Part shown: positions 1-64,000 of the stretch, in pieces | Position numbering within the stretch: position 1 is the first letter of the stretch | How the letters are laid out: each line of letters starts with the position of its first letter | Origin: an uncultured Candidatus Saccharibacteria bacterium | GTDB lineage: Bacteria > Patescibacteriota > Saccharimonadia > Saccharimonadales > Saccharimonadaceae | Assembly (NCBI GenBank): GCA_964584145.1 | Contig: CAZOYU010000002.1 | Location: 19,956-83,955, forward strand | Length of the DNA: 64,000 bases | Direction: 5' to 3' | Made by a program: the position numbers and the translations under genes | Notes under the pieces: generated by a model | Databases searched by the model: none | Told to the model about the DNA's origin: nothing | The model's input: the letters and a program-made list of their open reading frames with translations, nothing else

Positions 1-134
1 ATAAAAAAGCCTTTCATGGCGAGGAAGTGCATTATATCGGCTCTTATGAATTGCCGCTCTCGAACTGGTATTATCTTTACACTAAAGCACTGCCAGCCGG
101 TAAGACGCTTCTGCATGCGCTCGATAAAATCCAT
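1..134 (-). CDS. ORF leaving the window at the left edge (first 44 codons visible); function unknown
   Basis: Reverse-strand ATG at 132-134 opens a frame (MDFIERMQKRLTGWQCF...) that stays open to position 1. It is absent from the ORF track, presumably because it has no stop inside the window. No family recognised. Confidence 0.25.
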   Translation of the reverse strand, partial: MDFIERMQKRLTGWQCFSVKIIPVRERQFIRADIMHFLAMKGFF

Positions 135-155
135 AAAAAATAAATACCCTTTCAA

Positions 156-232
156 TGGTAGCACCGACTGGGATCGAACCAGTGACCTTAGGCTTATGAG
201 TCCTACGCTCTAACCAGCTGAGCTACGGTGCC
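156..232 (-). tRNA. tRNA with CAU anticodon (elongator Met or lysidine-dependent Ile2)
   Basis: The reverse complement folds as a 77-nt cloverleaf: GGCACCG acceptor, GCTC/GAGC D stem, anticodon loop CTCATAA, GGTTCGATCC T arm, encoded CCA. G1-U72 and a weak anticodon stem argue against an initiator tRNA. Confidence 0.9.
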
Positions 233-289
233 ACTTATGAAAAGGTATTTACTCCATAAAGTATAGCATAAGATAGCGCGCTTGTCAGC

Positions 290-2314
290 TTATTTCTTCT
301 TGAAAACTACCGCCGTGCGGCAGGGCAGATATATTTCGAAACCTAAGCCGCGACGTGCATCGTCTTGCGTATAATAAGTATAATTTTTACTAATTCGTTC
401 TTGTCCGCCGAAGTTCGCATCGTCCGTCGAGAAAATCGCCTGATATTCGCCTGCGCCTGTCGGGTGTGCATGCAGGAAGAAATTTGTCAGCGAATTGTCG
501 GGATGAAAATTGAAAACAAATAGCAAATTTCCGCGCGCAAAAGCCAACACTTTGTCTTTCTCATCTATCCATAAATTCTCCGCACCCGCGCTTTTCATGA
601 TATGGTAGCGTTTCGCCAATTTCAGCATCGCTTTATCAAAATTTTGCAGCCATTCATATTTTAATAACGGATTGTCTACCAGCGACCATTGTCGTCGCGC
701 ATATTTATAATCCCAGCCATTGCCTTCGCGCGGAAAATCGATCCATTCCGGATGCCCAAATTCATTACCCATGAAGTTTAAATACGCTTCGCAACTCATC
801 GATAAAGTCGCTAACCGCATTAATTTATGCATCGCCATCGCGCGGTCAATTACCGGCGAATGATAATCTTTGCTCATGCCAGTATACATTTCCGCATCTG
901 CCATTCTGAACATCAATGTTTTGTCCCCTACTAGCGCTTGGTCATGCGATTCTGTATAGCCGACACTTTTTTCGCTTGGTCGCCGCGTCGTTAATTCATG
1001 CCACATTTTGTGCATATCGCGTTTTTCGTCACGCTCTTCGACGACCGACTTCGCCCAATAATCTGGAATGCCCATTGCTAAGCGGTAATCAAAACCAATC
1101 CCGCCCCATTTAATTGGTAAGCACATCCCTGGCATGCCACTCATGTCTTCTGCAATTGTAATTGCTTGCGGATTTTTTTCGTGTACTAATTCGTTTGCTA
1201 ATTGTAAATAAGTTAGCGCATCAATGTCCGTATTTAAACTAAAATATTTACTATAATCCGTAAAATCTGTGCCCAGCCCGTGGTCGTGATAGCACATGCT
1301 CGTCACGCCATCAAAACGGAAACCGTCAAAATGATACTCGTCCATCCAATAGGCTAAATTCGACAGCAGAAAATGCAATACTTCGTATTTAGCATAATTA
1401 AATAATTTTGTCCCCCATGCGGGATGGTTGCCAGCATTGCCTGCGCGGAAGAATTGTGTACGCGTGCCGTCAAACATGTTGATTCCCTCAGCTGTATTCG
1501 CGCTCGCATGCGAATGCACGACATCTAGCAATACTTTCAGCCCCAAATTGTGCGCTTTATTAATCAGATATTTCAAATCATCTGGCGTACCATACCAACT
1601 CGACGCCGCAAAGAAATTTGTCACCTGGTAACCGAAGGATGCATAATAAGGATGTTCTTGGATTGCCATCAACTGAATTGCCGTATAGCCATCCTTAACA
1701 ATCCGCGGCAAAATTTTATCCGCGAAATCGCGATAGCTACCTACGCCACCTTGTTCTTGCGCCATACCCACATGTGTTTCGTAAATAAACAACTGCTCAG
1801 CTTTTCTGTTCAAATAGCCTGCATCCGTCCAGTGGAATTTTCTAGCCGGCGCCCAAATTGCTCCCACAAAACTTTTCTCGTCTGTATCTTTTACGACGCG
1901 GTGAATATATAACGGAATTCGGTCAAAGGTTCGTCCGTTTCGGATCACCTGCACTTTGACACGTTGCTCATGCTGTAGCGCATCTTTGCCTTTTAATTCA
2001 ATTTCCCATACGCCACCTGCTTTCAGCTTCAATGGATGTGATGTGCGATTCCATTTATTAAAATCGCCAATCAAATACAGCGCATCTGCGCCAGGTGCCC
2101 ACTCGCGATATAGCCAGCCATCAGCCGTCTGAATGAAGCCGAATTTTTGATAACCATCTGCAAAAGATTTCAAATCCGCCGTATCGCCCAGCAAACCTGC
2201 GCGCACTTCCTCATAGCGGTCCATGCGCAATTCAATGTCTTGCGCAAACGGCTCCAGCCACGGATCGATTTCAAATATTTTGTAGTCGGTTTTTTTAACT
2301 TTTATTTTGCCCAT
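290..2314 (-). CDS. glgB: 1,4-alpha-glucan branching enzyme, eukaryote-like GH13 type
   Basis: 674 aa. The N-terminus (IFEIDPWLEPF...YREWAPGA...LIGDFNKWN) and catalytic-region motifs (LDVVHSHAS, GFRFDGVTSM, AEDMSG, ESHDQALVGDK) match GBE-type branching enzymes. I moved the start to the internal ATG at 2314 because the ORF-track start (2365) overlaps tRNA-Ser. Confidence 0.9.
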   Translation of the reverse strand: MGKIKVKKTDYKIFEIDPWLEPFAQDIELRMDRYEEVRAGLLGDTADLKSFADGYQKFGFIQTADGWLYREWAPGADALYLIGDFNKWNRTSHPLKLKAGGVWEIELKGKDALQHEQRVKVQVIRNGRTFDRIPLYIHRVVKDTDEKSFVGAIWAPARKFHWTDAGYLNRKAEQLFIYETHVGMAQEQGGVGSYRDFADKILPRIVKDGYTAIQLMAIQEHPYYASFGYQVTNFFAASSWYGTPDDLKYLINKAHNLGLKVLLDVVHSHASANTAEGINMFDGTRTQFFRAGNAGNHPAWGTKLFNYAKYEVLHFLLSNLAYWMDEYHFDGFRFDGVTSMCYHDHGLGTDFTDYSKYFSLNTDIDALTYLQLANELVHEKNPQAITIAEDMSGMPGMCLPIKWGGIGFDYRLAMGIPDYWAKSVVEERDEKRDMHKMWHELTTRRPSEKSVGYTESHDQALVGDKTLMFRMADAEMYTGMSKDYHSPVIDRAMAMHKLMRLATLSMSCEAYLNFMGNEFGHPEWIDFPREGNGWDYKYARRQWSLVDNPLLKYEWLQNFDKAMLKLAKRYHIMKSAGAENLWIDEKDKVLAFARGNLLFVFNFHPDNSLTNFFLHAHPTGAGEYQAIFSTDDANFGGQERISKNYTYYTQDDARRGLGFEIYLPCRTAVVFKKK

Positions 2315-2337
2315 AAATAATCGCCTACCCTCAAAAA

Positions 2338-2426
2338 TGGCGGAAGGAGTGAGATTCGAACTCACGGTGGTTATGCGCCACGCCGGTTTTCAAGACCGGT
2401 GCCTTAAACCGCTCGGCCATCCTTCC
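2338..2426 (-). tRNA. tRNA-Ser(UGA)
   Basis: 89-nt class II tRNA on the reverse strand: acceptor GGAAGGA/TCCTTCC, anticodon arm CCGGT-CTTGAAA-ACCGG, long variable arm, TTCGAAT T loop, encoded CCA. Confidence 0.92.
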
Positions 2427-2469
2427 ACTAGGCCAAATTATACCATACAATGCTACAATTGCCTCAGCT

Positions 2470-2901
2470 ATGAAAGTAAAGATTGTAAAATTTTATGACG
2501 ATGCGATTATTCCGCAATATCAAACAGCGGGCGCGGCGGGCTTCGATTTTTGCGCCCATCTTGCCGCACCCGTTACTTTGAAACCGGGCGAGATTCATGC
2601 TTTTGATACGGGCGTCGGAGTTGAATTGCCTGCTGGCTACGAGCTGCAAATTCGCAGCCGTAGTGGCCTCGCTTACAAACATTCTGTCACGTTGCTCAAT
2701 GGCATCGGCACAATTGATTCCGACTATCGTGGCGAAATGCGCGTGTTACTCAAAAATCATGGTGACCACGATTTCGTTGTCGAACCGGGTATGCGTATCG
2801 CGCAAGGCGTAATCGCACAGTATGCTCACGTTGAATGGGAAGAAGTAACTGAATTATCTGAATCTGACCGCAACGGCGGCTTCGGTTCGACTGGTCTATG
2901 A
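2470..2901 (+). CDS. dut: dUTP diphosphatase
   Basis: 143 aa with typical dUTPase motifs (AAGFD, RSRSGL, GTIDSDYRGE, GGFGSTG). Confidence 0.93.
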   Translation: MKVKIVKFYDDAIIPQYQTAGAAGFDFCAHLAAPVTLKPGEIHAFDTGVGVELPAGYELQIRSRSGLAYKHSVTLLNGIGTIDSDYRGEMRVLLKNHGDHDFVVEPGMRIAQGVIAQYAHVEWEEVTELSESDRNGGFGSTGL

Positions 2902-2948
2902 CCGTCAATAGACCGCATTGCTACTAGTTAGCATTTCGCCAACTGTAA

Positions 2949-3650
2949 TTATTCTGCGTTCGTATGCACGGCGACCACGTCGTCCAACTCGTCAATTGCG
3001 TCTAAAATCTTTTCGACTTTTGTGCTCGTCTCTTCATCGACTGGCACGTTGTTGTTTGGTACATATTGCAATTCCGCTGAATCAACTTCGATTCCGGCTT
3101 CAATCAGTGCACTGCGCACTTTCATTAGATCGCTCGCTGCGGTATAAATTGTCGTACCGTCTTCTTCATCCAACACATCTTCTGCACCCGCATCTAGCGC
3201 CGCCATCATTAGTTCGTCGCCTTTCGCCTTCGTAAAAATAACGCCTTTGCGCGTAAATTGGAACATTACTGACCCAGGATCCGCCATTCGGCCGCCATTT
3301 TTCTCCAGAGTGTGGCGTACTTCTGGCATTGTCCGGTTTTTATTATCGGTTGCGACTTCAATAATAATGCCCACGCCGCCAGGACCATACGCTTCATAAG
3401 TTTCTTCAATCAGCGCCGCTGCATTCTTGTCCGCTACGCGTGCAATTGCGCGCTCAATATTGGCTTTTGGCATATTTGCCAAGCGAGCTTTTTCTAGCAC
3501 CATCGCCAACGAAGGATTCATCGCGGGGTCGGTACCACTACGTGCTGCAATTGCAATTTGGTTACCGATTTTCGTGAACAACGCACCGCGTTTTGCATCA
3601 ACAACAGCCTTTTGGCGCTTGGTGGTTGCCCATTTACTGTGTCCGCTCAT
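2949..3650 (-). CDS. yebC: YebC/PmpR-family transcriptional regulator
   Basis: 233 aa starting MSGHSKWATTKRQKAVVDAKRG, the hallmark N-terminus of the YebC/TACO1 family. Confidence 0.92.
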   Translation of the reverse strand: MSGHSKWATTKRQKAVVDAKRGALFTKIGNQIAIAARSGTDPAMNPSLAMVLEKARLANMPKANIERAIARVADKNAAALIEETYEAYGPGGVGIIIEVATDNKNRTMPEVRHTLEKNGGRMADPGSVMFQFTRKGVIFTKAKGDELMMAALDAGAEDVLDEEDGTTIYTAASDLMKVRSALIEAGIEVDSAELQYVPNNNVPVDEETSTKVEKILDAIDELDDVVAVHTNAE

Positions 3651-3793
3651 TCGAACTCCCTCATTATATTTTTATCTACTATTATCTGTTATTTTAACAT
3701 ATTCAGGCGCTAAATGCAAAAACATCATGCTGATGCTTTTACGTCTTTTCTCGAAGTGTTATTTTTGCCTTGTAAAGACGAAAGGAGAAGAGA

Positions 3794-4189
3794 ATGCTGT
3801 ATTTGCGAAAAATGCGCTTCACGGAGGATGAGTTGAATAAACTTCGTGATGAGTTTGGCGGTTATCTTTGGACAGCCATTGATATCCACCGTGGCATTAT
3901 TTCCGCCGGCGATGAATATTTAGCCGACTTGCGGGACTTTTTATTAATTAAACGTAGCAAACCTCAAGATATTTTATGCGCCGGTCTCGATCTTGAAACT
4001 GGCGAAATTTTTTATCCCGCCCAGATTAACCGTCGCAATCCTTTCGTCAACCGCGATGGCGTCCCCGATGTTTTTCGCAAACGCGTCGATACTCTCATGC
4101 GCTATTTCTTTGAAGCGATTCCTAATTATCGCGCTGAACGTAGCTGTCCACGCTATTCCCGCAAGCCGACTGCCTTATCCTTCGACTAG
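3794..4189 (+). CDS. hypothetical protein (131 aa)
   Basis: Complete ORF with an AGGAG-like site (aaaggagaagaga) upstream of the ATG. No family recognised with confidence. Confidence 0.6.
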   Translation: MLYLRKMRFTEDELNKLRDEFGGYLWTAIDIHRGIISAGDEYLADLRDFLLIKRSKPQDILCAGLDLETGEIFYPAQINRRNPFVNRDGVPDVFRKRVDTLMRYFFEAIPNYRAERSCPRYSRKPTALSFD

Positions 4190-4241
4190 ATTTTAAAGTG
4201 TTTATTAGCTAAAATTATTACTAACAAGAAGGAGGTTTTCA

Positions 4242-5297
4242 GTGGCTAAAAAAAGTCAGGAAGTGGTGGGCGCAGATAAAGACAAAAAATCTAAAGACGC
4301 AGCTCAGGATGACGGTAAGAAACAGGCCTTAAACTTAGCCCTGTCTCAAATTACTAAACAATTTGGCGATGGCTCAATTATGAAATTGGGCGAGCAATCA
4401 AAAATTAATGTTGAGCTATTTTCATCTGGCTCGTTGGCACTGGATTTAGCACTAGGTGGCGGTTATCCAAAAGGGCGTATTATTGAGATCTATGGCCCTG
4501 AATCGTCCGGTAAAACCACGCTTGCTTTGCATGCAATTGCCGAGATTCAGCGCAAAGGTGGCCAAGCTGCCTTCATTGATGCTGAGCATGCGCTTGACCC
4601 GTCCTATGCTCGCAAGATTGGTGTAAAAACTGATGATTTATTGATTTCGCAGCCAGACAACGGGGAACAGGCACTCGAAATTTGTGAAACGCTCGTACGT
4701 TCTGGCGCAGTGGATCTAATTGTTGTCGACTCCGTCGCCGCCCTCGTGCCGCAAGCCGAAATTGATGGCGATATGGGCGATGCGCAGATGGGCTTGCAAG
4801 CGCGCTTAATGTCGCAGGCTATGCGCAAACTTACTGGCATTATTAGCAAGACTAAAGCAACTGTTATTTTCATCAATCAGATTCGCATGAAGATTGGCGT
4901 AATGTTTGGCAATCCCGAAACAACTACCGGCGGTAACGCACTTAAATTTTATGCCTCCGTCCGTGTCGATATTCGCCGTATCGGCCAGATTAAGGATGGC
5001 GAAAATATTTCTGGTAACCGTACAAAGATTAAGGTTGTGAAAAATAAGATTGCGGCACCATTCCGTACTGCCGAATTCGATATCATGTATAACGAAGGTA
5101 TTTCCAAGACGGGCGACGTGCTTGACCTTGGCGTCCAATACAATATCATCGAGAAAGCCGGTGCTTTCTTCAAATATAATGGCGAAACTATCGGGCAGGG
5201 GCGGGAGGCCGTTAAGCGCCTCTTCAAAGAGAAGCCTGAGCTCATGAACGAAATTGAAGCCAAAGTACGTGAAGCCGCCAAGACCGACGAAGATTAA
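4242..5297 (+). CDS. recA: recombinase RecA
   Basis: 351 aa. Walker [19 protein letters not shown] and the L1/L2 regions are present. GTG start preceded by AAGGAGG. Confidence 0.97.
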
Positions 5298-6016
5298 TGC
5301 TCGAAACCATTACGCTCAGTAGCGCGATGCCTCCCGCCTCGCGCTACCGCATTACTGATATCAAAGCCGCCATGCGCGATCAGAATCGCGTCAATATTTA
5401 TCTTGACGATAAATTTTTCTGCTCGCTCGACATTTCGCAAGTTGTTGATTTTCATCTCAAAATTGGCAAGACACTTGATGATACCGAGCGCATCCAACTG
5501 CGGCGTGCCTCTGATTTCGGCAAATTCTATGCGCGTGCGCTTGAATACGCCCTAATGCGGCCACGCTCCAGCAAAGAGATTCGCGACTATCTTCAGCGCA
5601 AAACGCTTACGCGTAAAATTCGTGTCAAAAATCGCAAGACCGGCGAGTATCAGACTGAAGATAAGGCCGGTTATGATGCCAGTCTCGTGCCGCTCGTTTT
5701 TGCGCGCCTCGAAGAGCGTGGCTATATTAACGATTTGCATTTTGCCACGCTTTGGCTTGAAAATCGTCATGTTAGCAAGGGCGCTAGTCTCAAAAAACTC
5801 CGTCAAGAATTGCAACAAAAAGGTATTAGTCAGACAATTATCGAACAGGTGCTTGCCGAGACCGATCGCAATGACAGCGACGAGTTGCGTAAACTCATCA
5901 CTAAAAAACGCGCCAAATATCCCGACGAGCAAAAATTTATTCAATATTTATTACGGGCAGGTTTTAACTATTCGGATATACTTGATGCACTCTCCGAACT
6001 TTCTTCTGGTGCATAA
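5297..6016 (+). CDS. recX: RecX-family regulatory protein
   Basis: 239 aa directly after recA (TAATG overlap). Three-helix-repeat-like sequence and recA-recX synteny. Confidence 0.75.
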   Translation: MLETITLSSAMPPASRYRITDIKAAMRDQNRVNIYLDDKFFCSLDISQVVDFHLKIGKTLDDTERIQLRRASDFGKFYARALEYALMRPRSSKEIRDYLQRKTLTRKIRVKNRKTGEYQTEDKAGYDASLVPLVFARLEERGYINDLHFATLWLENRHVSKGASLKKLRQELQQKGISQTIIEQVLAETDRNDSDELRKLITKKRAKYPDEQKFIQYLLRAGFNYSDILDALSELSSGA

Positions 6017-6606
6017 CTTGGCTTGCGAAAAGGATTCACGAATTCGCGTTTTTGTTCTTCAATTTCTTCCGCGACTGCTGCTTCTTTTTTCTCTGGTACT
6101 TTCACTTGCTCTTTATCGTGCTTAATTGTCACGGTATAATCATCAATTTCCACAATTTGCGAGCGGTTAATTGTCAGCTGCGGGTCGCTCAAAGACATCA
6201 ATCCCATTGGCCGTTGTACAATCAGCTGGTAAATCATTAGACTCTGCGAATCGAGCGTATAATCCGCAACTTTGCCTAGCTTGCGCTTGTTGGGTGTTAA
6301 CACTTTTAGTCCAATCACATCAAAATTCAGCGACATGACTTTATCAATGCGAATTACGTCTTCGCGCACCACGAATACATCCGACGAATCGATAATTATC
6401 CCTTCAGGGCTCATTTCGCGCACATCTTCTGCCATCAAGATATTGCCAACTTCGGGATCATTTTGAATAATCGGCCCTTCAACTACATAAGCAATCACGC
6501 GCAAATCTTCTGGGTCAATAATTGCTTTTTTGACAATCGCAATTTTACCTCCCAGATGTAAGCTCAGTACCGGCATGCCGATTACCTTTGAGCCAATCAT
6601 TAGCAT
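5968..6606 (-). CDS. PRC-barrel domain protein
   Basis: Two PRC-barrel-like halves (VIGMPVLSL..GKIAIVKKAIIDPEDLRVIAYVV ; VIGLKVLTPNKRKLGKVADYTLDSQS). The start is set at the internal ATG 6604-6606, which has GGAG upstream. The ORF-track start 6645 would overlap tilS. Confidence 0.7.
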   Translation of the reverse strand: MLMIGSKVIGMPVLSLHLGGKIAIVKKAIIDPEDLRVIAYVVEGPIIQNDPEVGNILMAEDVREMSPEGIIIDSSDVFVVREDVIRIDKVMSLNFDVIGLKVLTPNKRKLGKVADYTLDSQSLMIYQLIVQRPMGLMSLSDPQLTINRSQIVEIDDYTVTIKHDKEQVKVPEKKEAAVAEEIEEQKREFVNPFRKPSYAPEESSESASSISE

Positions 6607-6643
6607 TTTCTTTCCGCTCCTTATCTTGTTAAAATTATAACAC

Positions 6644-7480
6644 ATGAAAAAAATCTTAGCGGTGTCGGGTGGCGTCGATTCGGTCGTGATGCTGCATTTA
6701 TTTCGCCACGATCCCGATGTTATCGTTGCGCATTTCGATCATGGTATTCGCCCCAACTCCGTCGATGACTGTAATTTTGTGAAACGGCTCGCGGCTGAAA
6801 ATGGGAATGATTTTCATTTTGCGCGAGCGCAACTTGGACCGAATTGTTCTGAAGCTACCGCCCGTGCTGCGCGTTATGATTTTTTGCAGCAACTCACTCG
6901 CGACTTAAATGGCAAGATTTATACTGCACACCACTTAGACGACCTCGCTGAAACTGTCGTAATTAATTTATTGCGCGGCACGGGCTGGCGCGGACTCGCG
7001 GCGCTCAATAATTCCAATATCGAGCGGCCGCTTCTAACTTGGTCGAAGCGCGAAATTTATCAATATGCCGCTCAGCATCAATTGCACTTTCGTCTCGACC
7101 AAACTAATTCCGATCCAAAATATTTGCGCAACCGTGTCCGTGTCGCTTTGCAACGAGCCGACCGCGCGCAAGTTGATCGACTCGCGCAACTCGCCTTGCG
7201 CCAGCGTGCACTCGCTACGCAAATTGATGCCGAACTCGCCGACTTGCCTCGCGATAATTATCCGCGCGCACTCGCTACACTTGACCAAGTTGTTGCGCTG
7301 GAAATTCTTCGCGCAATTTTGCAGCGTCAACAAATTTCGCAAACTCGTCCGCAGCTGCAGCGCGCGCTTGCCGCGATCCGCGATTATACCAATGGCAAAC
7401 AGTTCCCTCTCAATCAGCATTACGCGCTTATGATGGGGCGCTACTGCTTCCGTATCGTGCCCACGATTTGCCCGCAGTGA
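6644..7480 (+). CDS. tilS: tRNA(Ile)-lysidine synthase (short form)
   Basis: 278 aa with the PP-loop SGGVDS at the N-terminus and a TilS-like core (HHLDDLAETVVINLLRGTG). Confidence 0.85.
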   Translation: MKKILAVSGGVDSVVMLHLFRHDPDVIVAHFDHGIRPNSVDDCNFVKRLAAENGNDFHFARAQLGPNCSEATARAARYDFLQQLTRDLNGKIYTAHHLDDLAETVVINLLRGTGWRGLAALNNSNIERPLLTWSKREIYQYAAQHQLHFRLDQTNSDPKYLRNRVRVALQRADRAQVDRLAQLALRQRALATQIDAELADLPRDNYPRALATLDQVVALEILRAILQRQQISQTRPQLQRALAAIRDYTNGKQFPLNQHYALMMGRYCFRIVPTICPQ

Positions 7481-7486
7481 GCGAAC

Positions 7487-8722
7487 ATGTTAAAATATGT
7501 ATGCATGAGAATACGTAAGACGAGGGTCAACCTCTCTATACTTATCCTTGGTCTAATTATTTCAACTCTTCTTTTTGGGATTATCTGTAAGAAGCAGTCG
7601 CTTTTTGCGAGCGCAACTTCTGGCGACTCTTCCGCGACGTCTGACTCAATTAGTAGCACTGAACATTACATCACTTTTTACGACAATGGCACCGTCTTGA
7701 CTGTGCGCAGTGACGCGCAGACCGTTCGCGAAGCAATCGAACGCGCCGACATTAAACTCGGCAACTACGATACGGTTGAGCCTGCTCTCGACGACGAAAT
7801 TAACGAAGAGGATTTCAATATCAATATTTATCGTGCGCGCGAAGTTGTTGTGGTTGATGGCTATACGCGCAAATATCTTAAAACCGCTAAGACTGATCCC
7901 GCCGAAGTCGTCGCTGCGGCTGGCGTTGAATTGCTCGATGCCGATACGGTCGCAGTTGTTGCAAATAATAATATCCTCGAAAGTGGCACACTTACGGCCT
8001 ACCAGGTTAATCGTGCTAAAGTAATTAATCTCAATTTCTTTGGCAAAAATACGCAGGTGCGCACGCAGGCTAAAACTGTCGGTGCCTTCCTAGAAGAGCG
8101 GGGCATTAGCGCTGATTCTGCCGACAACTGGATTTCCGCCACCACCGATACGCCAATTACCGATGGCATTGCGCTTACAGTCTACCAGCAGGGCAAGCAA
8201 ACGCTTACCGTCGAAGAAGATATCGCTTTCTCTGAAACTTATACTTATGATTACGCACTCGACTATGACACGCGTACGATTACCCAGGCAGGGAAGCTGG
8301 GCAAAAAAGTTGCAACTTATGAAGTTGAAATGCGAGATGGCGTTGAGCTTTCGCGCGTGTTAGTTTCCGAAATTATTACTCAAAATCCCGAAACACAGCA
8401 GGTCACGATTGGTATGAAGGTAAATCTACCGCCAGGCACGCACCAAGATTGGATGGCCGCCGCCGGCATCGCTGCCAGCGACTATGGTTATGTCAATTAC
8501 ATCGTCGACAAAGAGTCGCATTGGAATCCGCTCTCGAAAAATACTCGCAGTGGCGCAACTGGCCTCTGCCAAGCTCTGCCAGGCAGTAAGATGGCTTCTG
8601 CTGGCTCCGACTGGGAGACAAATCCAATTACACAATTGCGCTGGTGCAATAGTTATGCCGTCGGGCGTTATGGTAGTTGGGCAAAGGCATATGAATTCTG
8701 GACACAGAAACATTGGTGGTAG
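7487..8722 (+). CDS. secreted DUF348-repeat / G5-domain protein with C-terminal Apf/transglycosylase-like muralytic domain
   Basis: 411 aa. N-terminal TM/signal, three DUF348-like repeats, and a G5-like segment (TITQAGKLGKKVATYEVEMRDGVE). The C-terminus (ESHWNPLSKNTRSGATGLCQALPGSK...GRYGSWAKAYEFWTQKHWW) resembles Apf/IsaA-type domains. The start could instead be the ATG at 7505. Confidence 0.7.
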   Translation: MLKYVCMRIRKTRVNLSILILGLIISTLLFGIICKKQSLFASATSGDSSATSDSISSTEHYITFYDNGTVLTVRSDAQTVREAIERADIKLGNYDTVEPALDDEINEEDFNINIYRAREVVVVDGYTRKYLKTAKTDPAEVVAAAGVELLDADTVAVVANNNILESGTLTAYQVNRAKVINLNFFGKNTQVRTQAKTVGAFLEERGISADSADNWISATTDTPITDGIALTVYQQGKQTLTVEEDIAFSETYTYDYALDYDTRTITQAGKLGKKVATYEVEMRDGVELSRVLVSEIITQNPETQQVTIGMKVNLPPGTHQDWMAAAGIAASDYGYVNYIVDKESHWNPLSKNTRSGATGLCQALPGSKMASAGSDWETNPITQLRWCNSYAVGRYGSWAKAYEFWTQKHWW

Positions 8723-8738
8723 AATTAGGTAACAAAAT

Positions 8739-9515
8739 ATGGCACTCCAAAATAAAAAATCACTTGGCCAAAATTGGCTAAAAGATCGCGACATCTTGCT
8801 CGACATTGCTGACGCTGCTAGCTGTGCCGATGTTGATGAAGTGCTCGAAATCGGTCCAGGTCTCGGCACGCTTACCTCTGCGCTTTTTCAATTTTTTGAT
8901 AAAGTTACTGCCGTTGAATTTGATGCGCGTCTTGCTCAAAATCTCCCCAAATCCTTTCCAGGCAAAAATCTCACCGTTATTAATCAAGACATTCTGAGCC
9001 TTAACCTGAATGAGCTTGACTTGCCCAAAAAATATGTTGTCGCTGGAAACATTCCGTATTACATTACTTCGCCGATTATTCAGAAATTTCTTCATGCCGA
9101 GCATCGTCCTCAGAAAATCGTGTTGCTTGTTCAAAAAGAAGTTGCGCAGCGACTTGTGGCTGGCCCAGGTGATTATTCTATCCTCGGTCTTTCCGCTCAA
9201 ATTTATGCTGACGTTGCGCTTGGTGGTATTGTTAAACGCGAATTCTTTACGCCGCCACCAAAAGTTGATAGTCAAGTGGTGATTTTGGCGCCACTTGCGC
9301 AGCCGCGCGCGTCCGAATCAACAATGGGTCTCATTAAAGCTGGCTTCAGCGCGCCGCGCAAAAAACTTGTTTCTAATCTCGCTGCAAGTTTACAGTTGCC
9401 TCGCGAACAAATTCTAACTATCTTTGCTAATAATCATATCTCCGAAAATGCGCGTCCGGCCGACCTTACTATCGCTGACTGGTGCGCTCTTGAAAAAAAT
9501 ATCCATAAGCATTAA
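8739..9515 (+). CDS. rsmA: 16S rRNA (adenine1518/1519-N6)-dimethyltransferase
   Basis: 258 aa. KSLGQNWL, the SAM motif VLEIGPGLGTLT and NIPYYITSPI are typical of KsgA/RsmA. Confidence 0.93.
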   Translation: MALQNKKSLGQNWLKDRDILLDIADAASCADVDEVLEIGPGLGTLTSALFQFFDKVTAVEFDARLAQNLPKSFPGKNLTVINQDILSLNLNELDLPKKYVVAGNIPYYITSPIIQKFLHAEHRPQKIVLLVQKEVAQRLVAGPGDYSILGLSAQIYADVALGGIVKREFFTPPPKVDSQVVILAPLAQPRASESTMGLIKAGFSAPRKKLVSNLAASLQLPREQILTIFANNHISENARPADLTIADWCALEKNIHKH

Positions 9516-9557
9516 TATATAAACAGCTAAGAATATTTTTAATGGAGCAAAGCGCCT

Positions 9558-10211
9558 ATGAAACCAGCTGATGAAGCGGCAAACAATCAATCAACTGACA
9601 TTCCGGCTGTGACCGCGCCGGAAGACATGGACCTCTCGGCAATCAACGCTGCGATTGCTGAGTCTGCCAATGCCGCTGCGCAAGATCTCCAAAATACTTT
9701 TGATGTCGAAAATATCAGCCTCGACAACACGCCGACTACCGACGCCGAGCTCGCCGCTCAGCAAGCCGCCGATCCAAACCTTAGTCTCGCCGGCGCGCCT
9801 GCTGCTGAGCCTGCCGCCAATTCTGCAGCTACTCCCGTTGCTACTCCGACTGCCACTCCAGCGCCTGCCGCACCTGCTCAGCAAGCACCTGAAACCGCCG
9901 GTTTTGTTGACGGTGATTTAATGGACGACCCTGCTGCGCCTACCACAGCTTCTGCCGCGCCAGATTATGAAGCGATTAAAGCTGACCCAGTTGATTCCTT
10001 TGACGAGTCCGCCACTGCGGCCAACTCTGCGACTGACCCCGCTGAGGCGGCTGCCCCTGAAGCCGGCAAGCTCAAGCAGCCAATTAAAATGCCAAAAACC
10101 AATCTCGATTTTAATTCCGTCCTCCACAACAACGTTGCTATTATCGGCATCGTCGTTGGTGCGATTCTTATTCTTGTCCTCGCTCTTGTTGCCATCATCG
10201 TCCTTGCTTAA
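9558..10211 (+). CDS. Ala/Pro/Asp-rich low-complexity protein with a single C-terminal TM helix
   Basis: 217 aa. No signal peptide. Long acidic A/P/T-rich region followed by IIGIVVGAILILVLALVAIIVLA at the extreme C-terminus. Confidence 0.6.
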   Translation: MKPADEAANNQSTDIPAVTAPEDMDLSAINAAIAESANAAAQDLQNTFDVENISLDNTPTTDAELAAQQAADPNLSLAGAPAAEPAANSAATPVATPTATPAPAAPAQQAPETAGFVDGDLMDDPAAPTTASAAPDYEAIKADPVDSFDESATAANSATDPAEAAAPEAGKLKQPIKMPKTNLDFNSVLHNNVAIIGIVVGAILILVLALVAIIVLA

Positions 10212-10249
10212 GCTCGTCTTTATCTGTAAAAGATGTTACTATATGATTC

Positions 10250-11659
10250 ATGAAAGAATCATATATCACTACAGCTATTCCATACGTCAACGGTAATCCG
10301 CACCTTGGCCATGCTATGGATTATCTTCTTGCGGACACTCTCCGTCGATATATGATGTCTAAAGGCGAGAAAGTGCGCTTGCAGGCGGGTACTGATGAGC
10401 ATGGTAATAAGATTTTCAAAAAAGCCGCTGAGCTAAATATTCCTACACAGGAGTTTGTTGACCAAAATGCCGCAAAATTCCAAGATTTCATTCACTCGCT
10501 TGGTGTTGAATATACTGATTTTGTTCGCACTACCAATCCCGATCATGAACGTCGCTGCCAAGCTATTTGGCAACGCCTCTCCGACCATATCTATAAAGAC
10601 AGCTACGAAGGTTGGTACTGCGAGGGTTGTGAGAATTTCGTGACCGATAAAGAGCAAGCCGAAAATAATGGAGTTTGCCCAGATCATAAAAAGCCCTATA
10701 TTAAACTTAGCGAAGAGAATTATTATCTGCGCATTGCGGATTTCAAAGATCGTATTCGTGCCGCTATCGAAAGCGACGAGCTTAAAATTACCCCAACTTT
10801 CCGCAAAAAGGAATTTCTCAATCTCCTGAAAGATATGCCCGATGTTTCGATTTCGCGCCCGAAAGCGCAGGTTGCGTGGGGTGTGCCGGTGCCTGGCGAC
10901 GATTCGCAGGTTATGTACGTCTGGATTGACGCGCTCGCAAATTATCTCACCGTGCTTGGCTATCCTGACGAAGATATTTCGGATATTTGGCCAGCTCATA
11001 CCCAGATTGTTGGCAAAGATATTTTGCGCTTTCATGCTGGTATCTGGCCTGCCATGTTGATGGGGTTGGACTTGCCGCTGCCGCATAATTTGCTTGCGCA
11101 CGGTTTTATCACTGCCAACGGTGAAAAAATGTCCAAGTCGATTGGTAACGTGATTGATCCGCAGGAGATCCTCGCTAAGCATGGGCTTACGCCTTTCCGC
11201 TATTATTTCCTTCGCCACGCTTCGACGACCGATGACTCGGATTTTACTTGGGAAAAATATGAAGCGTCCTACAATGAACTCGCTAACGACCTTGGTAATC
11301 TTGTTCAGCGTCTAGCGACGCTCTGCAAAAAGAATGCATTAACTGGTCGCAAAGTGCAGAAAGTCGCCAATGCCGATTTTGACACGCGCATGCAGAATTA
11401 CGAATTCAATCTCGCCTTTGATTTGCTCTGGGAAGGTATTACGGAGTTGAACAAACGCATCGATGCCGAAAAGCCGTGGGCGGTCGCCAAAGAGGACCCT
11501 GCGCGAGCGCAAGCGATTCTCGCTCAAATGGTCGACGATTTACTCGCTATTAACGATCGTCTCGCTATCTTCTTGCCTGATACCGCTCAACAGATTGAGG
11601 GCATCTTTACGGCTGGCGAAATTCTGCCACCCGCCACGCCGCTTTTCCCTAAGAACTAA
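10250..11659 (+). CDS. metG: methionine--tRNA ligase (core form, no C-terminal tRNA-binding domain)
   Basis: 469 aa. HIGH-type motif (NGNPHLGHA), KMSKS motif and a Cys-containing knuckle (CEGCENF...CPDH). Confidence 0.95.
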   Translation: MKESYITTAIPYVNGNPHLGHAMDYLLADTLRRYMMSKGEKVRLQAGTDEHGNKIFKKAAELNIPTQEFVDQNAAKFQDFIHSLGVEYTDFVRTTNPDHERRCQAIWQRLSDHIYKDSYEGWYCEGCENFVTDKEQAENNGVCPDHKKPYIKLSEENYYLRIADFKDRIRAAIESDELKITPTFRKKEFLNLLKDMPDVSISRPKAQVAWGVPVPGDDSQVMYVWIDALANYLTVLGYPDEDISDIWPAHTQIVGKDILRFHAGIWPAMLMGLDLPLPHNLLAHGFITANGEKMSKSIGNVIDPQEILAKHGLTPFRYYFLRHASTTDDSDFTWEKYEASYNELANDLGNLVQRLATLCKKNALTGRKVQKVANADFDTRMQNYEFNLAFDLLWEGITELNKRIDAEKPWAVAKEDPARAQAILAQMVDDLLAINDRLAIFLPDTAQQIEGIFTAGEILPPATPLFPKN

Positions 11660-11690
11660 AAAATAACTCCCGCAAGGGAGTATTTTTTTA
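11657..11690. terminator. bidirectional rho-independent terminator
   Basis: aaaaaataaCTCCCgcaaGGGAGtattttttt lies between convergent metG (+) and the LtaS-like gene (-). Confidence 0.8.
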
Positions 11691-11714
11691 GTGCGTTTAT
11701 TCTTGTCGCGTCCT

Positions 11715-13628
11715 TTAGCGCATCCAATATTTTTTACCGCCAAGAATATCGTAAGTAAATAATTCATAGTCGCGCAGAATTTCTGCTTGTGACAATTCGC
11801 GCCCTTCCAGCCAAGTTGCCGCCAGAATTGGTTCTGCCGAACAAACGTCGTCCACCAGGTAATAGTACGAATCTTTCTGCCAATTCAGCAAATTATACAT
11901 TGTATTTACTAAACAGTTTGGCGTCGTCGTCGGTAAGTAGCTCGTACTAAAATCCGCATCATAATTCGCATAGACAAAATATGGCGTTACCCGCGACAGA
12001 TCTCGTACTTCTTTCACTTCATTGCTGTTCGTATTATCGAATAAGCCCGCCGAATGATCGCCAAAGAACAATACGACCACTTTCTTATCCAATTCTTCCA
12101 GACTATCGATAAATTCACCCAAATATGTGTCCGAATTATGCAAACTCTGATAATAAATTGAGATATCCGAACGCTTATCTTCCGTGATATCTTCGTTTGT
12201 TACCGCAAATTCCGTTTCTTCATAATTGCCCGCATTGTATGGCGTGTGATTTTGCATTGTAATTAGGCCAATCATCTGATTCTCGTCGGAGTTTTTCAGC
12301 ATGTCCAGTGTTTCTTGATATGCTGAGCGATCATTAATGTATTCAGAATTGCCATCATGCTCTTGATGCGTCATTTCATGCTCGTCGATAAATGTATCGA
12401 AACCTTCATTTATCAGTGCAATGTTGCGCTTATACATGCCGCCATTGTAGGGGTGAATTGCCGTCGTCTTATAACCTAATTTTTTGTAAGTCTGCGCAAT
12501 GCTCGGAATTTCGCTCGCTTTCGGGATCAACGCTGTGTATGGTACCGTATTTACCCAATAATTCGTCATGCTTGTGAATGCCTCAAATTCGACATTCGCC
12601 GTGCCGCCACCATAATCCAGCGAATACATATAGCCGCTCGGATATTTGCGCATAATTCGGTGTAGGTTTGGCAAAATATCGCCGCCCGTATGTGGATAAT
12701 AATCTTCAAATTTCAAGCCCTGGAATTCTACGCTCGGATCATAGAATGATTCATTTAAAATCACCACGATGTTTACATCTTCGTCCGCTGCCGAAATGCG
12801 GTTTTTGTTTTCTTTCTCGGCGCGGTCGTCATATTCCGCTTTTAGCTCAGTAATTTTCGCTTCGCTATACTCGTCCGGCTTCGATAATTGCAATTTCTGT
12901 AAGTTATACAAAAAGCCCAGAATAAAGCCATTGTCGTCGTAGTTGCGGTTTTGGTTCCAGGCCGTAAAATGCGTACCTAGGAAAGTGTCTTCGTAGCGGC
13001 TGCCATCATTGTGGCGCACGAAATCCGTTACAAAGAAAAATGATAAGCCCGCTATCGTAATAACCGCTAGTCGCATCACTAAGAAATGCCGTTTCGCAAA
13101 ACTCGGGCTAGGATTTTTATAGCCAAGATATAATTTATTTGCCACTTTGTGATTAAAGAAAATTGTCAGCGCGATAATCAGCGCAATCGCTGCAATCATG
13201 CGCATAATTGATTCAGCCGTTACGAATTTCGTCAGCGAAGATGCTTCGCTCGCCAGCTGAAAATCTTCCGGCAGTAGCGGAAAACCGCGCGAATTATATT
13301 TATTGATATGCGCATAAGTTATGACGGTGACAATGATCCACATCGCGCCCGCTGCTGTGCCAGGTTTTTCGCAAATCCCCCACAGTAGCACTAACATTAG
13401 CCACATCAAGAAGGCATTAAAGAAAAATGGTGCCGGACTACCAATTGCAAAGCTCCAAGTCCGACTAAAATCGTTGATAAAATAGCGATATTCCAGAAAC
13501 CATGTCAAAAAAATCGCCGCTAACGCCAAGAAGATTATTGAATTCAGAAAATACATCTTGCGATTATCTAATCGCCGAAAAAACCGCAACTTCAACTTCA
13601 GTTTCTTCGTTTTGATTTTTTTCATCAT
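11715..13628 (-). CDS. LtaS-family sulfatase-domain membrane protein (phosphoglycerol/alkaline-phosphatase superfamily transferase)
   Basis: 637 aa. About 5 N-terminal TM helices are followed by an extracellular sulfatase-like domain (VVILNESFYDP ... GGTANVEFE ... VVLFFGDHS). Confidence 0.75.
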   Translation of the reverse strand: MMKKIKTKKLKLKLRFFRRLDNRKMYFLNSIIFLALAAIFLTWFLEYRYFINDFSRTWSFAIGSPAPFFFNAFLMWLMLVLLWGICEKPGTAAGAMWIIVTVITYAHINKYNSRGFPLLPEDFQLASEASSLTKFVTAESIMRMIAAIALIIALTIFFNHKVANKLYLGYKNPSPSFAKRHFLVMRLAVITIAGLSFFFVTDFVRHNDGSRYEDTFLGTHFTAWNQNRNYDDNGFILGFLYNLQKLQLSKPDEYSEAKITELKAEYDDRAEKENKNRISAADEDVNIVVILNESFYDPSVEFQGLKFEDYYPHTGGDILPNLHRIMRKYPSGYMYSLDYGGGTANVEFEAFTSMTNYWVNTVPYTALIPKASEIPSIAQTYKKLGYKTTAIHPYNGGMYKRNIALINEGFDTFIDEHEMTHQEHDGNSEYINDRSAYQETLDMLKNSDENQMIGLITMQNHTPYNAGNYEETEFAVTNEDITEDKRSDISIYYQSLHNSDTYLGEFIDSLEELDKKVVVLFFGDHSAGLFDNTNSNEVKEVRDLSRVTPYFVYANYDADFSTSYLPTTTPNCLVNTMYNLLNWQKDSYYYLVDDVCSAEPILAATWLEGRELSQAEILRDYELFTYDILGGKKYWMR

Positions 13629-13750
13629 TTCATTATAACATGCAGGCCTTGCGCTGGGGCTTCATGCTTATGCTTTTAATTCCGACATTTTCTCGGCAAA
13701 CTGAGAGTATGCAATGATTCCGACGCGATTATCATGCTTCACTGATTCCG

Positions 13751-15184
13751 TTGCTTTTTTGCTTTGCGCTGATTTTTGGAATCATTCTTGCTCGGATTCT
13801 TGGCATGATCGTTGATGTATTATTATTGTGTCTGCTTGCTTTGCTGTGTCTCGGGTTAAGCTTGGCCTATCGCAACTTCCTGCGTCTTATCTTTGCGTTC
13901 GTTTCTGGTATCTGTGCTGGTTATGCGCGCCAAGTTGTTATTCTGCAGGACCAAGCAAAACTCGCCGCATATTACGGACAAGAGATAGTTCTGGTAGGTG
14001 TTCTTTTAGAAGATGCTACCGAGCGGGAAGCGCAGCTTCGCCTTCGTATCGGCGGCTTATCCCTTAATTATAGCACAAATATTAAAAATTGTCAAGTATA
14101 TGCCATTCTGGCGAGCTCTTCGGCGGGTGCTTCGACAGATTTGCGCCGTTCTGACCGTGTTACTCTGCGCGGGCGTCTCTCTGAAGGCTTTGGCGAATAT
14201 GCTGGTTTCGTTTATCGCCCCGAACTTGTTTCGCTGGGCAAACCTAGTCCGCCCGATTTTGCCAATCAGCTCAAGCAACGTTTTGCGGAGAATATCCAGT
14301 CGCTTTTTGAACCAGAAGTTTCTAGCCTCGCCCTCGGCTACCTCGTCGGCGACAAGAGTGGCATGTCTGAAGATTTTACTGAGCAATTACGCCTTGCTGG
14401 TCTTTCTCATCTCGTCGTCACTTCTGGCTTTCATCTCTCAATTCTGCTTTCTGTCGTCAAGAAAATTCTTGGCAAAATTTCTCGCGCCGCCATTATTCTT
14501 GGCACGCTCGCTGTTGTACTTGCTTTTATTTCCGTCACAGGCTTCAGTGCCAGCATGGCGCGCGCTGGTTTAATGAGTCTACTCGCGCTATTTGCTTGGT
14601 ATTTTGGTCGTAAATTCCACCCCGCTCGGCTTTTTCTTTATGTTGTCGCGCTCACGCTATTGCTTAATCCTTATAACCTCCAGAATATTGGCTGGCAACT
14701 TTCTTTTGCTGCCTATTTCGGCATTATCTTTTTTGCGCCGGTCCTGACGAAATACCTCTATGGCTGCGCTAAGCCCGGCTTTCTTACTGGCGCTTTTCTC
14801 GTTTCGCTTTCTGCGCAACTCTTCTGTCTGCCGATTAGTATTTACTATTTTGGCATGTTCTCAGTTGCGGGCCTGTTTCTCGGTCTCATCATCTCGCCCA
14901 CCATCGCACCCATCATGGCGCTTACTTTGCTTAGCGGTACATTCCTGCCGCTTGCTGCTAAGCCAACAGTCCTCATCATCCGGATTCATCTCTATCTCAT
15001 TAATCTTGCTGCGCAAATTCCTTGGGCGAGCTTTACGCTACCTGCCGGCAATGCCGTTATCCTGCTGGCTTACTTGCCCCTATGCGTACTTCTTTTCATC
15101 CTCAAGCGGCGCAGTCATTACGATTTCCGTCCACAGGCTACCCTAGCTAAAAGCCAAAAATATGGTAGAATATATGCATGTTAA
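13751..15184 (+). CDS. comEC: ComEC/Rec2-family DNA internalisation channel, short form without C-terminal metallo-beta-lactamase domain
   Basis: 477 aa and polytopic. Competence-domain signature (LAGLSHLVVTSGFHLSIL ... SVTGFSASMARAGLM). TTG start from the ORF track, so the exact start is uncertain. Confidence 0.8.
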   Translation: MLFCFALIFGIILARILGMIVDVLLLCLLALLCLGLSLAYRNFLRLIFAFVSGICAGYARQVVILQDQAKLAAYYGQEIVLVGVLLEDATEREAQLRLRIGGLSLNYSTNIKNCQVYAILASSSAGASTDLRRSDRVTLRGRLSEGFGEYAGFVYRPELVSLGKPSPPDFANQLKQRFAENIQSLFEPEVSSLALGYLVGDKSGMSEDFTEQLRLAGLSHLVVTSGFHLSILLSVVKKILGKISRAAIILGTLAVVLAFISVTGFSASMARAGLMSLLALFAWYFGRKFHPARLFLYVVALTLLLNPYNLQNIGWQLSFAAYFGIIFFAPVLTKYLYGCAKPGFLTGAFLVSLSAQLFCLPISIYYFGMFSVAGLFLGLIISPTIAPIMALTLLSGTFLPLAAKPTVLIIRIHLYLINLAAQIPWASFTLPAGNAVILLAYLPLCVLLFILKRRSHYDFRPQATLAKSQKYGRIYAC

Positions 15185-15582
15185 TTCATTCTGAAACCGA
15201 GATGCTCGAATATGGCCGCACGCTAGGCGCGAAACTCCAAGCTCCCGCTGTTTTAGAATTGCTTGGCGATGTGGGCGCCGGCAAAACTACACTCGTACGT
15301 GGTATTGCGCAGGGACTTGGTGTCAAGGAAGCCATCACTTCGCCTTCCTTTACTATCTCCAAAGAATATCTTGGCACTAACTATCGTCTCGTTCATTATG
15401 ATTTCTATCGTCTCGCCGACCCAGGCATCATGTCTGAAGACCTCGCCGAGGCTATTAATGACCCCAACGCTATCACGATTATTGAATGGGGCGACAGCAT
15501 TCAAAATGTCCTACCTAAACAACACCGTATCATCGAAATTAAATACATCGACGAGCAGACACGGGAGCTTACCGAAAAATGA
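15178..15582 (+). CDS. tsaE: tRNA t6A37 biosynthesis ATPase TsaE
   Basis: 134 aa. P-loop GDVGAGKTT, SPSFT and HYDFYRL motifs. Confidence 0.9.
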   Translation: MLIHSETEMLEYGRTLGAKLQAPAVLELLGDVGAGKTTLVRGIAQGLGVKEAITSPSFTISKEYLGTNYRLVHYDFYRLADPGIMSEDLAEAINDPNAITIIEWGDSIQNVLPKQHRIIEIKYIDEQTRELTEK

Positions 15583-15911
15583 AACTTTATCTCGACACCT
15601 CTACGCCAACCACTGTTCTGAAACTCGACGACCAGACCTACGAATGGGCATCTGGCCGTACGCTGGCGCGCGACTTACTTAAATTCATCCATGATAAACT
15701 CCAAGCTAATGGCAAAGATTGGCACGACCTTAGCGAGATTACTTTCATGTCTGGTCCAGGTAGTTTTACTGGTTTGCGTATTGGCGCCGTCGTTGTTAAT
15801 ACGCTCGCTAACGACCTCAAAATTCCGCTTTATAATCATCGTGGTGAACGCGTCGAGCTAATTCTGCCTGAATATGGCCGCCCCGCCAACATTACGCCGC
15901 CACGAAAATAA
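15579..15911 (+). CDS. tsaB: TsaB-like protein, N-terminal half only
   Basis: 110 aa. MKLYLDTST... and MSGPGSFTGLRIG match the TsaB N-domain. Overlaps the tsaE stop (ATGA). About half the usual TsaB length. Confidence 0.75.
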   Translation: MKLYLDTSTPTTVLKLDDQTYEWASGRTLARDLLKFIHDKLQANGKDWHDLSEITFMSGPGSFTGLRIGAVVVNTLANDLKIPLYNHRGERVELILPEYGRPANITPPRK

Positions 15912-15993
15912 TCTCTGTGTTAAAATGACTTCAGGGGGATTTTAATTTTTATCAACGATTTTATTTTCATTTCACAGAAAAGAGAGGGACCGT

Positions 15994-17511
15994 ATGGAAT
16001 ATCTTATTCCAGTTATCGCGCTCATTTTGGGCGCGGGCGCTGGCGCAGGCAGTATTTTTGTCTACAATAAACATAATGAAACAGGTGGCAAGGCCAAAGC
16101 TGACGACCTCGTGCGCAAAGCTAAACACGAAGCTTCCGAGATTGTTTTGAATGCCAAAAAAGAGGCCTCTAACATCAATGAAAAAGCTCAACGCGAAGAA
16201 GATAGCCGCCGCAAAGAGTGGAAGCGTACCGAAGACCGCCTAGTTGAGCGTGAGAATTTGCTCGATACTAAACTCGACCAAATCGAGAAGAAGTCCGATC
16301 ATCTGCGCAAGCAAGAAGGCGAAATTGAAGAGCTCAAAGACGAAGTCCGCGCTATTCGCACTAAGGCGCAAGAAAAGCTCGAAAAAATCGCTGGTCTCAG
16401 CAAAACTGAAGCAAAAGAAAAGCTCATGACTATGACTGAGCGCGATATTAAAGAGGATCTCAGCAATCTCGTAATTAAGCAGCAAAAAGCTTTCAATGAC
16501 CATATCGACGACACTGCCGAAGCAATGTTGCTTACTGCTATGGAGCGCATGTCCTCTGAAGTTACCGCTGATCGCACTGTTACTAGCCTTAAACTACCCG
16601 ATGATGACATGAAGGGGCGCATTATTGGCAAGGAAGGGCGCAATATTCAAGCTCTCCAACATGCGACCGGCGTTGATGTATTAGTCGATGATACTCCGGG
16701 CATGGTTGTCCTCAGTAGCTTCGATCCAATTCGTCGCCAAGTCGCTCGCTATGCTTTGGAACGTCTCATGAAAGATGGCCGCATTAATCCGTCCAGCATC
16801 GAAGAGGCTGTTGCCAAAGCTGAGCGTGAAATCGAAAAAGAGGTCGTGCGTGCTGGCGAAGATGCCGCCCGCGAAGTTGGTGTCATTGGCATTCCTTCCG
16901 AAATTCTTCATCTTCTCGGCGAGCTCAAATTCCGCACCAGCTATGGCCAAAATGTTCTATTACATTCCATTGAGATGGCGCATATGGCCGGCATGATTGC
17001 CGAAGAAATCGGTGCCGACGTGCGCATTACTAAAACTGCTACCCTACTCCATGATATGGGCAAAGCGGTTACGCATAAAATTGAGGGGAAGCACGCCGAT
17101 ATTGGTGCCGAGCTGGCGAAAAAATATGGTATGGAAGATGCGATCGTGCATGCTATCGCCGCACATCATGACGATATCGAGCCAACCACGCCAGAAGCAA
17201 TCATTGTTAAAATCGTTGATGCCATTTCTGCTGCCCGCCCAGGCGCACGCAATATTTCTGCCGAGAACTTCGCTGAGCGTATGAAAGCGCTCGAGAATGT
17301 CGCCACCAGCTTTCAGGGCATCGATAAAGCCTACGCTATTTCGGCTGGTCGCGAAATTCGTGTCATCGTTGAACCGAAACAAATTGACGACCTCTCGGCG
17401 CTCAAGCTTGCGCGCGATATCGCCGACAAAATCGAAGCCACTATGCAGTATCCGGGTGTCGTCAAAGTTAATGTCATCCGCGAGACTCGCGCAATTGAAT
17501 ACGCTAAGTAG
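15994..17511 (+). CDS. rny: ribonuclease Y
   Basis: 505 aa. N-terminal TM helix, coiled coil, KH domain (GRIIGKEGRNIQ) and HD domain (LLHDMGK ... HHDD). Confidence 0.95.
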   Translation: MEYLIPVIALILGAGAGAGSIFVYNKHNETGGKAKADDLVRKAKHEASEIVLNAKKEASNINEKAQREEDSRRKEWKRTEDRLVERENLLDTKLDQIEKKSDHLRKQEGEIEELKDEVRAIRTKAQEKLEKIAGLSKTEAKEKLMTMTERDIKEDLSNLVIKQQKAFNDHIDDTAEAMLLTAMERMSSEVTADRTVTSLKLPDDDMKGRIIGKEGRNIQALQHATGVDVLVDDTPGMVVLSSFDPIRRQVARYALERLMKDGRINPSSIEEAVAKAEREIEKEVVRAGEDAAREVGVIGIPSEILHLLGELKFRTSYGQNVLLHSIEMAHMAGMIAEEIGADVRITKTATLLHDMGKAVTHKIEGKHADIGAELAKKYGMEDAIVHAIAAHHDDIEPTTPEAIIVKIVDAISAARPGARNISAENFAERMKALENVATSFQGIDKAYAISAGREIRVIVEPKQIDDLSALKLARDIADKIEATMQYPGVVKVNVIRETRAIEYAK

Positions 17512-17534
17512 CTGAAGTGAAACTGGAAGCATCC

Positions 17535-17562
17535 AAAAGCTAGCGTTCTTCGCTAGCTTTTT
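17535..17562 (+). terminator. rho-independent terminator after rny
   Basis: AAAAGCTAGCGttcttCGCTAGCTTTT followed by a T run. Confidence 0.8.
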
Positions 17563-17576
17563 CAGCTCTGTTTTAG

Positions 17577-17582
17577 TATAAT
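17577..17582 (+). promoter_or_regulatory. -10 box (TATAAT) 7 nt upstream of the A1 ATG; possible leaderless start
   Basis: tagTATAATattaagcATG. No Shine-Dalgarno sequence between the box and the ATG. Confidence 0.45.
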
Positions 17583-17589
17583 ATTAAGC

Positions 17590-18342
17590 ATGAGCTCAAA
17601 TAATCACCAATCTATTAATGAGCCAAATCAAGCCCCCGCACCTGATGATGTGTCGCTTCTTACTCCACCGAGTAACGACATCTCATCTGCGGATTCCGAG
17701 GTGAAGTTCAAGAGCGAAGATATTTCTAAGAAAAAACATACTCATTTCTTCCTCCATGTCAAAGAAGATGAAGATTCCGCAAAGGCCGCCCTGCGCCAAG
17801 CCAAAGCTGATAAGCGTCGCCGCACCTGGCGCCGTCATTGGCTGAAATTTTCCCTTGCTGGTGTTCTTGCACTTGCCGTTTTGATTGGCGGCGGCATCTA
17901 TATTAAGCACGTTGTTGATACTAAGGTTCAAGAAACCGCCGAAGCTGAAGCACTAGAGATTACTATTGCCGCCACATCGGCTGCCGGTGACAAAATTGTT
18001 GAAATTCGTAATTTGATGTATTCTGGTTCGCCTACCGCTCTTGACGACGTTAGAGATGCCTACGAAGACGCCATTTCTAACTCTGACGATATTATAGAGC
18101 GTCGCACTTTGGAGATCAGCTATGTTGAATATCTAACTTTTTTTGAAAAGCGGTATGCTGAAGCGCTCGAAAAACTTAATGTTTATGTTGAGCAATATGA
18201 AGATAAGGACCAATGCATAATTATTAATAGCTACATTGATATTTACATTGGCCTCGAAGACACTGAAAACATTGAAAAATATGAGGAACTTCGCGCGCAA
18301 AAATGTGCTACGGGTGAAAGCGACAATGAAGACTATCTCTAA
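17590..18342 (+). CDS. cassette protein A1: bitopic membrane protein with disordered/basic cytoplasmic head, one TM helix and an acidic helical ectodomain
   Basis: 250 aa. Motifs KSEDISKK..HFFLHVKEDEDSAKAA, basic stretch KRRRTWRRHW, TM LAGVLALAVLIGGGIYI, then a helical Asp/Glu/Tyr-rich C-terminal domain. Same architecture as A2 and A3. Confidence 0.85.
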   Translation: MSSNNHQSINEPNQAPAPDDVSLLTPPSNDISSADSEVKFKSEDISKKKHTHFFLHVKEDEDSAKAALRQAKADKRRRTWRRHWLKFSLAGVLALAVLIGGGIYIKHVVDTKVQETAEAEALEITIAATSAAGDKIVEIRNLMYSGSPTALDDVRDAYEDAISNSDDIIERRTLEISYVEYLTFFEKRYAEALEKLNVYVEQYEDKDQCIIINSYIDIYIGLEDTENIEKYEELRAQKCATGESDNEDYL

Positions 18343-21300
18343 GTTTCCGAAGGTCGTTCGAGCGTTCGTTCTTGCGACGATTATCTGTGCGCTTTTTGCG
18401 CAGAATATCTTTGCGAGTGGGTGGGGGGATTATGGGGGTGGTGCCGGTGGCGGGAGCTGCGCACCGCAAAATGCTACTCTTTGGGAAGATACCTGCTTTG
18501 GCGGTGCATGGGAATACTATGAGTATGTCGATAATTATATAGGTGAAGTTACTACTTATAGCTACGGCAGGTATGCGACAGGTATGACAATTCCCAAAGT
18601 TTGCTCTGAAATTGGCGGTTTTTATAGTTTTGGTATGATTCCTTACAATAACAGATACACCAGTGTTTACGATAGGATACAGAATGCTAACTGGGGCGTT
18701 TATCCAAGTAAACAACAAATGGGCACACTGAGGAAAGTCGGAAGTGCCGTAATACCTTTTTTGCCATATGATCAGATAAAGAACATCAAATCGAATTCGG
18801 TTGCAAAAAAGGGGTCAGGGGAATTTAGGGGTTATTCAGGAACGGGATTAAGCTATAAAGAGACTGGCGCTAAGTCTACGGGATATGCGGACCCAGATCA
18901 GGTATCAAAGGACTTTGAGAAAGCGAAAGATGCTGGTGTTATAGAGAATGGCGTTACGAAGGAAAATGTTGCCGCCTTCTGCTATGGCCCAAATATGCCG
19001 GGGGGAAGTAAAGCCAGTACTTTCGATTCCAGCTCCAAAGCGACAGTTAGTGGCGCCAGTGTAACTACTGGCTGGTCTGGTTGGGATTCGAAAACTACCA
19101 CTTCATATACTACAACTAGCTCAAGTGTCACGCTTGATTTTGAACATAAATTACGCAGAGTAGGCACTGGTGACAATATTAGTAATGCGGTGAGTGTTGG
19201 CTGGACTATTAGTAGTGCTTATAGTGCTTCTGGCACCGCCAGCTGGCCAGCCAATGTTGCCGGCGAAAAGAGTAATATTGGCGGGAAAAGCGTCACGGTT
19301 AATATAGCGCGCGGCGAAACAAAAACTGTCTGCGCCACCATTACGCACGCCAGCAAGATTAGCGGCAATACATCGAGCGGCAGCGAGAGCTCTACTGCCT
19401 GCATTACAATCACCCGCGAAGGTGGCGGTAGTAGCACTTGTGAGACTGGCAGAGGCGCATACCATAACAACATCGGCAGCACTGGCGTCAGCAAAAATGG
19501 CGGAGACTTCTCCTTTTCTGGCGATAATCCTAATGGAGATTTTAGTCGAAGTAACGAATTCGGCAATTATGTTAGTCTGACTAGTATCTGGGCCAAACCG
19601 GGCGATTCTATTCAATTTATGCATAGGATTTGTGCCGGCGCACAGAGCGTCGTTGACGATCCGAAGTCCGATCTCGGCAGTAGTTACAATACCTCTTATG
19701 ATTTTTCTGCTATTACCGCTTTCGACGGTGGTGCAAATATTGACTATCTCTTCGGTAATACGCTCGGGCAGCGCAAGAATAGCATCTCCGCCTCCGAACT
19801 AGAAGGGGAAAATTACGAGCTAGCTATTAGTTCGCCTAGTGAGGGCGCCAATTATGGCTGTAATCAAATGTCTGGCTCATCGATTATCGGTTACTATCGT
19901 ATTCCGAGCCTTTCCCATAACAACAACTGTCGGTCCGCTTCCGCAACTAGGCTTTCCGATGCCGGCAATACTATTACTCAGACTATGTCCTGGAAAGATC
20001 TTCGGGCCAAAGTGACTAGACATCATGAGAGCTGGACGGATAGCGAAGGTCATCACCATAGTCGTACCTGGTATACCACGGACGTCGATAGCACGCATAA
20101 CGGTAGTCGTACCTTTACTTCCGCCGCCAGCGTCTATGTTCCTTACAACTACATCATTAAGCCTTATATCGTGAGAACGGACGAAAGTAATTCGATTGTC
20201 ACGCTGGGCGGCGAAATCTCGACCAACGTTTATCTCCCCGTCGATAAGCGCGAAAACAAGCAAGTTGGCGGGACCTATGCCACTCAAACTAAACCGACTA
20301 AGGTTAAGGTCATTTCCTACGTTGCCAGCTCATTAAATACGCCTACTTCCGAAATTAGCTACTACGTCGACACGAATGGCGTCGCCACCAATAATCTTTG
20401 CTCAAGAATCAAGGGTAATGGGAGCGATCGGACCGTCACTAGGACTTGCAGAGTTGTCAAAGAAGAATCTGACGTAATCCTTAACGAGAACCCTACCGGC
20501 AATCTTGATGGCACCTATTCTTCTTCCGATTCCAAAAACAATAACGTCAATGCTGGCGGTTCATACTATGGAAATATTTCTGCAACCGTCCCTGACGCCG
20601 GTGATGATAACTATAATATCGGCGATCACTTCTGCATTGCTGTTGCGACTTGGCCAGGCGACAGCCATAATAGTGGCGCAGCGTCGTCCATCAATAAATC
20701 CAATCAACAGGTCGCCCTCTCCGATGATGCTGGCTCCGGCGCTCAGTGGTCCATCTCGGCGCCAACTTGTGTCACAATCGCCAAGAATCCAACTTTCAGC
20801 GTTGAAGGCTCGCAATTAGCTACTACTGGCAATGTTAGCTCGTCGGTCTTCAATCGTAGCGGCAAATATTATTATAGTTCTTGGTCTGAATATGGCATTG
20901 TTGCCGCCGGAGCTGTCAATAATACGGCTTCTGGTGCGGCAACCACCTACATTAATGCACTTGGTCTTAAATCTTTCAACAACCCCAATTACACTATTGG
21001 TCTAAAAGAGACAAATCTTGCTAGCGTTAGCGCCGGTGCTCATAATGGTGGCGGTCAAATCTTTAACTCACAGACTATGTATAATAAAAATGTTAACAAA
21101 CCGGGTGGCGCTACTAATTTGGGCATTGGTGAAGATATTCGTGACTTCTATGAATCTATTAAGAATGTCTATACACGCAAAGCAGACGATGCGTACCGGG
21201 ACGAGGCTGGCGTAAAATCCTATAACGATATATATCGCGTAAAGAATTCGTGGGGGCGGTATGTTTCGCCTACCAAATATAATGGTTATTATGATATCAC

Positions 21301-22123
21301 GCCTAATGCGGCTTACGCTTGTAAATATGACGCCCAGAAGGGTTATTACGTTGTGGCCAGTGGAGATATGGCCCGCGCTACGAAAATAGATTCTAAGACC
21401 GGAAGAGAAGTTAATACTGCGCCATACTATTGTCTAGACAATGGCGCCAAGTATCACCATGTTGTTGGCAATGCTTATATTGGTAACGCTAACGATGATA
21501 GTATCGCAACTCAGCTTCGTCTCTTTGTTGACGACCTTAAGAGCGGTGACAGTCAAGAGACTTATCGCAACCAGACTATGGTCATTCATGTCGAGGGTAA
21601 ACTCGTAATTGACGCTAATTTTATAATCGCAAACTATTATAACGGCCAAGAAGCCGACCGCTTTACAGATATTCAGCAAATTCCGCAAATTATTATCATT
21701 GCTGACAGTATTGATATTACCGCCAACGTCACTCGTATTGATGCCTGGCTTATTGCGGACATTGATAATGGTACTATTAATACCTGTGCCTACGACAATT
21801 TTAACGGTTTTCGTAGTGGGCAATATATTAATAGCGTTGGCAAGAGTTCTACGCTCACTGCGAATAAATGCAGTCGCGAGCTAGTTATTAATGGCCCAGT
21901 CACGACTAAGAATCTCATCCTTAATCGCACTGCTGGTGCTGGCACTCAGCCTTCGCGATTCAACTACAGTGGCACCTCGCTTCAAGCCAACGATGCTTAT
22001 TATGTTCAGCGCGGCGAAATCTTTAATCTCCGCCCTGATGCATATCTTTGGGGGTACTACCAAGCCCAGCGCAACGGTATCATTACGACCGTCTATTCGC
22101 ACGAATATCCAACCCGTTATTAA
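18326..22123 (+). CDS. cassette protein B1: giant secreted protein (1265 aa), unknown family
   Basis: The ATG at 18326 gives a Sec-type signal peptide (MKTISKFPKVVRAFVLATIICALFAQNIFA/SG) and overlaps the A1 stop by 17 nt. The ORF-track start 18236 lies inside A1. Shares its C-terminal ~845 aa with B2 and B3. Confidence 0.9.
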   Translation: MKTISKFPKVVRAFVLATIICALFAQNIFASGWGDYGGGAGGGSCAPQNATLWEDTCFGGAWEYYEYVDNYIGEVTTYSYGRYATGMTIPKVCSEIGGFYSFGMIPYNNRYTSVYDRIQNANWGVYPSKQQMGTLRKVGSAVIPFLPYDQIKNIKSNSVAKKGSGEFRGYSGTGLSYKETGAKSTGYADPDQVSKDFEKAKDAGVIENGVTKENVAAFCYGPNMPGGSKASTFDSSSKATVSGASVTTGWSGWDSKTTTSYTTTSSSVTLDFEHKLRRVGTGDNISNAVSVGWTISSAYSASGTASWPANVAGEKSNIGGKSVTVNIARGETKTVCATITHASKISGNTSSGSESSTACITITREGGGSSTCETGRGAYHNNIGSTGVSKNGGDFSFSGDNPNGDFSRSNEFGNYVSLTSIWAKPGDSIQFMHRICAGAQSVVDDPKSDLGSSYNTSYDFSAITAFDGGANIDYLFGNTLGQRKNSISASELEGENYELAISSPSEGANYGCNQMSGSSIIGYYRIPSLSHNNNCRSASATRLSDAGNTITQTMSWKDLRAKVTRHHESWTDSEGHHHSRTWYTTDVDSTHNGSRTFTSAASVYVPYNYIIKPYIVRTDESNSIVTLGGEISTNVYLPVDKRENKQVGGTYATQTKPTKVKVISYVASSLNTPTSEISYYVDTNGVATNNLCSRIKGNGSDRTVTRTCRVVKEESDVILNENPTGNLDGTYSSSDSKNNNVNAGGSYYGNISATVPDAGDDNYNIGDHFCIAVATWPGDSHNSGAASSINKSNQQVALSDDAGSGAQWSISAPTCVTIAKNPTFSVEGSQLATTGNVSSSVFNRSGKYYYSSWSEYGIVAAGAVNNTASGAATTYINALGLKSFNNPNYTIGLKETNLASVSAGAHNGGGQIFNSQTMYNKNVNKPGGATNLGIGEDIRDFYESIKNVYTRKADDAYRDEAGVKSYNDIYRVKNSWGRYVSPTKYNGYYDITPNAAYACKYDAQKGYYVVASGDMARATKIDSKTGREVNTAPYYCLDNGAKYHHVVGNAYIGNANDDSIATQLRLFVDDLKSGDSQETYRNQTMVIHVEGKLVIDANFIIANYYNGQEADRFTDIQQIPQIIIIADSIDITANVTRIDAWLIADIDNGTINTCAYDNFNGFRSGQYINSVGKSSTLTANKCSRELVINGPVTTKNLILNRTAGAGTQPSRFNYSGTSLQANDAYYVQRGEIFNLRPDAYLWGYYQAQRNGIITTVYSHEYPTRY
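21557..22123 (+). repeat. paralogous C-terminal module of B1 (ETYRNQT ... EYPTRY)
   Basis: FTDIQQIPQIIIIADSIDITANVTRIDAWLIA ... QRGEIFNLRPDAYLWGYYQAQRNGIITTVYSHEYPTRY. Near-identical blocks occur in B2 and B3. Confidence 0.9.
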
Positions 22124-22148
22124 AAAATCACGAAATTTTGCTAAATAG

Positions 22149-22157
22149 TGCTAGTAT
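22149..22157 (+). promoter_or_regulatory. extended -10 (TGcTAGTAT) 6 nt upstream of the A2 ATG
   Basis: agTGcTAGTATataaacATG. No SD sequence and no terminator hairpin in the 40-nt B1-A2 spacer. Confidence 0.4.
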
Positions 22158-22163
22158 ATAAAC

Positions 22164-23249
22164 ATGAGCGAAAACGACTCAAGGCTTTTTGGCGAAGTTG
22201 ATTTTGATCCAACTGCAGCGTCTGACTCTCCCGCGACTCCCATTACCGATTCGCCGAATATTTCTAGTGCCGCTGACGAAGAGCGAAAACAAGAGGCTGC
22301 CGTCGATGCCGCGCGGCGCCGTACTGAAACTGTCGATATTGATAGCATTCCACTTGATAAAAAAGATGTGTATTTTAAAGCTGAAGATATTAAGAAACCG
22401 ACCGACGCAAGTTATTTTGTGAATGTTGAGGGTGAAGCGGAGCGTAAACGCGACGAAGCGCGTCGCGCTCGCGAACAAGCTGAACTTAAACGGCGCGCCG
22501 CCGCCGAAGATGCACAAAAGGCTGCTGCTAAGAAAAAAGCTGCGGAGCAGGCCGCTGCCCGCAAAGCTGCTGCCGAAAAGAAGGCCGCCGCTGCGACCGA
22601 CAAGCGTGTGCTAGGCGAACTTATGCGCAAGGCTCATGCTCGCAAAAAAGAAAATCGTCGCGTGCGTTTTCGTCGCCATCGGCAAAAGCTACGCGATCGC
22701 CTATTCAAAGGTGGCAATAAATTTATCACACTCGGCGCCACTCTCGCCGCCGCGGCATTGGTTCTAACTTTTGTCGTCATTCCGCTGCAACAAGCCGACG
22801 AGCGCCGTCAAGCCGACGAGCTTGCTCGACAGCAAGCTGCGGAATATGAACGGCGAAAAGAAACTGACGAATCGTTAATCGTTGAGGCAATTATAAATGA
22901 GGCTGATGAGCGTCTTGAATCGTATGATCTGGATGGCGCAGACGTTATTTACAATAATGCACTCGACAAGGCAACAAGCGATGAGTTGCGCTCTTATATC
23001 TACTTACATCGGTCACAGAAAATCTATCGGCTCATGTATGATTTGGAGCCAGAACGGGTCTACGAGGATGCTCTGAAAGCCTATGAATATGGACAAAAAT
23101 CTTATGAGGCTGTCAGTTGGTTGGCGTGGATTTATGAGTGTCGCAACGAAGATAATAAAGCTGCCGAGCTTCAGGGGCTACTTGAGCAAATCGTAAAAGA
23201 GCAAGCGAGCGAATCCTCTGAAAATAATACTGGAGAAGGACAAGGATAG
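22164..23249 (+). CDS. cassette protein A2: bitopic membrane protein with acidic head, long Ala/Lys/Arg coiled coil, TM helix and TPR-like ectodomain
   Basis: 361 aa. MSENDSRLFGEVDFD, VDIDSIPL, YFKAEDIKK, YFVNVEGE, about 60 aa of AEQAAARKAAAEKKAAA-type sequence, TM ITLGATLAAAALVLTFVVIPL, then a helical repeat domain (ALDKATSDELRSYIYLHRSQ...ALKAYEYGQKSYEAVSWLAWIY). Confidence 0.88.
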   Translation: MSENDSRLFGEVDFDPTAASDSPATPITDSPNISSAADEERKQEAAVDAARRRTETVDIDSIPLDKKDVYFKAEDIKKPTDASYFVNVEGEAERKRDEARRAREQAELKRRAAAEDAQKAAAKKKAAEQAAARKAAAEKKAAAATDKRVLGELMRKAHARKKENRRVRFRRHRQKLRDRLFKGGNKFITLGATLAAAALVLTFVVIPLQQADERRQADELARQQAAEYERRKETDESLIVEAIINEADERLESYDLDGADVIYNNALDKATSDELRSYIYLHRSQKIYRLMYDLEPERVYEDALKAYEYGQKSYEAVSWLAWIYECRNEDNKAAELQGLLEQIVKEQASESSENNTGEGQG

Positions 23250-23255
23250 TGCAAA

Positions 23256-26200
23256 ATGACGAATAACTTTTTAAGAGTGGTTGCGGTGGTCGCAACGATA
23301 ACTATATGCAGTCTTTTTCTGTGGACTGATAATGCTAATGCTGCAAGGACAAGCTGTGATAGTAGTAAAATATTTATCAATACAAGTTTGATTGCAAACT
23401 CGATTACGGACGCGAGCATTCAAGATATTGGCGCACTCGATGGTACCAGAGACTCGTCTATTGTTGGCACGGGCGCATGGGCGTGCGCTGAAACTAGCCG
23501 GGGAATTTTCTTTATTGCCGATAGTGTTGACCATGATGTGAATACCGGTAAATATATTATCAATCTTGATGTGAAAGTTAATCCAGAAAGTACGCGAAAC
23601 ACCGCGATTGCCATGGGCATGATTAACTATAAGCAAGAATCCGTAATCGATCAAAACGTTTATGCTATAAATATAAAATATTGTACCCAGGATTTTGAAT
23701 ATAGCTTCGTCTATGGTAAAGGCTATGATAACGTTGAATGTCCGGACGGGAGAGATGATGCGGGTGGCATAATAAATCAATATGGCTCAATTGTGCAGCG
23801 ACAAGGTGCCAATGATAATGTCTCAAGCGGGGCGTATGCCTATTGGTCGGAGCCTAAATATACATCCTCAACAATAAATGTTGATGGAACCGTTTTGAGT
23901 GCTAAATTAAATAATACTACTTTTAAACACGATAATGTCGTGAGGACTATTAATAATGGCAACACTTACGTAATAAAGTTATGGCAATGGCGCTGTTGGT
24001 CCTATGACATGTATAATTATAATAAATATAATAAAGATGCTTGCGCATCGAACCCGATTCTATTGGCAGTCGATATGAGTTGGAGTACGACTTTTGCCGG
24101 TAAGGTGGATAATATTAACGTCTCGGGCGCGAGCTATAATTCTTCTGACGGTAAATATTATACCGATAATGACGAGATTGATATTAAATATAACTATTAT
24201 CTTGCGAGAAATAATAATGGGCCAGACAAATCAGTGCAGGGGGGGTATACTACATATATATCATCCGGTGATGGCGCAAATGGCAATGTGAAATTATCAA
24301 AAAATTCTGGTTGGGCATGGGTGGCTTCTAGGACGGAGAGTGGACGTTCATTGAGTTATGGCGATAATACAATCTGCGGTAGAATTGGCTATTTTGTTAC
24401 AGTTAGTAGTGAAGGTGGCGGTAAAAATAAAGATTGGACCGAATCGTCAAAGTGTATTACTGTTCATAAATACAGTTGGTATGAATTTGAAGGTCAAGTC
24501 GTTCCATATGTTAATGATGTCTCAAAATCGAGCGGTAGCACCGTCTGGATTGACGGCAATTCTGCGAAGCTCAAGTTTGTACACCAACTTAAACGCACTG
24601 GCAGTGCCCAGACTCGCTACGGTACCAGCAAAAGCTCCAACTTGTCCAGTATTTTTAGTATTCAAAATTGGTATGGTACTTCTTCGTTAACTAACAATAA
24701 TAGTTGGCAGACGCAGAAAACTAGTGGCGATTCTGATTCTACTGTGAATATTGCTAAAAGCGATAGCGGATCTACCTATTGTCAATATCTGAAGTACTAT
24801 AAAACGGTACGCGATGATAGTAAAGATTTTAGAAACCAAGAAGAAAAGAGCGCCTGTGTCACCCTCAAACGTTATAAAACCAATTTTACTGGTAAGACTA
24901 CGGTTACTGTCAATGGCAAGGAATATAGTGATGGTGACACGATTACCGTTGAGAGTTCCGATGGTAAAATACCTGTGACCGTGCCGGTTGTCTTTAAGCA
25001 TACTGTTACGCGCAACTCTGAAAGCACGCCGCCATCCGCGCCAAGCAATAAAAAATCTAGTATCGCGATCTCGACTTCTGGCACTTCTGGCTGTCGTTCT
25101 GGCGATCCTTGCGGAACCAATACTAGTGCCGAGGATACCGACGAGCTCGCTTCTGGCGCCTCCTATACAAAGACACAGTCCATCAATACCAAAGTTTATC
25201 CAGACCAGACTATTAAAATCTGTCAACAAATGACCTACAAGAATCAAATTTGGGGCAGTAGCGAAAGCACTGCAACTGCCGACCAGGTCTGCGTTACGCT
25301 CAAGATGGATAAGGCGCTCTGCTCGGATAATACTCAATTTGGTATTCACGACGGTCAAAACCTCGGCTCGCTCAGTATTAGTAAAAATGTTAATAATAGC
25401 GACAGTAATACCGTCGTCAAATCTGGCGCCAAGAATACTGGCAGTACCGAAATAACAATGTGGGCTAAACCGGGTGACAATATCAGCTTCACGCACGATT
25501 CCTGTGCCGCCGCCGACTTGCCGAACCAGTTCCATAATAATGGCAAGACTACCACCTATAACGTCTCCGCCGGCCGCTCTAGCTCCTCCGGTTCGCTCGA
25601 CGCGACGGGTTATCTTTTTGGCAATAGTATCGGCTCCGAGCCATATACTAGCTCTTCTGCCACTATCGCTACTACCAACGCCAATTCCGGCACTGGACCA
25701 TTCAAGAGTGGCCAATATGCCGCGACTTATAAATCGCCAAGTACTAAATCCGACACCGACTATACTTGTACGACCGACTATTATGGTAATAGTCATCAAT
25801 CGAAAACTAATTATTATCAAATTACTTCTGATGTCGCCAAGACCAGTACGCTCACTAGCGCCCGCTGCAATTCTTACGTGAAAACTATTAATAATTCTAC
25901 GGACTATGCGATTGGCTCCAACGTCGGCACCTCTTTCTCGCAAACGCTTTCTTGGACCGACCTCTGGATTAGCAATGATTCTGTCGACAGTAGTCACAAC
26001 GGCTCTAAGACTGCCAGTATTAAAGGTACCGTTAGCGTGCCATACAATTACTACCTCTATCCGTATGTCGGCAATAATAGCACTAGCACTACTCAGACCG
26101 TCACTCCAGGGGCAAGCCTGAAAGCTAATGTTTACTTACCTGTCATGCAGCGCGAGAATAAGCAAGTTGGCGAAACTTATGCCACGCACACTAAGCCAAC

Positions 26201-28169
26201 CACTATTCGTGTCGTTTCTTTCATTATGCGTAGCGGTAGTCCGGCCAGCGACATTTCCTATACTAACGGCACCGAAACGCTTAACTATTCCAATATTTGT
26301 CGAATTGCCGCAGGTGGCAATAGTACGCTCAGTTGCACTATTCTCAATAACGGCGAAACGGATAACACTTACGAAAAACGCTATGTCTTAAATGCCTCGA
26401 CCAAAGACCAGCTAGGCGGCACGCTGAACGACACTAGCTTGATTACTTCTAGTGTCGCTGATACTAACGATAGCAATATTGTCTTGTCGCGTTCTGGATC
26501 AGTCGTGATGAATAGTGTTTCTGTTGATGTGCCGGAAACCACTATCAATAATCAGCAGGGCAGCCTTCGTCTTGGTGATAAGGTTTGTATCGCGGTTGCG
26601 GCTTGGCCAAGCGACAGCCATAACCTCGGCGCTGCTACCTCCGTCGACAGCACTAACCAATCTGTCGCGCTGACTAGCTCTGGCTCCGGCTCGCAATGGG
26701 TCGTTTCTGTGCCATACTGTTCGACGGTCGCCAAAACACCAAGCTTTAGCGTAGAAGGCTCGCAGCTTTCCGTTTCCGGCGATGTTACGACTTCTAATGT
26801 AACTCACAACGGTCGTCGCTACGGTTCATGGACAGAATATGGTTTGCTCGCTGGTGGCACAGTTACGAATATGACTTCAGGCGCTGCTACCGCTTATATT
26901 GATGCTCAATCGCTCGTTGTAACTAGTGGCACGGAATATGTTCTTAAATATAGCGCCGCTAACCGCACCGCTAGCGCTACTAAAGCAGGCGCCAATAGTA
27001 AAACGGCTAGTGTTTGCCTTTATAATTCGCAGACTTATCTCAAAGATTACGATTGTAATAATGCAGGTGGTGCGTCTACGATCGTGACCGAAGATAGTAT
27101 CAACGATATTCTTGAACGTATCCGCGATGTTTATACCCGCAAGAATAGTACTAGCAATTATCATGAAGAAGCGGGCGTCAAACGCATTAATGACCTTCAA
27201 TATGCTTGGGACTACGACGGCTCTAGGACTGATATCAAGATTGATGTTAATGGTAAATCTTACTACGACCTCTCGCCGCGCAATGCTTATGCTTGTGAAT
27301 ATAGCGAAGACCTCGGCTACTATGTCCCGAACAGCAAAGATGCCGAGCGTGCTATTACTACCGACGGCAAGAAAACTGCGCCATTTTACTGCCTCTCTAA
27401 CGGTGCCCATTATTACTATGTCGAAGGTGATGCCTATATTGGCGCGCAGAGCGATAGTATCTATGGTCAGTACCTCAACTTTGTTGATGACCTTACTGGT
27501 AGCTCCGATCAAGAAACTTATCGCAACCAGACCATGGTTGTACACGCTACTGGTACGCTCGTGATTGACACCAATCTTATTGTCGATAGTTACTATTCGG
27601 CTTACAACGGCTATCACCGCGTCGATCTCTTTACGGATATTCAGCAGATTCCGCAGATTATCATTATCGCCGACAAGATTCAAATCACCTCTAGCGTGTC
27701 CCGTATTGATGCTTGGCTAGTCGCGGATGGGCTCGACAGCGGCAATGGCGAGATTAATACCTGCGCCTACGAAAACTTTAATGCCTTTAAGCGCGGCGAA
27801 TATATCAAACAGGCGGGCAACGGTAGTCTCTTAAGCGCCAAGAATTGTGACCGCACGCTCATGTTTAATGGCCCAGTTTTCGCTAAGAGTATTATTCTGA
27901 ATCGCACTGCTGGTGGCGGTACTAAGGTGCTTGGCGCAGCCGAGCAATGGAATAGCTCTAGCGGTGGCGGTCATGGTCGCTATGACTGGTGGTATGGCCA
28001 TGTTCAGCAGAGTTCTGGCCAAACGCTCGCCATTGACGCAACCACTTATGCTCAGCGTGGCGAAATCTTCAACCTTCGTGCTGACACTTATCTTTGGGCC
28101 TACTATCAAGCTCAACGTAACGGCATTCTTACGACCGTCTTCACCAAAGAATTGCCAACGCGTTATTAG
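23256..28169 (+). CDS. cassette protein B2: giant secreted protein (1637 aa), unknown family
   Basis: Signal peptide MTNNFLRVVAVVATITICSLFLWTDNANA/A. Starts 6 nt after the A2 stop, with a GGAGAAGGA SD-like site inside the A2 3' end. N-domain shared with B3, three ~100-aa Cys-bracketed modules, then the common core. Confidence 0.92.
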   Translation: MTNNFLRVVAVVATITICSLFLWTDNANAARTSCDSSKIFINTSLIANSITDASIQDIGALDGTRDSSIVGTGAWACAETSRGIFFIADSVDHDVNTGKYIINLDVKVNPESTRNTAIAMGMINYKQESVIDQNVYAINIKYCTQDFEYSFVYGKGYDNVECPDGRDDAGGIINQYGSIVQRQGANDNVSSGAYAYWSEPKYTSSTINVDGTVLSAKLNNTTFKHDNVVRTINNGNTYVIKLWQWRCWSYDMYNYNKYNKDACASNPILLAVDMSWSTTFAGKVDNINVSGASYNSSDGKYYTDNDEIDIKYNYYLARNNNGPDKSVQGGYTTYISSGDGANGNVKLSKNSGWAWVASRTESGRSLSYGDNTICGRIGYFVTVSSEGGGKNKDWTESSKCITVHKYSWYEFEGQVVPYVNDVSKSSGSTVWIDGNSAKLKFVHQLKRTGSAQTRYGTSKSSNLSSIFSIQNWYGTSSLTNNNSWQTQKTSGDSDSTVNIAKSDSGSTYCQYLKYYKTVRDDSKDFRNQEEKSACVTLKRYKTNFTGKTTVTVNGKEYSDGDTITVESSDGKIPVTVPVVFKHTVTRNSESTPPSAPSNKKSSIAISTSGTSGCRSGDPCGTNTSAEDTDELASGASYTKTQSINTKVYPDQTIKICQQMTYKNQIWGSSESTATADQVCVTLKMDKALCSDNTQFGIHDGQNLGSLSISKNVNNSDSNTVVKSGAKNTGSTEITMWAKPGDNISFTHDSCAAADLPNQFHNNGKTTTYNVSAGRSSSSGSLDATGYLFGNSIGSEPYTSSSATIATTNANSGTGPFKSGQYAATYKSPSTKSDTDYTCTTDYYGNSHQSKTNYYQITSDVAKTSTLTSARCNSYVKTINNSTDYAIGSNVGTSFSQTLSWTDLWISNDSVDSSHNGSKTASIKGTVSVPYNYYLYPYVGNNSTSTTQTVTPGASLKANVYLPVMQRENKQVGETYATHTKPTTIRVVSFIMRSGSPASDISYTNGTETLNYSNICRIAAGGNSTLSCTILNNGETDNTYEKRYVLNASTKDQLGGTLNDTSLITSSVADTNDSNIVLSRSGSVVMNSVSVDVPETTINNQQGSLRLGDKVCIAVAAWPSDSHNLGAATSVDSTNQSVALTSSGSGSQWVVSVPYCSTVAKTPSFSVEGSQLSVSGDVTTSNVTHNGRRYGSWTEYGLLAGGTVTNMTSGAATAYIDAQSLVVTSGTEYVLKYSAANRTASATKAGANSKTASVCLYNSQTYLKDYDCNNAGGASTIVTEDSINDILERIRDVYTRKNSTSNYHEEAGVKRINDLQYAWDYDGSRTDIKIDVNGKSYYDLSPRNAYACEYSEDLGYYVPNSKDAERAITTDGKKTAPFYCLSNGAHYYYVEGDAYIGAQSDSIYGQYLNFVDDLTGSSDQETYRNQTMVVHATGTLVIDTNLIVDSYYSAYNGYHRVDLFTDIQQIPQIIIIADKIQITSSVSRIDAWLVADGLDSGNGEINTCAYENFNAFKRGEYIKQAGNGSLLSAKNCDRTLMFNGPVFAKSIILNRTAGGGTKVLGAAEQWNSSSGGGHGRYDWWYGHVQQSSGQTLAIDATTYAQRGEIFNLRADTYLWAYYQAQRNGILTTVFTKELPTRY
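27513..28169 (+). repeat. paralogous C-terminal module of B2 (ETYRNQT ... ELPTRY)
   Basis: FTDIQQIPQIIIIADKIQITSSVSRIDAWLVA ... QRGEIFNLRADTYLWAYYQAQRNGILTTVFTKELPTRY. Confidence 0.9.
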
Positions 28170-28204
28170 CGATTAACCCTCTCAGAGAGGCTAACCAAAA
28201 TTCC

Positions 28205-28235
28205 AAAAAGCTAGCATTTTTTCGCTAGCTTTTTT
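28205..28235 (+). terminator. rho-independent terminator after B2
   Basis: AAAAAGCTAGCattttttcGCTAGCTTTTT. Sequence-related to the rny terminator at 17535-17562. Confidence 0.8.
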
Positions 28236-28248
28236 AGTTCGATTTCAG

Positions 28249-28254
28249 TAAGAT
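28249..28254 (+). promoter_or_regulatory. -10-like box (TAAGAT) 6 nt upstream of the A3 ATG
   Basis: cagTAAGATataagcATG. No SD sequence. Confidence 0.4.
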
Positions 28255-28260
28255 ATAAGC

Positions 28261-29052
28261 ATGAGCGCCAATGATTCTCGGCCTTTTGGCGAGGTGAATC
28301 CAGATTCTTCCACAGATTCCTCTGCGGATTCTCCACATTTTGTTTCCCCGAATATTACTGATGCTGCCGAAGAGGAGCAAAAGGCGCAGGCGCAAGCCGC
28401 CGCCGAGCAGAGGCAAGCCGAAACTGTGAATATTGATGGTGTTCCGATTGCTGATCAGGATATTCAATACAAAACGCGCGATATTGTTGCTAAGAAAGCT
28501 GATGCGAAATATTTCGTGAATGTTAAGGAAGAGGAGGATGCTGCGAAAGCGCAGGCGCATCAAGCTAAAGCGGCTCAGCACAAAACTCGTTGGCGTCGCT
28601 ATGGCCGCCCAATTTTGGTTGTCGCTATTGTTCTTATTCTCGCTGCTGCTGGCGGTTTTGTCGCAAGATATTTTCTCGATCGGCAGGACGAAGAGGCAAA
28701 AGCGGCTGTTGAGGAATTGCTCTATGAAGCGGCTGATTGTTTAGAGGCGTCCAATCTCGATTGTGCGAATGAATACTATGAGAAGGCGCTCAGTCGTGCG
28801 GCGACGGATGAAGAGCGTTCGTTTGTCTATCTTCATTACTCTCAGTCCCTCGATGGGCTTATGCGTGATCAAGAATCAAATCGAATATATGAGTATGCGC
28901 TCAAGGCCTATGAGTTGAATCCTAATGACCGCAGTATAGTTTGGTGGCTTGTTGATGTTTATAATAATCGCGGCGAGGAAGATAAAGCGAAGGAATTTGA
29001 AGAGAAGCTAGAAGCATTGCCGGTAGATGAAGATGAATATGGAGAAGGGTGA
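28261..29052 (+). CDS. cassette protein A3: bitopic membrane protein, paralog of A2
   Basis: 263 aa. MSANDSRPFGEVNPD, VNIDGVPI, YKTRDIVAKK, YFVNVKEEED, RWRRYGRP + TM ILVVAIVLILAAAGGFV, then a TPR-like ectodomain (YYEKALSRAATDEERSFVYLHYSQ...ALKAYELNPNDRSIVWWLVDVY). Confidence 0.88.
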   Translation: MSANDSRPFGEVNPDSSTDSSADSPHFVSPNITDAAEEEQKAQAQAAAEQRQAETVNIDGVPIADQDIQYKTRDIVAKKADAKYFVNVKEEEDAAKAQAHQAKAAQHKTRWRRYGRPILVVAIVLILAAAGGFVARYFLDRQDEEAKAAVEELLYEAADCLEASNLDCANEYYEKALSRAATDEERSFVYLHYSQSLDGLMRDQESNRIYEYALKAYELNPNDRSIVWWLVDVYNNRGEEDKAKEFEEKLEALPVDEDEYGEG

Positions 29053-29053
29053 A

Positions 29054-32000
29054 ATGAAGATTAAAATAAAGACCGTTGCCTTGATTGCTATCGTTGCTAT
29101 TTTTTCTACGACGCTTTTGGGGTTTGGTAAAAATGAAGCTTATGCGAAGGCCTGGACTCTGTCTAGATCTAACGATAGGGGTAATTGTCTAACTGGCGGT
29201 GGCCGTATTGATGTTGTTTCTAAAGCGAAGAAAAACGGCAAAACAGTAATCAGAGATATTGGTGACTTGGGCAATTTTGGTCAATTGGGTAATGAGAATA
29301 AATACGATGAATATAGTGGCGGTTGGGCATGCGCACGATGGTACGAAACGGGGAATATGTGGCATGGAATTATGTTCATAGCTAGCAGTGTCGAGGAGAC
29401 CGGAAGCGGGAATAATAAACAGTACAAAATCAACGTCGATGTCAGTGTTAATTTGAAAAGTAGCAATAACACGGCAATTGCTATGGGCATGGTTCATACT
29501 GGTAGCAATGCAACGAATAAGGCTATAAATATCGAGTATTGTACGCATTATTATGCTAATACAGGGTGGTGCACGGATAAGACTAAAGGTGCAGATGGTA
29601 TTATATCTAGTTACGACAAAACCGTGCTTCGGCAGAACTCACGCAACCGGCCAACTAGTAGCTATAGTTACTGGACCCCGCCAATTCACGCGTTAGCGAC
29701 CAGTTCGGAGCAATCATTTATAACAATTGATGGTCCAAGGCTTGCTGAAAAAATGCAAGAAACGGAGTTTGCTACAAAGAACGTTAAATATTTAGATGAC
29801 GGTTATACCGCAATCGTGCTTTATCAATACCGCTGCTGGTCGAAGAATGGTGGCACTGGAGAATGTGGCGTAAGTCCGATAGTTTTAATATTGGACACTA
29901 GCGGTACGACTGATGATCCTCCAAGCTCAACTTCTTGCGACTCCACGAACTCATATAGCAATAGCGGTAAATCCGGCGTCCGTAAAAACGGTGGCAGCAT
30001 CGCTTATACGAATAATAATTCTGGCACAGTTAGTACTTGGGCGAAACCAGGAGATTCTATTCAATTTACGCACACAACTTGTGCTGCCGCCCAAAAGCTT
30101 ATTGATGACAATCAGGCGTATCTGGGTTCTTATGATTCTAACTATACCGTTTCTGCAAGTACCACCAACGGCACCAATGGCAGAGGCTATATATTTGGTA
30201 ACGACTTGAGCGGTAACTCGTCCGCTAGTATCCCAAGTTCCACGCTAAAGAATAATGAGTATGCTTATACTGCGAATTCGCCGAGCGATGACGCTGGATC
30301 TACATATAGCTGCGATGGTGTTTACGATGGTTTCATATCGGGCCATTATCAGATTCCGGATTTGAATATTAGGAGTGACAAATGTGGGGCATCTAGGAAA
30401 ACTGTTGCGTCTGATGCTGGCAATACAATTACGCAAACATTAGCATGGCGCGACTTCGACATTAAATGGCAGACTATCTATCATGACGCCGAAATAGATG
30501 AGGCGGGCAACGTTATTAAGCCGAGAACATCTGAAAATATCCCTTATGTAAATAGTTCTACCGACTACTCCACTAGCGCCAGCGTCTATATTCCATACAA
30601 CTACATTCTCAAGCCCTATATTGAAGGAAATAAAAATGACACAGGGGATAAAAGCCAAACCGCTACCATCGGTGGCAAATACGACGTTACTGCTTATGTT
30701 CCCGTTGATGTTCGTAAAAATAAACAAGTTGGTGATACTTATGCTACTAGCACGAAAGATACCAAAATTAAAATTGTGTCGTTCGTATTGGATTCTAGTA
30801 GCCAGCCAACCAGTAGCGTTACTTATCACGCTAATAATGGCGATGCGGGGGCGAGCAGTATTTGTAGATACGCCGCTGCCAGCGGAAATGTTAAGCATTG
30901 TGCAAATATCGCCGATGAGACTATTACGCTTAACCAAAATACTTCCGGTAATCTCAGCGGCACGCTAGGCAATGAAGCTTCGATTAGTGAGGGTGGTTCT
31001 AAGCTTGTTCTTAATGACGGCATCGAGGCTTCTGTACCAAAAAATAACATCAGTCTCGGCGATAAAATTTGTGTCGCAGTCGCCACCTGGCCGAGCGATA
31101 GCCATAATCTTGGCGATGCTGCAACTGTCGATAGCTATGACCAGAGTGTTGCTCTCACTAATAGTGCGGGAAGTAACGCTAAATGGGCCGTCTCTGCGCC
31201 AAGCTGCGCCACCATCACGAAGCGCCCAATCTTTAGCGTCGAAAGTTCGCAACTTTCCGCTACTGGCACAATTAACTCCTCGACCTATACGCGTGATAAG
31301 CTCACCTTCAGCTCTTGGGCAGAATATAGCATTGCCACCTCTGAGGAAAATGGCGTTGAAGATACCGCTTCCGGCGCAGCTACTGCCTATATCGACGCGC
31401 TCAATCTTAATTATCGCTATAATCCTTACGAGCCTAAATACGCCATTGCTTCCAGGGAAGTTAATCTTGCCAATACGCGTGCTGGCACAAAAAGTACCAG
31501 AACCTTTACTGCGCAAACTATGCTCAATTCTGGTAATGGCAGCCCCGGTGGCGCTACCACGCTTGAGCTCGCTGAGAATATCGAAAAATTCTATACATCT
31601 ATCGAAAATATCTATACGCGCAAAGGCAAGACTAAGACTCAATCTGGTGCCGGTATTGCAAATTTCAATGACCTTAGCGAACTAAAAGGCTCCAAAAAAC
31701 TAACCGTCAAGAATAATTATTATGATCTCTCGATTGGGTCCTCGTATGCTTGCGTTTACGATGAAAATAAAGGTTATTATGTCGCCTATGATAGCGACGC
31801 TACGCTCGGCAAGGATAAAAAAGGCAACCCAACTGCGCCATATTATTGTCTAAGCAATGGCTCCAAGTATTATCATGTCGAGAATGCTAATGCTTATATT
31901 GGTGGTGGCGGCGAGAGAAATAGTGGCGGCTATACTCAATTTCGTCTTACTGTGAACGATCTTGATGGTTCTGGCGGTCAAGAAACTTTCCGCAACCAAA

Positions 32001-32536
32001 CTACGGTTATTCATGTTGAGGGTACGGTTGTAATTGATACTAACTTCGTCATTGCCTATAACTATGGTGGTAGGATGCTGGATTATTTCACTGATATTCA
32101 GCAGATTCCGCAAGTTATCATCATTGCCGACAATATCGATATTACTAACAATGTCTCGCGCATCGATGCATGGCTGATTGCTAAAAACAAGATTAATACT
32201 TGTGCCTACGATAACTATAGTGGCTTCATGAAAGGGAACTATATCAGTAGCGCGGCTAATGGCGGCCTAAACGCGAACCGCTGCAATAAAGAACTAGTTA
32301 TCAATGGCCCAGTCGTTGCTAATGAGATCACACTTAACCGTACCGCTGGCGCCGGCACAACTCCGGCCGAATACTACAGTAAAAAAGCCTCTCTCTCCGT
32401 CGAAGATGCCTATTATGCCCAACGCGGCGAAATCTTTAATCTCCGTTCCGACGCCTATCTTTGGGGTTATTATCAAGCTCAGCGTAATGGCATTTTGACT
32501 ACAGTCTATTCGAAAGAATTGCCGACCAGATATTAA
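29054..32536 (+). CDS. cassette protein B3: giant secreted protein (1160 aa), unknown family
   Basis: The ATG at 29054 lies 1 nt after the A3 stop, preceded by GGAGAAGGG. It gives signal peptide MKIKIKTVALIAIVAIFSTTLLGFGKNEAYA/K. N-domain shared with B2, followed directly by the common core. Confidence 0.9.
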   Translation: MKIKIKTVALIAIVAIFSTTLLGFGKNEAYAKAWTLSRSNDRGNCLTGGGRIDVVSKAKKNGKTVIRDIGDLGNFGQLGNENKYDEYSGGWACARWYETGNMWHGIMFIASSVEETGSGNNKQYKINVDVSVNLKSSNNTAIAMGMVHTGSNATNKAINIEYCTHYYANTGWCTDKTKGADGIISSYDKTVLRQNSRNRPTSSYSYWTPPIHALATSSEQSFITIDGPRLAEKMQETEFATKNVKYLDDGYTAIVLYQYRCWSKNGGTGECGVSPIVLILDTSGTTDDPPSSTSCDSTNSYSNSGKSGVRKNGGSIAYTNNNSGTVSTWAKPGDSIQFTHTTCAAAQKLIDDNQAYLGSYDSNYTVSASTTNGTNGRGYIFGNDLSGNSSASIPSSTLKNNEYAYTANSPSDDAGSTYSCDGVYDGFISGHYQIPDLNIRSDKCGASRKTVASDAGNTITQTLAWRDFDIKWQTIYHDAEIDEAGNVIKPRTSENIPYVNSSTDYSTSASVYIPYNYILKPYIEGNKNDTGDKSQTATIGGKYDVTAYVPVDVRKNKQVGDTYATSTKDTKIKIVSFVLDSSSQPTSSVTYHANNGDAGASSICRYAAASGNVKHCANIADETITLNQNTSGNLSGTLGNEASISEGGSKLVLNDGIEASVPKNNISLGDKICVAVATWPSDSHNLGDAATVDSYDQSVALTNSAGSNAKWAVSAPSCATITKRPIFSVESSQLSATGTINSSTYTRDKLTFSSWAEYSIATSEENGVEDTASGAATAYIDALNLNYRYNPYEPKYAIASREVNLANTRAGTKSTRTFTAQTMLNSGNGSPGGATTLELAENIEKFYTSIENIYTRKGKTKTQSGAGIANFNDLSELKGSKKLTVKNNYYDLSIGSSYACVYDENKGYYVAYDSDATLGKDKKGNPTAPYYCLSNGSKYYHVENANAYIGGGGERNSGGYTQFRLTVNDLDGSGGQETFRNQTTVIHVEGTVVIDTNFVIAYNYGGRMLDYFTDIQQIPQVIIIADNIDITNNVSRIDAWLIAKNKINTCAYDNYSGFMKGNYISSAANGGLNANRCNKELVINGPVVANEITLNRTAGAGTTPAEYYSKKASLSVEDAYYAQRGEIFNLRSDAYLWGYYQAQRNGILTTVYSKELPTRY
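31982..32536 (+). repeat. paralogous C-terminal module of B3 (ETFRNQT ... ELPTRY)
   Basis: FTDIQQIPQVIIIADNIDITNNVSRIDAWLIA ... QRGEIFNLRSDAYLWGYYQAQRNGILTTVYSKELPTRY. Confidence 0.9.
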
Positions 32537-32566
32537 AAGAGAAGTTTTAAAAATCGAAAACGTTAA

Positions 32567-32574
32567 TGTATAAT
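32567..32574 (+). promoter_or_regulatory. extended -10 (TGTATAAT) 6 nt upstream of the pseudopilin-1 ATG at 32581
   Basis: aaTGTATAATattactATGagtaaa. No SD sequence. The alternative ATG at 32566 lies inside the box itself. Confidence 0.45.
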
Positions 32575-32580
32575 ATTACT

Positions 32581-33549
32581 ATGAGTAAAAATGGTGGTAG
32601 GGACGTAGCGAGCGGCTTTACGATTATTGAAGTTATGCTTGTGCTTGCCGTGACGGGCTTTCTCTTCATTGGTATCCTTGGCGGCATGAGTGGCAGTCTC
32701 GCTCGCCAGCGCTACAAGGACGCCGTGCAGGATACTGCTGATAGTCTCCGTCGCATGTATTCTTATGTTGTTGATACGCAGGTCTATACACGCGAAAATG
32801 ACTCTGTCTGTTATGGTCTTACTTCTGATGCTATCGGAAATAGCAGTTTAATCTCTAATAGTAAAAATACTGGCCGTGGCCGCAGCGATTGTGTCGTTTA
32901 TGGCCTAGTTGCAACCATTGCCAATAGCCATATTGAATTCACTGAATTGGTTGGCAAAGAATACGAGGTCGTGCGTGAGGAAGTTGCCGATAAAGACAAA
33001 AAAGATACCGACACTATGAAAGACATTGAAGTCCTACAACTCGCTGGCGCAAATAATGTCGTCGCATCCGCTAAGCAGAATGGTACTTGCTCGAATATTG
33101 GCCTAGTTAATCTGCTCGAGTCTTCTGATTCACGCTGGGGTACGCGCATTCTCGATACGGATGGCAATGAACTCGCCACCACGATTCTAATCTTCCGTTC
33201 GCCGCAGTCTGGCGTCATCCGCACTTATGTTATGGACGGTACACCGAAGAATGGCGACAATATTATCCGCTATGACGAATTTAGCGAAGAGACGCATGAC
33301 TGCACTGAAAAGAATATACTCGACACTTATGGTATCAATGAATACATTGGTAAATATGAGACCGAAGGCGACGAGAAGGTTTTCAAAAGCAATTTTACCG
33401 AAAAAGAATTGAAGATCTGTATTAGTAGTGGTGATACGGGCGTGTATGACGGCCGCATGCGTATGATTAAGATCGCGAAAGGTGGTCGCAGCTCATCTGC
33501 TATCGCGCTGATTGACATGGATGACGAGGACGCAAACGAATGCAACTAG
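32581..33549 (+). CDS. type IV prepilin-like protein 1 (oversized, 322 aa)
   Basis: Class III signal MSKNGGRDVASG/FTIIEVMLVLAVTGFLFIGIL: Gly at -1, Phe at +1, Glu at +5, then a hydrophobic helix. Confidence 0.85.
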   Translation: MSKNGGRDVASGFTIIEVMLVLAVTGFLFIGILGGMSGSLARQRYKDAVQDTADSLRRMYSYVVDTQVYTRENDSVCYGLTSDAIGNSSLISNSKNTGRGRSDCVVYGLVATIANSHIEFTELVGKEYEVVREEVADKDKKDTDTMKDIEVLQLAGANNVVASAKQNGTCSNIGLVNLLESSDSRWGTRILDTDGNELATTILIFRSPQSGVIRTYVMDGTPKNGDNIIRYDEFSEETHDCTEKNILDTYGINEYIGKYETEGDEKVFKSNFTEKELKICISSGDTGVYDGRMRMIKIAKGGRSSSAIALIDMDDEDANECN

Positions 33550-34364
33550 ATAAAGTTAAGCCAGGTGATACGATTATTGAAGTAGCTCTTTCGATGGCTG
33601 TCTTTGGAGCCGTGGCGCTGTTCTCGGTCGAAATGATGAATAGTGGTCTCAATAAAATTCAACGCACGCTCGAAACTACTATGGCGCGCACTGCGATCGA
33701 TTCGCAGACCGAAGCGTTGCGTTTTATTCATAATAACTATCTCGCTGAGCGCAACTTCGCTGATAGCACGGCGCAATTTCAGCGTATCTGGGAGCAACTC
33801 AAGGGAGCATCGCGCAATCCTCGTGACATCAAAGCTGGCGATACTGTAAACAGCTTCGATGTTAATACTTACACTTCTTGTGACGAGATTTATAGTAATG
33901 CAGGCCAGATTAAACAATATAAAGCATTTGTGATTAATCCGCGCTACATTGTGCCAGACTACGGTGATAACGTTAGTTACAATGGTGTTAAATATACTTA
34001 TGGAAATGGTTCTAACTCGGACGATACCGGCATTCTCAAGAATATAATTATTGGCGGCAATGATACCGAAGAACAGAGCAGCTTGATGACTTATAGTCAG
34101 ATTTATCCGCGAATTATCTATAGCGCCAAAAAAGGCGATAGTAAAAATACCGACAATAGTTCCCTTAAAGAAGCCAACATCTACCAAGTGGCCGAAAGTG
34201 TGCAAGGTCTTTGGGACATCGTTGTCTATAGTAATGAACGCAATAAAGATCGTTCCGAATATTTTGATTTTTACATTAACACTTGTTGGAATGCTGCTGG
34301 TACACACGTTCCGTCGACCATTACGACTATCGTCCGCCTATATAACCCAGAGGTGATTGAATAA
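33540..34364 (+). CDS. type IV pilin-like protein 2 (274 aa)
   Basis: MQLDKVKPG/DTIIEVALSMAVFGAVALF: Gly at -1, Glu at +5, hydrophobic helix. Overlaps the end of gene 1 by 10 nt. Confidence 0.75.
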   Translation: MQLDKVKPGDTIIEVALSMAVFGAVALFSVEMMNSGLNKIQRTLETTMARTAIDSQTEALRFIHNNYLAERNFADSTAQFQRIWEQLKGASRNPRDIKAGDTVNSFDVNTYTSCDEIYSNAGQIKQYKAFVINPRYIVPDYGDNVSYNGVKYTYGNGSNSDDTGILKNIIIGGNDTEEQSSLMTYSQIYPRIIYSAKKGDSKNTDNSSLKEANIYQVAESVQGLWDIVVYSNERNKDRSEYFDFYINTCWNAAGTHVPSTITTIVRLYNPEVIE

Positions 34365-35227
34365 TGAAACACAAGAAAGCCTTCACGATTATCGAATTCG
34401 TCCTCGCTATGGGGCTATTTTCCACTATGCTGCTGATGATTGCCGTGCTCACCATTCGCATTACCGGCATCTATCAAAAAGGTCTCTCAATTCGTTCCGT
34501 CAATGCTGTTGGTAGGGAATTGATCGACGACATTACTAAAATCGTTCAAAGTTCACCGATTCAGGAATCAATCAATCCAGAAGTATCATCATCTGGTAAC
34601 GTTACCGCTAGCAACATTGTCGCTAAGCGCTCTGAATATTTTACTTATTACACGGGTTCAGACCAGACTAAGCAAGAGACTCAGGGCAAAACTCAGAGCT
34701 CTGGCCTCTTCTGTACGGGCTCATATACTTATATCTGGAATACTGCGCAAACTTTGACTACTTTCGAAAATAACGACGATGCAATTACAATTACTAATGA
34801 AACTGGCAAACATGTCTATAAATTTATTCGCGTGCCTGATTACGACCGTAGCTATTGCGCAAAATTCAACGAAGATAAGGCTAGTAATCGCACTTTCGAA
34901 ATCGCCGAAGACCAGATTGTCAATTTAATTAACGACGATGAATCCGACCTCGCCATTTATGATTTTACTGTCTTGCCGGCAACTCAGAGCGATACAACTG
35001 GCCATGCGCTTTACCCAATCAGTTTCATCCTCGCGACCAAGAAGGGCGGTATCAATATTTTGAGCAATGGCGATTATTGTTCTGGCCAAGAAGTTCCGTC
35101 CGATCTCAATAGTGAAGATTCGGAATACAATTCGATTGATTTTAATTATTGTGCCGTCAATAAATTTGATTTCGTTGTTCGCCAAACCGGCGAAGCAGAA
35201 GATGTAAATGGTTATGGTTCAAGATAG
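34364..35227 (+). CDS. type IV pilin-like protein 3 (287 aa)
   Basis: MKHKKA/FTIIEFVLAMGLFSTMLLMIAVL: Ala at -1, Phe at +1, Glu at +5. TAATG overlap with gene 2. Confidence 0.75.
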   Translation: MKHKKAFTIIEFVLAMGLFSTMLLMIAVLTIRITGIYQKGLSIRSVNAVGRELIDDITKIVQSSPIQESINPEVSSSGNVTASNIVAKRSEYFTYYTGSDQTKQETQGKTQSSGLFCTGSYTYIWNTAQTLTTFENNDDAITITNETGKHVYKFIRVPDYDRSYCAKFNEDKASNRTFEIAEDQIVNLINDDESDLAIYDFTVLPATQSDTTGHALYPISFILATKKGGINILSNGDYCSGQEVPSDLNSEDSEYNSIDFNYCAVNKFDFVVRQTGEAEDVNGYGSR

Positions 35228-35236
35228 AGGAGGTAT

Positions 35237-36799
35237 ATGATAACACAACCTAAAACCAAGCGGGGAGCAGCATCGATGTATGTCGTCATCTTTACGGCTA
35301 TGCTGTTAAGTATTATCGCGCTCAGCTTCGTGCGCATTATGCTGTCGGAAGCGCAGCAGACTAACAACTATAGCCTTTCCCAATCTGCTTACAACTCCGC
35401 TATGGCGGGCGTTGAGGATGCGAAAGTCATCTTACTCAAGTACCAAAACTGTCAGAGTACGAATAATCGCGTCGGTCGCGAAGAGTGCACGCGCATTTCG
35501 AACGCGCTCGAAGCCGAGGATGCTGAAGATAACTGCGACGTAATTCGTGAAGCGCGCGGTATTACGACTGGCGAAAAAGAAACCCTCATCTCCTCCTCTG
35601 AAACCAGCAACAAATCCATCGAGTCTACCGCCGAATCTATCGACCAGGCCTATACTTGCGTCAAGGTTAATGTCGAAAGTTCCGACTATATCGCTAAATT
35701 AAACAAGAACAATTCCTCGAAGATTATTCCTGTGCGCGTGCGCGATACGGACGATAATGGCAATAGTATTAATAATATTAACCGCATCGTTGTTCAATGG
35801 TTTAGCGACGCCGATATGGAGAAGCTTAGCTCCAATGGTACTCGCAACATCGATACGACTATGTATCGCCTTGTCGGTAATAGCAGCACCGTCAACATTA
35901 CGCATATTAACCAAGATAGTGATGCTGCGGCTAATTATGCCGTGAATGATTTTAGCAGTCAAGCTACCGTTGCCCCTTATCTAAAAATTGAACTTTTCCA
36001 GACTAATGATGCGTTTGGTCTTAATCAATTTTATGCTTCTGATGGCACCACTACTAACCGCGGCACGCTTACGCTGCGCCCAACCAATAATGATGTTGGC
36101 GGTTCGGGCACGACTGGCTCTACGCATATTGGTAACACTCTAACAACTGGCTTTGCTGCTTCCGCTCAGAAAACTTATAATTTCCCGATGGACGTAAAAT
36201 GTACGCAGTTTAAGACGGACGGCACCGTTGCGAATGGTGAAAGTAGCTTTTCTTATGCTTGTACTGCCGATATTGTCATCCCAGATCCGGTCGTTTCCTT
36301 GGTCTATGATTACACGACTGATTCTTATCAAAACTATGCTAGCAATTCAAAGAGCCGCAACGCTACTACTATGTTCTTCCGCGTTAGTTTGCCATACCGT
36401 AATCCAGAAACTACTGTGCGCATTGCCTTAAAGAGCTGCAAGACCGACGACTCTAGTATTGCGAATTCTAGCAAAGCTAATGGTGGCTGCGATACTGTTA
36501 ACTTCTTTGGCGTGCAGCCAACCGTTGATTCAACCGGTCGCGCCGCCGACCTCTTCCGCCGTGTCGAATCGCGCCTCGAGATGGTTAATACTTATTTCCC
36601 ATATCCAGATAGCGCGCTTAGTGTAACGGGCAATGTGAACAAGAACTTCTGGGTCACCGACAACTGTTTCTCGCAGACGACCTACGTTGAGAATGGTAAA
36701 GTTATTACTGAAACATACTCCGCCAATGCCGAAGAGAGCTGGAGCACAGATACGCATAAATATAAGAAATGCTACAACTCTGGCGGTTCCTCTAAATAG
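35237..36799 (+). CDS. PilX-N-like pseudopilin/pilus-associated protein (520 aa)
   Basis: The N-terminus KRGAASMYVVIFTAMLLSIIALSFVRIML resembles the PilX N-terminal (RGxAL + hydrophobic helix) type. AGGAGG lies upstream. Large Ser/Thr/Asn-rich ectodomain. Confidence 0.7.
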   Translation: MITQPKTKRGAASMYVVIFTAMLLSIIALSFVRIMLSEAQQTNNYSLSQSAYNSAMAGVEDAKVILLKYQNCQSTNNRVGREECTRISNALEAEDAEDNCDVIREARGITTGEKETLISSSETSNKSIESTAESIDQAYTCVKVNVESSDYIAKLNKNNSSKIIPVRVRDTDDNGNSINNINRIVVQWFSDADMEKLSSNGTRNIDTTMYRLVGNSSTVNITHINQDSDAAANYAVNDFSSQATVAPYLKIELFQTNDAFGLNQFYASDGTTTNRGTLTLRPTNNDVGGSGTTGSTHIGNTLTTGFAASAQKTYNFPMDVKCTQFKTDGTVANGESSFSYACTADIVIPDPVVSLVYDYTTDSYQNYASNSKSRNATTMFFRVSLPYRNPETTVRIALKSCKTDDSSIANSSKANGGCDTVNFFGVQPTVDSTGRAADLFRRVESRLEMVNTYFPYPDSALSVTGNVNKNFWVTDNCFSQTTYVENGKVITETYSANAEESWSTDTHKYKKCYNSGGSSK

Positions 36800-36810
36800 G
36801 GAATGCGTAC

Positions 36811-36841
36811 AAAAATATCCCCCGCAATCGGGGGTATTTTT
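36811..36841 (+). terminator. rho-independent terminator closing the pilin-like operon
   Basis: aaaaatatCCCCCGcaatCGGGGGtattttt. Confidence 0.8.
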
Positions 36842-36853
36842 AAATTCAAATTT

Positions 36854-36940
36854 TGGTGCCCGCGACTGGAGTTGAACCAGCACGCCCGTGAAGGCACTAG
36901 CACCTGAAGCTAGCGCGTCTGCCAATTCCGCCACGCGGGC
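36854..36940 (-). tRNA. tRNA-Leu(CAG)
   Basis: 87-nt class II tRNA on the reverse strand: acceptor GCCCGCG/CGCGGGC, anticodon arm CTAGC-TTCAGGT-GCTAG, long variable arm, encoded CCA. Confidence 0.92.
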
Positions 36941-36980
36941 ATGGCTCTATTTTACCACAGGCGGACAAAAAATCGAGAGA

Positions 36981-36989
36981 TGTTATAAT
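36981..36989 (+). promoter_or_regulatory. extended -10 (TGtTATAAT) 6 nt upstream of the rnhA ATG
   Basis: gaTGtTATAATataaacATG. Confidence 0.45.
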
Positions 36990-36995
36990 ATAAAC

Positions 36996-37412
36996 ATGTC
37001 TTATTACTACACAGACGGTAGCGCTAGTCCCAATCCGGGCCCAGGGGGCTATGCAGTTATTTGTGATGGCGCACCGGTTGCGCTCGGTCGCGAGGCGGAT
37101 TCCACTAATATTCGCATGGAGGCACAAGCACTGATTGCTGCTTATCGAATCGCTCAAGCTGGCGACACGATTTATACTGATAGCGAATTTTGGGTGAATG
37201 TTGTGACTAAATGGGCTGCTAGTTGGCAGAAAAATGGCTGGACTAAAAAATCTGGCCCCATCAGGAACCTCGAACTCGTAAAAGATCTTTATGCGCTCTA
37301 TCTCGCGCATCCCGACGTAAAACTAACCTGGACGCGTGGCCATGTTGGCACTGATGGCAACGAACTTGCCGATGAATGGGCCAATAAAGCTCGCGCTGGC
37401 GTTAGCTTATAG
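36996..37412 (+). CDS. rnhA: ribonuclease HI
   Basis: 138 aa. YTDGSASPNPGPGGYA, NIRMEAQAL, TDSEF and GNELADEWA match the RNase HI DEDD core. The ORF-track start 36888 overlaps tRNA-Leu, so the ATG at 36996 is used. Confidence 0.9.
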   Translation: MSYYYTDGSASPNPGPGGYAVICDGAPVALGREADSTNIRMEAQALIAAYRIAQAGDTIYTDSEFWVNVVTKWAASWQKNGWTKKSGPIRNLELVKDLYALYLAHPDVKLTWTRGHVGTDGNELADEWANKARAGVSL

Positions 37413-37419
37413 GAGGATT

Positions 37420-37989
37420 ATGAAAAAATCTATCGTCAAAATGAAATTAAGCAGCCGCGCCGAGTTTGTCTCGACGCTCGAAGAGATTAATTTCAAGTTC
37501 AGTGAACCTTATTGGCAACATGATCGCATCTTCGTGCCGCGCAATTATAATCGCGATAAAGCCATGCCGCGCCTGTCACTGCGCACAATTGTTAAAGACC
37601 CGAACAAAGATGCGACTTATGCGCTTGTTCTACGTCGTCACTTTGAAGAAAAGAAAATCGACATTACTAACGCAATTGTCTTTAAAGACTATTCCGAAGC
37701 TGCTCGGATTCTTTATCAGCTTGGCTATGAGCTCAAAGCCGAAATTAGTCGTCGCCGCGAAGAACTCAACATGGGTAACACTATTAAAATTTATATCGAC
37801 AAAATCGATAGCCTTCCTGGCTACTATGCCAAAATCGAGTCTGATTTGTCCGACGAAGACGACCCGCATGCCGCTAGGGAAGACCTTATCGAAACTTTTC
37901 GGGTGCTTAATGTTAAGCAGGGGCAACCGCTCGACCAAACCTACGCCGAGATTATTAATTCCTCTGCGCACGAAACTATCGTTGGCTAG
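37420..37989 (+). CDS. CYTH-like domain protein (CyaB/ThTPase fold) with non-canonical N-terminal motif
   Basis: 189 aa with AGGAGG upstream. IKIYIDKIDSLPGYYAKIES resembles the CYTH LD.V.GLG.F.EIE strand. The usual N-terminal ExExK is replaced by VKMKL. Confidence 0.5.
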   Translation: MKKSIVKMKLSSRAEFVSTLEEINFKFSEPYWQHDRIFVPRNYNRDKAMPRLSLRTIVKDPNKDATYALVLRRHFEEKKIDITNAIVFKDYSEAARILYQLGYELKAEISRRREELNMGNTIKIYIDKIDSLPGYYAKIESDLSDEDDPHAAREDLIETFRVLNVKQGQPLDQTYAEIINSSAHETIVG

Positions 37990-37990
37990 A

Positions 37991-38017
37991 AAAAATCTCC
38001 CGCAAAGGGAGATTTTT
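37991..38017. terminator. bidirectional rho-independent terminator
   Basis: aaaaaTCTCCCgcaaaGGGAGAttttt lies between the convergent CYTH-like gene (+) and rpsT (-). Confidence 0.8.
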
Positions 38018-38029
38018 GAATTCAGATAT

Positions 38030-38416
38030 TTATTTCTCAGCTTTTTTGCTTGCAGTCTTCTTTGCTGCTGGCTTCTTGGTGGCAGTCTTTTTCGCTTCTG
38101 CTTTTGCGGCAGGTTTTTCGGCGGCAACTGCTTTTTCGGTTTTTGGTGCAGCTTTTTTGCTGGCGACCAATTTTACATCATTTGCTTTCGCGAATGCAGC
38201 CAATTTTGCTTTGCGGCGGCTAGCGGTATTCTTCTTCAATAAGCCTTTTTTCACAGCTTTGTCATATTCAGATTGCACAATCGCGAGCTTTTCGGCGCTT
38301 GGTTTTGCATGGAAATCCTTCAAAGCGCTACGAATAGTCTTCTTGATCTGCTGGTTGTTGCTACGGCGCTTTTCTGCTTGGCGCGCAGCCTTCTTTGCGG
38401 ATTTAATAATCGGCAT
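38030..38416 (-). CDS. rpsT: 30S ribosomal protein S20 with Lys/Ala-rich C-terminal extension
   Basis: 128 aa. MPIIKSAKKAARQAEKRRSNNQ is a typical S20 start. The last ~40 aa are KKAAPKTEKAVAAEKPAAKAEAKK-type sequence. Confidence 0.92.
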   Translation of the reverse strand: MPIIKSAKKAARQAEKRRSNNQQIKKTIRSALKDFHAKPSAEKLAIVQSEYDKAVKKGLLKKNTASRRKAKLAAFAKANDVKLVASKKAAPKTEKAVAAEKPAAKAEAKKTATKKPAAKKTASKKAEK

Positions 38417-38574
38417 TTAAATATCTTTCCTTAACTTATTATTTTCAATTGATGTATATTATATTCTAAAAAGCGAAAATTGTAAAGTGTGCATATGGGA
38501 AGGGCTTGCAAAAGCAAAAAGATTATGCTAATCTGTACTCAAATAAGGTCAAAATAAACAAGAAAAACATCAAA

Positions 38575-40947
38575 ATGGCAGATAAAAAATCGCAGGCTAA
38601 AACTAGCATCATCGATCAAGTCGCCGAGCGTATCTTGACTAGTGATAATGTGCTAGTTGCGCTTTCTAAAGATCCGAGCGTCGATGAACTTTCGGCTGCT
38701 CTCGGCTTGACATTCATATTAGACAAAATGGGCAAATATGCCACTGCGATTTTCTCCGGCGCTGTGCCAAACGCCATTGAATTTTTGGAGCCAGAAAAGA
38801 CTTTTGAGACTAATACGAATAGCCTGCAAGATTTTATTATTGCCCTCGACAAAGAGAAGGCTGACCACCTTCGCTACAAAATCGATGGCGATTATGTCAA
38901 AGTTTTTATCACACCATATAAGACCACGATTGAAGAGAGTGATATCGAATTCAGCCATGGTGACTATAATGTTGACCTCGTGGTTGCGCTCAATGTCGCT
39001 AACGCCGCCGACCTCGACTCTGCCTTGACGGAGTATGGTCGCATCATGCACGATGCGAGCTCGATTAATATTCATGCCGATGTTGCTGGCAATTTCGCCG
39101 ATCTCGAATGGGGCGACCCAAACGCATCCTCGATTTCCGAAATGATCTATTGTCTGTCCGAAAAACTCCGCGAAGAAGAAGCGCGCAAACTGGTTGATAA
39201 GCCAATTGCAACCGCTTTGATGGCAGGTATCGTTGCGGCAACCAATCGCTTTTCAAACGAACATACTAAACCAGAAACACTTAGCATTGCTAGCAAGCTG
39301 ATGACTGCTGGCGCCGACCAACAATTGATTTCTTCGAGTATTCCAGTCGATATTCTCACGACGGATGTTGTTGATGCAAATGAAGATGCCGAAGCTGCCG
39401 CCGATGTGACCACTGCCGAAGCAGCCACTAAAACGGCTCCTGCTGAGTCTGATACTGTTAGTGTCGATGAATTGGAAGCGCTTGAAAAAGACTCCGCTGA
39501 TAAAACTGCTGCTCCGGCTGCCACTAAAGCCGACCAAGTCGCCACTGAAGCCACTGCTGCCACTACGGAGCCAGCCGAGCCGGCCCCTGCACCTGCGCCT
39601 AAACCTGCTAAGAAAGCCGATCCAACCGCTTTGGAAATTCGCCATGGCGCCGTCGATTTTGAATTAGACGAGAACGGAGAAGAGAAGATTGAACCGGAGC
39701 CGGAATCTGAATCCGAATCCAAGTCTGAATCTGAACCGGAGCCAGTAGCTGCTCCCGTTGAGGTCGAGCCAGCTACTGAGGCTGCTCCAGCCGCCGTCGC
39801 TCCTGAGGCTGTTCCTGAAATTACTCCTGAAGCGGCCGCTCCCGCTGCGCCAATTATTCCAGTTATTGAGTCTAAAAAAGATCATGTTAGCCTAGCACCA
39901 CTCACTGCGCCAGCTGCTGTCGCGTCGGCTCCGGTCGCCGCTGCGCCTACTGCAGAAATGCCAGTAGCTGATGCGCCTGCGTCTATTCCAGTTCCAGAGC
40001 CTGTGCCTGTTCCTGAGCCGACACCGGTCACTGAGCCGACTTTGCCAACTGCCGAATCCGTGATTGTTGCGCCGGAAGTCTCGCCTGAAGAAGCTGCCCG
40101 CGAAACACATGTTGCTGAACCGCTCAACGAATCGGATTTAAATCCAGAAGATAATGCCGCTGAAGATGCTATCGATGCTGCGCTTCAAAAAGCTGCCGCT
40201 GCCGCTGCGCGTCAACAGGCCGAAGCAACTGCGCAACTCGACCAAATGGTTGCCGCTAGTATGCCTACTACTGCAGCCGCACAAAATCCGGTTATGACCG
40301 AACTTGCTACTGCCTCGGGTATTAAAAATATTGCGCCGCTCAACCAAAATGTCCAAGCACCAGCTCTACCAAAAGATTATTCTGCCATGATGAACGAGGC
40401 ACTCGCTGAGCCACTCGTCGCCGAGCCGGTTCAGGCGCCCGTCGAAGCCGCGCCCGTCACTGCGCCGCAAATGCCGGGTGTAACAGCCGCACCCGTAGCC
40501 GCACCTGCGACTGCTATACGAGTGCCTGCGCCACAGGCCGCTGCGCCAGTTGAATATGCCAATGCTTTACCTATGCCTGATCCAAATGGCATTCTGCCAC
40601 CTGCGCCCGCGCCTTTTGCGCCAGAGGCCTCGCTACCTGTCGCCAGCCCTGCTGATTTACCTACTGCACAAGCTTATGCTGAGCAAATTCAGGCCACTAA
40701 TCCAATGGTACAATCTCAGCCAGCCGCTCCTGTTGCTGTGCCGACTATGCCTGAGCCAGTTTTGCCAGTTGAAGCTTCTGTTGCGCCGATTGCGCCAGCT
40801 GTCCCTGAAGATCAGCCCACTCTCAGCGCTGGTAATAGCCAATATTATGGCCAAAGCGCCAGTGCCGCCGTCCAGGGTGTAAATCCGGTAATGCAAGACC
40901 AGATTTATCCGTCCGATCCGAGTGCATATCATATTCCAGGGATGTAA
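38575..40947 (+). CDS. degenerate DHH-like N-terminal domain fused to a ~500-aa Pro/Ala/Glu-rich low-complexity region
   Basis: 790 aa from the ATG at 38575 (the ORF-track TTG 38506 is less likely). The N-terminal ~290 aa is NrnA/DHH-like in layout but lacks the DHH catalytic residues by eye. The remainder is PAPEPV/ESESE-type sequence. Confidence 0.55.
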   Translation: MADKKSQAKTSIIDQVAERILTSDNVLVALSKDPSVDELSAALGLTFILDKMGKYATAIFSGAVPNAIEFLEPEKTFETNTNSLQDFIIALDKEKADHLRYKIDGDYVKVFITPYKTTIEESDIEFSHGDYNVDLVVALNVANAADLDSALTEYGRIMHDASSINIHADVAGNFADLEWGDPNASSISEMIYCLSEKLREEEARKLVDKPIATALMAGIVAATNRFSNEHTKPETLSIASKLMTAGADQQLISSSIPVDILTTDVVDANEDAEAAADVTTAEAATKTAPAESDTVSVDELEALEKDSADKTAAPAATKADQVATEATAATTEPAEPAPAPAPKPAKKADPTALEIRHGAVDFELDENGEEKIEPEPESESESKSESEPEPVAAPVEVEPATEAAPAAVAPEAVPEITPEAAAPAAPIIPVIESKKDHVSLAPLTAPAAVASAPVAAAPTAEMPVADAPASIPVPEPVPVPEPTPVTEPTLPTAESVIVAPEVSPEEAARETHVAEPLNESDLNPEDNAAEDAIDAALQKAAAAAARQQAEATAQLDQMVAASMPTTAAAQNPVMTELATASGIKNIAPLNQNVQAPALPKDYSAMMNEALAEPLVAEPVQAPVEAAPVTAPQMPGVTAAPVAAPATAIRVPAPQAAAPVEYANALPMPDPNGILPPAPAPFAPEASLPVASPADLPTAQAYAEQIQATNPMVQSQPAAPVAVPTMPEPVLPVEASVAPIAPAVPEDQPTLSAGNSQYYGQSASAAVQGVNPVMQDQIYPSDPSAYHIPGM

Positions 40948-41006
40948 AGTAATAAACAAAAAATATTTCACACATCGCGAGATATTTTTTAAGAGCTGAA
41001 AGTCGA

Positions 41007-41029
41007 CAAAAAAGAAGCTAATAGCTTCT
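41007..41029 (-). terminator. rho-independent terminator downstream of tRNA-Pro(UGG)
   Basis: The reverse strand reads AGAAGCTattAGCTTCTtttttt. Confidence 0.65.
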
Positions 41030-41044
41030 AGGTTTCTCTAAAAA

Positions 41045-41120
41045 TGGTCGGGGTTAACAGGCTCGAACTGTTGACCTCGCGCTCCCAAAGCGCGCGCGCT
41101 ACCAACTGCGCCAAACCCCG
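41045..41120 (-). tRNA. tRNA-Pro(UGG)
   Basis: 76 nt: acceptor CGGGGTT/AACCCCG, anticodon arm CGCGC-TTTGGGA-GCGCG, TTCGAGC T loop, encoded CCA. Confidence 0.92.
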
Positions 41121-41146
41121 ACTAACTGTTATTATACCACAAAACA

Positions 41147-41155
41147 TGCTAAGAT
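41147..41155 (+). promoter_or_regulatory. extended -10 (TGcTAAGAT) 6 nt upstream of the GT39 ATG
   Basis: caTGcTAAGATtaaagcATG. Confidence 0.4.
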
Positions 41156-41161
41156 TAAAGC

Positions 41162-42700
41162 ATGAAAAATTACTTTCGCCAGCGGCGGCGGATCTTTTGC
41201 TTAATCGCACCCGCGTTCATTGGCCTATTATATTTAATCTTATGCTTGCTTAACATTAATCAATCAATTTGGTTCGACGAGTCCTATAGCTCTTACATTA
41301 CGCGTTTCGATTTCGCGCAGATGATCGATTTTACTGCCGACGACGTCCATCCGCCACTTTATTACATCGTGCTCAAAACTTGGGCGCATTTCTTTGGTCA
41401 CAATGTAGCTACGATGCGCATTCTCTCTGCTGTGCTTGGCGCACTCGCCATTGTCTTTATCTTCCTTTGGCTTAAATATAAATATGGCGCCTCAATCGCC
41501 ATTCTCGGCTCGTTTATGGCTGCGATCTCGCCGATTTTCGTCCGCTATGGCCAAGAAATGCGTATGTATACGCTAGTTGCATTGATTGTCTTTGCTGCTA
41601 CTTATTTCCTCGAACTCGCAATTAATAACGGCGCCAAAAAATGGTGGGCCATTTACGCAATCTTGCTCGCTGCGGGTATGTATACGCATTATTTCTGTGT
41701 CTTCGCTTGGATTGCGCATCTTATTTACCTCATTAAAATTTATGGCAAAAAGATTTTCCAGAAAAAGATTTTTCTTGTTTATTTTGGCGCAGTTGTTCTG
41801 TATTTGCCTTGGTTGCCGAGTTTCATTCGTCAAGCAACCGACGTTCAGGGTGGCTTTTGGATTAGCGAATTAAATGCGACGGGCGTTCTCGATTATTGGA
41901 CCGAAGTTTTTCTCTATGACAAAGCTGACAATATCAAAAATTGGTTAATCGTTTTACTGGTTGCTGCGATCATTACGCTCATTTATCTAGCTGTACGCTA
42001 TCGCAAGCAGCTTGGTATGTTCTTTTGTCTCGCTTTCGTACCATTTATTGCGCTCGTGTTGCTGTCGATGCCGCCATTTACGCCTGTTTTTGTTTCGCGC
42101 TACCTTGTTTATGCCATGCTTGCCGTGTCCATCCTCGAAGCTGCACTAATTGTCTTCTATGCGCGCGATAAATTCGCCGCCATAAAGCCCAAGAAAAAGA
42201 CGCCATTCTACCAATATCCAGCCGTACGCGTCGCCCTAGTCGCTGCTATTTTCATCGGCTGCAGTATCTGCGGCCTCAGCTCCGTTTATGCCTACGGCAA
42301 CTCGGATTTCGATGCCACTTCGCGCCCGACCGCCAAGGATATGTTTGAAAATCTCATCGCGCTCGATAATGGCGAAAATCTCCCAATTATTTCGAGTGAC
42401 GATTGGCTCTATTACGACTTGGCCGCCTATAGTGACGATGACCATAATGTTTATTTCCTCAATGAGCAAACCGAATATTCTTACGGCTCGCTTTATCCGC
42501 TGCGCGACAGCTACTTTGGCCGCATCGATAACCTCGACGCTTTTCTGGAAGACCGTGATGCAATTTGGTATGTTGGCAAATATTCCGAAGACGAAGAGCT
42601 GACTTTTCCGCGCGATGGTTGGCGGGCTACTACCGAAGCGACTTGGCGTTTTGCCGACAATGGTGACCGCTACCAAATCTTGAAATTAGAGCGCGAATAG
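41162..42700 (+). CDS. GT39/PMT_2-type (ArnT-like) membrane glycosyltransferase
   Basis: 512 aa and polytopic. First-loop DE motif (SIWFDESYSSY) and HPPLYY motif, followed by a soluble C-terminal domain. Confidence 0.75.
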   Translation: MKNYFRQRRRIFCLIAPAFIGLLYLILCLLNINQSIWFDESYSSYITRFDFAQMIDFTADDVHPPLYYIVLKTWAHFFGHNVATMRILSAVLGALAIVFIFLWLKYKYGASIAILGSFMAAISPIFVRYGQEMRMYTLVALIVFAATYFLELAINNGAKKWWAIYAILLAAGMYTHYFCVFAWIAHLIYLIKIYGKKIFQKKIFLVYFGAVVLYLPWLPSFIRQATDVQGGFWISELNATGVLDYWTEVFLYDKADNIKNWLIVLLVAAIITLIYLAVRYRKQLGMFFCLAFVPFIALVLLSMPPFTPVFVSRYLVYAMLAVSILEAALIVFYARDKFAAIKPKKKTPFYQYPAVRVALVAAIFIGCSICGLSSVYAYGNSDFDATSRPTAKDMFENLIALDNGENLPIISSDDWLYYDLAAYSDDDHNVYFLNEQTEYSYGSLYPLRDSYFGRIDNLDAFLEDRDAIWYVGKYSEDEELTFPRDGWRATTEATWRFADNGDRYQILKLERE

Positions 42701-42719
42701 GGGTATAATTGCACTTAGT

Positions 42720-42795
42720 CGGGGCGTGGCGCAGTTGGTAGCGCGCGCGGTTCGGGACTGCGAGGTCGCCTGTTCGAGTCAGGTCGCCCCGACCA
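42720..42795 (+). tRNA. tRNA-Pro(CGG)
   Basis: 76 nt: acceptor CGGGGCG/CGCCCCG, anticodon arm CGCGG-TTCGGGA-CTGCG, TTCGAGT T loop, encoded CCA. Confidence 0.92.
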
Positions 42796-42850
42796 GATGT
42801 GATAAAGAGTAGAGCAGAAATGCTCTATTTTTGTTAAAATAATATACAAT

Positions 42851-44248
42851 ATGACGGATCGTAAAATCGTAGAAAACATCTGTTTGGGCAAGATGAATGA
42901 CGCTAGTATCCGTAAATTCTTTCAAGCCGCCCTCGACAACACGCGTAAGAAAAGTCTCGCCAATATTTTTCCTGCCGCTTGTTATGTCGTACTAAACACT
43001 AATGATTATGCTTGCTTTAGCCTTGCGCAGGATATTATTAATCAAATCTGGTTACGTCTCTCGCCGTGGCACGCTTATTGGCGCTTTGAACGCGTTGTTT
43101 ATAATCTTTTTTGGCCACGCGTCCGCAGCATTCGTCAGATTAAGCTTCGTCTTGCCGAGCCGGACGATGACGACTTCTTCTGGGATGCGCTCAGTTGGAT
43201 TCGTAGCATCCGCAACATCAAGCATTATAATCGCGAGCTCTATCAATATTTCATCAATCTCGCTCAACTAGACGCCGATACGCTCAAAAGTCTGCCACTC
43301 GAACTCAAAGGTCGCGCGCTTGAGATTAAAACTCAAAAAGCTACGCCTGTCGAACTCATGCAAACTACGCTCGCTAGTAACCAAATTCAGGATGCTATTT
43401 CCGAATTCGCCTATATTACCGGTAGTGTCGACGAGGCACGCGTTCTGCTTGACGCGATTATTCAAAAAACTGGCGCAATTGAACTCGACGATGGCGTAAT
43501 TTGCATTAATAAACTTTTGCGTTGTAACCGTAGCAAGCGTGTCCGCCGTTATGTCCTCGCGCGCATTCAGAACGAAAAATTCTTCTTTGCCGAGCGTGAC
43601 CTTGCTGATTTTTACACTTCCGCCGCAATTGGTATTATGACTGATCGTGAGTTGCAAATTCTCAAAGAGCTCACTCCAGGATTAAAACAGAATTATCCAA
43701 ATATCGGCGAGACTTATAAGCTCGCGCGCGACAATCTTGCTACTGAAAAATTCCAGACTGAAACCATCCGTAATAGCCAACTTGTCGCCGAGACGATCAA
43801 GCAATATAGCTATCATTATCGCCCGACTTATGACCTTGCGCGCTTCCATAAAATGGACGAAATTTATTACGAAACTGCTGTCGCCGAGCTGCGCGCTGGC
43901 CGAAAGCGAAGTCATTATATGTGGTATCTTTTTCCGCAGCTCAAGGGGCTAGGAGAGAGTCGCAATTCCGAATATTATGGCATTGAGGACCTCATCGAAG
44001 CGAAGCAATATTTTGCCGACCCCATTCTTCGCCGCCACTTGCTCAATCTTACGCAAATCATTCTCGATTCCGATGTTAAGAGCATTCAAAAACTATTGCC
44101 TAGTCCTGACTATCTCAAACTACATTCCTGCATGACGCTTTTCCATCTCGTTGCGCCGCGTCGCGCCATTTTCGAACAAGTAATCGATAAATACTTCAAA
44201 GGCGAACCTGATCGCGCTACTCTCTATCTCCTTTCCAAAACCGAATAA
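42851..44248 (+). CDS. two-domain protein: unknown ~330-aa N-terminal region + C-terminal DUF1810 domain
   Basis: 465 aa. The C-terminus (RSHYMWYLFPQLKGLGESRNSEYYGI...EAKQYFADPILRRHL...LHSCMTLF) matches my recollection of DUF1810. The N-terminal region is not recognised. Confidence 0.7.
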   Translation: MTDRKIVENICLGKMNDASIRKFFQAALDNTRKKSLANIFPAACYVVLNTNDYACFSLAQDIINQIWLRLSPWHAYWRFERVVYNLFWPRVRSIRQIKLRLAEPDDDDFFWDALSWIRSIRNIKHYNRELYQYFINLAQLDADTLKSLPLELKGRALEIKTQKATPVELMQTTLASNQIQDAISEFAYITGSVDEARVLLDAIIQKTGAIELDDGVICINKLLRCNRSKRVRRYVLARIQNEKFFFAERDLADFYTSAAIGIMTDRELQILKELTPGLKQNYPNIGETYKLARDNLATEKFQTETIRNSQLVAETIKQYSYHYRPTYDLARFHKMDEIYYETAVAELRAGRKRSHYMWYLFPQLKGLGESRNSEYYGIEDLIEAKQYFADPILRRHLLNLTQIILDSDVKSIQKLLPSPDYLKLHSCMTLFHLVAPRRAIFEQVIDKYFKGEPDRATLYLLSKTE

Positions 44249-44327
44249 ATATGATATAATATAAAAATCATTTCATCATAATGATGTACTTTTTGATTGA
44301 TGAGTGAAAATCCAAGGAGGTGTTTTG

Positions 44328-44864
44328 ATGAATCTACCCAACAAACTCACACTCATTCGCGTTCTACTAATACCCATTTTCGTTGTCGTTCTGCTCGTTC
44401 CGCTGGGGATTTCGTGGCAAAACTGGCTCGCATTGGCGATTTTTGTCATTGCCAGTCTTACCGATTTCGCCGATGGTTATCTTGCCCGCAAGTATCAATT
44501 AATTACTAATTTTGGCAAATTCATGGACCCGCTCGCTGACAAATTACTCGTTTGTTCAGCTCTAGTCTGCCTCACTAGCCTCGGCCGCATCGCTGCCTGG
44601 ATGGTCATCGTGATCGTTGCCCGCGAATTTATTATTAGTGGTCTGCGCCTCGTCGCTGTCGACCAAGGTGTTGTGATTGCGGCTAGCTATTGGGGCAAAT
44701 TCAAGACTGTTGCGCAAATGACAATGATTATGCTCTTGCTTGCCAATCTTACGTCTCTCACTATTCTCACCAAGATTATCACTTGGCTCGCACTAATCCT
44801 TACCGTCGTTTCGCTAATCGACTATATTGCGAAGAACGCCCATCTCATCAACGATGCAATTTAG
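44328..44864 (+). CDS. pgsA: CDP-diacylglycerol--glycerol-3-phosphate 3-phosphatidyltransferase
   Basis: 178 aa. NKLTLIRVLLIP and the CDP-alcohol transferase motif DFADGYLARK...GKFMDPLADK. AAGGAGG lies upstream of the ATG at 44328. Confidence 0.9.
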   Translation: MNLPNKLTLIRVLLIPIFVVVLLVPLGISWQNWLALAIFVIASLTDFADGYLARKYQLITNFGKFMDPLADKLLVCSALVCLTSLGRIAAWMVIVIVAREFIISGLRLVAVDQGVVIAASYWGKFKTVAQMTMIMLLLANLTSLTILTKIITWLALILTVVSLIDYIAKNAHLINDAI

Positions 44865-44865
44865 C

Positions 44866-44898
44866 AATAAAAATCCCCGGTCAACCGGGGATTATTGC
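44866..44898. terminator. bidirectional hairpin between pgsA and dgkA
   Basis: AATCCCCGGtcaaCCGGGGATT. The dgkA stop codon lies in the loop. Confidence 0.6.
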
Positions 44899-45297
44899 TT
44901 GCCACCACGCGAAATTCGCTAAGTGGCAAATAATGAAACCAATTACGCAAACAATATAAACTAAGTGACAAATCCAGACGCTAGCCGAAGCTAAATCTTT
45001 TGAGCGTTTTACGCGCTCATCTTCCTCCAAAGTTACTAAGTCATTGACTTCCTCTACGGCCGTATTCATCGTTTCGATAATGAATAGCCAGACCAAGAAA
45101 ATCAACATAATAATGTATTCCAGCGCAATGAAGCGGAAGATCAGGCCAATCGCGATGCCCGCACCTAGCTCTATCGGAGCGAGCTGTCGGACTGTGCTCG
45201 ACTCTCTGAACATAATCTTCAAGCCATTGTTGGAATCAGAGATGTTGCGAAAGATTTGATAGAAGACATTCTTCTTATCTGGTTTCTTGAATTTCAA
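44881..45297 (-). CDS. dgkA: DgkA-family (diacylglycerol/undecaprenol) kinase
   Basis: The motif IIETMNTAVEEVNDLV (E..NTA.E) and three TM helices match the family. I place the start at TTG 45295-45297, 8 nt after GGAGGTG. The ORF-track ATG at 45375 would add 26 aa. Confidence 0.75.
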   Translation of the reverse strand: MKFKKPDKKNVFYQIFRNISDSNNGLKIMFRESSTVRQLAPIELGAGIAIGLIFRFIALEYIIMLIFLVWLFIIETMNTAVEEVNDLVTLEEDERVKRSKDLASASVWICHLVYIVCVIGFIICHLANFAWWQAIIPG

Positions 45298-45473
45298 GGT
45301 GCTCACCTCCCGAAAGAAATTTAGTAGCGCATGACTACCATACCTTATTATATCACAGAATGCGGAAAAAGTCAATAAGCCCGCGCTGTCGCCAGTCTAA
45401 ACTAGTAGTGTTATACTAAGATATAGGCGCAGCCACAACTGCGCAAGATTCAGATTATTATTTAGGAGTGTCA

Positions 45474-47366
45474 ATGCCAGAATATAAAAATACTGCCGGT
45501 AAGAAAAAACCGCAAAAAAACCATAAACTCAGCAACGCGATTCGCGCACTGTTGTTTTGGGTAATTATTGCGATTTTTGTAGTTGCAATTAGTGGCGGTT
45601 TTAATCAAGCTAATAACGCTAATACTGAAGAGAAGAGCCTCACCGAGGTCTTGACTTTGGTTAACGAGGGTTCGATTGATAAAATCGTCGTCAAGGGTGA
45701 TACGCTCTATGTTACGCCTAAGAATGCCGCCGATATGAATCAGATTATTTCTCGCAAGGAATCTGGCAGTTCGCTCCAAGAGCAGGGTTTTGCTGAGGCT
45801 GTCCAAGAGGGCAAAGTTAACATCGAAGTCCAAGAAGATGTCGATACGCTTGGCATTATGTTTGATGCTGCCATTGTTGTTGTGCCAGTTATCTTGCTCG
45901 GCGCTTTCCTGATCTATATGGTTCGCCAGGCCCAGAGTATGAATAATCAAAATATTGGTTTTGGCAAAGCTAAAGCGCGTCTTTATGGCAACGAAAAGAA
46001 AAAGGTACTTTTCTCCGATGTGGCCGGCAATGAGGCCGCCAAGCAGGACCTCGCCGAAGTGGTTGATTTTCTCAAGAATCCAAAAAAATATGAGCGCCTT
46101 GGCGCTAAAATCCCGCGTGGCGTCTTGCTGGCTGGCGATCCAGGTACTGGCAAAACTTTGATGGCGCGCGCTGTTGCCGGCGAAGCTGGTGTGCCTTTCT
46201 TTTCTATCTCTGGCTCCGAATTCGCTGAAATGTTTGTTGGCGTTGGCGCTTCGCGCGTGCGCGACCTCTTTGGCAAAGCTAAGAAAAATGCCCCGAGCAT
46301 TATCTTCATCGATGAGATTGATGCCGTTGCCCATAAGCGCGATGCGCGTGGTGGTGCTGGCCGCGAAGATGAGCAGACCCTCAACCAAATCCTCGTCGAG
46401 ATGGACGGCTTCGATAATGATACGGGTGTAATCGTCATGGCTGCAACTAACCGCGTTGACATGCTCGACAAGGCTTTGCTCCGTCCGGGACGCTTTGACC
46501 GCCATGTCAATGTTACTTTGCCGGAACGCAAAGACCGTGTCGATATTCTCAATGTCCATTTCAAGAACAAGCCAGTTGCCGACGACGTGAATCTTGATGC
46601 GCTTGCCGCTAAAACTGCTGGCTCTAGTGGCGCTGACCTTGCTAATATTGCCAACGAGGCTGCTATTACTGCTGCTCGCGAAAATCACAAAGTTATTACG
46701 AATGCCGACGTCACTGAAGCTTTTGAGCGCGTCGCAATTGGCCCAGAGCGCAAATCTAAAGTCATGAACGAGCAGGAGCGCAAGATTACCGCTTACCATG
46801 AAGCTGGTCACGCCATTGTTGGCCATGTCTTGCCAGATTCTGATCCCGTCCATAAAGTTACTATTATTCCGCGTGGCCATGCTGGTGGTGTCACTTGGTT
46901 CTTGCCGCCAGAGGATCGCAGCTATAAGAATATCTTCGAGCTCAAAGATGTCCTCGCCCGCGCAATGGGTGGTCGTGTCGCTGAGCGCATGATTTTCGGT
47001 GAAGATGGTATTACGACTGGTGCCAGCTCCGATTTGCAACACGTCGCCGAACTCGCGCGCGAGATGGTTTCCGAAGAGGGTATGGGATCCAAGCTGCGTG
47101 ACCAAGTCTTCAATACCAACGAAGTTAACTTCTTCGGCGATCGCGCCAAGATTTATTCCGAAAAAACTTCCGAAATTATCGATGCTGAAATCGCTGATTT
47201 AAATAAAGAAGCAGCTAAGCGCGCCGAAGCTGTGCTGAGTGCTAACCGTAAATTCCTCGATGCGCTCGCCGAAGCCTTGCTTGAAAAAGAAACCCTCGAA
47301 GAAGCCGAAGTTAACAAAATCCTCAAAGGTACGACCCTTCCTGACACCGCAAAATTACACGATTAA
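45474..47366 (+). CDS. ftsH: ATP-dependent zinc metalloprotease FtsH
   Basis: Walker A GDPGTGKT, Walker [13 protein letters not shown] region and the zinc motif HEAGHA. AGGAG lies 7 nt upstream of the ATG at 45474. Confidence 0.97.
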
Positions 47367-47374
47367 GGAGCAAA

Positions 47375-48040
47375 ATGGCCCGTTCCAAAACTCGCGAACA
47401 AATCCAATTTGAGCGGCGCAAGCAGCTGATCAAACTCGGCGTCATTGTCTTTACTTTGCTCGTTGTCGTTGCGCTTGTCGCCTGGATCATTGAATCGCCT
47501 AAGACTGCTAAGATTACCGTCTTGGTTGCGCCGACAGATGCAACCGTCACGATTGGTGGCAAGCGTTTCAAAAATGGCACGCATCGCATCGAACCGGGGA
47601 CTTACGATGTTGAAATTACGCGCGCTGATTTTGGCTCATATTCGGGCCAAATTACCGCAACAGCGGGGCAGACCGAGCGGCTCTATGTTTGCCTCGAAAA
47701 GAACGAAGATAATGACGCCTATTACGACGCCAATGCCAATCAGAAAGATTACGAAGCTTGTTACACTGTCCAAGAATACCAAGCCGAACAACTCGAAAAG
47801 GAGACCTATTCCGACCCCGTCTTCGCTGTTGCACCTTATCATAATTACCAAAAAGGTTTCTATATCGATCCCTACATTGCCGATGACGAATCTGTGCACA
47901 TCCGCATCACGCTTATCACCTGCTTGACGGAGCGTGCCGAGGGGCTTAAACAAAATGCTCTCGAATGGCTAGGCGGCAAGGGGATTGATACGAGTAAGTA
48001 TCCGCTCGAATATAAAAGTTGTGCATATGGAGATAAATAA
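47375..48040 (+). CDS. membrane-anchored PEGA-like domain protein
   Basis: 221 aa. One TM helix followed by ITVLVAPTDATVTIGGKRFKNGTHRIEPGTYDVEITRADF, which is PEGA-like. Confidence 0.6.
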   Translation: MARSKTREQIQFERRKQLIKLGVIVFTLLVVVALVAWIIESPKTAKITVLVAPTDATVTIGGKRFKNGTHRIEPGTYDVEITRADFGSYSGQITATAGQTERLYVCLEKNEDNDAYYDANANQKDYEACYTVQEYQAEQLEKETYSDPVFAVAPYHNYQKGFYIDPYIADDESVHIRITLITCLTERAEGLKQNALEWLGGKGIDTSKYPLEYKSCAYGDK

Positions 48041-48978
48041 TGTCCGAAACTGAACGACGCAAACGCACTTGGTGGCGCATTGCTTTATATATCATTCTTG
48101 TTCTCGCCATCATTGGCTTAATTTATTTGCGTAGCCTCATCGCTGGCAAAGTCTACTTTTTCATTTCTTACGCACCTTTTTCTTCCACCGTGCGCATTGG
48201 CGACAAATATTACAAAAACAACGCCTACAATTATATCGAACCAGGTGAATATGATTTAATCATCGAGCATGAACATTTTGCCACTGTCACGGAGCACATC
48301 ACCATTCCGAATGAATTCAATAGCGTCTACGGTGCGCTCGAGTCGGTTGACGATGAAGGCGACCGCATTGCCGCCGAGGCCGAAAAAGACTATCAACAAG
48401 TCGGCAAAGGCTCCGCTTCCGAATCTTCGCCGAAACTAGATTACGAAATTGAGCAATATTTGCCAATCGAAAATTCGCTCTATTCTATCGCAGGCAATTT
48501 CACACCCGAAACCGAAGATAGCGACAAACTGCTCTATAGTATCGATATTGACGCCGAAGAAACCTATATCGATTCCGCCGTCAAAAAACTCTTTGGTTTT
48601 CTCGATAAAGACCCCGCGCTCTCGGCTTATAATATTCGTCTACTTAACTATGATAATCCTTTCGTCGAGCATGATTATGCTGAATTTACCGAGGATGCCA
48701 ATGAATATATCAAAAATACCTATGCGACTGTTATTAATGATGGCGAATATACTTTTGCTGAGCCGATTAAGAGCGGTCGCTATGTTGGTGTCGTTATGTG
48801 TTCAAATAAAAATACTGGCAGTGCTACGCTCTATAAAACTTCACGCGTAGTCTTAAAGCGCGAAGGTGATAGCTGGACTATTCTCAATAATCCTTATCCT
48901 GTCCTAACCAAAACTCTGCTGCCCGACCTACCGACGACTTTCTTAAACCGCATAAATCTCGTAAATTGTGCCGCATGA
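48040..48978 (+). CDS. membrane-anchored PEGA-like domain protein, second of a pair
   Basis: 312 aa. TM helix followed by ISYAPFSSTVRIGDKYYKNNAYNYIEPGEYDLIIEHEHF. ATAATG overlap with the preceding gene. Confidence 0.6.
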   Translation: MSETERRKRTWWRIALYIILVLAIIGLIYLRSLIAGKVYFFISYAPFSSTVRIGDKYYKNNAYNYIEPGEYDLIIEHEHFATVTEHITIPNEFNSVYGALESVDDEGDRIAAEAEKDYQQVGKGSASESSPKLDYEIEQYLPIENSLYSIAGNFTPETEDSDKLLYSIDIDAEETYIDSAVKKLFGFLDKDPALSAYNIRLLNYDNPFVEHDYAEFTEDANEYIKNTYATVINDGEYTFAEPIKSGRYVGVVMCSNKNTGSATLYKTSRVVLKREGDSWTILNNPYPVLTKTLLPDLPTTFLNRINLVNCAA

Positions 48979-48992
48979 TTGGCGCGCTAGGG

Positions 48993-48998
48993 TATAAT
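48993..48998 (+). promoter_or_regulatory. -10 box (TATAAT) 7 nt upstream of the murJ ATG
   Basis: gggTATAATtaataagATG. Confidence 0.45.
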
Positions 48999-49005
48999 TA
49001 ATAAG

Positions 49006-50637
49006 ATGAAGCGTCGATTACATTTTCGATCTGTAGTTTCGCTTGCGAACTCAGAATTATCCGTCAAAACTGCCGCGATTGTGCTTGCTAGCTCGACTCT
49101 CGTTTCTGCTTTGCTTGGCATCTTCCGCGACCGCTGGCTCAATTCGATGTATTACGATACTTATCCTGCTGGTCTCGACGCTTATACGGCTGCTTTTACC
49201 GTGCCGGATTTTCTCTTTTTCTTGATTACTTCTGGCGCGCTCGCGGTTACTTTTATTCCGGTTTTTAATCAGCGTCTTGTTAGTGGCAATAAAAAATCCG
49301 CTTGGGAGCTTAGCTCCAGCTTGCTCAATCTGCTCGCGCTGATTGCTCTGATTTCTTCGGTATTTATGATGATTTTTGCCGACCCGCTCGTGCGCTACAT
49401 TGTTGCTCCGGGTTTGAATGAGTCTGCCATGTCGCTCGCGATTAACATGATGCGCGTAATCGCGATTAATCCATTCTTATTCTCGATTTCGACTGTTCTC
49501 TCCAGTATGCAGCAAGCCGTCAAGCGTTTCATTTTCTATGCGATCGCCCCGGCGCTCTATAATGTTGGCATTATCGTGGGTATTCTTAGTTTTACTAATG
49601 GCATCAACATCTTCGGCTGGCAGATTTTTGAGGGCGGTATCATGGGTGTCGCAATTGGTGTCGTCTTTGGTGCGCTTCTGCAGCTCTGCGCTAGTATTAT
49701 TGGACTCGTCGGCCTCGGCTTCGATTATGAATTTAAAATTCATTGGAAAAACCAAGGTTTTCGCTCTGTCTTAAAAATGTTGCCAACTCGCTCGATCGAT
49801 CAAGGCATCGACTATGTTACGGGTATCATGAACACCAACCTTGCTTCACGTATGGGTGAGCAATCTATTCGCGCTTTCCAGCAGGCTTCTTCTCTGCGCG
49901 GCATGCCGGTCAATTTGATTGGTGTTGCCATCTCGACCGCTTTTTATCCGAAGTTGAGTGACGAAGCGGGGAAGCAGGATGAAACTGCTTTTCGCGACAC
50001 GCTCCGCTCTGCGCTCAGCACAATTATTTGGATTTCGCTACCTGTCTCAATCATTGCCTTCTTTATTCGTGGCTATGTCGTCTTCTTCATCAAAAATGGC
50101 GGCGACGCCAAAATCGCTAGCGTACTTGGCGCTCTCGTTGTCGCAATCTTTACGCAATCGCTTTATCATATCGTTGCTCGTGGCTATTATGCTAAACAGC
50201 AACTTAAAAAACCGCTCATCATTTCCATCATTGCTTTCGTCGTGCAAGTTGTGTTTGCGATTTTGCTCAGCTATCTTAATTTTGGTCCTGAAGGTCTGGC
50301 TTATGCCATGTCGATTAGCGCACTCTTCGAGGTCGTCGTTCTGCTTGCCTGCGAGAATCGCGACATGAATCACGAATTGCTCAACAAAAAGTTCTGGGTC
50401 TCGATGGGTAAGACCTTAGTTGCTTCGGTTATTGCCGGTGTTGTTTCTTATATTCTCACTAAACTTTTGCCGCTTCGCGCCACTGACATTTCTTTCCTCG
50501 CCGTCTTCCCAAAATTCTGTCTGATTGTCTGCGGTAGCTTGCTGGTTTATGTTTTTACTTGCGTTTTGCTCGGTGTCGAAGAAGTTAGGCCGGTTGTCGA
50601 TAAAGTCTTTGGCGTACTCTTTAAGAACGTCAAATAG
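49006..50637 (+). CDS. murJ: lipid II flippase MurJ/MviN
   Basis: 543 aa with ~14 TM helices. The N-terminal region (SALLGIFRDRWL...FTVPDFLF) is typical of MurJ. Confidence 0.88.
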   Translation: MKRRLHFRSVVSLANSELSVKTAAIVLASSTLVSALLGIFRDRWLNSMYYDTYPAGLDAYTAAFTVPDFLFFLITSGALAVTFIPVFNQRLVSGNKKSAWELSSSLLNLLALIALISSVFMMIFADPLVRYIVAPGLNESAMSLAINMMRVIAINPFLFSISTVLSSMQQAVKRFIFYAIAPALYNVGIIVGILSFTNGINIFGWQIFEGGIMGVAIGVVFGALLQLCASIIGLVGLGFDYEFKIHWKNQGFRSVLKMLPTRSIDQGIDYVTGIMNTNLASRMGEQSIRAFQQASSLRGMPVNLIGVAISTAFYPKLSDEAGKQDETAFRDTLRSALSTIIWISLPVSIIAFFIRGYVVFFIKNGGDAKIASVLGALVVAIFTQSLYHIVARGYYAKQQLKKPLIISIIAFVVQVVFAILLSYLNFGPEGLAYAMSISALFEVVVLLACENRDMNHELLNKKFWVSMGKTLVASVIAGVVSYILTKLLPLRATDISFLAVFPKFCLIVCGSLLVYVFTCVLLGVEEVRPVVDKVFGVLFKNVK

Positions 50638-50703
50638 TCCAGCGACCCCGTGGTGTGCTAACCATACTCGATATCAAAAACGCCAGTCAACTACTCCCGC
50701 ATC

Positions 50704-50734
50704 AAAAAACTCCGACTCATGAGCCGGAGTTTTT
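50704..50734. terminator. bidirectional rho-independent terminator
   Basis: aaaaAACTCCGactcatgagcCGGAGTTttt lies between murJ (+) and the YtxH-like gene (-). Confidence 0.75.
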
Positions 50735-50744
50735 CTAGGCAATA

Positions 50745-51065
50745 TTATTTTTCTTTCTTGCTTGCACCTGTTTTCTTGTCGATTGCTTCTTCAATCTCGT
50801 CTACTTTTTCCTGGACGTCCTCCTCGATTTTCTCAGCTTCATCCTCCGCCTCATCGCTCAAGCTCTTCAATGCCTTCTTGCCTCGCGCAAAGATGCAGTG
50901 CCCAGATTTTTTCACGTCTTTCACGGCTTGGTCGCCCGCTTTCTTCAAGTCCTCGCGCGTTTCTTTGCCAGATTTTGGCGCCAGTACGACCCCCGCAATC
51001 GCACCTGCTACTGCGCCAAACAGCGCGCCGAGAAAGAATTTGCCCGTTTCTTTATTCTCGCTCAT
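50745..51065 (-). CDS. YtxH-domain protein
   Basis: 106 aa. GKFFLGALFGAVAGAIAGVVLAPKSGKETREDL is the YtxH signature. Confidence 0.8.
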   Translation of the reverse strand: MSENKETGKFFLGALFGAVAGAIAGVVLAPKSGKETREDLKKAGDQAVKDVKKSGHCIFARGKKALKSLSDEAEDEAEKIEEDVQEKVDEIEEAIDKKTGASKKEK

Positions 51066-51084
51066 TTTTTTACTCCTCCTTGCT

Positions 51085-51360
51085 TTATTTCTTACTTTTT
51101 CGCTTCGAAACGCTTTTTTCTTCGCTCGCGTCTAAATATGTTTCCGCAAAATGCCTGACTAATCCCCCCACCGTCGTCATGTCGCGCACATTGCCTGCAA
51201 TATCATCCGCTTTCTCGGCAATATCTTGACCTTGTAGCATAATTTTCTTAGCTTCTTTAGTTATGCCAATTAGCTTAATAATCAAGATGATCCCCACCAC
51301 CAGGAAGATGAACAACGTCACCGATAGCATAATTACTAATATCCAAGCAGGAGTTTCCAT
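51085..51360 (-). CDS. DUF948-like small membrane protein
   Basis: 91 aa. N-terminal TM helix followed by a helical region (ITKEAKKIMLQGQDIAEKADDIAGNV). Confidence 0.65.
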   Translation of the reverse strand: METPAWILVIMLSVTLFIFLVVGIILIIKLIGITKEAKKIMLQGQDIAEKADDIAGNVRDMTTVGGLVRHFAETYLDASEEKSVSKRKSKK

Positions 51361-51363
51361 GGC

Positions 51364-52206
51364 TTAAGCCTCCATTTTGTTAAATTCTTCGTAGGCTTTG
51401 TAGTAATTCTTTGGATCGCCTGTCGTCAACCACTTGCCCTTGCTCTTCACGACATAAACATCGCCAGCCTTGGCTAGTTTCGTGATTGCATCGACTGTCC
51501 ACAATTCATTATCCAAACCAGTATTCTTTGGAATCAAATGACCAAACACCTCTGGTGTCAACAAGTAACGGCCATAAGAAGTCAAATTCGATGGCGATTC
51601 AGCTGGTGTGGCTGGTTTTTCGACAATGTGGCTCAGGGTTTGTTTCTGCTTGTCTTTCATTGCAATCATGCCATACTTGTTCCAAACTTCTTCTGGCATT
51701 TCCTGCGCAGCAATAATTGCCTTAGCTTCCGGATATTTCTCATAGGCTTCCATCAAGGTTGCGACATCGCCTTTACCGAAAATCAAATCGTCGCTGTATA
51801 GCGCTAAGAAGGCTTCGTCGTCATTCAAGTATGGGCGAGCTGACGCAATTGGCGAGCCGTTGCCGTATGGATAGCTTGGGTCCTGCTCGATCACCGTAAT
51901 ATCAGCCATGTCCAGCACGCGCTTGACGGCTTCGAAACGATCCAATTTGCCTTGCGATTCGAGTTGCTTATAAACTTTCTCACATGGATTATTGAAATAG
52001 TCTTCATAGATCGGCTTACCTTCGTGTGTGGCTACGATGATAATATCCTTGATGCCTGCCGCCACACATTCCTCGACTACGTATTGCATGATTGGCTTTG
52101 CGCCCAGCGGAATCATCGCTTTTGGAATTGTTTTTGTGATTGGCAAGAAACGGCTGGCAAATCCGGCGTCAGTAATTACTGCCTTAGTTGGTGCTTTATA
52201 TGACAT
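51364..52206 (-). CDS. galU: UTP--glucose-1-phosphate uridylyltransferase
   Basis: 280 aa. KAVITDAGFASRFLPITKTIPKAMIPL and VEKP motifs. Confidence 0.9.
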   Translation of the reverse strand: MSYKAPTKAVITDAGFASRFLPITKTIPKAMIPLGAKPIMQYVVEECVAAGIKDIIIVATHEGKPIYEDYFNNPCEKVYKQLESQGKLDRFEAVKRVLDMADITVIEQDPSYPYGNGSPIASARPYLNDDEAFLALYSDDLIFGKGDVATLMEAYEKYPEAKAIIAAQEMPEEVWNKYGMIAMKDKQKQTLSHIVEKPATPAESPSNLTSYGRYLLTPEVFGHLIPKNTGLDNELWTVDAITKLAKAGDVYVVKSKGKWLTTGDPKNYYKAYEEFNKMEA

Positions 52207-52217
52207 AATTTTCCTCC

Positions 52218-53639
52218 TTAGGATAATTTCTTTTTTATTAACTCGTTCACAGTCGTCGGGTTTGCTTTGCCTTTGGACTTTTTCATCACTTGACCGACCA
52301 AAAAGCCAATCGCTTTCATTTCGCCATTACGTACGTCTTCCGCGGCTTTGGCGCATTCTGGTGCGGTCAAAACTTCATCAATAATCGCTTCAATTGCGTT
52401 TTCGTCATTCTCCTGAAGAAGATTCATCTCTTTCGCGAGCGTGTGCGGCGTCTTAGATGTATTCTTCTTGTCGTACATCTCCAGTAACACCTCTTTCGCT
52501 GCGGTCGAGGAAAGTTCTTTCTTTTCTACCATTTCCGATAATTCTGCCAGCTCTGGCGCTGTCGCGAGACTATAATTTTTGTCAGCATTTTCTTCTGCCA
52601 GCAAAATACTCGAGAACCAATGCGCTACGCGTGGTGCCAATTTAATATCCTTGTCGCACACTTCGCTTAGTCGTACTGCCAAAATTGGGTGATTAATAAT
52701 CGCTTCACTTTCGCTATGATCCAGATTCAAAATACCGAATTTTGCCCGATACTCATCTGGCATCATTGGCATATTTGCGGCAATCTTGTCGACATAGCTC
52801 TGCTCCAGCACTACTGGCGGCACATCCGGTTCTGGCATATAGCGATAATCTTGCGCTTCCTCTTTACTGCGTTGCGAAGTCGTCTTGCCGGTTGTGTCAT
52901 TCCAGCCGCGCGTTTCCTGCTTCACTTTTTCGCCACGTTCCAGCACTTCAATTTGGCGCTTGACTTCATATTCCACTGCGCGCTCAATCGAACGGAAAGA
53001 ATTCAAATTCTTTGTCTCCGTTCGCGTGCCGAGCTCATCGGTTTTCGATACGGACACATTAATATCGAAACGCATATTACCTTGATACAGATCGCCATTC
53101 GTCACGCCCGCATACATCATCAAGCGATGCAGCTCTTCGCAGTATGCGCGTGCTTGTGCCGCTGAATGGATGTCTGGCATCGATACAATTTCGATTAGAG
53201 GCGTACCCGCCCGGTTCAAATCTACCAAAGAATATGTACCAAAATGCGTCAACTTGCCGGCATCTTCCTCGAGGTGCGCATGTTCAATTTTTACATCCGA
53301 ACCATCCGGCAAATGCACCACGCCCGCACCGATAATTGGTTGATACATCTGTGTAATCTGATAACCTTTTGGCAAATCCGGATAGTAATAATGTTTGCGA
53401 TCGAAGCGGCTAACTAAATTAATTTGGCAATTCATTGCCAATCCCGCTCGTACGCACTTTTCGATTGCGGCTTTATTCAATGCCGGCAACATTCCCGGCA
53501 ACGCATAGTCAATCGGGCTCACGCAGGCATTCGGTTCTTTGTCGACCGCATCGTTGTCGACTGCGCTAAATAATTTTGTGACGGTATTGAGCTGTACATG
53601 ACACTCAATTCCAATTGTTGTCTTATATTCGCTCATCAA
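52218..53639 (-). CDS. gatB: Asp/Glu-tRNA amidotransferase subunit B
   Basis: 473 aa. IGIECHVQL, NRAGTPLIEIVS and a C-terminal YqeY-like domain. Confidence 0.95.
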   Translation of the reverse strand: MMSEYKTTIGIECHVQLNTVTKLFSAVDNDAVDKEPNACVSPIDYALPGMLPALNKAAIEKCVRAGLAMNCQINLVSRFDRKHYYYPDLPKGYQITQMYQPIIGAGVVHLPDGSDVKIEHAHLEEDAGKLTHFGTYSLVDLNRAGTPLIEIVSMPDIHSAAQARAYCEELHRLMMYAGVTNGDLYQGNMRFDINVSVSKTDELGTRTETKNLNSFRSIERAVEYEVKRQIEVLERGEKVKQETRGWNDTTGKTTSQRSKEEAQDYRYMPEPDVPPVVLEQSYVDKIAANMPMMPDEYRAKFGILNLDHSESEAIINHPILAVRLSEVCDKDIKLAPRVAHWFSSILLAEENADKNYSLATAPELAELSEMVEKKELSSTAAKEVLLEMYDKKNTSKTPHTLAKEMNLLQENDENAIEAIIDEVLTAPECAKAAEDVRNGEMKAIGFLVGQVMKKSKGKANPTTVNELIKKKLS

Positions 53640-54058
53640 ATTGCTCCTAAATCTTTTAAGGCCTGTCGGTAAACATCTAATGCATGTTTCGCTTGCGCAA
53701 AACTTGGCTGGAAATCTTGTTCATGCGCAATCTGGTTGCGCATTTTGTGTGCGTGCCACACGGCATTTAACTGCGTAAACTTTTCTTTGCCAATTTTCTT
53801 CATACGGTCGCCCATCGTTCGCCCCGGAATACCCATTTCGCACAGCGCTTTGTCTAGCAGTTTGTCGCCATTAATAATCGTCATCGCGTAGGACTGTTCA
53901 TTGCCTTCCGTGAGCGCATTTTCAATCCGCAGGAAATCCACCTGATAATCTTCCTTATTAAAAGATGGTCCGCGTTTTTTCGAGATACAAATCGCCACAA
54001 ACAACAGAATCCCGACCACAATCACTGCAATCAAGAAAGTAATCAGAGATCTATCCAT
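53636..54058 (-). CDS. membrane-anchored protein with Rx4H motif (HEPN/DUF4145-like), nested in gatCAB
   Basis: 140 aa. TM helix LITFLIAVIVVGILLFVAICI followed by a helical domain ending AHKMRNQIAHEQDF...AKHALDVYRQAL. Start and stop codons overlap gatA and gatB. Confidence 0.7.
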   Translation of the reverse strand: MDRSLITFLIAVIVVGILLFVAICISKKRGPSFNKEDYQVDFLRIENALTEGNEQSYAMTIINGDKLLDKALCEMGIPGRTMGDRMKKIGKEKFTQLNAVWHAHKMRNQIAHEQDFQPSFAQAKHALDVYRQALKDLGAI

Positions 54059-55446
54059 TATTTAATCTCCTCAACCGTTTGCGCAATTTTTAGCAATAGC
54101 TGATCGCTCTGGCGTGGCCCAATTAGTTGCACGCCAATTGGCAAACCCTCTTTTGACGTGCCTGCCGGGGCTGCCAATGCCGGCAAACCGGCCATACTCG
54201 GCGGCACGCTCATTACGTCTTCCATATACATCTGCAATGGGTCGTTCGTTTTCTCGCCAAATTTAAAAGCCGGCGCTGGTGCTACTGCGCAGAGCAGCGC
54301 ATCGTAATCCTCGAACGCCTTATTATAAGCATTGATCAGCAAAGTTCGCGCTTTTTGCGCTTTCAGATAATAAGCATCAAAGAAGCCTGAACTCAACACA
54401 AAGTTGCCAATCATAATTCGACGCTTGTTTTCTGGCATAAAGCCCTCGTCGCGCGTTTTGCTGTAAACACTGTTCAAATCCGTTACTTCCGCTGCGCGAT
54501 GGCCATAGCGAATTCCGTCATAACGACTCAAATTCGACGCTACTTCTGCTGGTTGTACGATGTAATAAATCGCCAAACCATATTTCATAATTGGCATTTC
54601 AATTTCTTCAACTGCGTAGCCAGTTTTTTGCATCTTCGCGGCGTAATCGCGCACAGTTTTTACGACTTCCGAATCGACCCCCTCGCCCATGAAATCCTTA
54701 ATAATGCCAATCTTTTTGCGTTTTGGTGCTACTTCAGCCAAATTTTTATTCCAAAAATCATCCAGTGTCGTCGAATCTTTCGCGTCTTTACCCGCCATAA
54801 TACTCATCACGAGGTCGACATCTGCAATGTTTTTTGCAAAACAGCCCATCACGTCTGTTGATGAGGCCATTGCTACCACGCCATAACGACTGACCGTGCC
54901 ATAAGTTGGCTTAATGCCATATACGCCGTTATAACTGGCCGGTTGGCGAATCGAGCCACCCGTATCCGAACCGAGCGCAAACGGCACGATGTCCAGCGCT
55001 ACTGCTGCCGCCGAACCGCCCGACGAGCCACCCGCGACTCGTGTCTTGTCGTGCGCATTGCAGGTTGGGCCAAAATAGGAATTTTCCGTACTTGAGCCGT
55101 GTGCATAAGCGTCCAGATTTGTTCGCCCAATCATAATTGCGCCTTCTGCTTCTAGCCGCGCCACCGCGGTTGCTGTAATTGGCGCCGGGAAATTATCCAA
55201 CATCCGCGCTGCTGCCGTTGTTACGCCATCGCGACTCAAATAATTATCCTTCAAAGCATAGGGCACGCCTGCCAGTCGCCCTACTTTTTCGCCGCGGGCA
55301 ATTTTTTCATCAATTTCGCGTGCTTTGTCGAGCGCATGTGCTTCATTCATCGAAATAAAGCAGTGATAATCTTCGCATTCTTTCGCGCGTTCCAACGCTG
55401 CGCGCACCAAATCAACTGCTTTCGTATTCTTGTCTGCGATTTTCAT
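54058..55446 (-). CDS. gatA: Asp/Glu-tRNA amidotransferase subunit A
   Basis: 462 aa. Amidase signature GGSSGGSAAAVA and GSDTGGSIRQPAS. Confidence 0.95.
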   Translation of the reverse strand: MKIADKNTKAVDLVRAALERAKECEDYHCFISMNEAHALDKAREIDEKIARGEKVGRLAGVPYALKDNYLSRDGVTTAAARMLDNFPAPITATAVARLEAEGAIMIGRTNLDAYAHGSSTENSYFGPTCNAHDKTRVAGGSSGGSAAAVALDIVPFALGSDTGGSIRQPASYNGVYGIKPTYGTVSRYGVVAMASSTDVMGCFAKNIADVDLVMSIMAGKDAKDSTTLDDFWNKNLAEVAPKRKKIGIIKDFMGEGVDSEVVKTVRDYAAKMQKTGYAVEEIEMPIMKYGLAIYYIVQPAEVASNLSRYDGIRYGHRAAEVTDLNSVYSKTRDEGFMPENKRRIMIGNFVLSSGFFDAYYLKAQKARTLLINAYNKAFEDYDALLCAVAPAPAFKFGEKTNDPLQMYMEDVMSVPPSMAGLPALAAPAGTSKEGLPIGVQLIGPRQSDQLLLKIAQTVEEIK

Positions 55447-55730
55447 AAAACTTTTGGCACCTTTATCTGATTATCTTCACTCTCGACCGTAAGTTCCAGC
55501 AAATCTTCGCGATTCGCCTCAAATTCTTCAATCACGTCCTCGCGCCATACGTTTTGCATATCAAAACATTGATAAGTTGGCTCGACGCCCTCGGTGTCCA
55601 GCTCGTCGAGCTGCGAAATATAACCGACAATATTGTCGAGATCTTTCATCAATGGCTCAATCTGTTCTTCGCTCAGCGAAATATTTGACAACTCTGCCAA
55701 ATGTAAGACGTTTTCTCTAGTGATAGCCAT
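55443..55730 (-). CDS. gatC: Asp/Glu-tRNA amidotransferase subunit C
   Basis: 95 aa. VLHLAELSNISLSEEQ...L..I..Y...L.E.DT matches the GatC pattern. Overlaps the gatA start. Confidence 0.88.
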   Translation of the reverse strand: MAITRENVLHLAELSNISLSEEQIEPLMKDLDNIVGYISQLDELDTEGVEPTYQCFDMQNVWREDVIEEFEANREDLLELTVESEDNQIKVPKVL

Positions 55731-55751
55731 AGAATCATTATAACAAGAAAA

Positions 55752-57293
55752 CTAGATATCAGATAGAGCTTCGATATCGGCGCCCAAACTCTTCAGGCGA
55801 TTAGCGAAATCTTCATAGCCGCGCGCGATTGAATAAACGTTGCGCAGAATCGACTCGCCAGGGGCGGCTAACATCGCTAGCATAATTACTACCGCCGGCC
55901 GTAGTGCTGGCGGTGCCATCATTTCTGCTGGTCGCCAATTCGTTGGGCCAGTAATGAAAATCCGATGTGCGTCCAGTAGCTCTACTTTTGCATTTAAATT
56001 ATTCAGTTCCGTCGAATAAATTGCGCGATTCTCGAATACCCAGTCATGAATCATCGTTCGGCCTTCCGCCGTCGCCGCAATCAGTGAGAAGAATGGCAAA
56101 CTGTCGATATTCAGGCCAGGGAAAGGCATCGGATGAATTTTATCAATCGGCGCTTTCAGGTCTGACGCAAACAATTTCACATCGACTAAGCGCGAGCGTC
56201 CATTTTCCGACACATATTCCTCGCTCATCTTCATTTTCTGCCCCATGCTGCGCAGAATCTCGAATTCGATTTCCAAAAATTCAATCGGTACGCGTTTAAT
56301 TTCAATCTCCGACTTCGTTGCTACGCCTGCCGCCACGAAGCTAATCGCCTCAATTGGATCCTCTGCGGGTGCATATTTGACATCGCGACTGATTTTCTCT
56401 TTGCCATACACGACCAAATTCGTTGTGCCGACCCCCTCGATTCGCACGCCTAGCGCTTGCAGGAAGAAACAGACGTCTTGCACCATATAATTTGGACTTG
56501 CGCCTACAATTGTGGTCTTGCCGGGATATAATGCCGCCGCCATCAATGCGTTCTCTGTCACTGTGTCGCCCCGCTCAATCAATACGATTTTCTTATCAAC
56601 CGGTTTCAGATCGCGCACTTTTGCCAAATAAAAGCCCGACTCTGATTTCGCATCCACTTCCAGCCCAAACTCTTTCAGCGCATGTAAATGCGGCTCGACT
56701 GTACGGGAGCCCAACGAGCAGCCGCCTGCATAAGGCAGCTTAAAATGTTTGAAACGATGCATCAGCGGTCCCATAAACATGATAATTGACCGTGTCCGCC
56801 GCGCCGCTTCAATATCTAGATTCTCCAACTGCAAGCGCTTTGGCGGTGTAATTTTTAGGTCATGATTGTCATGAATCCATTCCGTTTTTACGCCAATCGA
56901 TTCCAGTACTTCGATAATCCGATATACTTCTTCGATATGCGCCAGATGAATAAGTGTCGTGCTGCGATTGTTTAAGAGGGAAGCACAGAGCAGACCTACT
57001 GCTGCATTCTTCGACGTATTCACCGTTACGGAGCCATGCAGCTTTTTGCCCCCATGAATGCGATAGCCCGTTGTCGCGCTGTCATTCACGGTTACGATCT
57101 GCGTGCGCAACGCTTTACTAATCTTGCTAATGATCTCAAGCGAAGCATTTTGCTTGCCGTGTTCAATTCGATTAATTGCCGACTGGCTCGTCCCCACCTT
57201 CTTGGCCAATTCAACCTGCGTCATGTTCTGGCGGGTGCGTGCCGTCGTAATCAGCTCGCCAATTTCCACCATGTAGTCTGCTTGCTTCTTCAT
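55752..57293 (-). CDS. murA: XRE-type HTH domain fused to UDP-N-acetylglucosamine 1-carboxyvinyltransferase (MurA-like)
   Basis: 513 aa. The N-terminal ~70 aa (RQNMTQVELAKKVGTSQSAINRIEHGKQN) is a Cro/C1-type HTH. The rest aligns by eye to MurA (GSVTVNTSKNAA..., catalytic-Cys loop LPYAGGCSLGSRTVEPH, C-terminal IARGYEDF). Confidence 0.8.
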   Translation of the reverse strand: MKKQADYMVEIGELITTARTRQNMTQVELAKKVGTSQSAINRIEHGKQNASLEIISKISKALRTQIVTVNDSATTGYRIHGGKKLHGSVTVNTSKNAAVGLLCASLLNNRSTTLIHLAHIEEVYRIIEVLESIGVKTEWIHDNHDLKITPPKRLQLENLDIEAARRTRSIIMFMGPLMHRFKHFKLPYAGGCSLGSRTVEPHLHALKEFGLEVDAKSESGFYLAKVRDLKPVDKKIVLIERGDTVTENALMAAALYPGKTTIVGASPNYMVQDVCFFLQALGVRIEGVGTTNLVVYGKEKISRDVKYAPAEDPIEAISFVAAGVATKSEIEIKRVPIEFLEIEFEILRSMGQKMKMSEEYVSENGRSRLVDVKLFASDLKAPIDKIHPMPFPGLNIDSLPFFSLIAATAEGRTMIHDWVFENRAIYSTELNNLNAKVELLDAHRIFITGPTNWRPAEMMAPPALRPAVVIMLAMLAAPGESILRNVYSIARGYEDFANRLKSLGADIEALSDI

Positions 57294-57371
57294 AGAACAA
57301 ATATATCACTATATGCATAAAAACGCCAATAGTCGAAATAATGTTGTATTATTTACATTTTCTATTGAAAA

Positions 57372-57387
57372 ACCCTACATATAGCGT
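57372..57387 (+). promoter_or_regulatory. NrdR box 1 (ACCCTACATATAGCGT)
   Basis: 16-bp imperfect palindrome matching the published NrdR-box consensus acaCwAtATaTwGtgt. Lies upstream of nrdD. Confidence 0.6.
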
Positions 57388-57404
57388 TAAGCTTATGTTA
57401 ACAA

Positions 57405-57420
57405 ACACTACATGTAGTGT
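57405..57420 (+). promoter_or_regulatory. NrdR box 2 (ACACTACATGTAGTGT)
   Basis: Perfect 16-bp palindrome with a 17-bp spacer after box 1. Lies 50 nt upstream of the nrdD ATG. Confidence 0.7.
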
Positions 57421-57469
57421 TTAGGATGAAATAAGATTAGTCAATTGATTCAGAACAACGGAGGTAAAT

Positions 57470-59818
57470 ATGTTCAAGTCAATTCGAAAGCGTGACGGCA
57501 AAGTCGTCGCTTTCAAACCTGATAAAATCACTGAAGCTATCGCCAAAGCTGGTGCGGCGACGGGCGAATTTGGCCACGATCGTGCCGAAAACATTGCCGA
57601 AAAAGTTTTGCGCGTCGCTGAAACCGAAATTAAAAGTCGCATTCCGACCGTCGAGCAGATTCAGGACATTGTTGAAGAAGTATTGATGGAATCGGCCTTC
57701 AAAAACACCGCTAAGGCCTATATTGAATATCGCGCCGAACGCTCTCGTGTGCGTGAAGCTAAAACCAAGCTCATGCAGACCTATAATACCATCTCGCAGC
57801 TCGACGCCGAAGAGGATTCCGATGTCAAGCGTGGCAACGCTAATGTCGATGGCAACTCCGCGATGGGCAAGATGCTTCAGTTTGGCGCTGAAGGCTCCAA
57901 GGAATATGCCAAAATCTGTATCCTAAAGCCGGAATTTAGCTGGGCACACGACCATGGCGACATTCACATTCACGACCTCGATTTCCTCGCAACTGGTACG
58001 CTCACTTGCTGCCAGACCGACGTGCTGAAGCTCTTCGAAAAAGGATTCAATACCGGTCACGGTTTCTTGCGTACGCCACAATCCATCGGCACCGCTGCTG
58101 CGCTTGCTGCCATTATTCTTCAGGCTAATCAGAACGAGCAGCACGGTGGTCAGTCCATTCCTTATTTCGACTATTGTCTTGCTCCATCCGTCAACAAAAC
58201 TTTCCGCAAATCCCTCAAAGAAAATCTCAAAAAATACGAAGAATTCACCGGCAAAGATCTTAAAATTACTATTAAAGACGACATCACGCTTGGCGACGAG
58301 AAAAAACTCAAGAAAGCCAAAGTGCCTGAGAGTATTATTAAAGCCTCGATTGAGGATACCGAGCATCAAACGCTCCAAGCCATGGAAGGCTTCGTGCATA
58401 ACCTCAATACGATGCATAGCCGCGCCGGCGCCCAGGTGCCATTTACCTCAATCAACTTCGGTACCGACACTTCGCCGGAAGGTCGCCTTGTCTCCAAAAT
58501 GCTGCTCGAAGCTACAATGAATGGTCTCGGCCATCACGAAACGCCAATTTTCCCAATCTCAATCTTCAAAGTCAAAGAGGGCGTCAATTATAATCCCGAA
58601 GACCCGAATTACGACCTCTTCAAGCGTTCGATGGAAGTCTCCGCGAAGCGTCTCTTCCCGAACTTTACCTTCATCGATGCGCCATTTAACCTCCAATATT
58701 ACAAAGCTGGCGATCCGGACACCGAAATCGCCACGATGGGCTGCCGCACTCGCGTCTTCAGCTCGTGCTTCAAAGAGACTGATGGTCATGTTGCTGGCCG
58801 TGGCAATCTTTCCTTCACGACTATCAACCTTGTCCGCATCGGCATCAAGCATGGCATTGCTCTTGGCGAACGCAAAGAGGCCGACTGGGATGGTTTTTAT
58901 AAAGAACTCGACGAAAAGCTTAATCTTTGCGCCGAACAGCTTTTACAGCGTTTTGAATTCCAGGCCAACCAAAAAGTTAAGAACTTCCCATTCTTGATGG
59001 GGCAGGGCAACTGGGTTGGTAGCGAAAAGCTTGGCCCAAATGACAAGCTCCGCGATGTTATCAAGCACGGCACGCTTTCGATCGGCTTTATTGGTCTCGC
59101 CGAGACGCTGGTTGCCATGACCGGCAAGCATCATGGCGAATCAACTGAGAGCCAAGAGCTTGGCCTCGATATCATCGGCCATATGCGCGAATTCTGCGAC
59201 GATATGACCAAAAAGCATAAGCTTAATTTCTCGCTGCTCGCCACGCCTGCTGAAGGTCTTTCTGGCCGCTTCACGCGCATGGATCGCAAAGAGTATGGCA
59301 AGATTAAAGGTGTGACTGATCGCGATTTCTATACCAACTCCTTCCATGTGCCAGTATATTATCCGATTTCCGCCTTTGATAAAATCGACATTGAAGCGCC
59401 ATATCACGCTCTCTGTAACGCTGGCCATATTACTTATATTGAAATGGATGGCGACCCGTCCGATAACATCGAAGCTTTCGAAGCGGTAATTCGTCACATG
59501 AAAGAGAAGGGCATCGGCTACGGTTCCGTTAACCATCCAGTCGATCGTGACCCAGTCTGTGGTTACTCTGGCATCATCGCTGGTGATGTCTGTCCAAGCT
59601 GTGGCCGCCACGAATCTGATGGCGAAATTGGCTTTGAACGTCTCCGCCGTATTACCGGTTATCTAGTTGGCTCGCTCGAGCGCTGGAATGATGGCAAGAA
59701 AGCCGAGGAGGCTGCTCGCGTCAAACATAATGTCTCTGTTGGCCAATACGACCTAGAAACTAAAGCTAAACGCGAAGAAGCTAAAGCTAGCGCCGAAGTC
59801 GCGCTTGGAAAACAATAA
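57470..59818 (+). CDS. nrdD: anaerobic ribonucleoside-triphosphate reductase (class III) with ATP-cone
   Basis: 782 aa. N-terminal ATP-cone (IRKRDGKVVAFKPDKI), C-terminal Zn site CPSCG and glycyl-radical motif RITGYL. GGAGG lies upstream. Confidence 0.95.
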   Translation: MFKSIRKRDGKVVAFKPDKITEAIAKAGAATGEFGHDRAENIAEKVLRVAETEIKSRIPTVEQIQDIVEEVLMESAFKNTAKAYIEYRAERSRVREAKTKLMQTYNTISQLDAEEDSDVKRGNANVDGNSAMGKMLQFGAEGSKEYAKICILKPEFSWAHDHGDIHIHDLDFLATGTLTCCQTDVLKLFEKGFNTGHGFLRTPQSIGTAAALAAIILQANQNEQHGGQSIPYFDYCLAPSVNKTFRKSLKENLKKYEEFTGKDLKITIKDDITLGDEKKLKKAKVPESIIKASIEDTEHQTLQAMEGFVHNLNTMHSRAGAQVPFTSINFGTDTSPEGRLVSKMLLEATMNGLGHHETPIFPISIFKVKEGVNYNPEDPNYDLFKRSMEVSAKRLFPNFTFIDAPFNLQYYKAGDPDTEIATMGCRTRVFSSCFKETDGHVAGRGNLSFTTINLVRIGIKHGIALGERKEADWDGFYKELDEKLNLCAEQLLQRFEFQANQKVKNFPFLMGQGNWVGSEKLGPNDKLRDVIKHGTLSIGFIGLAETLVAMTGKHHGESTESQELGLDIIGHMREFCDDMTKKHKLNFSLLATPAEGLSGRFTRMDRKEYGKIKGVTDRDFYTNSFHVPVYYPISAFDKIDIEAPYHALCNAGHITYIEMDGDPSDNIEAFEAVIRHMKEKGIGYGSVNHPVDRDPVCGYSGIIAGDVCPSCGRHESDGEIGFERLRRITGYLVGSLERWNDGKKAEEAARVKHNVSVGQYDLETKAKREEAKASAEVALGKQ

Positions 59819-60342
59819 TGAATGCGCTCTGTGGGCCACAAATGGATGTGCCGGCAGGGCACATCCTCCTCTCGGGGGATCTCGAGCACGATTCCATCGT
59901 GAACGGCCCAGGATTACGCGCTGTCCTCTGGACGCAAGGTTGTCGCCAACATTGTCCGGGCTGCCAGAATCCCGAGACTTGGTCTGAGGCGGGCGTAGGT
60001 GTGCTCGTGTCACTCGATAAGGTGAAAGATGAACTGCGCGCGCTCAAAGGACAAGCAGGTCTCACTTTCTGCGGTGGTGAACCGCTTTTGCAAGCCGCCG
60101 CTTGTCTCGAGGTCGCTCAATTTTGCCATCAAGAACTCGGTTGGAATGTTTGGTCTTTTACGGGGCTAATCTATGAACAAATTCCGCGCGATTCTATTGC
60201 TTGGCAATTCGTTCAAGAACTCGACGCGCTCATCGACGGCCCGTTCATCATGGCGCAGCGCGACTTAACGCTGAAATTCCGCGGTAGCCGCAACCAGCGC
60301 ATTTTGCACCTCAATCATGGCGAAATTGTTTCGCAAGAATAA
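59818..60342 (+). CDS. nrdG: anaerobic RNR activating protein (radical SAM)
   Basis: 174 aa. NGPGLRAVLWTQGCRQHCPGCQNPETW contains the CxxxCxxC cluster. ATAATG overlap with nrdD. Confidence 0.9.
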   Translation: MNALCGPQMDVPAGHILLSGDLEHDSIVNGPGLRAVLWTQGCRQHCPGCQNPETWSEAGVGVLVSLDKVKDELRALKGQAGLTFCGGEPLLQAAACLEVAQFCHQELGWNVWSFTGLIYEQIPRDSIAWQFVQELDALIDGPFIMAQRDLTLKFRGSRNQRILHLNHGEIVSQE

Positions 60343-60369
60343 TACTATATAACTCCATTATATCACATT

Positions 60370-61020
60370 ATGCCAAAAAAGTCAAGTATAAGCTTAAAAC
60401 AACTCTATTTTGACCTTTTCCGCCGTTCGCTCGCCGCCGCTCTTCTGATTGGTCTCGGCAATTATGTTCTCTTAAAAATTGGCCAACCGCTCGGCCCCTT
60501 CCTTTTCTCGCTCGGTCTGCTCGGTGTCTGTGTTCTGGGCGCCAATCTCTTTACTGGGAAGTGCGGCTTTCTTTTTGCCGACAAAATTCCGCCATTGCGG
60601 CTCGTGATTATTCTCGCCGGCAATCTTCTGGCGGGCTACCTTGTTGGCCTTATCTTTAGTGTTAGTGATACTGTGCTGATTGAGGCCGCCCAAGCCAAAG
60701 TTGCTAGCTGGGATTTTTCCTGGGGCTTTCTGGTTAAATCTCTGCTTTGCGGTGTCGTTATGTATCTTGCCGTCGCGATTTATCGCCGCGGCTCCAAGCT
60801 CGGCATCTTGCTCGGCGTGCCGCTCTTTATTTTCTGCGGCTTCCAGCACTGCATTGCTAATATTATTACGCTCGGTGTTGCGCGCGCCTTTAGTTGGACG
60901 ATCTTGCTCTGTATTTTCGGTAATTTTATCGGCGCACTTATCGCTTACTATCTTTGCTGCGAGCCGCTTAACTCAGTCGCCAAAACGCCCGCCCCTAAGC
61001 GCAAAAATCGCCAAAGCTGA
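60370..61020 (+). CDS. formate/nitrite transporter (FNT) family protein, short form
   Basis: 216 aa with 6 predicted TM helices. ANLFTGK and GFQHCIANI resemble the FNT signatures. Confidence 0.7.
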   Translation: MPKKSSISLKQLYFDLFRRSLAAALLIGLGNYVLLKIGQPLGPFLFSLGLLGVCVLGANLFTGKCGFLFADKIPPLRLVIILAGNLLAGYLVGLIFSVSDTVLIEAAQAKVASWDFSWGFLVKSLLCGVVMYLAVAIYRRGSKLGILLGVPLFIFCGFQHCIANIITLGVARAFSWTILLCIFGNFIGALIAYYLCCEPLNSVAKTPAPKRKNRQS

Positions 61021-61048
61021 AAAATTTTTCATGCTATAATTTAAGCAA

Positions 61049-62083
61049 ATGCAGTTACTTACTTTTTTCGCTGAAACTTGTATGGATACACTGCTTTTTG
61101 GTCAGATTTGTGACGACTGTCAGGGTGGTCCAATCTTGAAACTTGTTCTTATGGCCGTACGGATTCTTACTTACGGCTTTGGTCTGCTTGCTACTATCGG
61201 CATTATTATTGTTGGCGTTAAATATCTGACTGTCCGCGATAATCCTGATCAAGTTGCTCACGCCAAAAAGCGCCTATTCGAAATTGTTATAGGTATTGTT
61301 GTCTACGGCATGATGTATTTGATTATTGGCCTGCTTACGCCGGGAAATATTATGAATATTACTGCCGATACTAGCACTTCGACTTGCAGTAACCCAACTG
61401 TTGCTGAGCCTTCGCCAATTAACGGCGGTCCAGTCGATAGTGGCGTCGATTACGATGGCAATAACACTAGCACATCTGCCATCAGTACGCCTGCTAAAGC
61501 CAGCACCAAAGCTCGGCAATTAGCCATCAATGCTGTTTATGCCGCTTGGCCATATACGAGCGGCGAACATGCCGGCAAATGCCAGAAGCCAAACGGTAGT
61601 TGGGTAACTTGGAATGAAGACAAATGGGGTGGTAACGATAAAAATTGGTGCGGCTATAGTCTTAAGCCGGAAAACAAGGAGCTCTATAAGACTGCTCGCA
61701 AGACGGGCGACTTTACTGCCAAAGACAAAATTTTTAACACTTATGTTCAGGACTGCGTATATTTTATGCAAGCGCTAGTGTACTATACGGGTATAACGAG
61801 TAAACTGAGTGAGTTCCCGACAAATCGCGCAACTAGCCAGTGGAATTATATGAAAGGGTCCAGTAAATGGCAGGAGATCACTAATAATAGCAATACTAAA
61901 AACCTTCAACCGGGCGATATTCTCGTGAACGATAAGCATGTGATGGTTTATGTCGGCGAATATGGCAATGGTTATGGTAATACGGTCGGTGCTTCGCGGG
62001 GGACTTGGGCGGCGCGAATTCATAGTATCTATTATTCGAATAGTTCGGGTAAATTTCACATTTTTAGGTATATTGGCTCATGA
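61049..62083 (+). CDS. T4SS-pilin-like two-TM N-domain fused to a putative NlpC/P60-like (papain-fold) cell-wall hydrolase domain
   Basis: 344 aa. GLLATIGIIIVGVKYLTVRDNPDQVAHAKKRLFEIVIGIVVYGMMYLIIGLL resembles TrbC/VirB2-like small pilins. The C-terminus has candidate Cys (YVQDCVYFMQ) and His (LQPGDILVNDKHVMVYVG) motifs. Confidence 0.55.
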   Translation: MQLLTFFAETCMDTLLFGQICDDCQGGPILKLVLMAVRILTYGFGLLATIGIIIVGVKYLTVRDNPDQVAHAKKRLFEIVIGIVVYGMMYLIIGLLTPGNIMNITADTSTSTCSNPTVAEPSPINGGPVDSGVDYDGNNTSTSAISTPAKASTKARQLAINAVYAAWPYTSGEHAGKCQKPNGSWVTWNEDKWGGNDKNWCGYSLKPENKELYKTARKTGDFTAKDKIFNTYVQDCVYFMQALVYYTGITSKLSEFPTNRATSQWNYMKGSSKWQEITNNSNTKNLQPGDILVNDKHVMVYVGEYGNGYGNTVGASRGTWAARIHSIYYSNSSGKFHIFRYIGS

Positions 62084-62478
62084 GATTTGATGGATTAAAC
62101 ATGCAACAAAAGAAAATCGCACTACTGGTTTTTGGTGGCATTGTCGCGATTTTGGCAATCATTTCAGTCGTTGTTATTACGACTCAGTCTGGCGGCGAGA
62201 TCGGTGGTGGCGGTAGCTATGAAGATGACCGCGCTCATGATGAAGAAGCGGCGGCCTATTATGAACAATACCCAATTATTTCGCACTTGCCGATTATTGG
62301 CGATGGCTACCGTATTGACTATGGTATTTGCGAGCAACGCGATGCGGATTTTTGTATCATGATTTCGTCCAACTCGCCCGAAGCGCGCGAGCGTGCTCAG
62401 GTCGCACTCTACAACGCCGACAGTAGTCAATCTGGTAAATATCCAATTGAATATTATGATTTGGAGGATAGTGAATAA
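62080..62478 (+). CDS. small membrane-anchored hypothetical protein
   Basis: 132 aa. TM helix IALLVFGGIVAILAIISVVVI followed by an acidic ectodomain. Start and stop codons overlap both neighbours. Confidence 0.6.
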   Translation: MRFDGLNMQQKKIALLVFGGIVAILAIISVVVITTQSGGEIGGGGSYEDDRAHDEEAAAYYEQYPIISHLPIIGDGYRIDYGICEQRDADFCIMISSNSPEARERAQVALYNADSSQSGKYPIEYYDLEDSE

Positions 62479-64000
62479 TGCTTGATAAAATTTGCTCGAT
62501 ATTTAAACGGCTTCGGGGGGGGGCAGTTAAATGGCCTGCCGCGCCATATGTATATACGGTATTACTAGTTGTCATTATTTTATCTATTACGTTGATTAGT
62601 CTCGGAATTTATCCTTTCGGTGATCGCGCTTATCTTTGGGCAGACGCAGATCAATACCTCGGCATTGAGCAATATTTCAGCACACTCGCCAGTGGTGATA
62701 ATGATATTTTTTACTCATGGGGCAATGTTCTCGGCGGCAATGCGCTTTCGCAGCTTGCCTACTATTCATTTAGCCCATTTAATCTGCTATTTATTATTTT
62801 TAGTGGCCACCTCATTTTTGCTGCTCATGCCGTAGTCTACCTCAAAATTTTATGCTGTGCACTAGCTTTCTGTTTTTGTCTTAATTATTTCCATCGACAA
62901 AAATATCCATTCATGCAGGCATTATTCTCGGTCAGCTATGCTTTTATGGGCTATCTTGTTTTTTATGGCTGGAACGCCTCTTGGATGGATGGAGTTATCT
63001 TATTGCCATTAATGTTTGTCGGCATTTATCGCATCATTGAAGCCAGACGTAGTTTGCTATATATCATAGCGCTCGCTCTTGCTCTTATCTCTAATTTTTA
63101 CATCGGGTTTATGCTCTGTCTCAGTTCGTTGATCTTTTATTTCGCGCTTATCTTACGTCTTTGTCCAAAATTTTGGACGAGCATTCGCAAAACTATTCGC
63201 GTGTATTTGTCCGCATCTGCGGTGAGCGTTGGCCTTTCGGCCTTTATACTTATTCCAACCTACTTCGCATTGCCCGCCGACCGTAAGCTATCGATTTTTG
63301 ACATGATCTGGCATAGTTCGCTTAATGCTACTCCCGCCGAAATTCTTTCTGGTCTTTTTACTGGGCAAAGCAACACACTCAACGCCAATTCGCCACTCAT
63401 CTATGTTGGCATTCTTCCGCTTGTTCTGAATATTTTATTCTTTGTCCGCCGCCAAAATCCGCTCAAGCATAAATTGCTTGCCGTTGGTCTGCTATTAGCA
63501 TTAGTCTTTAGCTTCATGAATAGCTTCATTAACCAGATTTGGCACGGCTTTAGTAATAATTCTTGGTTTAATTATCGCTATTCTTTTGTACTCAGCTTCA
63601 TTATTTTGCTGATTGCCTACGAGTCCTATCTTCAATTGCGTCGGTGGGCTTGTACTAAACGCGATTGTCTCCTTGTTGTCGCCGTTCTACTTTTGCTGAC
63701 TACTTTCGTTTTGCAAAACGCTAACCATAAAATTTTTCTCGCTACACTCAGCCTCGATCTTATTTTTGCGATTCTTGCGATTGCTTTATTATCCCAGAAA
63801 CGACATTGTGCTGAAATTTTCGGCATAATTTGTGCTGGCGGTATTGTCTTTTCGCTTTTAGTTAACAACTATCTCTATCTTCGTGCGCAGAATTTTCAAT
63901 CCGTCTCTGCCTATGATGCTAGTAGCGCTATCGTGGCCGATGCTAAACAGGTGATTAATGATGACTCTTTCTATCGTATGGATAAAAATTGGACGCACGG
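62478..64000 (+). CDS. YfhO-family polytopic membrane glycosyltransferase (3'-truncated by the window end)
   Basis: The frame opened by the ATG at 62478 (TAATG overlap with the upstream gene) stays open to position 64000. It is absent from the ORF track because there is no stop in the window. GIYPFGDRAYLWADADQYLGIEQYFS...FYSWGNVLGGNALSQLAYYSFSPFN is YfhO-like. Confidence 0.8.
   Translation, partial: MLDKICSIFKRLRGGAVKWPAAPYVYTVLLVVIILSITLISLGIYPFGDRAYLWADADQYLGIEQYFSTLASGDNDIFYSWGNVLGGNALSQLAYYSFSPFNLLFIIFSGHLIFAAHAVVYLKILCCALAFCFCLNYFHRQKYPFMQALFSVSYAFMGYLVFYGWNASWMDGVILLPLMFVGIYRIIEARRSLLYIIALALALISNFYIGFMLCLSSLIFYFALILRLCPKFWTSIRKTIRVYLSASAVSVGLSAFILIPTYFALPADRKLSIFDMIWHSSLNATPAEILSGLFTGQSNTLNANSPLIYVGILPLVLNILFFVRRQNPLKHKLLAVGLLLALVFSFMNSFINQIWHGFSNNSWFNYRYSFVLSFIILLIAYESYLQLRRWACTKRDCLLVVAVLLLLTTFVLQNANHKIFLATLSLDLIFAILAIALLSQKRHCAEIFGIICAGGIVFSLLVNNYLYLRAQNFQSVSAYDASSAIVADAKQVINDDSFYRMDKNWTH
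62515..62523 (+). repeat. G9 homopolymeric tract in codons 13-16 of the YfhO-like gene
   Basis: cttcGGGGGGGGGcag, counted directly across the line break (6 + 3 G). Confidence 0.95.

Follow-up and report, generated by a model that had tools for sequence, protein, structure and literature searches.

How Saccharibacteria and other ultrasmall epibionts pick their bacterial hosts has so far been addressed through just two lectin-like minor pilins tied to host binding, PilX1 and PilX2, which are the known T4P adhesins of Nanosynbacter lyticus and are not giant proteins of the kind described below (bioRxiv 10.64898/2026.10.06.756255). They come from the same organism group as the present locus and meet the same problem of host cell wall recognition, and both sets of genes lie in or beside minor-pilin operons, putative ones in the present case, but PilX1 and PilX2 are themselves pilins, whose C-terminal domain is a jelly roll or a beta-propeller (bioRxiv 10.64898/2026.10.06.756255; PMC11623550). 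Natural competence and essential adhesins have been reported for a cultivated relative (PMC10633639). Further afield, the PilY1/PilC adhesins of type IVa pili in Pseudomonas, Neisseria, Kingella and Myxococcus are large secreted proteins of the pilus tip, with minor-pilin genes adjoining, and combine a conserved C-terminal part with a strain-variable N-terminal part that is thought to confer adhesion specificity.

The window, a stretch of 64,000 nucleotides from an uncultured Candidatus Saccharibacteria bacterium, carries on its forward strand three tandem pairs of genes, each made up of a bitopic membrane protein (A) and a giant secreted protein (B). A1 (17590..18342) has a cytoplasmic head, one transmembrane segment and a beta-type helical ectodomain, and A2 (22164..23249) and A3 (28261..29052) have ectodomains of alpha type; judged by sequence and hydropathy, the variable part of the A protein lies outside the cell. 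The giants are B1 (18326..22123; 1265 aa from its ATG, with a conserved core that ends in PTRY), B2 (23256..28169; 1637 aa) and B3 (29027..32536; 1169 aa, or 1160 aa from the start at 29054 in other assemblies), none of which had a match in Pfam or NCBIfam at E<=0.01, and the B3 core had no sequence relative in the PDB, where only chance-level matches were obtained. Directly 3' of B3, also on the forward strand, are three pilin-like genes (32566..35227) with weak N_methyl, GspH, GspI and ComGE matches, all under the curated thresholds: the first and third show a sub-threshold N-terminal methylation motif (PF07963), while the second weakly resembles GspI. At 1.2–1.6 kaa, with a Sec-type signal peptide and not a prepilin leader, and with N-terminal heads that match no lectin fold, the giants themselves are unlike PilX1 and PilX2. 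A 477-aa ORF 3 kb upstream of the locus has a counterpart, with the Pfam Competence domain PF03772, in contigs of related strains. A locus search with the core alignment recovered only the contig of a sister species (G029) among genome contigs and two incomplete loci among metagenome contigs.

The first-pass annotation had proposed that B2 and B3 share an N-terminal domain, and the positions and motifs it quoted proved exact and in frame (23472-24093 in B2, GAWACAE...; 29318-29911 in B3, GGWACARW...). The domain itself was confirmed as a Cys-stabilised unit of about 230 aa, B2 aa 6-278 aligning to B3 aa 14-295 with 32% identity (BLASTP, E 2e-27). This type-1 head was delimited to aa 30-285 of B2 (23343..24110, forward strand; from BLASTP to B3, alignment and an AF2 model) and to aa 42-300 of B3 (29150..29926, forward strand; BLASTP, and HMM E 9e-76). 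An alignment of 12 heads revealed that C5, W46-A47-C48, C114, C133, R217-C218 and C234 are invariant and that this conserved Cys/Trp scaffold bears indel-rich loops. In the AF2 model of the B2 head (pLDDT 75.9, pTM 0.79), the 23472-24093 stretch encodes a predicted six-cysteine beta-sandwich. A profile search of the genome found two copies only, and in this genome the annotation was right that the domain is confined to B2 and B3 and absent from B1; beyond it the restriction broke down, as the B1 ortholog of the sister species has the type-1 domain. Indeed, all 3 syntenic orthologs in the sister species carry it, and the 12-head HMM matched all tested giants of the B1/B2/B3, G012 and G007 clades, bar this species' B1. 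The type-1 head is the usual N-terminus in a genus-level giant subfamily of Saccharibacteria-type genomes and is not private to B2 and B3.

B1 has a head of a different family. Its type-2 head (aa 31-260; 18416..19105, forward strand) opens with a Gly-rich tract that is followed by C..C.GGAWEYYEY ... AFC, and the claim that this N-terminus is unrelated to that of B2 and B3 held: there was no N-terminal BLASTP match between them, and hhalign, comparing the profiles of the two types, put the probability of a relationship at 0.3%. A tblastn search of the window's own genome with the type-2 head returned B1 only. The same head is found on six other giants (P0009, P0010, P0011, P0034, P0035 and P0036), and among the cores that bear it are some with just 22-35% identity to that of B1. 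From aa 381 on, B1 matches its sister-species ortholog at 63% identity, and nothing matches N-terminal to that residue; as the ortholog carries a type-1 head, the head of B1 in this species has been replaced by an unrelated one that is also found on distant giants.

Within the species, the exchange could be followed at the level of whole cassettes. Cassette 1 (17900..19050, forward strand) exists as two alleles and joins the 3' half of A1, which encodes the ectodomain, to the signal peptide and head of B1; the window and an alternative contig (L019) are 41-82% identical in DNA within the block and 96-100% identical outside it, with dS of 1.26-1.80 in the block against 0-0.05 in the flanks, and at four-fold sites of identical residues 30/49 differ in the block versus 15/484 outside (p = 4e-25). 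Cassette 2 (22840..24850, forward strand), likewise with two alleles, comprises the A2 ectodomain and B2 from aa 1 to about 530, so running further, through the Cys-bracketed modules that come after the head. Here, the window and L022 are 38-68% identical within the block and 97-100% identical outside, and pS of 0.71-0.82 compares with a flank dS of 0.02-0.17; another B2-type core (P0032) is 99% identical to that of the window. The two head alleles of B1, as well as those of B2, are mutually 45-47% identical and sit on cores that are 99-100% identical, and from contig to contig the allele at B1 varies independently of that at B2. Cassette 3 (28711..29926, forward strand) consists of the A3 ectodomain and B3 aa 1-300 and hardly varies within the species. 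Its head is near-invariant across nine sequences of the species, and therefore the variation is episodic and not continuous. Cassettes extend over 1.2-2 kb, from just past the A transmembrane segment through the B signal peptide to the head. Deeply diverged alleles with sharp edges between near-identical flanks in one species, together with conflict between module trees, make this a recombining mosaic surface-protein locus, and the sequence comparisons show homologous recombination swapping entire cassettes between strains and between lineages. The domain shuffling suggested in the first-pass annotation emerged more strongly than proposed, from the tree conflict, the B1 head swap and the diverged alleles on near-identical cores.

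A comparison of dN/dS between strains had also been proposed and was run: in the cassettes it is 0.12-0.27, with synonymous sites diverged to saturation, and pairwise dN/dS is <1 everywhere. The cassette alleles are old, and their fold is under purifying selection. The account that we favour, with somewhat better than even confidence, is that such old alleles are carried on cassettes and swapped by recombination, and that the heads are the candidate recognition end of the giants. They are candidates for host recognition because they are swapped between strains jointly with the outer part of the neighbouring membrane protein. The homology arms are likely to be the conserved parts on either side, the A head and the B core, as the breakpoint positions suggest, and the DNA may be supplied by natural competence, in keeping with the ComEC gene 3 kb upstream and with the competence of the cultivated relative. 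Several old alleles would be kept circulating by diversifying or frequency-dependent selection, the heads either binding a variable structure on the envelope of the host bacterium or being recognised themselves. Ligand binding by the heads is what we infer from these sequence patterns. Set against the account as a whole are the absence of a match between the heads and any known lectin or adhesin fold, the near-invariance of the B3 head in the species, the dN/dS of <1, and the fact that the known N. lyticus adhesins are minor pilins and no giants. If the heads were instead targets, exposed to host defences, epibiont phages or animal antibodies, old alleles might be kept and exchanged for escape, as in antigenic-type variation. 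The population pattern would be the same (alleles of long standing that recombine, with the scaffold under purifying selection), the indel-rich loops would fit, and Actinobacteria hosts do detect and defend against Saccharibacteria (bioRxiv 10.64898/2026.09.08.750141). This is possible but unlikely in our estimation: it leaves the joint exchange of the A ectodomain with the head unexplained, no recogniser is known, and sequence data do not tell a target from a binder.

The joint exchange would be accounted for if the head docked to the A protein of its own pair, whose ectodomain would hold or chaperone the N-terminus of the downstream B, with the head membrane-proximal and its divergence stopping cross-reaction among the three or four A/B pairs. 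Every cassette does contain an A ectodomain and a B head, and the variable part of the bitopic A protein is extracellular; G029_A3 and L023_Ax have beta-type ectodomains that are mutually closest, as are their partner heads (G029_B3 and P0007); and the distances of A ectodomains and B heads co-vary (Mantel r = 0.54, p = 0.0014). Once core distance is removed, the co-variation is not significant (partial Mantel r = 0.21, p = 0.09), beta-type ectodomains occur with type-2 and type-1 heads alike, and adjacency by itself can account for joint transfer. Nor does orthogonality of paralogs explain alternative alleles at one position in one species, and we consider docking to be improbable. A bolder extension of the recognition account, in which A ectodomain and B head would together make up a cognate two-protein unit that sets which host strains can be attached, its old alleles being held under trans-species balancing selection and spread by natural transformation, is put forward only tentatively, as a speculation from sequence that is probably wrong. 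If true, it would be the first description, for the candidate phyla radiation, of a polymorphic host-specificity cassette.

That the heads simply evolve faster in place, by positive selection or relaxed constraint and with no imported alleles, is very improbable. Such a process would agree with the comparison between the window species and its sister in that head dN (0.58-0.67) is 5-8 times core dN (0.08-0.12). Between these two genomes (G000 and G029), dN/dS of the heads is unreadable, as even housekeeping genes have saturated synonymous sites (RNase Y dS 1.18), and the analysis therefore turned to four-fold sites where the residue is identical and to the alleles within the species. Two results of the comparison count for cassette exchange: the identity of B3 to its ortholog runs at 17-46% before stepping to 96% at aa 300, and four-fold sites differ between the species at 49/69 in the heads versus 386/814 in the cores (p = 2e-4). 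Evolution in place is contradicted by a synonymous divergence of the cassettes within the species at least 25 times that of the flanks, with sharp edges, by the low dN/dS, and by the trees: the core tree has clades with 100/100 support, which the N-domain data reject (AU p = 0.018 and 0.0027). Cassette dS is 1.3-1.8 or saturated and flank dS 0-0.17; together with the dN/dS of 0.12-0.27, this marks the alleles as old and imported, not as products of fast change in situ. At synonymous sites they have diverged at least as far as the two species compared.

As the background for composition, the genome was cut into 870 coding segments of 750 nt, all in frame (GC 0.474, sd 0.029; GC3 0.494, sd 0.05). 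The four hand counts of G+C made earlier (18/60, 23/60, 28/60 and 32/60) were all exact. The B2 N-domain falls at the 1st percentile for both GC (0.397) and GC3 (0.376), its core having 0.480 and 0.493, and the B3 N-domain at about the 4th-7th percentile (0.430 and 0.408), next to 0.448 and 0.428 in its core. Cassette 2 coincides with a low-GC stretch (0.36-0.43 over 23256-25055), cassette GC3 is below that of its own core in 8/8 alleles examined, and codon typicality, scored as z, comes to -3.0, -1.4 and -2.5 in the cassettes versus -1.2, +0.3 and -0.6 in the cores. The compositional shift that had been noted is real in its lower GC3 and atypical codon use, but only moderate, clear in B2 and marginal in B3, and the low GC3 could stem from weaker codon selection instead of origin.

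Searches were also made for relatives outside the subfamily. A word-based search with the B2 head recovered only B2 itself. The type-1 head profile, run exhaustively against 1.84 billion proteins, gave five clusters only, all of them N-termini of giants of similar length, and the four that were retrieved again all align to the B3 core; the search of hosts recommended in the first-pass annotation found no relative in this set. When the 12 type-1 heads were scanned singly against Pfam-A and NCBIfam, the best E was 0.026, below the curated threshold, and the profile reached only a chance-level E of 0.41 against PDB sequences. Foldseek returned nothing under E 1e-3 for either head model in the PDB or for the type-1 model among the BFVD viral structures (best E 6e-3 and 4e-3, TM ~0.3), and no likeness to lectin, adhesin, other solved or viral folds was seen; little weight falls on the lack of matches to the type-2 model, the quality of which is modest (pLDDT 62). 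Acquisition of the heads from the actinobacterial host, another phylum or a phage is the least credible reading of all, as the unusual composition is outweighed by the lack of Pfam, PDB or viral-structure relatives, by a profile search that led only to other giants, and by a cassette G+C of ~0.40-0.43 that is under the genome's own, whereas oral Actinobacteria are high-G+C organisms. No donor lineage of the cassettes was found. On the earlier alternative between faster evolution and foreign origin, the evidence points to the import of old alleles from related lineages by homologous recombination, and a host or other-phylum source is not supported.

Several other explanations were tried and rejected. 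A diversity-generating retroelement would need a template repeat, and blastn (word size 7) of the whole genome with the three head regions as queries disclosed none: each region matched only itself, apart from a single 67-nt cross-match between B2 and B3. Silent-cassette gene conversion of the Neisseria pilE/pilS type was dismissed after the type-1 profile and type-2 tblastn searches detected no partial copies in the genome. A polymorphic toxin or CDI-type system does not fit a variable part that is N-terminal and a C-terminus that is the most conserved part, and Pfam and NCBIfam searches found no toxin domain. Assembly artefact was likewise discarded, given that the window alleles recur unchanged in five contigs from NCBI, Logan and ENA and that contigs of 43-338 kb carry the alternative ones.

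For the choice of hosts by these epibionts, the locus offers a concrete, bounded candidate for strain-level specificity, with two undescribed head families on giants and exchange units of 1-2 kb. The cassette edges tell which pieces to express, delete and compare in cultivated relatives, and the cassettes can serve as a marker with which to track epibiont strains in metagenomes.

Set beside PilY1/PilC, the giants are likewise large secreted proteins, conserved towards the C-terminus and variable between strains at the N-terminus, and the genes that adjoin them are weakly pilin-like. They differ in having, by sequence, neither the PilY1/PilC beta-propeller signature (Neisseria_PilC) nor another Pfam domain, and in standing in three or four tandem copies, each with an upstream membrane protein, the ectodomain of which belongs to the variable unit. 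Exchange of a variable module together with an adjacent partner gene between conserved flanks is also seen in phage tail-fibre tips with their chaperones and in polymorphic toxins with their immunity proteins; the locus has no phage genes or toxin domains, and in those systems the module is C-terminal with the partner downstream, whereas here it is N-terminal with the partner upstream. The N-termini of pneumococcal PspA/PspC and of streptococcal M protein are mosaic surface-protein alleles of naturally transformable bacteria, and they share several features with this locus: deeply diverged distal N-terminal alleles, a conserved anchor part, and recombination between strains of alleles older than their flanks. 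The families and folds are unrelated, a disulfide-rich beta-sandwich here and a coiled coil there, and in the present locus the exchanged tract reaches into the neighbouring gene. The selective agent, which for PspA, PspC and M protein is vertebrate immunity, is here probably the bacterial host.

RNase Y is followed in the window by three tandem gene pairs, each encoding a bitopic membrane protein (A) and a giant secreted protein (B): A1 (17590-18342) with B1 (18326-22123), A2 (22164-23249) with B2 (23256-28169) and A3 (28261-29052) with B3 (29027-32536). The start of B3 differs among public assemblies, either ATG 29027 (1169 aa, overlapping the A3 stop) or ATG 29054 (1160 aa). The B proteins bear a signal peptide and a conserved core of ~870 aa with the C-terminal end PTRY, and no Pfam or NCBIfam domains were found in them. 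B1, B2 and B3 have the only three such cores in this genome (0.796 Mb, 21 contigs, completeness estimate 97.7%), and a distant homolog of the giants is labelled "Candidatus Saccharimonadales bacterium". The same locus is present in a sister species, G029, on contig CAVFJY010000001.1 (L014, G029:C1:156000-175900), where RNase Y, the three A/B pairs and the putative minor pilins are all syntenic. Identity to the window is 98% in RNase Y and 88% in the putative minor pilins, but only ~20-45% in the cassettes, blocks of 1.2-2 kb that span the ectodomain of an A protein and the N-terminal part of the B protein downstream. In one same-species strain (L023:9264-13705, on the 211.8-kb contig ENA ERZ27279214), a fourth pair, A_x (244 aa, beta-type ectodomain) and the giant P0007 (1234 aa), lies between B1 and A2, at a point equivalent to ~22123-22164 of the window, so the array copy number varies between three and four pairs.

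The N-terminal head that the first-pass annotation saw in B2 and B3 (here called type 1) is real, with the quoted motifs in frame at about 23472-24093 and 29318-29911; its absence from B1 holds for this genome but not for the sister species, where G029_B1 also carries it. B2 aa 6-278 and B3 aa 14-295 are 32% identical (E 2e-27), and the B1 N-terminus matches neither. Among 1.84 billion proteins, a profile of these two sequences matched no more than five clusters, each match being N-terminal on a protein of 1145-1682 aa. Together with orthologs from related genomes, these gave an alignment of 12 heads in which C5, W46-A47-C48, F57, Y71, G92, C114, C133, R153, W168, P171 and R217-C218 are invariant and C234 nearly so, with big indels placed between the invariant positions. 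The resulting HMM matches all tested giants of the B1/B2/B3 clade and relatives in G012, G007 and G025, except this species' B1. Searches with the type-1 head in Pfam and PDB sequences were negative. An AlphaFold2 model from 11 sequences is mainly beta with three short helices (pLDDT 75.9, pTM 0.79), and comparison with the PDB and viral predicted structures gave nothing significant (best E 6e-3 and 4e-3, TM ~0.3). As modeled, the type-1 head is a disulfide-rich beta-sandwich, undescribed so far and probably extracellular.

B1, rather than B2 and B3, is the exception. All three G029 giants carry type-1 heads, and from aa 381 through to the C-terminus B1 and G029_B1 share 63% identity, with no match upstream. 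The type-2 head of B1, a Gly-rich tract followed by C..C.GGAWEYYEY ... AFC, is also found on P0010 and P0011 (1732-1735 aa), P0034, P0035 and P0036, giants with cores that share only 22-35% identity with the core of B1. Profile-profile comparison gave a 0.3% probability that the two head types are related, and an AF2 model of the type-2 head, of modest quality (pLDDT 62), had no matches. Since the B1 core is nested among type-1-head proteins in the core tree, the simplest reading is that the head was replaced in this species' B1 lineage. Short G runs encode the tract itself (GDYGGGAGGGS, 18416-18470), which is longer in relatives, reaching eight Gly in P0034, and may be variable in length.

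Same-species assemblies, located through exact-sequence clusters, revealed alternative cassettes in otherwise near-identical DNA. Contig L019 is 96-100% identical to the window outside a block at ~17900-19050, within which identity is 75-82% in the 3' half of A1 and 41-62% in the B1 head. By the Nei-Gojobori method, this block has a dS of 1.26 and dN/dS of 0.12 over A1 aa 100-250, and 1.80 and 0.27 over B1 aa 30-245, against a dS of 0-0.05 in the flanks; four-fold sites at identical residues differ at 30/49 in the block vs 15/484 in the core of B1 (p = 4e-25). On contig L022, B2 is present as another allele, P0032, which is 99-100% identical in the core but only 22-60% in the first ~525 aa. 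Here, the DNA block (~22840 to 24850) covers the A2 ectodomain, the B2 head and Cys-bracketed modules, with pS 0.71-0.82 vs a flank dS of 0.02-0.17. Alleles of B1 and B2 are combined differently on separate long contigs. Within the B2 core (25840-26700 and 24900-24999), several 100-nt windows are at 83-93% between strains, otherwise 97-100%, which points to smaller recombination patches there too.

Comparison with G029 extends this pattern across species. In B3, identity is 17-46% up to aa 300 and steps to 96% thereafter; B2 is 19-54% identical to ~aa 550 and 74-96% beyond; and A3 is 72-92% identical in its first 150 aa and ~20% in the rest. The dN is 0.58-0.67 in heads and 0.08-0.12 in cores, and four-fold sites at identical residues differ at 49/69 in heads vs 386/814 in cores (p = 2e-4). 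The core tree has the clades (B2, P0032, G029_B2), (B3, G029_B3, P0028) and (B1, G029_B1), each at 100/100, while the head tree joins B2 with P0032 and next G029_B1, and G029_B3 with P0007. When tested on the heads, the first two core clades are rejected (AU p = 0.018 and 0.0027), which bears out the domain shuffling proposed earlier.

The blocks have sharp edges, saturated synonymous sites and a dN/dS under 0.3, which indicates old alleles imported by homologous recombination, and not the faster evolution in place that had been offered as one explanation of the N-termini. Alleles differ (dS 1.3-1.8) at least as much as the species do from each other (dS 1.18 in RNase Y); this population argument draws on two species and a small number of strains. 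The suspected compositional shift, resting on four hand counts of G+C that were all exact on recomputation, proved real but moderate. Against 870 in-frame coding segments of the genome, each 750 nt long and drawn from a gene set called simply as longest ORFs (GC 0.474, sd 0.029; GC3 0.494, sd 0.05), GC and GC3 are 0.397 and 0.376 in the B2 head (both 1st percentile), 0.409 and 0.377 in its modules and 0.480 and 0.493 in its core; 0.430 and 0.408 in the B3 head and 0.448 and 0.428 in its core; and 0.459 and 0.409 in the B1 head and 0.460 and 0.458 in its core. The low-GC stretch of B2 (23256-25055) coincides with its cassette. In 8/8 alleles (three from this genome, two from other strains and three from G029) the cassette has a lower GC3 than the core it is attached to, and codon-typicality z, corrected for amino-acid content, is -3.0, -1.4 and -2.5 in the B1, B2 and B3 cassettes and -1.2, +0.3 and -0.6 in the cores. 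The shift is a property of the cassette pool, and may reflect either alleles coming in from relatives of lower GC or a weaker selection on codons.

A foreign origin stands in the sense of imported alleles. DNA could plausibly be taken up from related strains, since an ORF 3 kb 5' of the array (13751-15184, 477 aa) is syntenic with a gene (459 aa, on two related strain contigs) carrying Pfam Competence (PF03772), and natural competence is documented in a cultivated relative (PMC10633639). Gene conversion from stored intragenomic cassettes and DGR-type mutagenesis are both unlikely, as neither silent copies nor template repeats were found in the genome. A source in high-G+C Actinobacteria is opposed by the low cassette GC and by the absence of any non-giant homolog among the 1.84 billion proteins.

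Each A protein has a charged cytoplasmic part, a single transmembrane segment preceded by Arg/Lys, and a helical C-terminal part of ~110-160 aa (17900-18342, 22840-23249 and 28711-29052) that is expected outside the cell. These ectodomains are of two kinds that look unrelated: alpha (YLHRSQ..LKAYE..W..VY) in A2, A3, G029_A1 and G029_A2, and beta (ISYVEYL..YEDKDQC..KYEELRAQKC) in A1, L019_A1, G029_A3 and L023_Ax. Their placement differs by species, with A1 beta in this genome and A3 beta in G029. G029_A3 and L023_Ax, both beta, have ectodomains that are mutual closest relatives (47%), as are the heads of their partners, G029_B3 and P0007 (52%, support 100/99). In ten pairs, distances between ectodomains correlate with those between heads (Mantel r = 0.54, p = 0.0014), but not significantly after core distance is removed (r = 0.21, p = 0.09); hence joint transfer is shown and functional coupling only suggested.

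The heads combine a conserved scaffold with variable loops and form one end of the secreted giants, and the three genes immediately 3' of B3 have weak, sub-threshold pilin or pseudopilin matches (N-terminal methylation motif, GspH, GspI and ComGE). With the old, exchanged alleles, this is, at the level of sequence, the pattern of a recognition surface. Ranked first is the reading that the heads would bind a variable structure of the host envelope; second, that they might themselves be the target of recognition; and third, that they might dock to the A ectodomain with which they are transferred. In N. lyticus, T4P adhesion has been assigned to PilX1 and PilX2, minor pilins of lectin-like type, with the giants unmentioned (bioRxiv 10.64898/2026.10.06.756255), and among the envelope proteins that Tn-seq showed to be essential in Southlakia, several have glycan-binding domains (PMC10633639).

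Follow-up and report, generated by a model that had tools for sequence, protein, structure and literature searches.

The window, a 64-kb stretch of a Saccharibacteria (TM7) chromosome, contains four consecutive genes on the + strand: pil1 (32581-33549, 322 aa, or 327 aa from an upstream ATG at 32566), pil2 (33540-34364, 274 aa), pil3 (34364-35227, 287 aa) and pil4 (35237-36799, 520 aa). The pil1 and pil2 genes overlap by 10 nt, the start of pil3 overlaps the stop of pil2 by 1 nt, and pil3 and pil4 are separated by 9 nt. A first-pass annotation had described four overlapping or tightly spaced genes of the pilin class; the same four + strand frames were recovered from the ORF list, and all the N-termini it quoted were correct. 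The dN/dS of the four genes relative to the closest species was 0.05-0.07, and pil1-pil4 are genuine genes under strong purifying selection. A promoter-like site lies upstream (32546-32574, + strand), with a -35 element TTTAAA, a 17-nt spacer and a -10 element TATAAT at 32569-32574. It matches the consensus at 10 of 12 positions and is the sole intergenic site among the 10/12 matches here. The -10 box ends 6 nt before the ATG at 32581, suggesting that the pil1 mRNA would be leaderless or nearly so. Of 75 distinct regions upstream of pil1, 50 have TATAAT exactly 6 nt 5' of the in-frame ATG and several others at 7 nt, and the same -10-N6/7-ATG arrangement also precedes rnhA, the sulfatase gene and the A genes described below. 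We infer that the site is the operon promoter; the upstream ATG at 32566 is probably unused, as it overlaps the -10 box. An intrinsic-terminator-like hairpin on both strands (36819-36844; CCCCCGCAATCGGGGG plus a T-run) closes the operon ahead of a tRNA-Leu gene (36854-36940, - strand). Bounded by this putative promoter and terminator, the pil block would form its own transcription unit.

In this lineage the pil block lies directly behind three A-B cassettes on the + strand, in which a membrane protein (A) is followed by a giant secreted protein (B). A1 (17590-18342) is a small membrane protein in which a single TM segment joins a disordered N-terminus in the cytoplasm to a helical ectodomain of ~120 aa. 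It is preceded by a hairpin after rny (~17536-17560) and a -10 TATAAT (17577-17582), and the distant members of its family HMM are weakly similar. B1 (18326-22123; mechanical ORF from 18236) is ~1265 aa long from the ATG of its Sec-type signal peptide, ends in a conserved C-terminus (...EIFNLRPDAYLWGYYQAQRNGIITTVYSHEYPTRY, then stop) and matched no Pfam or NCBIfam family. The second cassette consists of A2 (22164-23249, 361 aa) and B2 (23256-28169, 1637 aa). In the third, A3 (28261-29052, 263 aa) is preceded by a hairpin (~28207-28235) and a -10-like TAAGAT, and is fast-evolving relative to locus L008 (pN/pS ~0.5). B3 (29027-32536, 1169 aa) probably starts at ATG 29054, one base past the A3 stop, which would give 1160 aa. 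In the B proteins the N-terminus varies and the C-terminal domain is conserved. Compared with the L008 orthologue, B3 residues 1-326 were 41-46% identical (pN/pS 0.47-0.62), and residues 327-1169 were 76-83% identical (pN/pS 0.14-0.20). The C-terminal domain family comprises 1,874 representative clusters, and the domain, a feature of large proteins, always extends to their final residue. The AF2 model of B3 was beta-rich and of low confidence (pLDDT 59.7).

The N-termini of the four Pil proteins, with a slash between positions -1 and +1, are ...ASG/FTIIEVMLVLAV for Pil1, ...KPG/DTIIEVALSMAV for Pil2, MKHKKA/FTIIEFVLAMGL for Pil3 and ...KRGAASMYVVIFTAMLLSIIAL for Pil4 (in full, KRGAASMYVVIFTAMLLSIIALSFV). 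Pil1-Pil3 have prepilin leaders with Gly or Ala at -1 and Glu at +5, which are invariant in ~80 divergent species. In a six-frame scan of the whole window the prepilin motif occurred at the starts of pil1-pil3 only, where a rough estimate of the chance expectation is ~0.005 motifs at long-ORF starts. Across ~80 species-level loci, within which protein identity to the window falls to 25-35%, the conserved motifs are G/FT..E in Pil1, G/DT..E in Pil2, G/FT..E in Pil3 and a Glu5-less [KR]GAxS..VVIFT in Pil4. These leaders and motifs, together with a Glu5-less Pil4 encoded last, bear out the first-pass assignment to a four-gene minor-pilin set of the type IV pilin class.

The Pil1 leader is MSKNGGRDVASG/FTIIEV, and G-1, F+1, T+2 and E+5 are invariant in its family. 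Pil1 matched Pfam N_methyl (E 6e-4) and NCBIfam GspH (E 1.2e-3), 33 of 43 family members matched N_methyl, and the family profile matched the type IV pilin alpha1 helix among PDB sequences (E 7e-4). Pil1 is a predicted prepilin-type minor pilin, the putative counterpart of TM7x PilV1, and GspH/FimU-like by position. The Pil2 leader is MQLDKVKPG/DTIIEV. Here G-1, T+2 and E+5 are invariant in the family and the Asp at +1, non-canonical compared with the usual Phe or Met, is at least 90% conserved. The NCBIfam GspI match of Pil2 (E 1.2e-4) was under the cut-off and no Pfam match was found, as is also the case for S. epibionticum SEML1_0114. Pil2 is a putative pilin-like protein, the candidate PilZ1 counterpart, and GspI-like by position. 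Pil3 has the leader MKHKKA/FTIIEF, with G at -1 in most orthologues and F+1, T+2 and E+5 invariant. It matched N_methyl (E 3.6e-3; 12 of 41 family members) and ComGE (E 4.8e-3), and is a predicted prepilin-type minor pilin, the likely PilW1 counterpart, GspJ-like by position. The N_methyl scores of Pil1 (19.7 bits) and Pil3 (17.3 bits) just missed the Pfam gathering cut-off of 21.2 bits, and none of the window Pil proteins reached curated Pfam or TIGRFAM cut-offs.

Pil4, like GspK and PilX, lacks Glu5. Some of its 596 homologues are annotated as PilX by NCBI or JGI, and PilX_N weakly matched 2 of 18 family members. The AF2 model (pLDDT 66.8, moderate confidence) began with an N-terminal helix of 65 residues, continued in beta-rich domains and gave no significant Foldseek match. 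Pil4 is, judged on sequence, a Glu5-less PilX/GspK-type minor pilin with a beta-rich extension and the putative PilX1 counterpart, with GspK indicated by gene position and not by fold. For all four proteins, similarity to Gsp and Pil families was restricted to the N-terminal helix, similarity of the family profiles to solved type IV pilins corresponded to alpha1, and the globular domains matched no solved structure by sequence. The proteins had at first been considered unusually large. Their sizes are the norm for the Saccharibacteria family, in which the median lengths of Pil1-Pil4 are 325/276/295/449 aa, and the published account of the TM7x minor pilins likewise calls them elongated or modular (PMC12206443).

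Relatives of Pil4 are encoded in at least 526 species genomes, and the four-gene order was kept in almost all of the 80 best loci, which were fetched and of which no two came from the same assembly. This order matches that of GspH-I-J-K and FimU-PilV-PilW-PilX, described as universal, and by analogy pil1-pil4 are candidates for a priming and tip set of the GspH/I/J/K kind. When essentially all ORFs were scanned with Pfam, no pilB, pilC, pilD, pilM-O or major pilin gene was found in the window, and no GspE-type Walker A motif occurs in its 64 kb, in agreement with the first-pass statement that the machinery genes are not in the window. In 88 of 90 loci the block and the machinery are far apart. 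In locus L086 (genome UBA6175) the order is pilM-N-O-pilB-pilT-pilC-pilA-pilD-pil1-pil2-pil3-pil4, with the homologues immediately 3' of pilD, and L085 likewise has pilD upstream. Window Pil4 was 33% identical to the L086 protein over its full length (E 2e-66), and Pil1, Pil2 and Pil3, also homologous to the L086 set along their whole length, matched it by tblastn (E 4e-15, 6e-13 and 2e-24). The L086 proteins, at 262/210/235/~409 aa, are comparable in order and size to the pilV1-Z1-W1-X1 genes of "T4P locus one" as published for TM7x and S. epibionticum, where TM7x PilW1 has 232 aa and PilX1 380 aa, and SEML1_0113 and SEML1_0114 have 245 and 209 aa (PMC12206443, PMC10633639). This agreement of the L086 set with the locus-one layout suggests that the window genes are core minor pilins. 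The locus-one minor pilin genes are essential (PMC12206443; PMC10633639), and T4P-1 is thought to power twitching (PMC12206443). We consider it quite probable that the four genes encode the core minor pilins of the type IV pilus in Saccharibacteria, the PilV1-Z1-W1-X1 family of Nanosynbacter lyticus TM7x, separated from the machinery operon in this lineage.

The block could instead be an extra, paralogous pseudopilin set and not the T4P-1 core set, present beside a short, pilD-linked pilV1-X1-type set and building or capping a specialised filament or alternative tip that presents the A/B giants. Myxococcus xanthus reportedly has three minor-pilin/PilY1 clusters, a precedent for an extra set. 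The distance from the machinery, the B linkage seen in about half of the loci and the size of the long-type proteins, 20-27% larger than the pilD-linked ones, are all in keeping with this reading. The TM7x study places locus one in all Saccharibacteria examined (PMC12206443), which could also point to a separate set there. We nevertheless regard it as unlikely. The identity of Pil4 to the L086 protein equals the 30-34% found to other distant long-type loci, which fits one orthologous family, and the 80 best loci share no assembly. TM7x, exhaustively screened for pilins, has no extra four-gene block (PMC12206443), and none is present in S. epibionticum at the position syntenic with the DivIC-oxidoreductase site of the block in G3-type genomes. 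In TM7-KMM, a G3 genome, locus one is described as "highly divergent" (PMC12206443), and the block of this genome is situated elsewhere (L072). One pil1-pil4 set per genome is favoured.

If the four proteins are the core minor pilins, established T4P and T2SS biology would predict the following. Pil1-Pil4 would enter the membrane via their N-terminal hydrophobic helices, and the prepilin peptidase PilD, encoded elsewhere, would cleave Pil1-Pil3 after the Gly or Ala at -1. They would then assemble into a complex whose apex is the Glu5-less Pil4. On the PilB/PilC/PilM-O machine this complex would prime the major pilin to polymerise, and it would remain at the pilus tip, where the enlarged globular parts would become exposed.

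It appears improbable that the main role of the set, as minor pilins analogous to ComGD-GG, is in a Com-type DNA-uptake pilus and not in adhesion or motility. Saccharibacteria are naturally competent (PMC10633639), and T4P-2 is dispensable for TM7x competence (PMC12206443), leaving T4P-1 as a candidate. In the window comEC lies 17 kb upstream, and in L088 its synteny with rny and the block is maintained. In S. epibionticum, however, comEC is dispensable and the T4P genes are essential, and the authors considered the essential role unrelated to competence (PMC10633639). The weak NCBIfam matches of Pil1 to ComGD and Pil3 to ComGE were far under the cut-off and covered the N-terminal helix only. 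A role in competence would in any case supplement pilus priming and not replace it. It is very improbable that the four proteins form a T2SS-like pseudopilus secreting the B giants as cargo, as the weak GspH and GspI matches and the adjacency of B might imply. B carries an ordinary Sec signal peptide, which also makes the first-pass idea of B as cargo unlikely, and Saccharibacteria are not known to have an outer membrane or a secretin. The machinery-linked homologues share an operon with the PilT retraction ATPase and the major pilin, which makes the machinery-linked system a true T4aP.

The minor-pilin family has already been described; what is less ordinary is that here it is separate from the motor genes and immediately follows three genes for fast-evolving giant secreted proteins. 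A B-like giant was observed directly upstream of pil1 in ~40 of 76 loci, across varied flanking contexts. This lends partial support to the link between giants and pilins proposed in the first-pass annotation, but the set is not B-specific: rny lies directly upstream of pil1, without B, in ~14 loci, and G3-type loci, L085 and L086 also have no B there. Co-transcription of B3 and the pilin genes had also been raised. The 44 nt from the B3 stop to the pil1 ATG contain no terminator, yet the promoter-like site of pil1 means that co-transcription is not required.

It is quite conceivable, if short of evenly balanced, that the adjacency has no mechanistic meaning. The A and B proteins would then belong to a separate surface adhesin or envelope system, exported by Sec and encoded at a recombination-prone site beside a conserved operon, with the C-terminal domain anchored to the cell wall or to A and the pilins working without B. 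About half of the loci have no B beside the block, and two B-family genes have distant locus tags in one genome, so that no more than one of them can be next to the pilin genes. A terminator and a promoter of its own are predicted for each cassette, as is a separate promoter for pil1. No PilY1/PilC domain (Pfam, NCBIfam) or fold (Foldseek) was matched by B, and the first-pass placement beside that class does not hold at the level of sequence or fold. The top Foldseek matches of B, weak and not significant, were cell-wall-anchored tandem-Ig adhesins. S. sanguinis PilC was also a non-significant match, and one of B, not of the Pil proteins. Against chance adjacency, B and pil1 remain adjacent on the same strand over Pil4 identities of 30-100% and with different flanks, and B was retained with pil1-pil2 after a rearrangement in L053. 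Furthermore, the B-pil1 gap is 0-11 nt in six loci (L044, L054, L056, L061, L068 and L074), which implies co-translation. We therefore entertain, tentatively and with some doubt, a model in which the B giants are Sec-exported surface proteins whose conserved C-terminal domain docks to the tip complex or adjoining envelope, and whose fast-evolving N-terminal regions are exchangeable host-binding modules. Such an association of B with the pilus tip might, with similar reservation, give B a role analogous to PilY1/PilC in function and not by homology.

The closest known system is locus one of TM7x and S. epibionticum (Grossman et al. 2025, PMC12206443; Wang et al. 2023, PMC10633639), from the same phylum and with the same four-gene order. 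In both, the last gene encodes a Glu5-less X protein with an atypical signal peptide and a beta-sandwich-type extension, and genes 1 and 3, but not 2 and 4, match N_methyl in Pfam. Unlike locus one, the window set is preceded by A/B giant cassettes and, like most non-G1 loci, lies away from pilD. Its proteins are 20-35% longer, and the likeness runs through L086 and not through direct sequence comparison with TM7x or S. epibionticum. The modular minor pilins PilB and PilC of S. sanguinis (PMC8179133) and ComGD-GG share the monoderm context, pilins enlarged by grafted globular modules and four minor pilins per system, whereas their modules have no detectable homology to those of the window. The FimU-PilV-PilW-PilX-PilY1 system of P. 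aeruginosa, the M. xanthus clusters and T2SS GspH-I-J-K have the same H-I-J-K order with a last member that lacks Glu5. Like the window, PilY1-type clusters also encode a non-pilin protein of >1000 aa alongside, with a conserved C-terminal and a variable N-terminal part and several adhesin paralogues per genome. In contrast, the organism studied here is monoderm-like with no known secretin, B precedes the pilin genes where the PilY1-type adhesin gene comes after, and B has no beta-propeller signature of the P. aeruginosa and M. xanthus PilY1/PilC type. A last parallel is the Verru_Chthon cassette (TIGR02596-TIGR02600), which we take to comprise three prepilin-type proteins and one very large protein. 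It belongs to different phyla, its only match is that of Pil3 to TIGR02599 at 13 bits (cut-off 256), and B has no NCBIfam match. As in the window, prepilin-like proteins are paired there with a giant protein of unknown function.

Four plus-strand genes, pil1 (32581-33549, or from 32566; 322 or 327 aa), pil2 (33540-34364; 274 aa), pil3 (34364-35227; 287 aa) and pil4 (35237-36799; 520 aa), were recovered in an ORF listing exactly as the first-pass annotation had described them, with the pilin-class N-termini it quoted. pil1 and pil2 overlap by 10 nt and pil2 and pil3 by 1 nt, and 9 nt separate pil3 from pil4. The leaders of the first three are short and basic with Gly or Ala at position -1, ending ...VASG/ in pil1, ...VKPG/ in pil2 and MKHKKA/ in pil3. 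All members of the pil1 and pil2 families have Gly at -1, as do most of the pil3 family; the window pil3 has Ala. Phe at +1 and Glu at +5 are invariant in the pil1 and pil3 families. In pil2 (33564-33581) and its orthologues Glu+5 is kept and +1 is a non-canonical but conserved Asp (rarely Glu), while pil4 lacks Glu+5, as expected of a GspK/PilX-type protein. Across the whole window, a six-frame motif scan located the prepilin motif at three gene starts only, those of pil1, pil2 and pil3, so the window contains neither a major pilin nor any other pilin. The genes had been called unusually large; the family medians for pil1 to pil4 are 325, 276, 295 and 449 aa, so the sizes in the window are ordinary, and large only relative to proteobacterial minor pilins.

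Library models detected these proteins poorly. Against Pfam N_methyl (PF07963; cut-off 21.2 bits), pil1 scored 19.7 bits and pil3 17.3 bits, and the TIGR02532 score among the window pilins was 15.1 against a cut-off of 16.3. Further matches, all below threshold, were of pil1 to GspH (E 1.2e-3), of pil3 to ComGE (E 4.8e-3) and of pil2 to GspI (E 1.2e-4). Neither pil2 nor pil4 matched N_methyl or TIGR02532, and pil4 matched no Pfam or NCBIfam model, including PilX_N (PF14341) and the GspK models. The Asp at +1 probably explains why N_methyl models miss pil2 and its S. epibionticum counterpart, SEML1_0114. Comparison with the closest other species revealed strong purifying selection on the pilin genes (dN/dS 0.05-0.07, with dS near saturation).

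To survey the family, one genome per GTDB species was scanned for pil4. A relative was encoded in 526 species genomes; every named genome among the best 80 of these was from Saccharibacteria, and every named pil4 homologue came from Candidatus Saccharibacteria (TM7). Some of these homologues carry the name PilX from NCBI or JGI. Using tblastn with the window proteins, the order pil1-pil2-pil3-pil4 was found to be kept in essentially every fetched locus, at protein identities to the window down to ~25-35%. The family leaders were [KR]G/FT[IV][IV]E for pil1, [HR]G/DT[IL][IV]E for pil2 and G/FT[IL]xE for pil3, with a Glu5-less N-terminus, [KR]GAxS[IM][YF]VVIFT, in the pil4 family, and each of the four families has conserved Cys pairs. 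N_methyl was detected at E <= 0.01 in 33 of 43 pil1-family and 12 of 41 pil3-family members. Profiles of these two families matched PDB sequences only at the type IV pilin alpha1 helix, and the pil2 and pil4 family profiles had no match among PDB sequences. The pilus-priming minor-pilin set is a phylum-wide four-gene module. In one Nanosyncoccus locus (L053, 2178-9010) the block is split, with pil3-pil4 on one strand and B-pil1-pil2, which includes a gene for a B-type giant secreted protein, inverted a few kb away. In four other loci (L080, L083, L084 and L087) the block and its flanks are almost identical to those of the clade G3 genome of Nanosyncoccus nanoralicus (L072); L080 bears the NCBI label 'Candidatus Nanosynbacter sp.' (clade G1), a genus label that may be loose.

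Pfam and motif scans of the 64 kb bore out the earlier observation that no pilB, pilC, pilD, pilM, pilN or pilO gene is present, and there was also no pilT gene and no GspE-type Walker A motif. The link to the pilus machinery came from another locus, that of UBA6175 (L086). There, homologues of pil1-4 (262, 210, 235 and ~409 aa) directly follow eight genes, most of them Pfam-confirmed, in the order PilM, two unassigned ORFs at the PilN and PilO positions, PilB (T2SSE + MshEN), PilT (T2SSE), PilC (T2SSF), a 169-aa major pilin (N_methyl) and PilD (peptidase A24). The pil1 of this locus scored above the N_methyl cut-off (27.7 bits). The ORF that immediately precedes pil1 in L085 aligns with the UBA6175 PilD at its C-terminus. 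The pil4 of the window is 33% identical to that of UBA6175 over the full length (E 2e-66), and pil1, pil2 and pil3 matched with tblastn E values of 4e-15, 6e-13 and 2e-24; hhalign alignments were end-to-end, with profiles that include the UBA6175 rows themselves. On these sequence comparisons, the window pilins are homologous to the UBA6175 set over their full length.

The UBA6175 layout is that of the published "T4P locus one" of N. lyticus TM7x and S. epibionticum. In TM7x this locus reads pilM1-N1-O1-B1-T-C1-A1-D-V1-Z1-W1-X1, with PilW1 of 232 aa and PilX1 of 380 aa (PMC12206443), and in S. epibionticum it spans SEML1_0104-0116, in which 0113 has 245 aa and 0114 has 209 aa (PMC10633639). 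The first minor-pilin gene of S. epibionticum matches PF07963, and the second ("exported protein") and fourth have no Pfam match (PMC10633639), a pattern of detectability with which pil1, pil2 and pil4 agree. The gene family is already published as the minor pilins of the T4P-1 pilus. We conclude with good confidence that the four genes encode core minor pilins of the Saccharibacteria type IV pilus. By analogy with the established biology of GspHIJK and FimU-PilVWX, we infer that these proteins would be substrates of PilD and would serve to prime and cap a pilus built by a machine encoded elsewhere. T4P-1 has been put forward as the thicker, retractile type of pilus, responsible for twitching (PMC12206443). 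Its locus-one genes could not be deleted in TM7x (PMC12206443) and are class I essential in S. epibionticum (PMC10633639); by the S. epibionticum Tn-seq and the TM7x knock-out attempts, the Saccharibacteria studied to date cannot live epibiotically without type IV pili (PMC10633639, PMC12206443). In the literature searched we found no description of the relocated block or of its link to giant proteins.

Two other identities for the block were considered and rejected. The TM7x locus three (T4P-2) set, pilA2-X2-W2-V2-Z2, differs in protein sizes, its PilX2 bears an RCC1 propeller, and no T4P-2 machinery lies near recA in the window; T4P-2 has also been reported to be absent outside clade G1 (PMC12206443). 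As for the Verru_Chthon cassette (TIGR02596-02600), only pil3 matched, with 13.4 bits against TIGR02599 (cut-off 256.5), and the B proteins had no match.

The assignment of pil4 to the PilX/GspK class rests on its missing Glu5, its position as the last gene of a set ordered H-I-J-K, and its homology to the locus-one X protein; it does not draw on a demonstrated fold. PilX1 and PilX2 of S. epibionticum have been classed as GspK-like by ECOD (Wang et al., PMC10633639), and PilX_N was detected in 2 of 18 pil4-family members (best E 0.011). An AlphaFold2 model of pil4 from an 18-sequence alignment, of moderate confidence (pLDDT 66.8, pTM 0.64), has a 65-residue N-terminal helix (H9-74) followed by beta-rich regions. 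A Foldseek search of the PDB with this model gave nothing below E 0.08 and no pilin match, including GspK 3CI0; the top matches were leukocidins and picornavirus capsids (probability <= 0.12).

The block could be the single minor-pilin set of its genome, relocated in lineages outside G1, or an extra paralogue beside locus one. We favour the single relocated set on four indirect grounds. The pil4 of the window has the same identity to that of UBA6175 as to those of other distant long-type loci; an exhaustive pilin screen of TM7x revealed no extra four-gene block (PMC12206443); in S. epibionticum no block stands at the DivIC-oxidoreductase site, its location in G3-type genomes; and in the G3 genome TM7-KMM (L072), in which the block sits elsewhere than locus one, locus one was described as "highly divergent" (PMC12206443). 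When the S. epibionticum orthologue was sought by synteny in the Tn-seq table, SEML1_0745 was discarded, as it has the same length as the pil1 orthologue of L080 but is a zincin protease. L080 itself was dropped as evidence of a third set in clade G1, its block and flanks being nearly identical to those of the G3 locus L072.

A -35/-10 pair (TTTAAA-17 nt-TATAAT) ends at 32574, 6 nt before the ATG at 32581. Of 75 distinct regions upstream of pil1, 50 have TATAAT exactly 6 nt ahead of the in-frame ATG, and several more have it at 7 nt. This conserved -10 box produces an apparent in-frame "M-Y-N-x-x-M" upstream of pil1, a falsely conserved peptide in those 50 of the 75 Saccharibacteria loci. The ATG at 32566 was thus rejected as the start, as the codons that follow it form the box; pil1 would start at 32581, on an mRNA that is leaderless or nearly so. 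The same layout, TATAAT or a close variant 6-7 nt before the ATG, occurs on the plus strand at pil1 (32566-32583), at the genes for the small membrane proteins A1 (17577-17592), A2 (22152-22166) and A3 (28249-28263), and at rnhA (36984-36998), and on the minus strand at the sulfatase gene (13626-13643), and points to frequent use of leaderless mRNAs in this genome.

As the first-pass annotation had noted, no terminator lies in the 44-nt gap between B3, the last of three genes for giant secreted proteins, and pil1; a strong hairpin with a T-run stands directly 3' of pil4. Since pil1 has its own promoter-like site and the gap is terminator-free, read-through from B3 is possible without being required. 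The B stop codon and the pil1 start downstream of it are 0-11 nt apart in six other lineages, and in five of these six loci (L044, L054, L056, L061 and L074) the regions compared contain no -10 box, so B and pil1 must be co-transcribed there. Two near-identical hairpin terminators (AAAGCTAGCG...CGCTAGCTTT) follow rny (~17536-17560) and B2 (~28207-28235), and behind each comes the promoter-like box of the A gene that follows; the B1-A2 gap has no hairpin. From this repetition of hairpin and promoter box, the A-B cassettes seem to have been duplicated together with a terminator-promoter unit.

The surroundings are those of a bacterial chromosome. Upstream, the gene order is recA-recX-tilS-G5-ksgA-metS-sulfatase-comEC-tsaE-tsaD-rny, followed by the A-B cassettes (17590-32536); downstream of the pilin genes come tRNA-Leu, rnhA, CYTH and rpsT, then ftsH, murJ, gatB/A, murA and nrdDG. 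After rpsT lies an 813-aa ORF (38506-40947, plus strand) without a Pfam family, with a 759-aa counterpart at the same position in L005. MurA (55752-57293, minus strand; EPSP_synthase fold) is fused to an N-terminal HTH_3 DNA-binding domain, the same fusion as listed for S. epibionticum SEML1_0687. A 344-aa ORF (61049-62083, plus strand) has a weak T4SS_pilin match (PF18895, E 1.5e-5, just below cut-off) and may signal the border of the Saccharibacteria type IV secretion cluster known from S. epibionticum.

Each of the three giants (B1, B2 and B3) carries a Sec-type signal peptide, as predicted from sequence, and none matches a Pfam or NCBIfam family. Their C-terminal 870-1000 residues are common to all three at 39-46% identity, and all end ...EIFNLRxDxYLWxYYQAQRNGIxTTVYxxExPTRY; a sortase signal at the terminal ...LPTRY was rejected, as neither a hydrophobic segment nor a charged tail follows. 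Word-indexed searches returned 14 proteins with a single sequence and 11 with a profile. An exhaustive search with the last 329 residues over representative clusters (50% identity) showed a large family of 1,874 representative clusters (1,078 with E <= 1e-10), in which the match always reaches the last residue of the matched protein (lengths up to 3,287 aa). Common to all members are the last 150-180 residues (31990-32536 in B3; also present in B1 and B2), ending ...TTYxRELxPRY-COOH, and no Pfam or NCBIfam model covers this domain. All named members are Saccharibacteria hypothetical proteins, and one genome has two family genes with distant locus tags. Compared with the orthologue in the closest species, residues 1-326 of B3 are 41-46% identical (pN/pS 0.47-0.62) and residues 327-1169 are 76-83% identical (pN/pS 0.14-0.20); the pilins of the same species are 87-90% identical. 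An AlphaFold2 model of B3 was beta-rich with low confidence (pLDDT 59.7, below 50 in the conserved tail 1140-1169), and Foldseek returned only non-significant matches to tandem-Ig adhesins. The A proteins comprise a disordered cytoplasmic region, one transmembrane segment and a helical ectodomain. An iterated HMM found A-like proteins in 55 of 90 loci; pairwise similarity to the distant members is weak or absent, and these are treated as architectural analogues only.

In ~40 of 76 informative loci, the gene immediately upstream of pil1, on the same strand, encodes a B-like giant, and the rearrangement in L053 kept B with pil1-pil2. Elsewhere, the position upstream of pil1 is taken by rny (~14 loci), by an A-like protein of ~300 aa (G3-type), by pilD (L085 and L086) or by small ORFs. 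In L041, L042, L049, L050, L057, L060, L063, L066, L070 and L071 a B-pil1 gap of 400-560 nt holds an ORF of 131-183 aa that was picked up by the iterated A-family HMM, and in L052, L055, L079 and L082 an ORF of 142-160 aa ending ...KWMxFLF precedes pil1.

The recurrent adjacency, the translational coupling in some lineages and the conserved C-terminus with a variable N-terminus give comparative, though indirect, support to the idea that the B giants ride on the pil1-4 complex. Almost equally good is the explanation that A and B form an independent surface-adhesin system that merely adjoins the pilin block, as would fit the loci with other genes upstream of pil1; tight spacing and retention of B in L053 sit more easily with a shared function. 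Secretion of the giants as cargo of a T2SS-like system, which the same adjacency would also allow, is unlikely. If the link of B to the pilins is only positional, the block is an ordinary, correctly recognised minor-pilin operon.

The broader reading, that in most non-G1 Saccharibacteria the essential priming complex became detached from the motor operon and joined to tandem A-B cassettes whose B proteins serve as interchangeable tip or tip-proximal adhesins, is one we put forward tentatively and consider rather doubtful. On this proposal, the conserved C-terminal tail of B, which comes out disordered in the model of B by itself, would insert into the pil1-4 complex; the choice of host bacterium that the episymbiont can grasp would lie with the fast-evolving 300 residues at the N-terminus; and the three cassettes would provide three host-binding specificities on one pilus. 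If so, the host range of ultrasmall episymbionts would become accessible to genetics, and the B family with its conserved C-terminal domain is a concrete, testable candidate for the host-binding component. Many lineages outside the well-studied oral G1 clade have their minor-pilin genes away from those of the motor and in physical linkage with hyper-variable giants. Annotators should therefore seek T4P-1 minor pilins outside "locus one".

The first-pass suggestion that the B giants are tip-associated, in the manner of PilY1/PilC, gained comparative support from adjacency, coupling and a PilY1-like pattern. The C-terminal beta-propeller domain of PilY1/PilC (PF05567) was absent from the Pfam and NCBIfam results for B1-B3, from the low-confidence B3 model and from the PDB fold search, and B is not a homologue of PilY1/PilC. 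The resemblance is functional only: like PilY1/PilC, B is a large secreted non-pilin encoded beside minor pilins, with a conserved C-terminus and a variable N-terminus. Should the tip-adhesin proposal hold, B would embody the PilY1 principle, invented anew by a non-homologous protein.

Follow-up and report, generated by a model that had tools for sequence, protein, structure and literature searches.

The window analyzed here, a 64,000-nucleotide stretch of a contig from the 0.8-Mb genome of a gut Saccharibacterium (97.7% complete), ends within yfhO, a gene for a predicted GT-C glycosyltransferase that extends past the window to genome position C2:84943 and has a full product of 836 aa. The part of this gene inside the window matched PF09586 with 312 bits against a cut-off of 28.5 (E 1e-92), bearing out the YfhO-family call of an earlier note on this DNA. 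An uninterrupted G9 tract begins 37 nt into the open reading frame and reads CGG GGG GGG GCA, and direct reading of the sequence agrees with that note that the tract is in frame (ON) in the window. By in silico frame arithmetic, the frame stays open with tract lengths of G6, G9, and G12 only, while the remaining lengths lead to a stop by about codon 16 to 31, ahead of the first transmembrane segment (TM1). Gain or loss of a single unit results in a frameshift and an early stop, with no in-frame rescue start before TM1, and the two slips considered in the earlier note, to G10 and to G8, both truncate the protein before its first transmembrane helix, as it had claimed. We counted as slippable any uninterrupted G/C tract of about 7 to 8 or more units located in a gene or directly ahead of it, a definition that includes the G9 of yfhO. 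The features of the locus are collected in Table 1.

Table 1. Features at the yfhO locus, in window coordinates.
Feature	Position	Strand	Remarks
344-aa ORF, T4SS-pilin-like N-terminus	61049..62083	+	PF18895, E 1.5e-5, just below cut-off
Upstream 132-aa membrane-anchored ORF	62080..62478	+	its TAA overlaps the yfhO ATG (TAATG, 62478-62480)
Shine-Dalgarno-like GGAGGA	62463..62468	+	9 nt before ATG 62478
yfhO, predicted GT-C glycosyltransferase gene, 5' part	62478..64000	+	507 of 836 codons; PF09586
G9 homopolymer, candidate slippage site	62515..62523	+	CGG GGG GGG G, codons 13-16 (R13 G14 G15 A16)
TAA stop met with G7, G10, or G13	62528..62530	+	frame arithmetic; codon 17-18
TM1, residues 22-44	62541..62609	+	hydropathy; AF2 helix 22-42
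TAG stop met with G5, G8, or G11	62566..62568	+	frame arithmetic; codon 30-31
TTG codon 39, gene-caller start on G8 assembly	62592..62594	+	yields 798-aa product P0001

The Shine-Dalgarno-like element before the ATG at 62478 argues that this codon is the true start of yfhO, and both the start codon and the N-terminus MLDKI are conserved in an ortholog with 78% amino acid identity. The upstream 132-aa ORF, for which profile searches found no family match, precedes yfhO in all related contigs, and the sequence suggests that the two probably lie on one transcript with translational coupling. The 344-aa ORF overlaps the 132-aa ORF through an ATGA and is probably, judging from this stretch, the first gene of the yfhO transcription unit; a promoter scan found nothing convincing directly before yfhO itself. 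A 72-aa minus-strand ORF lying over the tract (62357-62575) was rejected as a gene.

Over the whole gene, the PF09586 match reached 463 bits and spanned profile positions 2-835 (E 2.4e-139, whole-genome HMM search). Hydropathy and the AF2 model divide the protein into a membrane region with about 13 transmembrane segments (residues 22-470), a beta-rich domain (residues 500-805), and a C-terminal transmembrane segment. The pLDDT is 82 for the model and 46 for residues 1-20, residues 1-23 contain five K/R against one D/E, and the tract is predicted to fall in a basic, disordered cytoplasmic tail upstream of TM1. In the first outer loop, P46, F47, G48, W54, D56, and Q59 are invariant among homologs, and D58, which shares the YPFGD...DADQY loop with D56, is at least 90% conserved. 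A sequence search of the PDB with YfhO found no solved relative, and the best PDB fold matches of the AF2 model were all GT-C enzymes (AftD, EmbC, PglB, AglB, and ArnT), with E-values between 1e-8 and 1e-3 and low TM-scores (0.3-0.48). Both sequence and model thus identify the predicted yfhO product as a member of the YfhO family (PF09586) with GT-C architecture.

The same uninterrupted G9 is present at the same codons in the ortholog (78% amino acid and 76% nucleotide identity, two assemblies), in which codons 9-15 are identical to those of the window: TTT AAA CGG CTT CGG GGG GGG. Across the gene, the two share only 48% of 4-fold sites and 54% of the codons for identical residues, and from this synonymous-site conservation the tract is conserved at p of roughly 0.03-0.1 in one ortholog lineage. 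The comparison rests on that single lineage because no further close ortholog was found among the GTDB representatives searched (58 genus, 400 family, and 400 order genomes). The codons that make up the tract are rare ones (CGG is 11.2% of Arg and GGG 10.9% of Gly), such that the codon product of CGG GGG GGG for the R-G-G peptide is 0.0013. The 796 kb contain 2 G/C runs whose length is exactly 9, against about 2 predicted by an i.i.d. base model; synonymous-codon resampling predicts 0.53 runs of at least 9 in ORFs, with a probability of 0.41 of at least one. Real ORFs are 3.5-4 fold depleted of G/C runs of 6-8 (14, 2, and 0 runs of 6, 7, and 8 were seen, against 48.6, 8.2, and 2.2 expected), and the G9 of yfhO is the only G/C run of at least 8 inside an ORF in the genome. 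On statistics alone the tract exceeds chance weakly, and it is the comparative data that carry the case.

Public assemblies differ in the length of the tract. An out-of-frame G8 is found in L003/L150, on a 679-kb contig (L003, ENA ERZ27279230) that aligns with the window genome over 8.4 kb without a mismatch, the one gap in the alignment being the tract. G9 occurs on 100% identical flanks in at least nine contigs from several samples and two assemblers, among them loci L006-L011, L148, and L149. The full-length ON protein is encoded on 11 contigs, and the eight loci read from these that span the tract all have G9; they come from at least seven samples, assembled by ENA with megahit or by Logan, and seven further places were collapsed as similar. 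The assembly of run SRR11880817 breaks exactly at the tract: of its two Logan contigs, the upstream one (25.6 kb) ends in ...CTTC+G9 and the downstream contig (14.7 kb) begins with G9+CAGTT (loci L151 and L161), while three other Logan runs assemble straight through the tract. As a k-mer graph breaks in this way at a tract whose length differs among the reads, the interruption hints at mixed lengths in SRR11880817; the tract can break assemblies. The strain in this run is also present in ERZ27279230, as judged from L110 and L112, which are 100% identical over 5142 bp. Pattern scans for the DNA context of the tract gave no match in genome contigs or JGI metagenome contigs, and the literature searched yielded no publication that names the accessions of the samples.

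By this contig-level comparison, tract length is polymorphic among near-identical genomes with identical flanks. The earlier note had listed an invariant tract length, and orthologs lacking a homopolymer, as observations that would speak against a phase-variable switch. Among the assembled contigs, G8 on the 679-kb contig stands against G9 on at least nine others, and the one close ortholog found keeps G9; the tract in the ortholog and the variation in length together support the switch interpretation. Elsewhere the G8 strain, with 34 mismatches in 5.6 kb, is not clonal with the window genome, and what separates G8 from G9 may have become fixed between strains instead of reflecting a switch still in operation. 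Just one contig is unambiguously OFF, which fits mutation-selection balance as well as it fits adaptive switching.

Profile searches of the genome found no match to PF00488 (MutS_V) or PF01119 (MutL), with control profiles matching in 11 of 14 genomes, and mismatch repair has likewise been reported to be absent phylum-wide in Saccharibacteria (PMC8406219). This absence provides a mechanistic reason for instability of the tract; weak or missing mismatch repair favors slippage and is typical of contingency loci, though they do not require it. Other G/C runs also change length between strains of the species (G5, G6, G8, and G9; C8A7 versus C9A9), indicating that slippage happens in vivo, and the length of intergenic G/C runs is no less variable than that of the yfhO tract.

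Envelope genes of relatives in the genus have G/C runs of 9-12 at their 5' ends or in their promoters. One species, G452, has about 18 such runs at promoters and 5' ends, and an O-acyltransferase (Acyl_transf_3) gene of G453 contains C9 in codons 4-7. A second, unrelated Saccharibacterial YfhO-like gene (G344) has a G9 located 23 nt upstream of the called ATG and, therefore, outside the coding frame. The C9 of the Acyl_transf_3 gene and the G9 of G344 were invariant in the few assemblies shown. Two further candidates were discarded: a truncated 289-aa call in relatives reflects merely a different choice of start rather than an ON/OFF pair, and short gene calls alone are thus not evidence; a C5-methylase gene with G10 in G450 is not a clean switch, its frame being broken about 40 codons downstream of the tract.

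Within the clade, yfhO belongs to the rare accessory genes: of 58 other species of the genus, 57 lack it, and searches of 400 family and 400 order genomes found it in 4 and 1, respectively. Its nearest relatives are tract-free YfhO genes of Clostridia, and across 84 homolog loci, mostly from Clostridia, there was no G/C run of at least 7 and no A/T run of at least 9, except in the Saccharibacterial G344. Elsewhere in the genome, contig C13 encodes a PgfS-like GT2 (full-length alignment, E 4e-61) whose C-terminus has two hydrophobic helices, and contig C16 has a GtrA_DPMS_TM match (E 1e-21). Since both genes are unlinked to yfhO, their pairing with YfhO is putative. The genome also encodes a 637-aa LtaS-like protein (sulfatase domain, E 7e-38; LtaS model, E 2e-10, below cut-off), and no TagF-type gene was found in it. 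By analogy with the family name, the target of YfhO may be a teichoic acid or another surface polymer.

Slippage as such is a classical mechanism, known from pathogens. Like yfhO, glycan transferase genes of Campylobacter jejuni (cgtA and wlaN), Neisseria (lgtA/C/G), and Haemophilus influenzae carry an early G/C tract of about 8-12, in which a one-base change causes a frameshift and an early stop and whose length differs between near-identical genomes; C. jejuni, too, is without MutS/MutL. In contrast to those loci, the candidate described here belongs to a Saccharibacteria/CPR epibiont with a monoderm-type envelope, its product is a predicted polytopic GT-C enzyme that would use a lipid-linked donor outside the membrane, rather than a cytoplasmic GT-A/GT-B enzyme acting on LOS or capsule, and its switching is a prediction from sequence. 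The number of coding tracts also differs, with one in the Saccharibacterium genome against about 20-30 in that of C. jejuni. We found no published record of a poly-G slippage switch in the Saccharibacteria phylum or in the YfhO enzyme family.

Three-component glycosylation of LTA has been described for Bacillus subtilis CsbB/GtcA/YfhO and Listeria monocytogenes GtlA/GtcA/GtlB (PMC5836110, PMC7389260, PMC8035078). A YfhO-family GT-C, a GtrB/CsbB-type GT2 with two C-terminal transmembrane segments, a GtrA-family protein, and an LtaS-like protein are found here as well, although the three genes are unlinked and identity to characterized members is low. These characterized systems are not reported to be phase variable, and the literature searched held no publication that brings YfhO together with phase variability. 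The best NCBIfam matches point to the Pgf protein O-glycosylation system of Streptococcus mutans (PgfS, PgfM1, PgfE, and PgfM2), with YfhO matching PgfM2 and PgfM1 at 233 and 228 bits, far short of the equivalog cut-offs of 1500 and 1400, and the GT2 matching PgfS at 207 bits, far below its cut-off of 500. As a further likeness to Pgf, a Cna_B-repeat surface protein adjoins yfhO in the genome of the 78% ortholog; no Cna_B protein was found in the genome of the window. Short-homopolymer indels that cause reversible inactivation without canonical MutS/MutL are also seen in other monoderm-type bacteria poor in mismatch repair, in Mycobacterium tuberculosis (the ESX-1/glpK tracts; PMC11898584), in Gardnerella phase variants (PMC11287997), and in the poly-A of Mycoplasma vlp, in other genes and lineages and in no case in a YfhO/GT-C enzyme.

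Taken together, these data lead us to favor, with fair confidence, a model in which G9 is a hypermutable slipped-strand site that switches an accessory YfhO GT-C enzyme ON and OFF in a gut Saccharibacterium. Under this model, G9 (and also G6 and G12) would be ON and any other length OFF, with replication slippage changing the tract at a high rate and reversibly. ON cells would move a sugar from a polyprenyl-phosphate donor, presumably a product of the PgfS/GtrB-like GT2 that the GtrA-like protein handles, to an extracytoplasmic acceptor, which could be an LTA-like polymer, given the LtaS-like gene, or a surface protein. OFF cells would be without this decoration and would offer an altered view to phages, to the bacterial host of the epibiont, and to the animal immune system. 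The tract would have arisen after the gene arrived from Clostridia and would have been kept by selection for switchability. Overexpression of csbB without yfhO causes defects in B. subtilis (PMC12826051), and by analogy, turning YfhO off while the GT2 is active could be costly.

Slippage could also be real but accidental, with G8 a loss-of-function allele on its way to pseudogenization and no switching under selection. Such a non-adaptive hot spot would account for the rarity of OFF (1 clear case among about 11 contigs) in a gene that most of the genus does without; a run of at least 9 somewhere in the ORFs is expected with a probability of about 0.4 under the codon-usage null, and intergenic G/C runs are at least as variable, which implies that variability needs no selection. 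This explanation sits poorly, however, with the survival of an uninterrupted rare-codon tract in an ortholog with nearly saturated synonymous sites, where any one of three silent changes would abolish the liability, and with an OFF allele that has no other lesion over 8.4 kb. Moreover, all other ORFs have been purged of runs of at least 8, which indicates that selection against such runs is effective and yet spared the tract in yfhO. We consider an accidental hot spot unlikely on balance. Still less probable, in our judgment, is that the organism is always G9 and that G8 and the broken Logan contigs are homopolymer read errors at high depth. Long G runs do raise indel error rates on short-read platforms, and the anomalous sample has the longest contig and is probably the deepest, such that error k-mers could pass abundance filters. 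Megahit, however, retains the better-covered path, so that G8 should be the majority allele in that sample, and two assemblers gave G9 in at least seven further samples from this series. In the strain concerned, a second G run was called G8 identically by both assemblers (L110 and L112), and the differences of up to four bases between strains at that intergenic tract (G5 to G9) bear no error signature.

It is very improbable that the tract does not gate expression at all, a downstream start or transcriptional or ribosomal slippage giving active enzyme at every length. On the G8 contig the gene caller did accept TTG as the start, the YfhO-like gene of G344 has its G9 before the called ATG, and long homopolymers, chiefly A/T runs, are known to provoke transcriptional slippage. 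We nevertheless rejected TTG-39 as a functional start or isoform, and by sequence it is probably not a real one: it lies within TM1, lacks a purine-rich Shine-Dalgarno sequence, and is CTG in the ortholog, and there is no other in-frame ATG, GTG, or TTG between the tract and TM1. Judging by GT-C topology, a protein without TM1 would have its conserved YPFGD...DADQY loop misplaced across the membrane. ATG 62478, for its part, combines a strong Shine-Dalgarno sequence with stop-start coupling and the conserved N-terminus. A frameshifted G8 allele can be mis-annotated as an N-terminally truncated gene, as occurred on the G8 contig.

Saccharibacteria are epibionts of other bacteria, and which partners they bind and which phages bind them depends on their surface; to our knowledge, very little has been learned of the ways in which they vary it. 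If the slipped-strand switch of yfhO is real, cells with a 0.8-Mb genome would be able to vary their surface heritably and reversibly without any cost in regulation, and the phylum-wide loss of MutS/MutL would be tied to an adaptive use. More tentatively, it is possible that mismatch-repair-lacking Saccharibacteria use poly-G/C tracts as a general envelope phasome, and that a GT-C gene captured from gut Clostridia gained its tract de novo after transfer, in the part encoding its disordered cytoplasmic tail. Were this so, the obligate epibiont would vary a surface glycan stochastically, with consequences for phage susceptibility, host attachment, or immune visibility.

The reading frame that carries the nine-G tract matches the Pfam YfhO model (E 1e-92) and runs to 836 aa when followed across the whole genome. 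A YfhO-type gene with the tract in frame is what an earlier note had read from the sequence, and that description proved accurate throughout. By frame arithmetic, the frame stays open with tracts of G6, G9 and G12; G7 or G10 leads to a stop at codon 17-18, and G8 or G11 to a stop at codon 30-31. With the first transmembrane helix (TM1) at residues 22-44, the further claim that a slip in either direction truncates the protein ahead of TM1 held up, and each frameshift at the tract would eliminate the entire membrane protein. The 21 residues preceding TM1 are basic (5 K/R vs. 1 D/E) and disordered in the AlphaFold model (pLDDT 46 vs. 82 overall), which places the tract in a tail that, on this model, can accommodate the gain or loss of one Gly. 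The gene is the last in a chain of three ORFs (window 61049-62480) linked via overlapping stop and start codons (ATGA, 62080-62083; TAATG, 62476-62480), the others encoding a T4SS-pilin-like 344-aa protein and a 132-aa membrane protein.

Coordinates of the yfhO start and its G tract in the window
Feature	Position or sequence	Strand	Remark
yfhO 5' region	...GGAGGAT AGTGAATA ATG CTT GAT AAA ATT TGC TCG ATA TTT AAA CGG CTT CGG GGG GGG GCA GTT...	+	window sequence
GGAGGA	9 nt upstream of yfhO ATG	+	window sequence
yfhO ATG	62478-62480	+	overlaps TAA of upstream 132-aa ORF
Nine G's	62515-62523	+	window sequence

Eleven contigs are on record with the identical 836-aa protein; they belong to ENA megahit assemblies ERZ27279227, -232, -233 and -234 and to Logan assemblies of runs SRR11880811, -812 and -818, and at all loci read among them the tract is G9. 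Tract length is nevertheless not invariant in public data, since a 679-kb contig of ERZ27279230 aligns with the genome over 8.4 kb with 0 mismatches and one gap, the tract itself, at G8 vs. G9 elsewhere between identical flanks. In the Logan assembly of SRR11880817, a 25.6-kb contig terminates in CTTC followed by G9 and a 14.7-kb contig opens with G9 followed by CAGTT; assembly is continuous through the tract in the remaining Logan runs. This break is the k-mer graph behavior expected from reads with more than one tract length, and points indirectly to a fork of the G9/G10 type. ERZ27279230 and SRR11880817 share the same strain (100% over 5142 bp elsewhere in the genome), which would mean that a single strain has G8 and G9 tracts and, on this indirect evidence, probably G10. 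In ERZ27279230, yfhO and prfA are adjacent, and the window's own assembly is broken at this junction. In some samples, a mobile element lies between the two genes, past the window end (C2 end 85013/C15 start; L006, L158 and L160); it carries genes for a large serine recombinase (595 aa) and an RE_NgoFVII_C-type restriction enzyme, together with small HTH genes.

Other G/C runs of the species also differ in length. The genome's other G9 is intergenic (contig C8:38165-38173; L104:2666-2674), 8 nt past an SBP_bac_5 stop and ~100 nt before a tRNA-Leu, and is G5, G6, G8 or G9 among strains of 97.7-99.8% identity. A C8A7 run between convergent hisS and adk (C11:27993-28007; L105:2494-2508) is C9A9 in ENA assembly ERZ27279216, with one further mismatch over 2.1 kb. 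G/C runs thus slip in nature in this species. We consider it improbable that the length differences at the yfhO tract come from homopolymer errors in sequencing or assembly. The genome (796 kb, 21 contigs, 46.6% G+C, 97.7% complete), whose NrdD has up to 90% identity to proteins labelled Candidatus Saccharibacteria, yielded no MutS_V or MutL domains, with controls positive in 11 of 14 reference genomes; Jaffe et al. likewise reported MutS/MutL absence across the phylum (PMC8406219). Variability by itself is not proof of a selected switch, and a non-adaptive hot spot within a dispensable gene is an unlikely but serious alternative. The tract by itself does not exceed chance expectation: runs of exactly 9 number 2 in the genome, with ~2 expected under a base-composition model, and synonymous-codon resampling predicts 0.53 runs of at least 9 in ORFs. 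ORFs are strongly depleted of runs of 6, 7 and 8 (14, 2 and 0 observed vs. 48.6, 8.2 and 2.2 expected), and 10 of the 13 runs of at least 7 fall outside ORFs, in roughly 10% of the genome. The yfhO tract is the sole run of at least 8 within any ORF, and is encoded by three rare codons (CGG, 11.2% of Arg codons; GGG, 10.9% of Gly codons). One of only three in-ORF runs of at least 7 is a G7 at window 24239-24245, ~980 nt from the start of a giant ORF of 1638 aa.

The sole close ortholog (78% protein and 76% DNA identity; GCA_963651685.1 and SRR13434646) retains the homopolymer, with the same seven codons at positions 9-15 (TTT AAA CGG CTT CGG GGG GGG). Across the whole gene, conservation at 4-fold sites is only 48%, and one silent change would break the tract; none happened. 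Coming from one lineage (p about 0.03-0.1), this conservation is suggestive, not decisive. The 132-aa gene is also upstream of yfhO in this ortholog. A tract without gating effect on expression seems very remote: the gene caller did choose a TTG at codon 39 of the G8 contig, giving a 798-aa product, but its use is unlikely because this codon falls within TM1, lacks an SD and reads CTG in the ortholog. Taken together, we favor, as the probable reading, a real, naturally length-variable poly-G tract gating a surface glycosyltransferase.

The best PDB fold matches of the YfhO model are all GT-C enzymes (AftD, EmbC, PglB, AglB and ArnT), and the first outer loop keeps P46, F47, G48, W54, D56 and Q59 unchanged across 22 homologs. 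The gene is rare within the clade, with homologs in 4/400 family and 1/400 order genomes and one distant homolog (27%) among 58 other species of the genus. Beyond the two Saccharibacteria, its nearest relatives are YfhO proteins of Lachnospiraceae and other gut/rumen Clostridia (45-55% identity), one adjoining a SASP spore gene; the tract is absent from all Clostridia relatives compared. The simplest reading would be acquisition from Clostridia, with the tract arising afterwards. Elsewhere in the genome lie genes for a PgfS/GtrB-type GT2 (full-length alignment, E 4e-61), a GtrA-family protein and an LtaS-like protein, making the three-component extracytoplasmic glycosylation known in B. subtilis and Listeria (PMC5836110, PMC7389260 and PMC8035078) plausible for this YfhO. 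A protein acceptor of Pgf type is equally possible. This YfhO scores below the NCBIfam equivalog cut-offs of PgfM1 and PgfM2. The LtaS-like protein (637 aa, window ~11715-13628, minus strand) combines N-terminal TM helices with a sulfatase-type domain, and matches the LtaS model under the cut-off (E 2e-10), a hint that this Saccharibacterium may make an LTA-like polymer.

G/C runs of at least 9 occur in 18 of 59 genomes of the genus, several at gene starts, including G9 runs ahead of or just past signal peptides of secreted proteins. In G453 (L126 1501-1509; G453:C11:121826-124834), a membrane acyltransferase gene (Acyl_transf_3) in a polysaccharide locus has a C9 within its codons 4-7; the gene adjoins PS_pyruv_trans and Polysacc_synt genes, and the tract has the same length in both assemblies compared. 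The 0.9-Mb genome of G452, of the same genus (L125, L168-L183), holds ~18 runs of 9-12. Most of them are found either in spacers that resemble promoters (some flanked as TTGACT...G10...TATCTT) or in the 5' end of an ORF of 460-550 aa, at distances of 16-115 nt before the ORF or inside its first 60-200 nt. In G344, from another genus of the family (L014 = G344:C8:72080-76597, reverse strand 1364-1372), a G9 lies 23 nt upstream of the ATG of a 962-aa YfhO-like gene, unrelated to the window's and downstream of an ABC-exporter pair; it is G9 in 3/3 assemblies compared, and at G8 would join a 34-aa upstream ORF in frame. A C5 cytosine DNA methylase gene of G450 with a G10 (L147; G450:C59:3731-6475) is split into two frames, but is not a clean case of a switch, as the frame break falls ~40 codons past the run.

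In the searchable literature we found no paper connecting phase variability to YfhO, or homopolymer contingency loci to CPR/Saccharibacteria. Poly-G switching as such is a classical mechanism; its occurrence in this lineage and in this enzyme family would be new.
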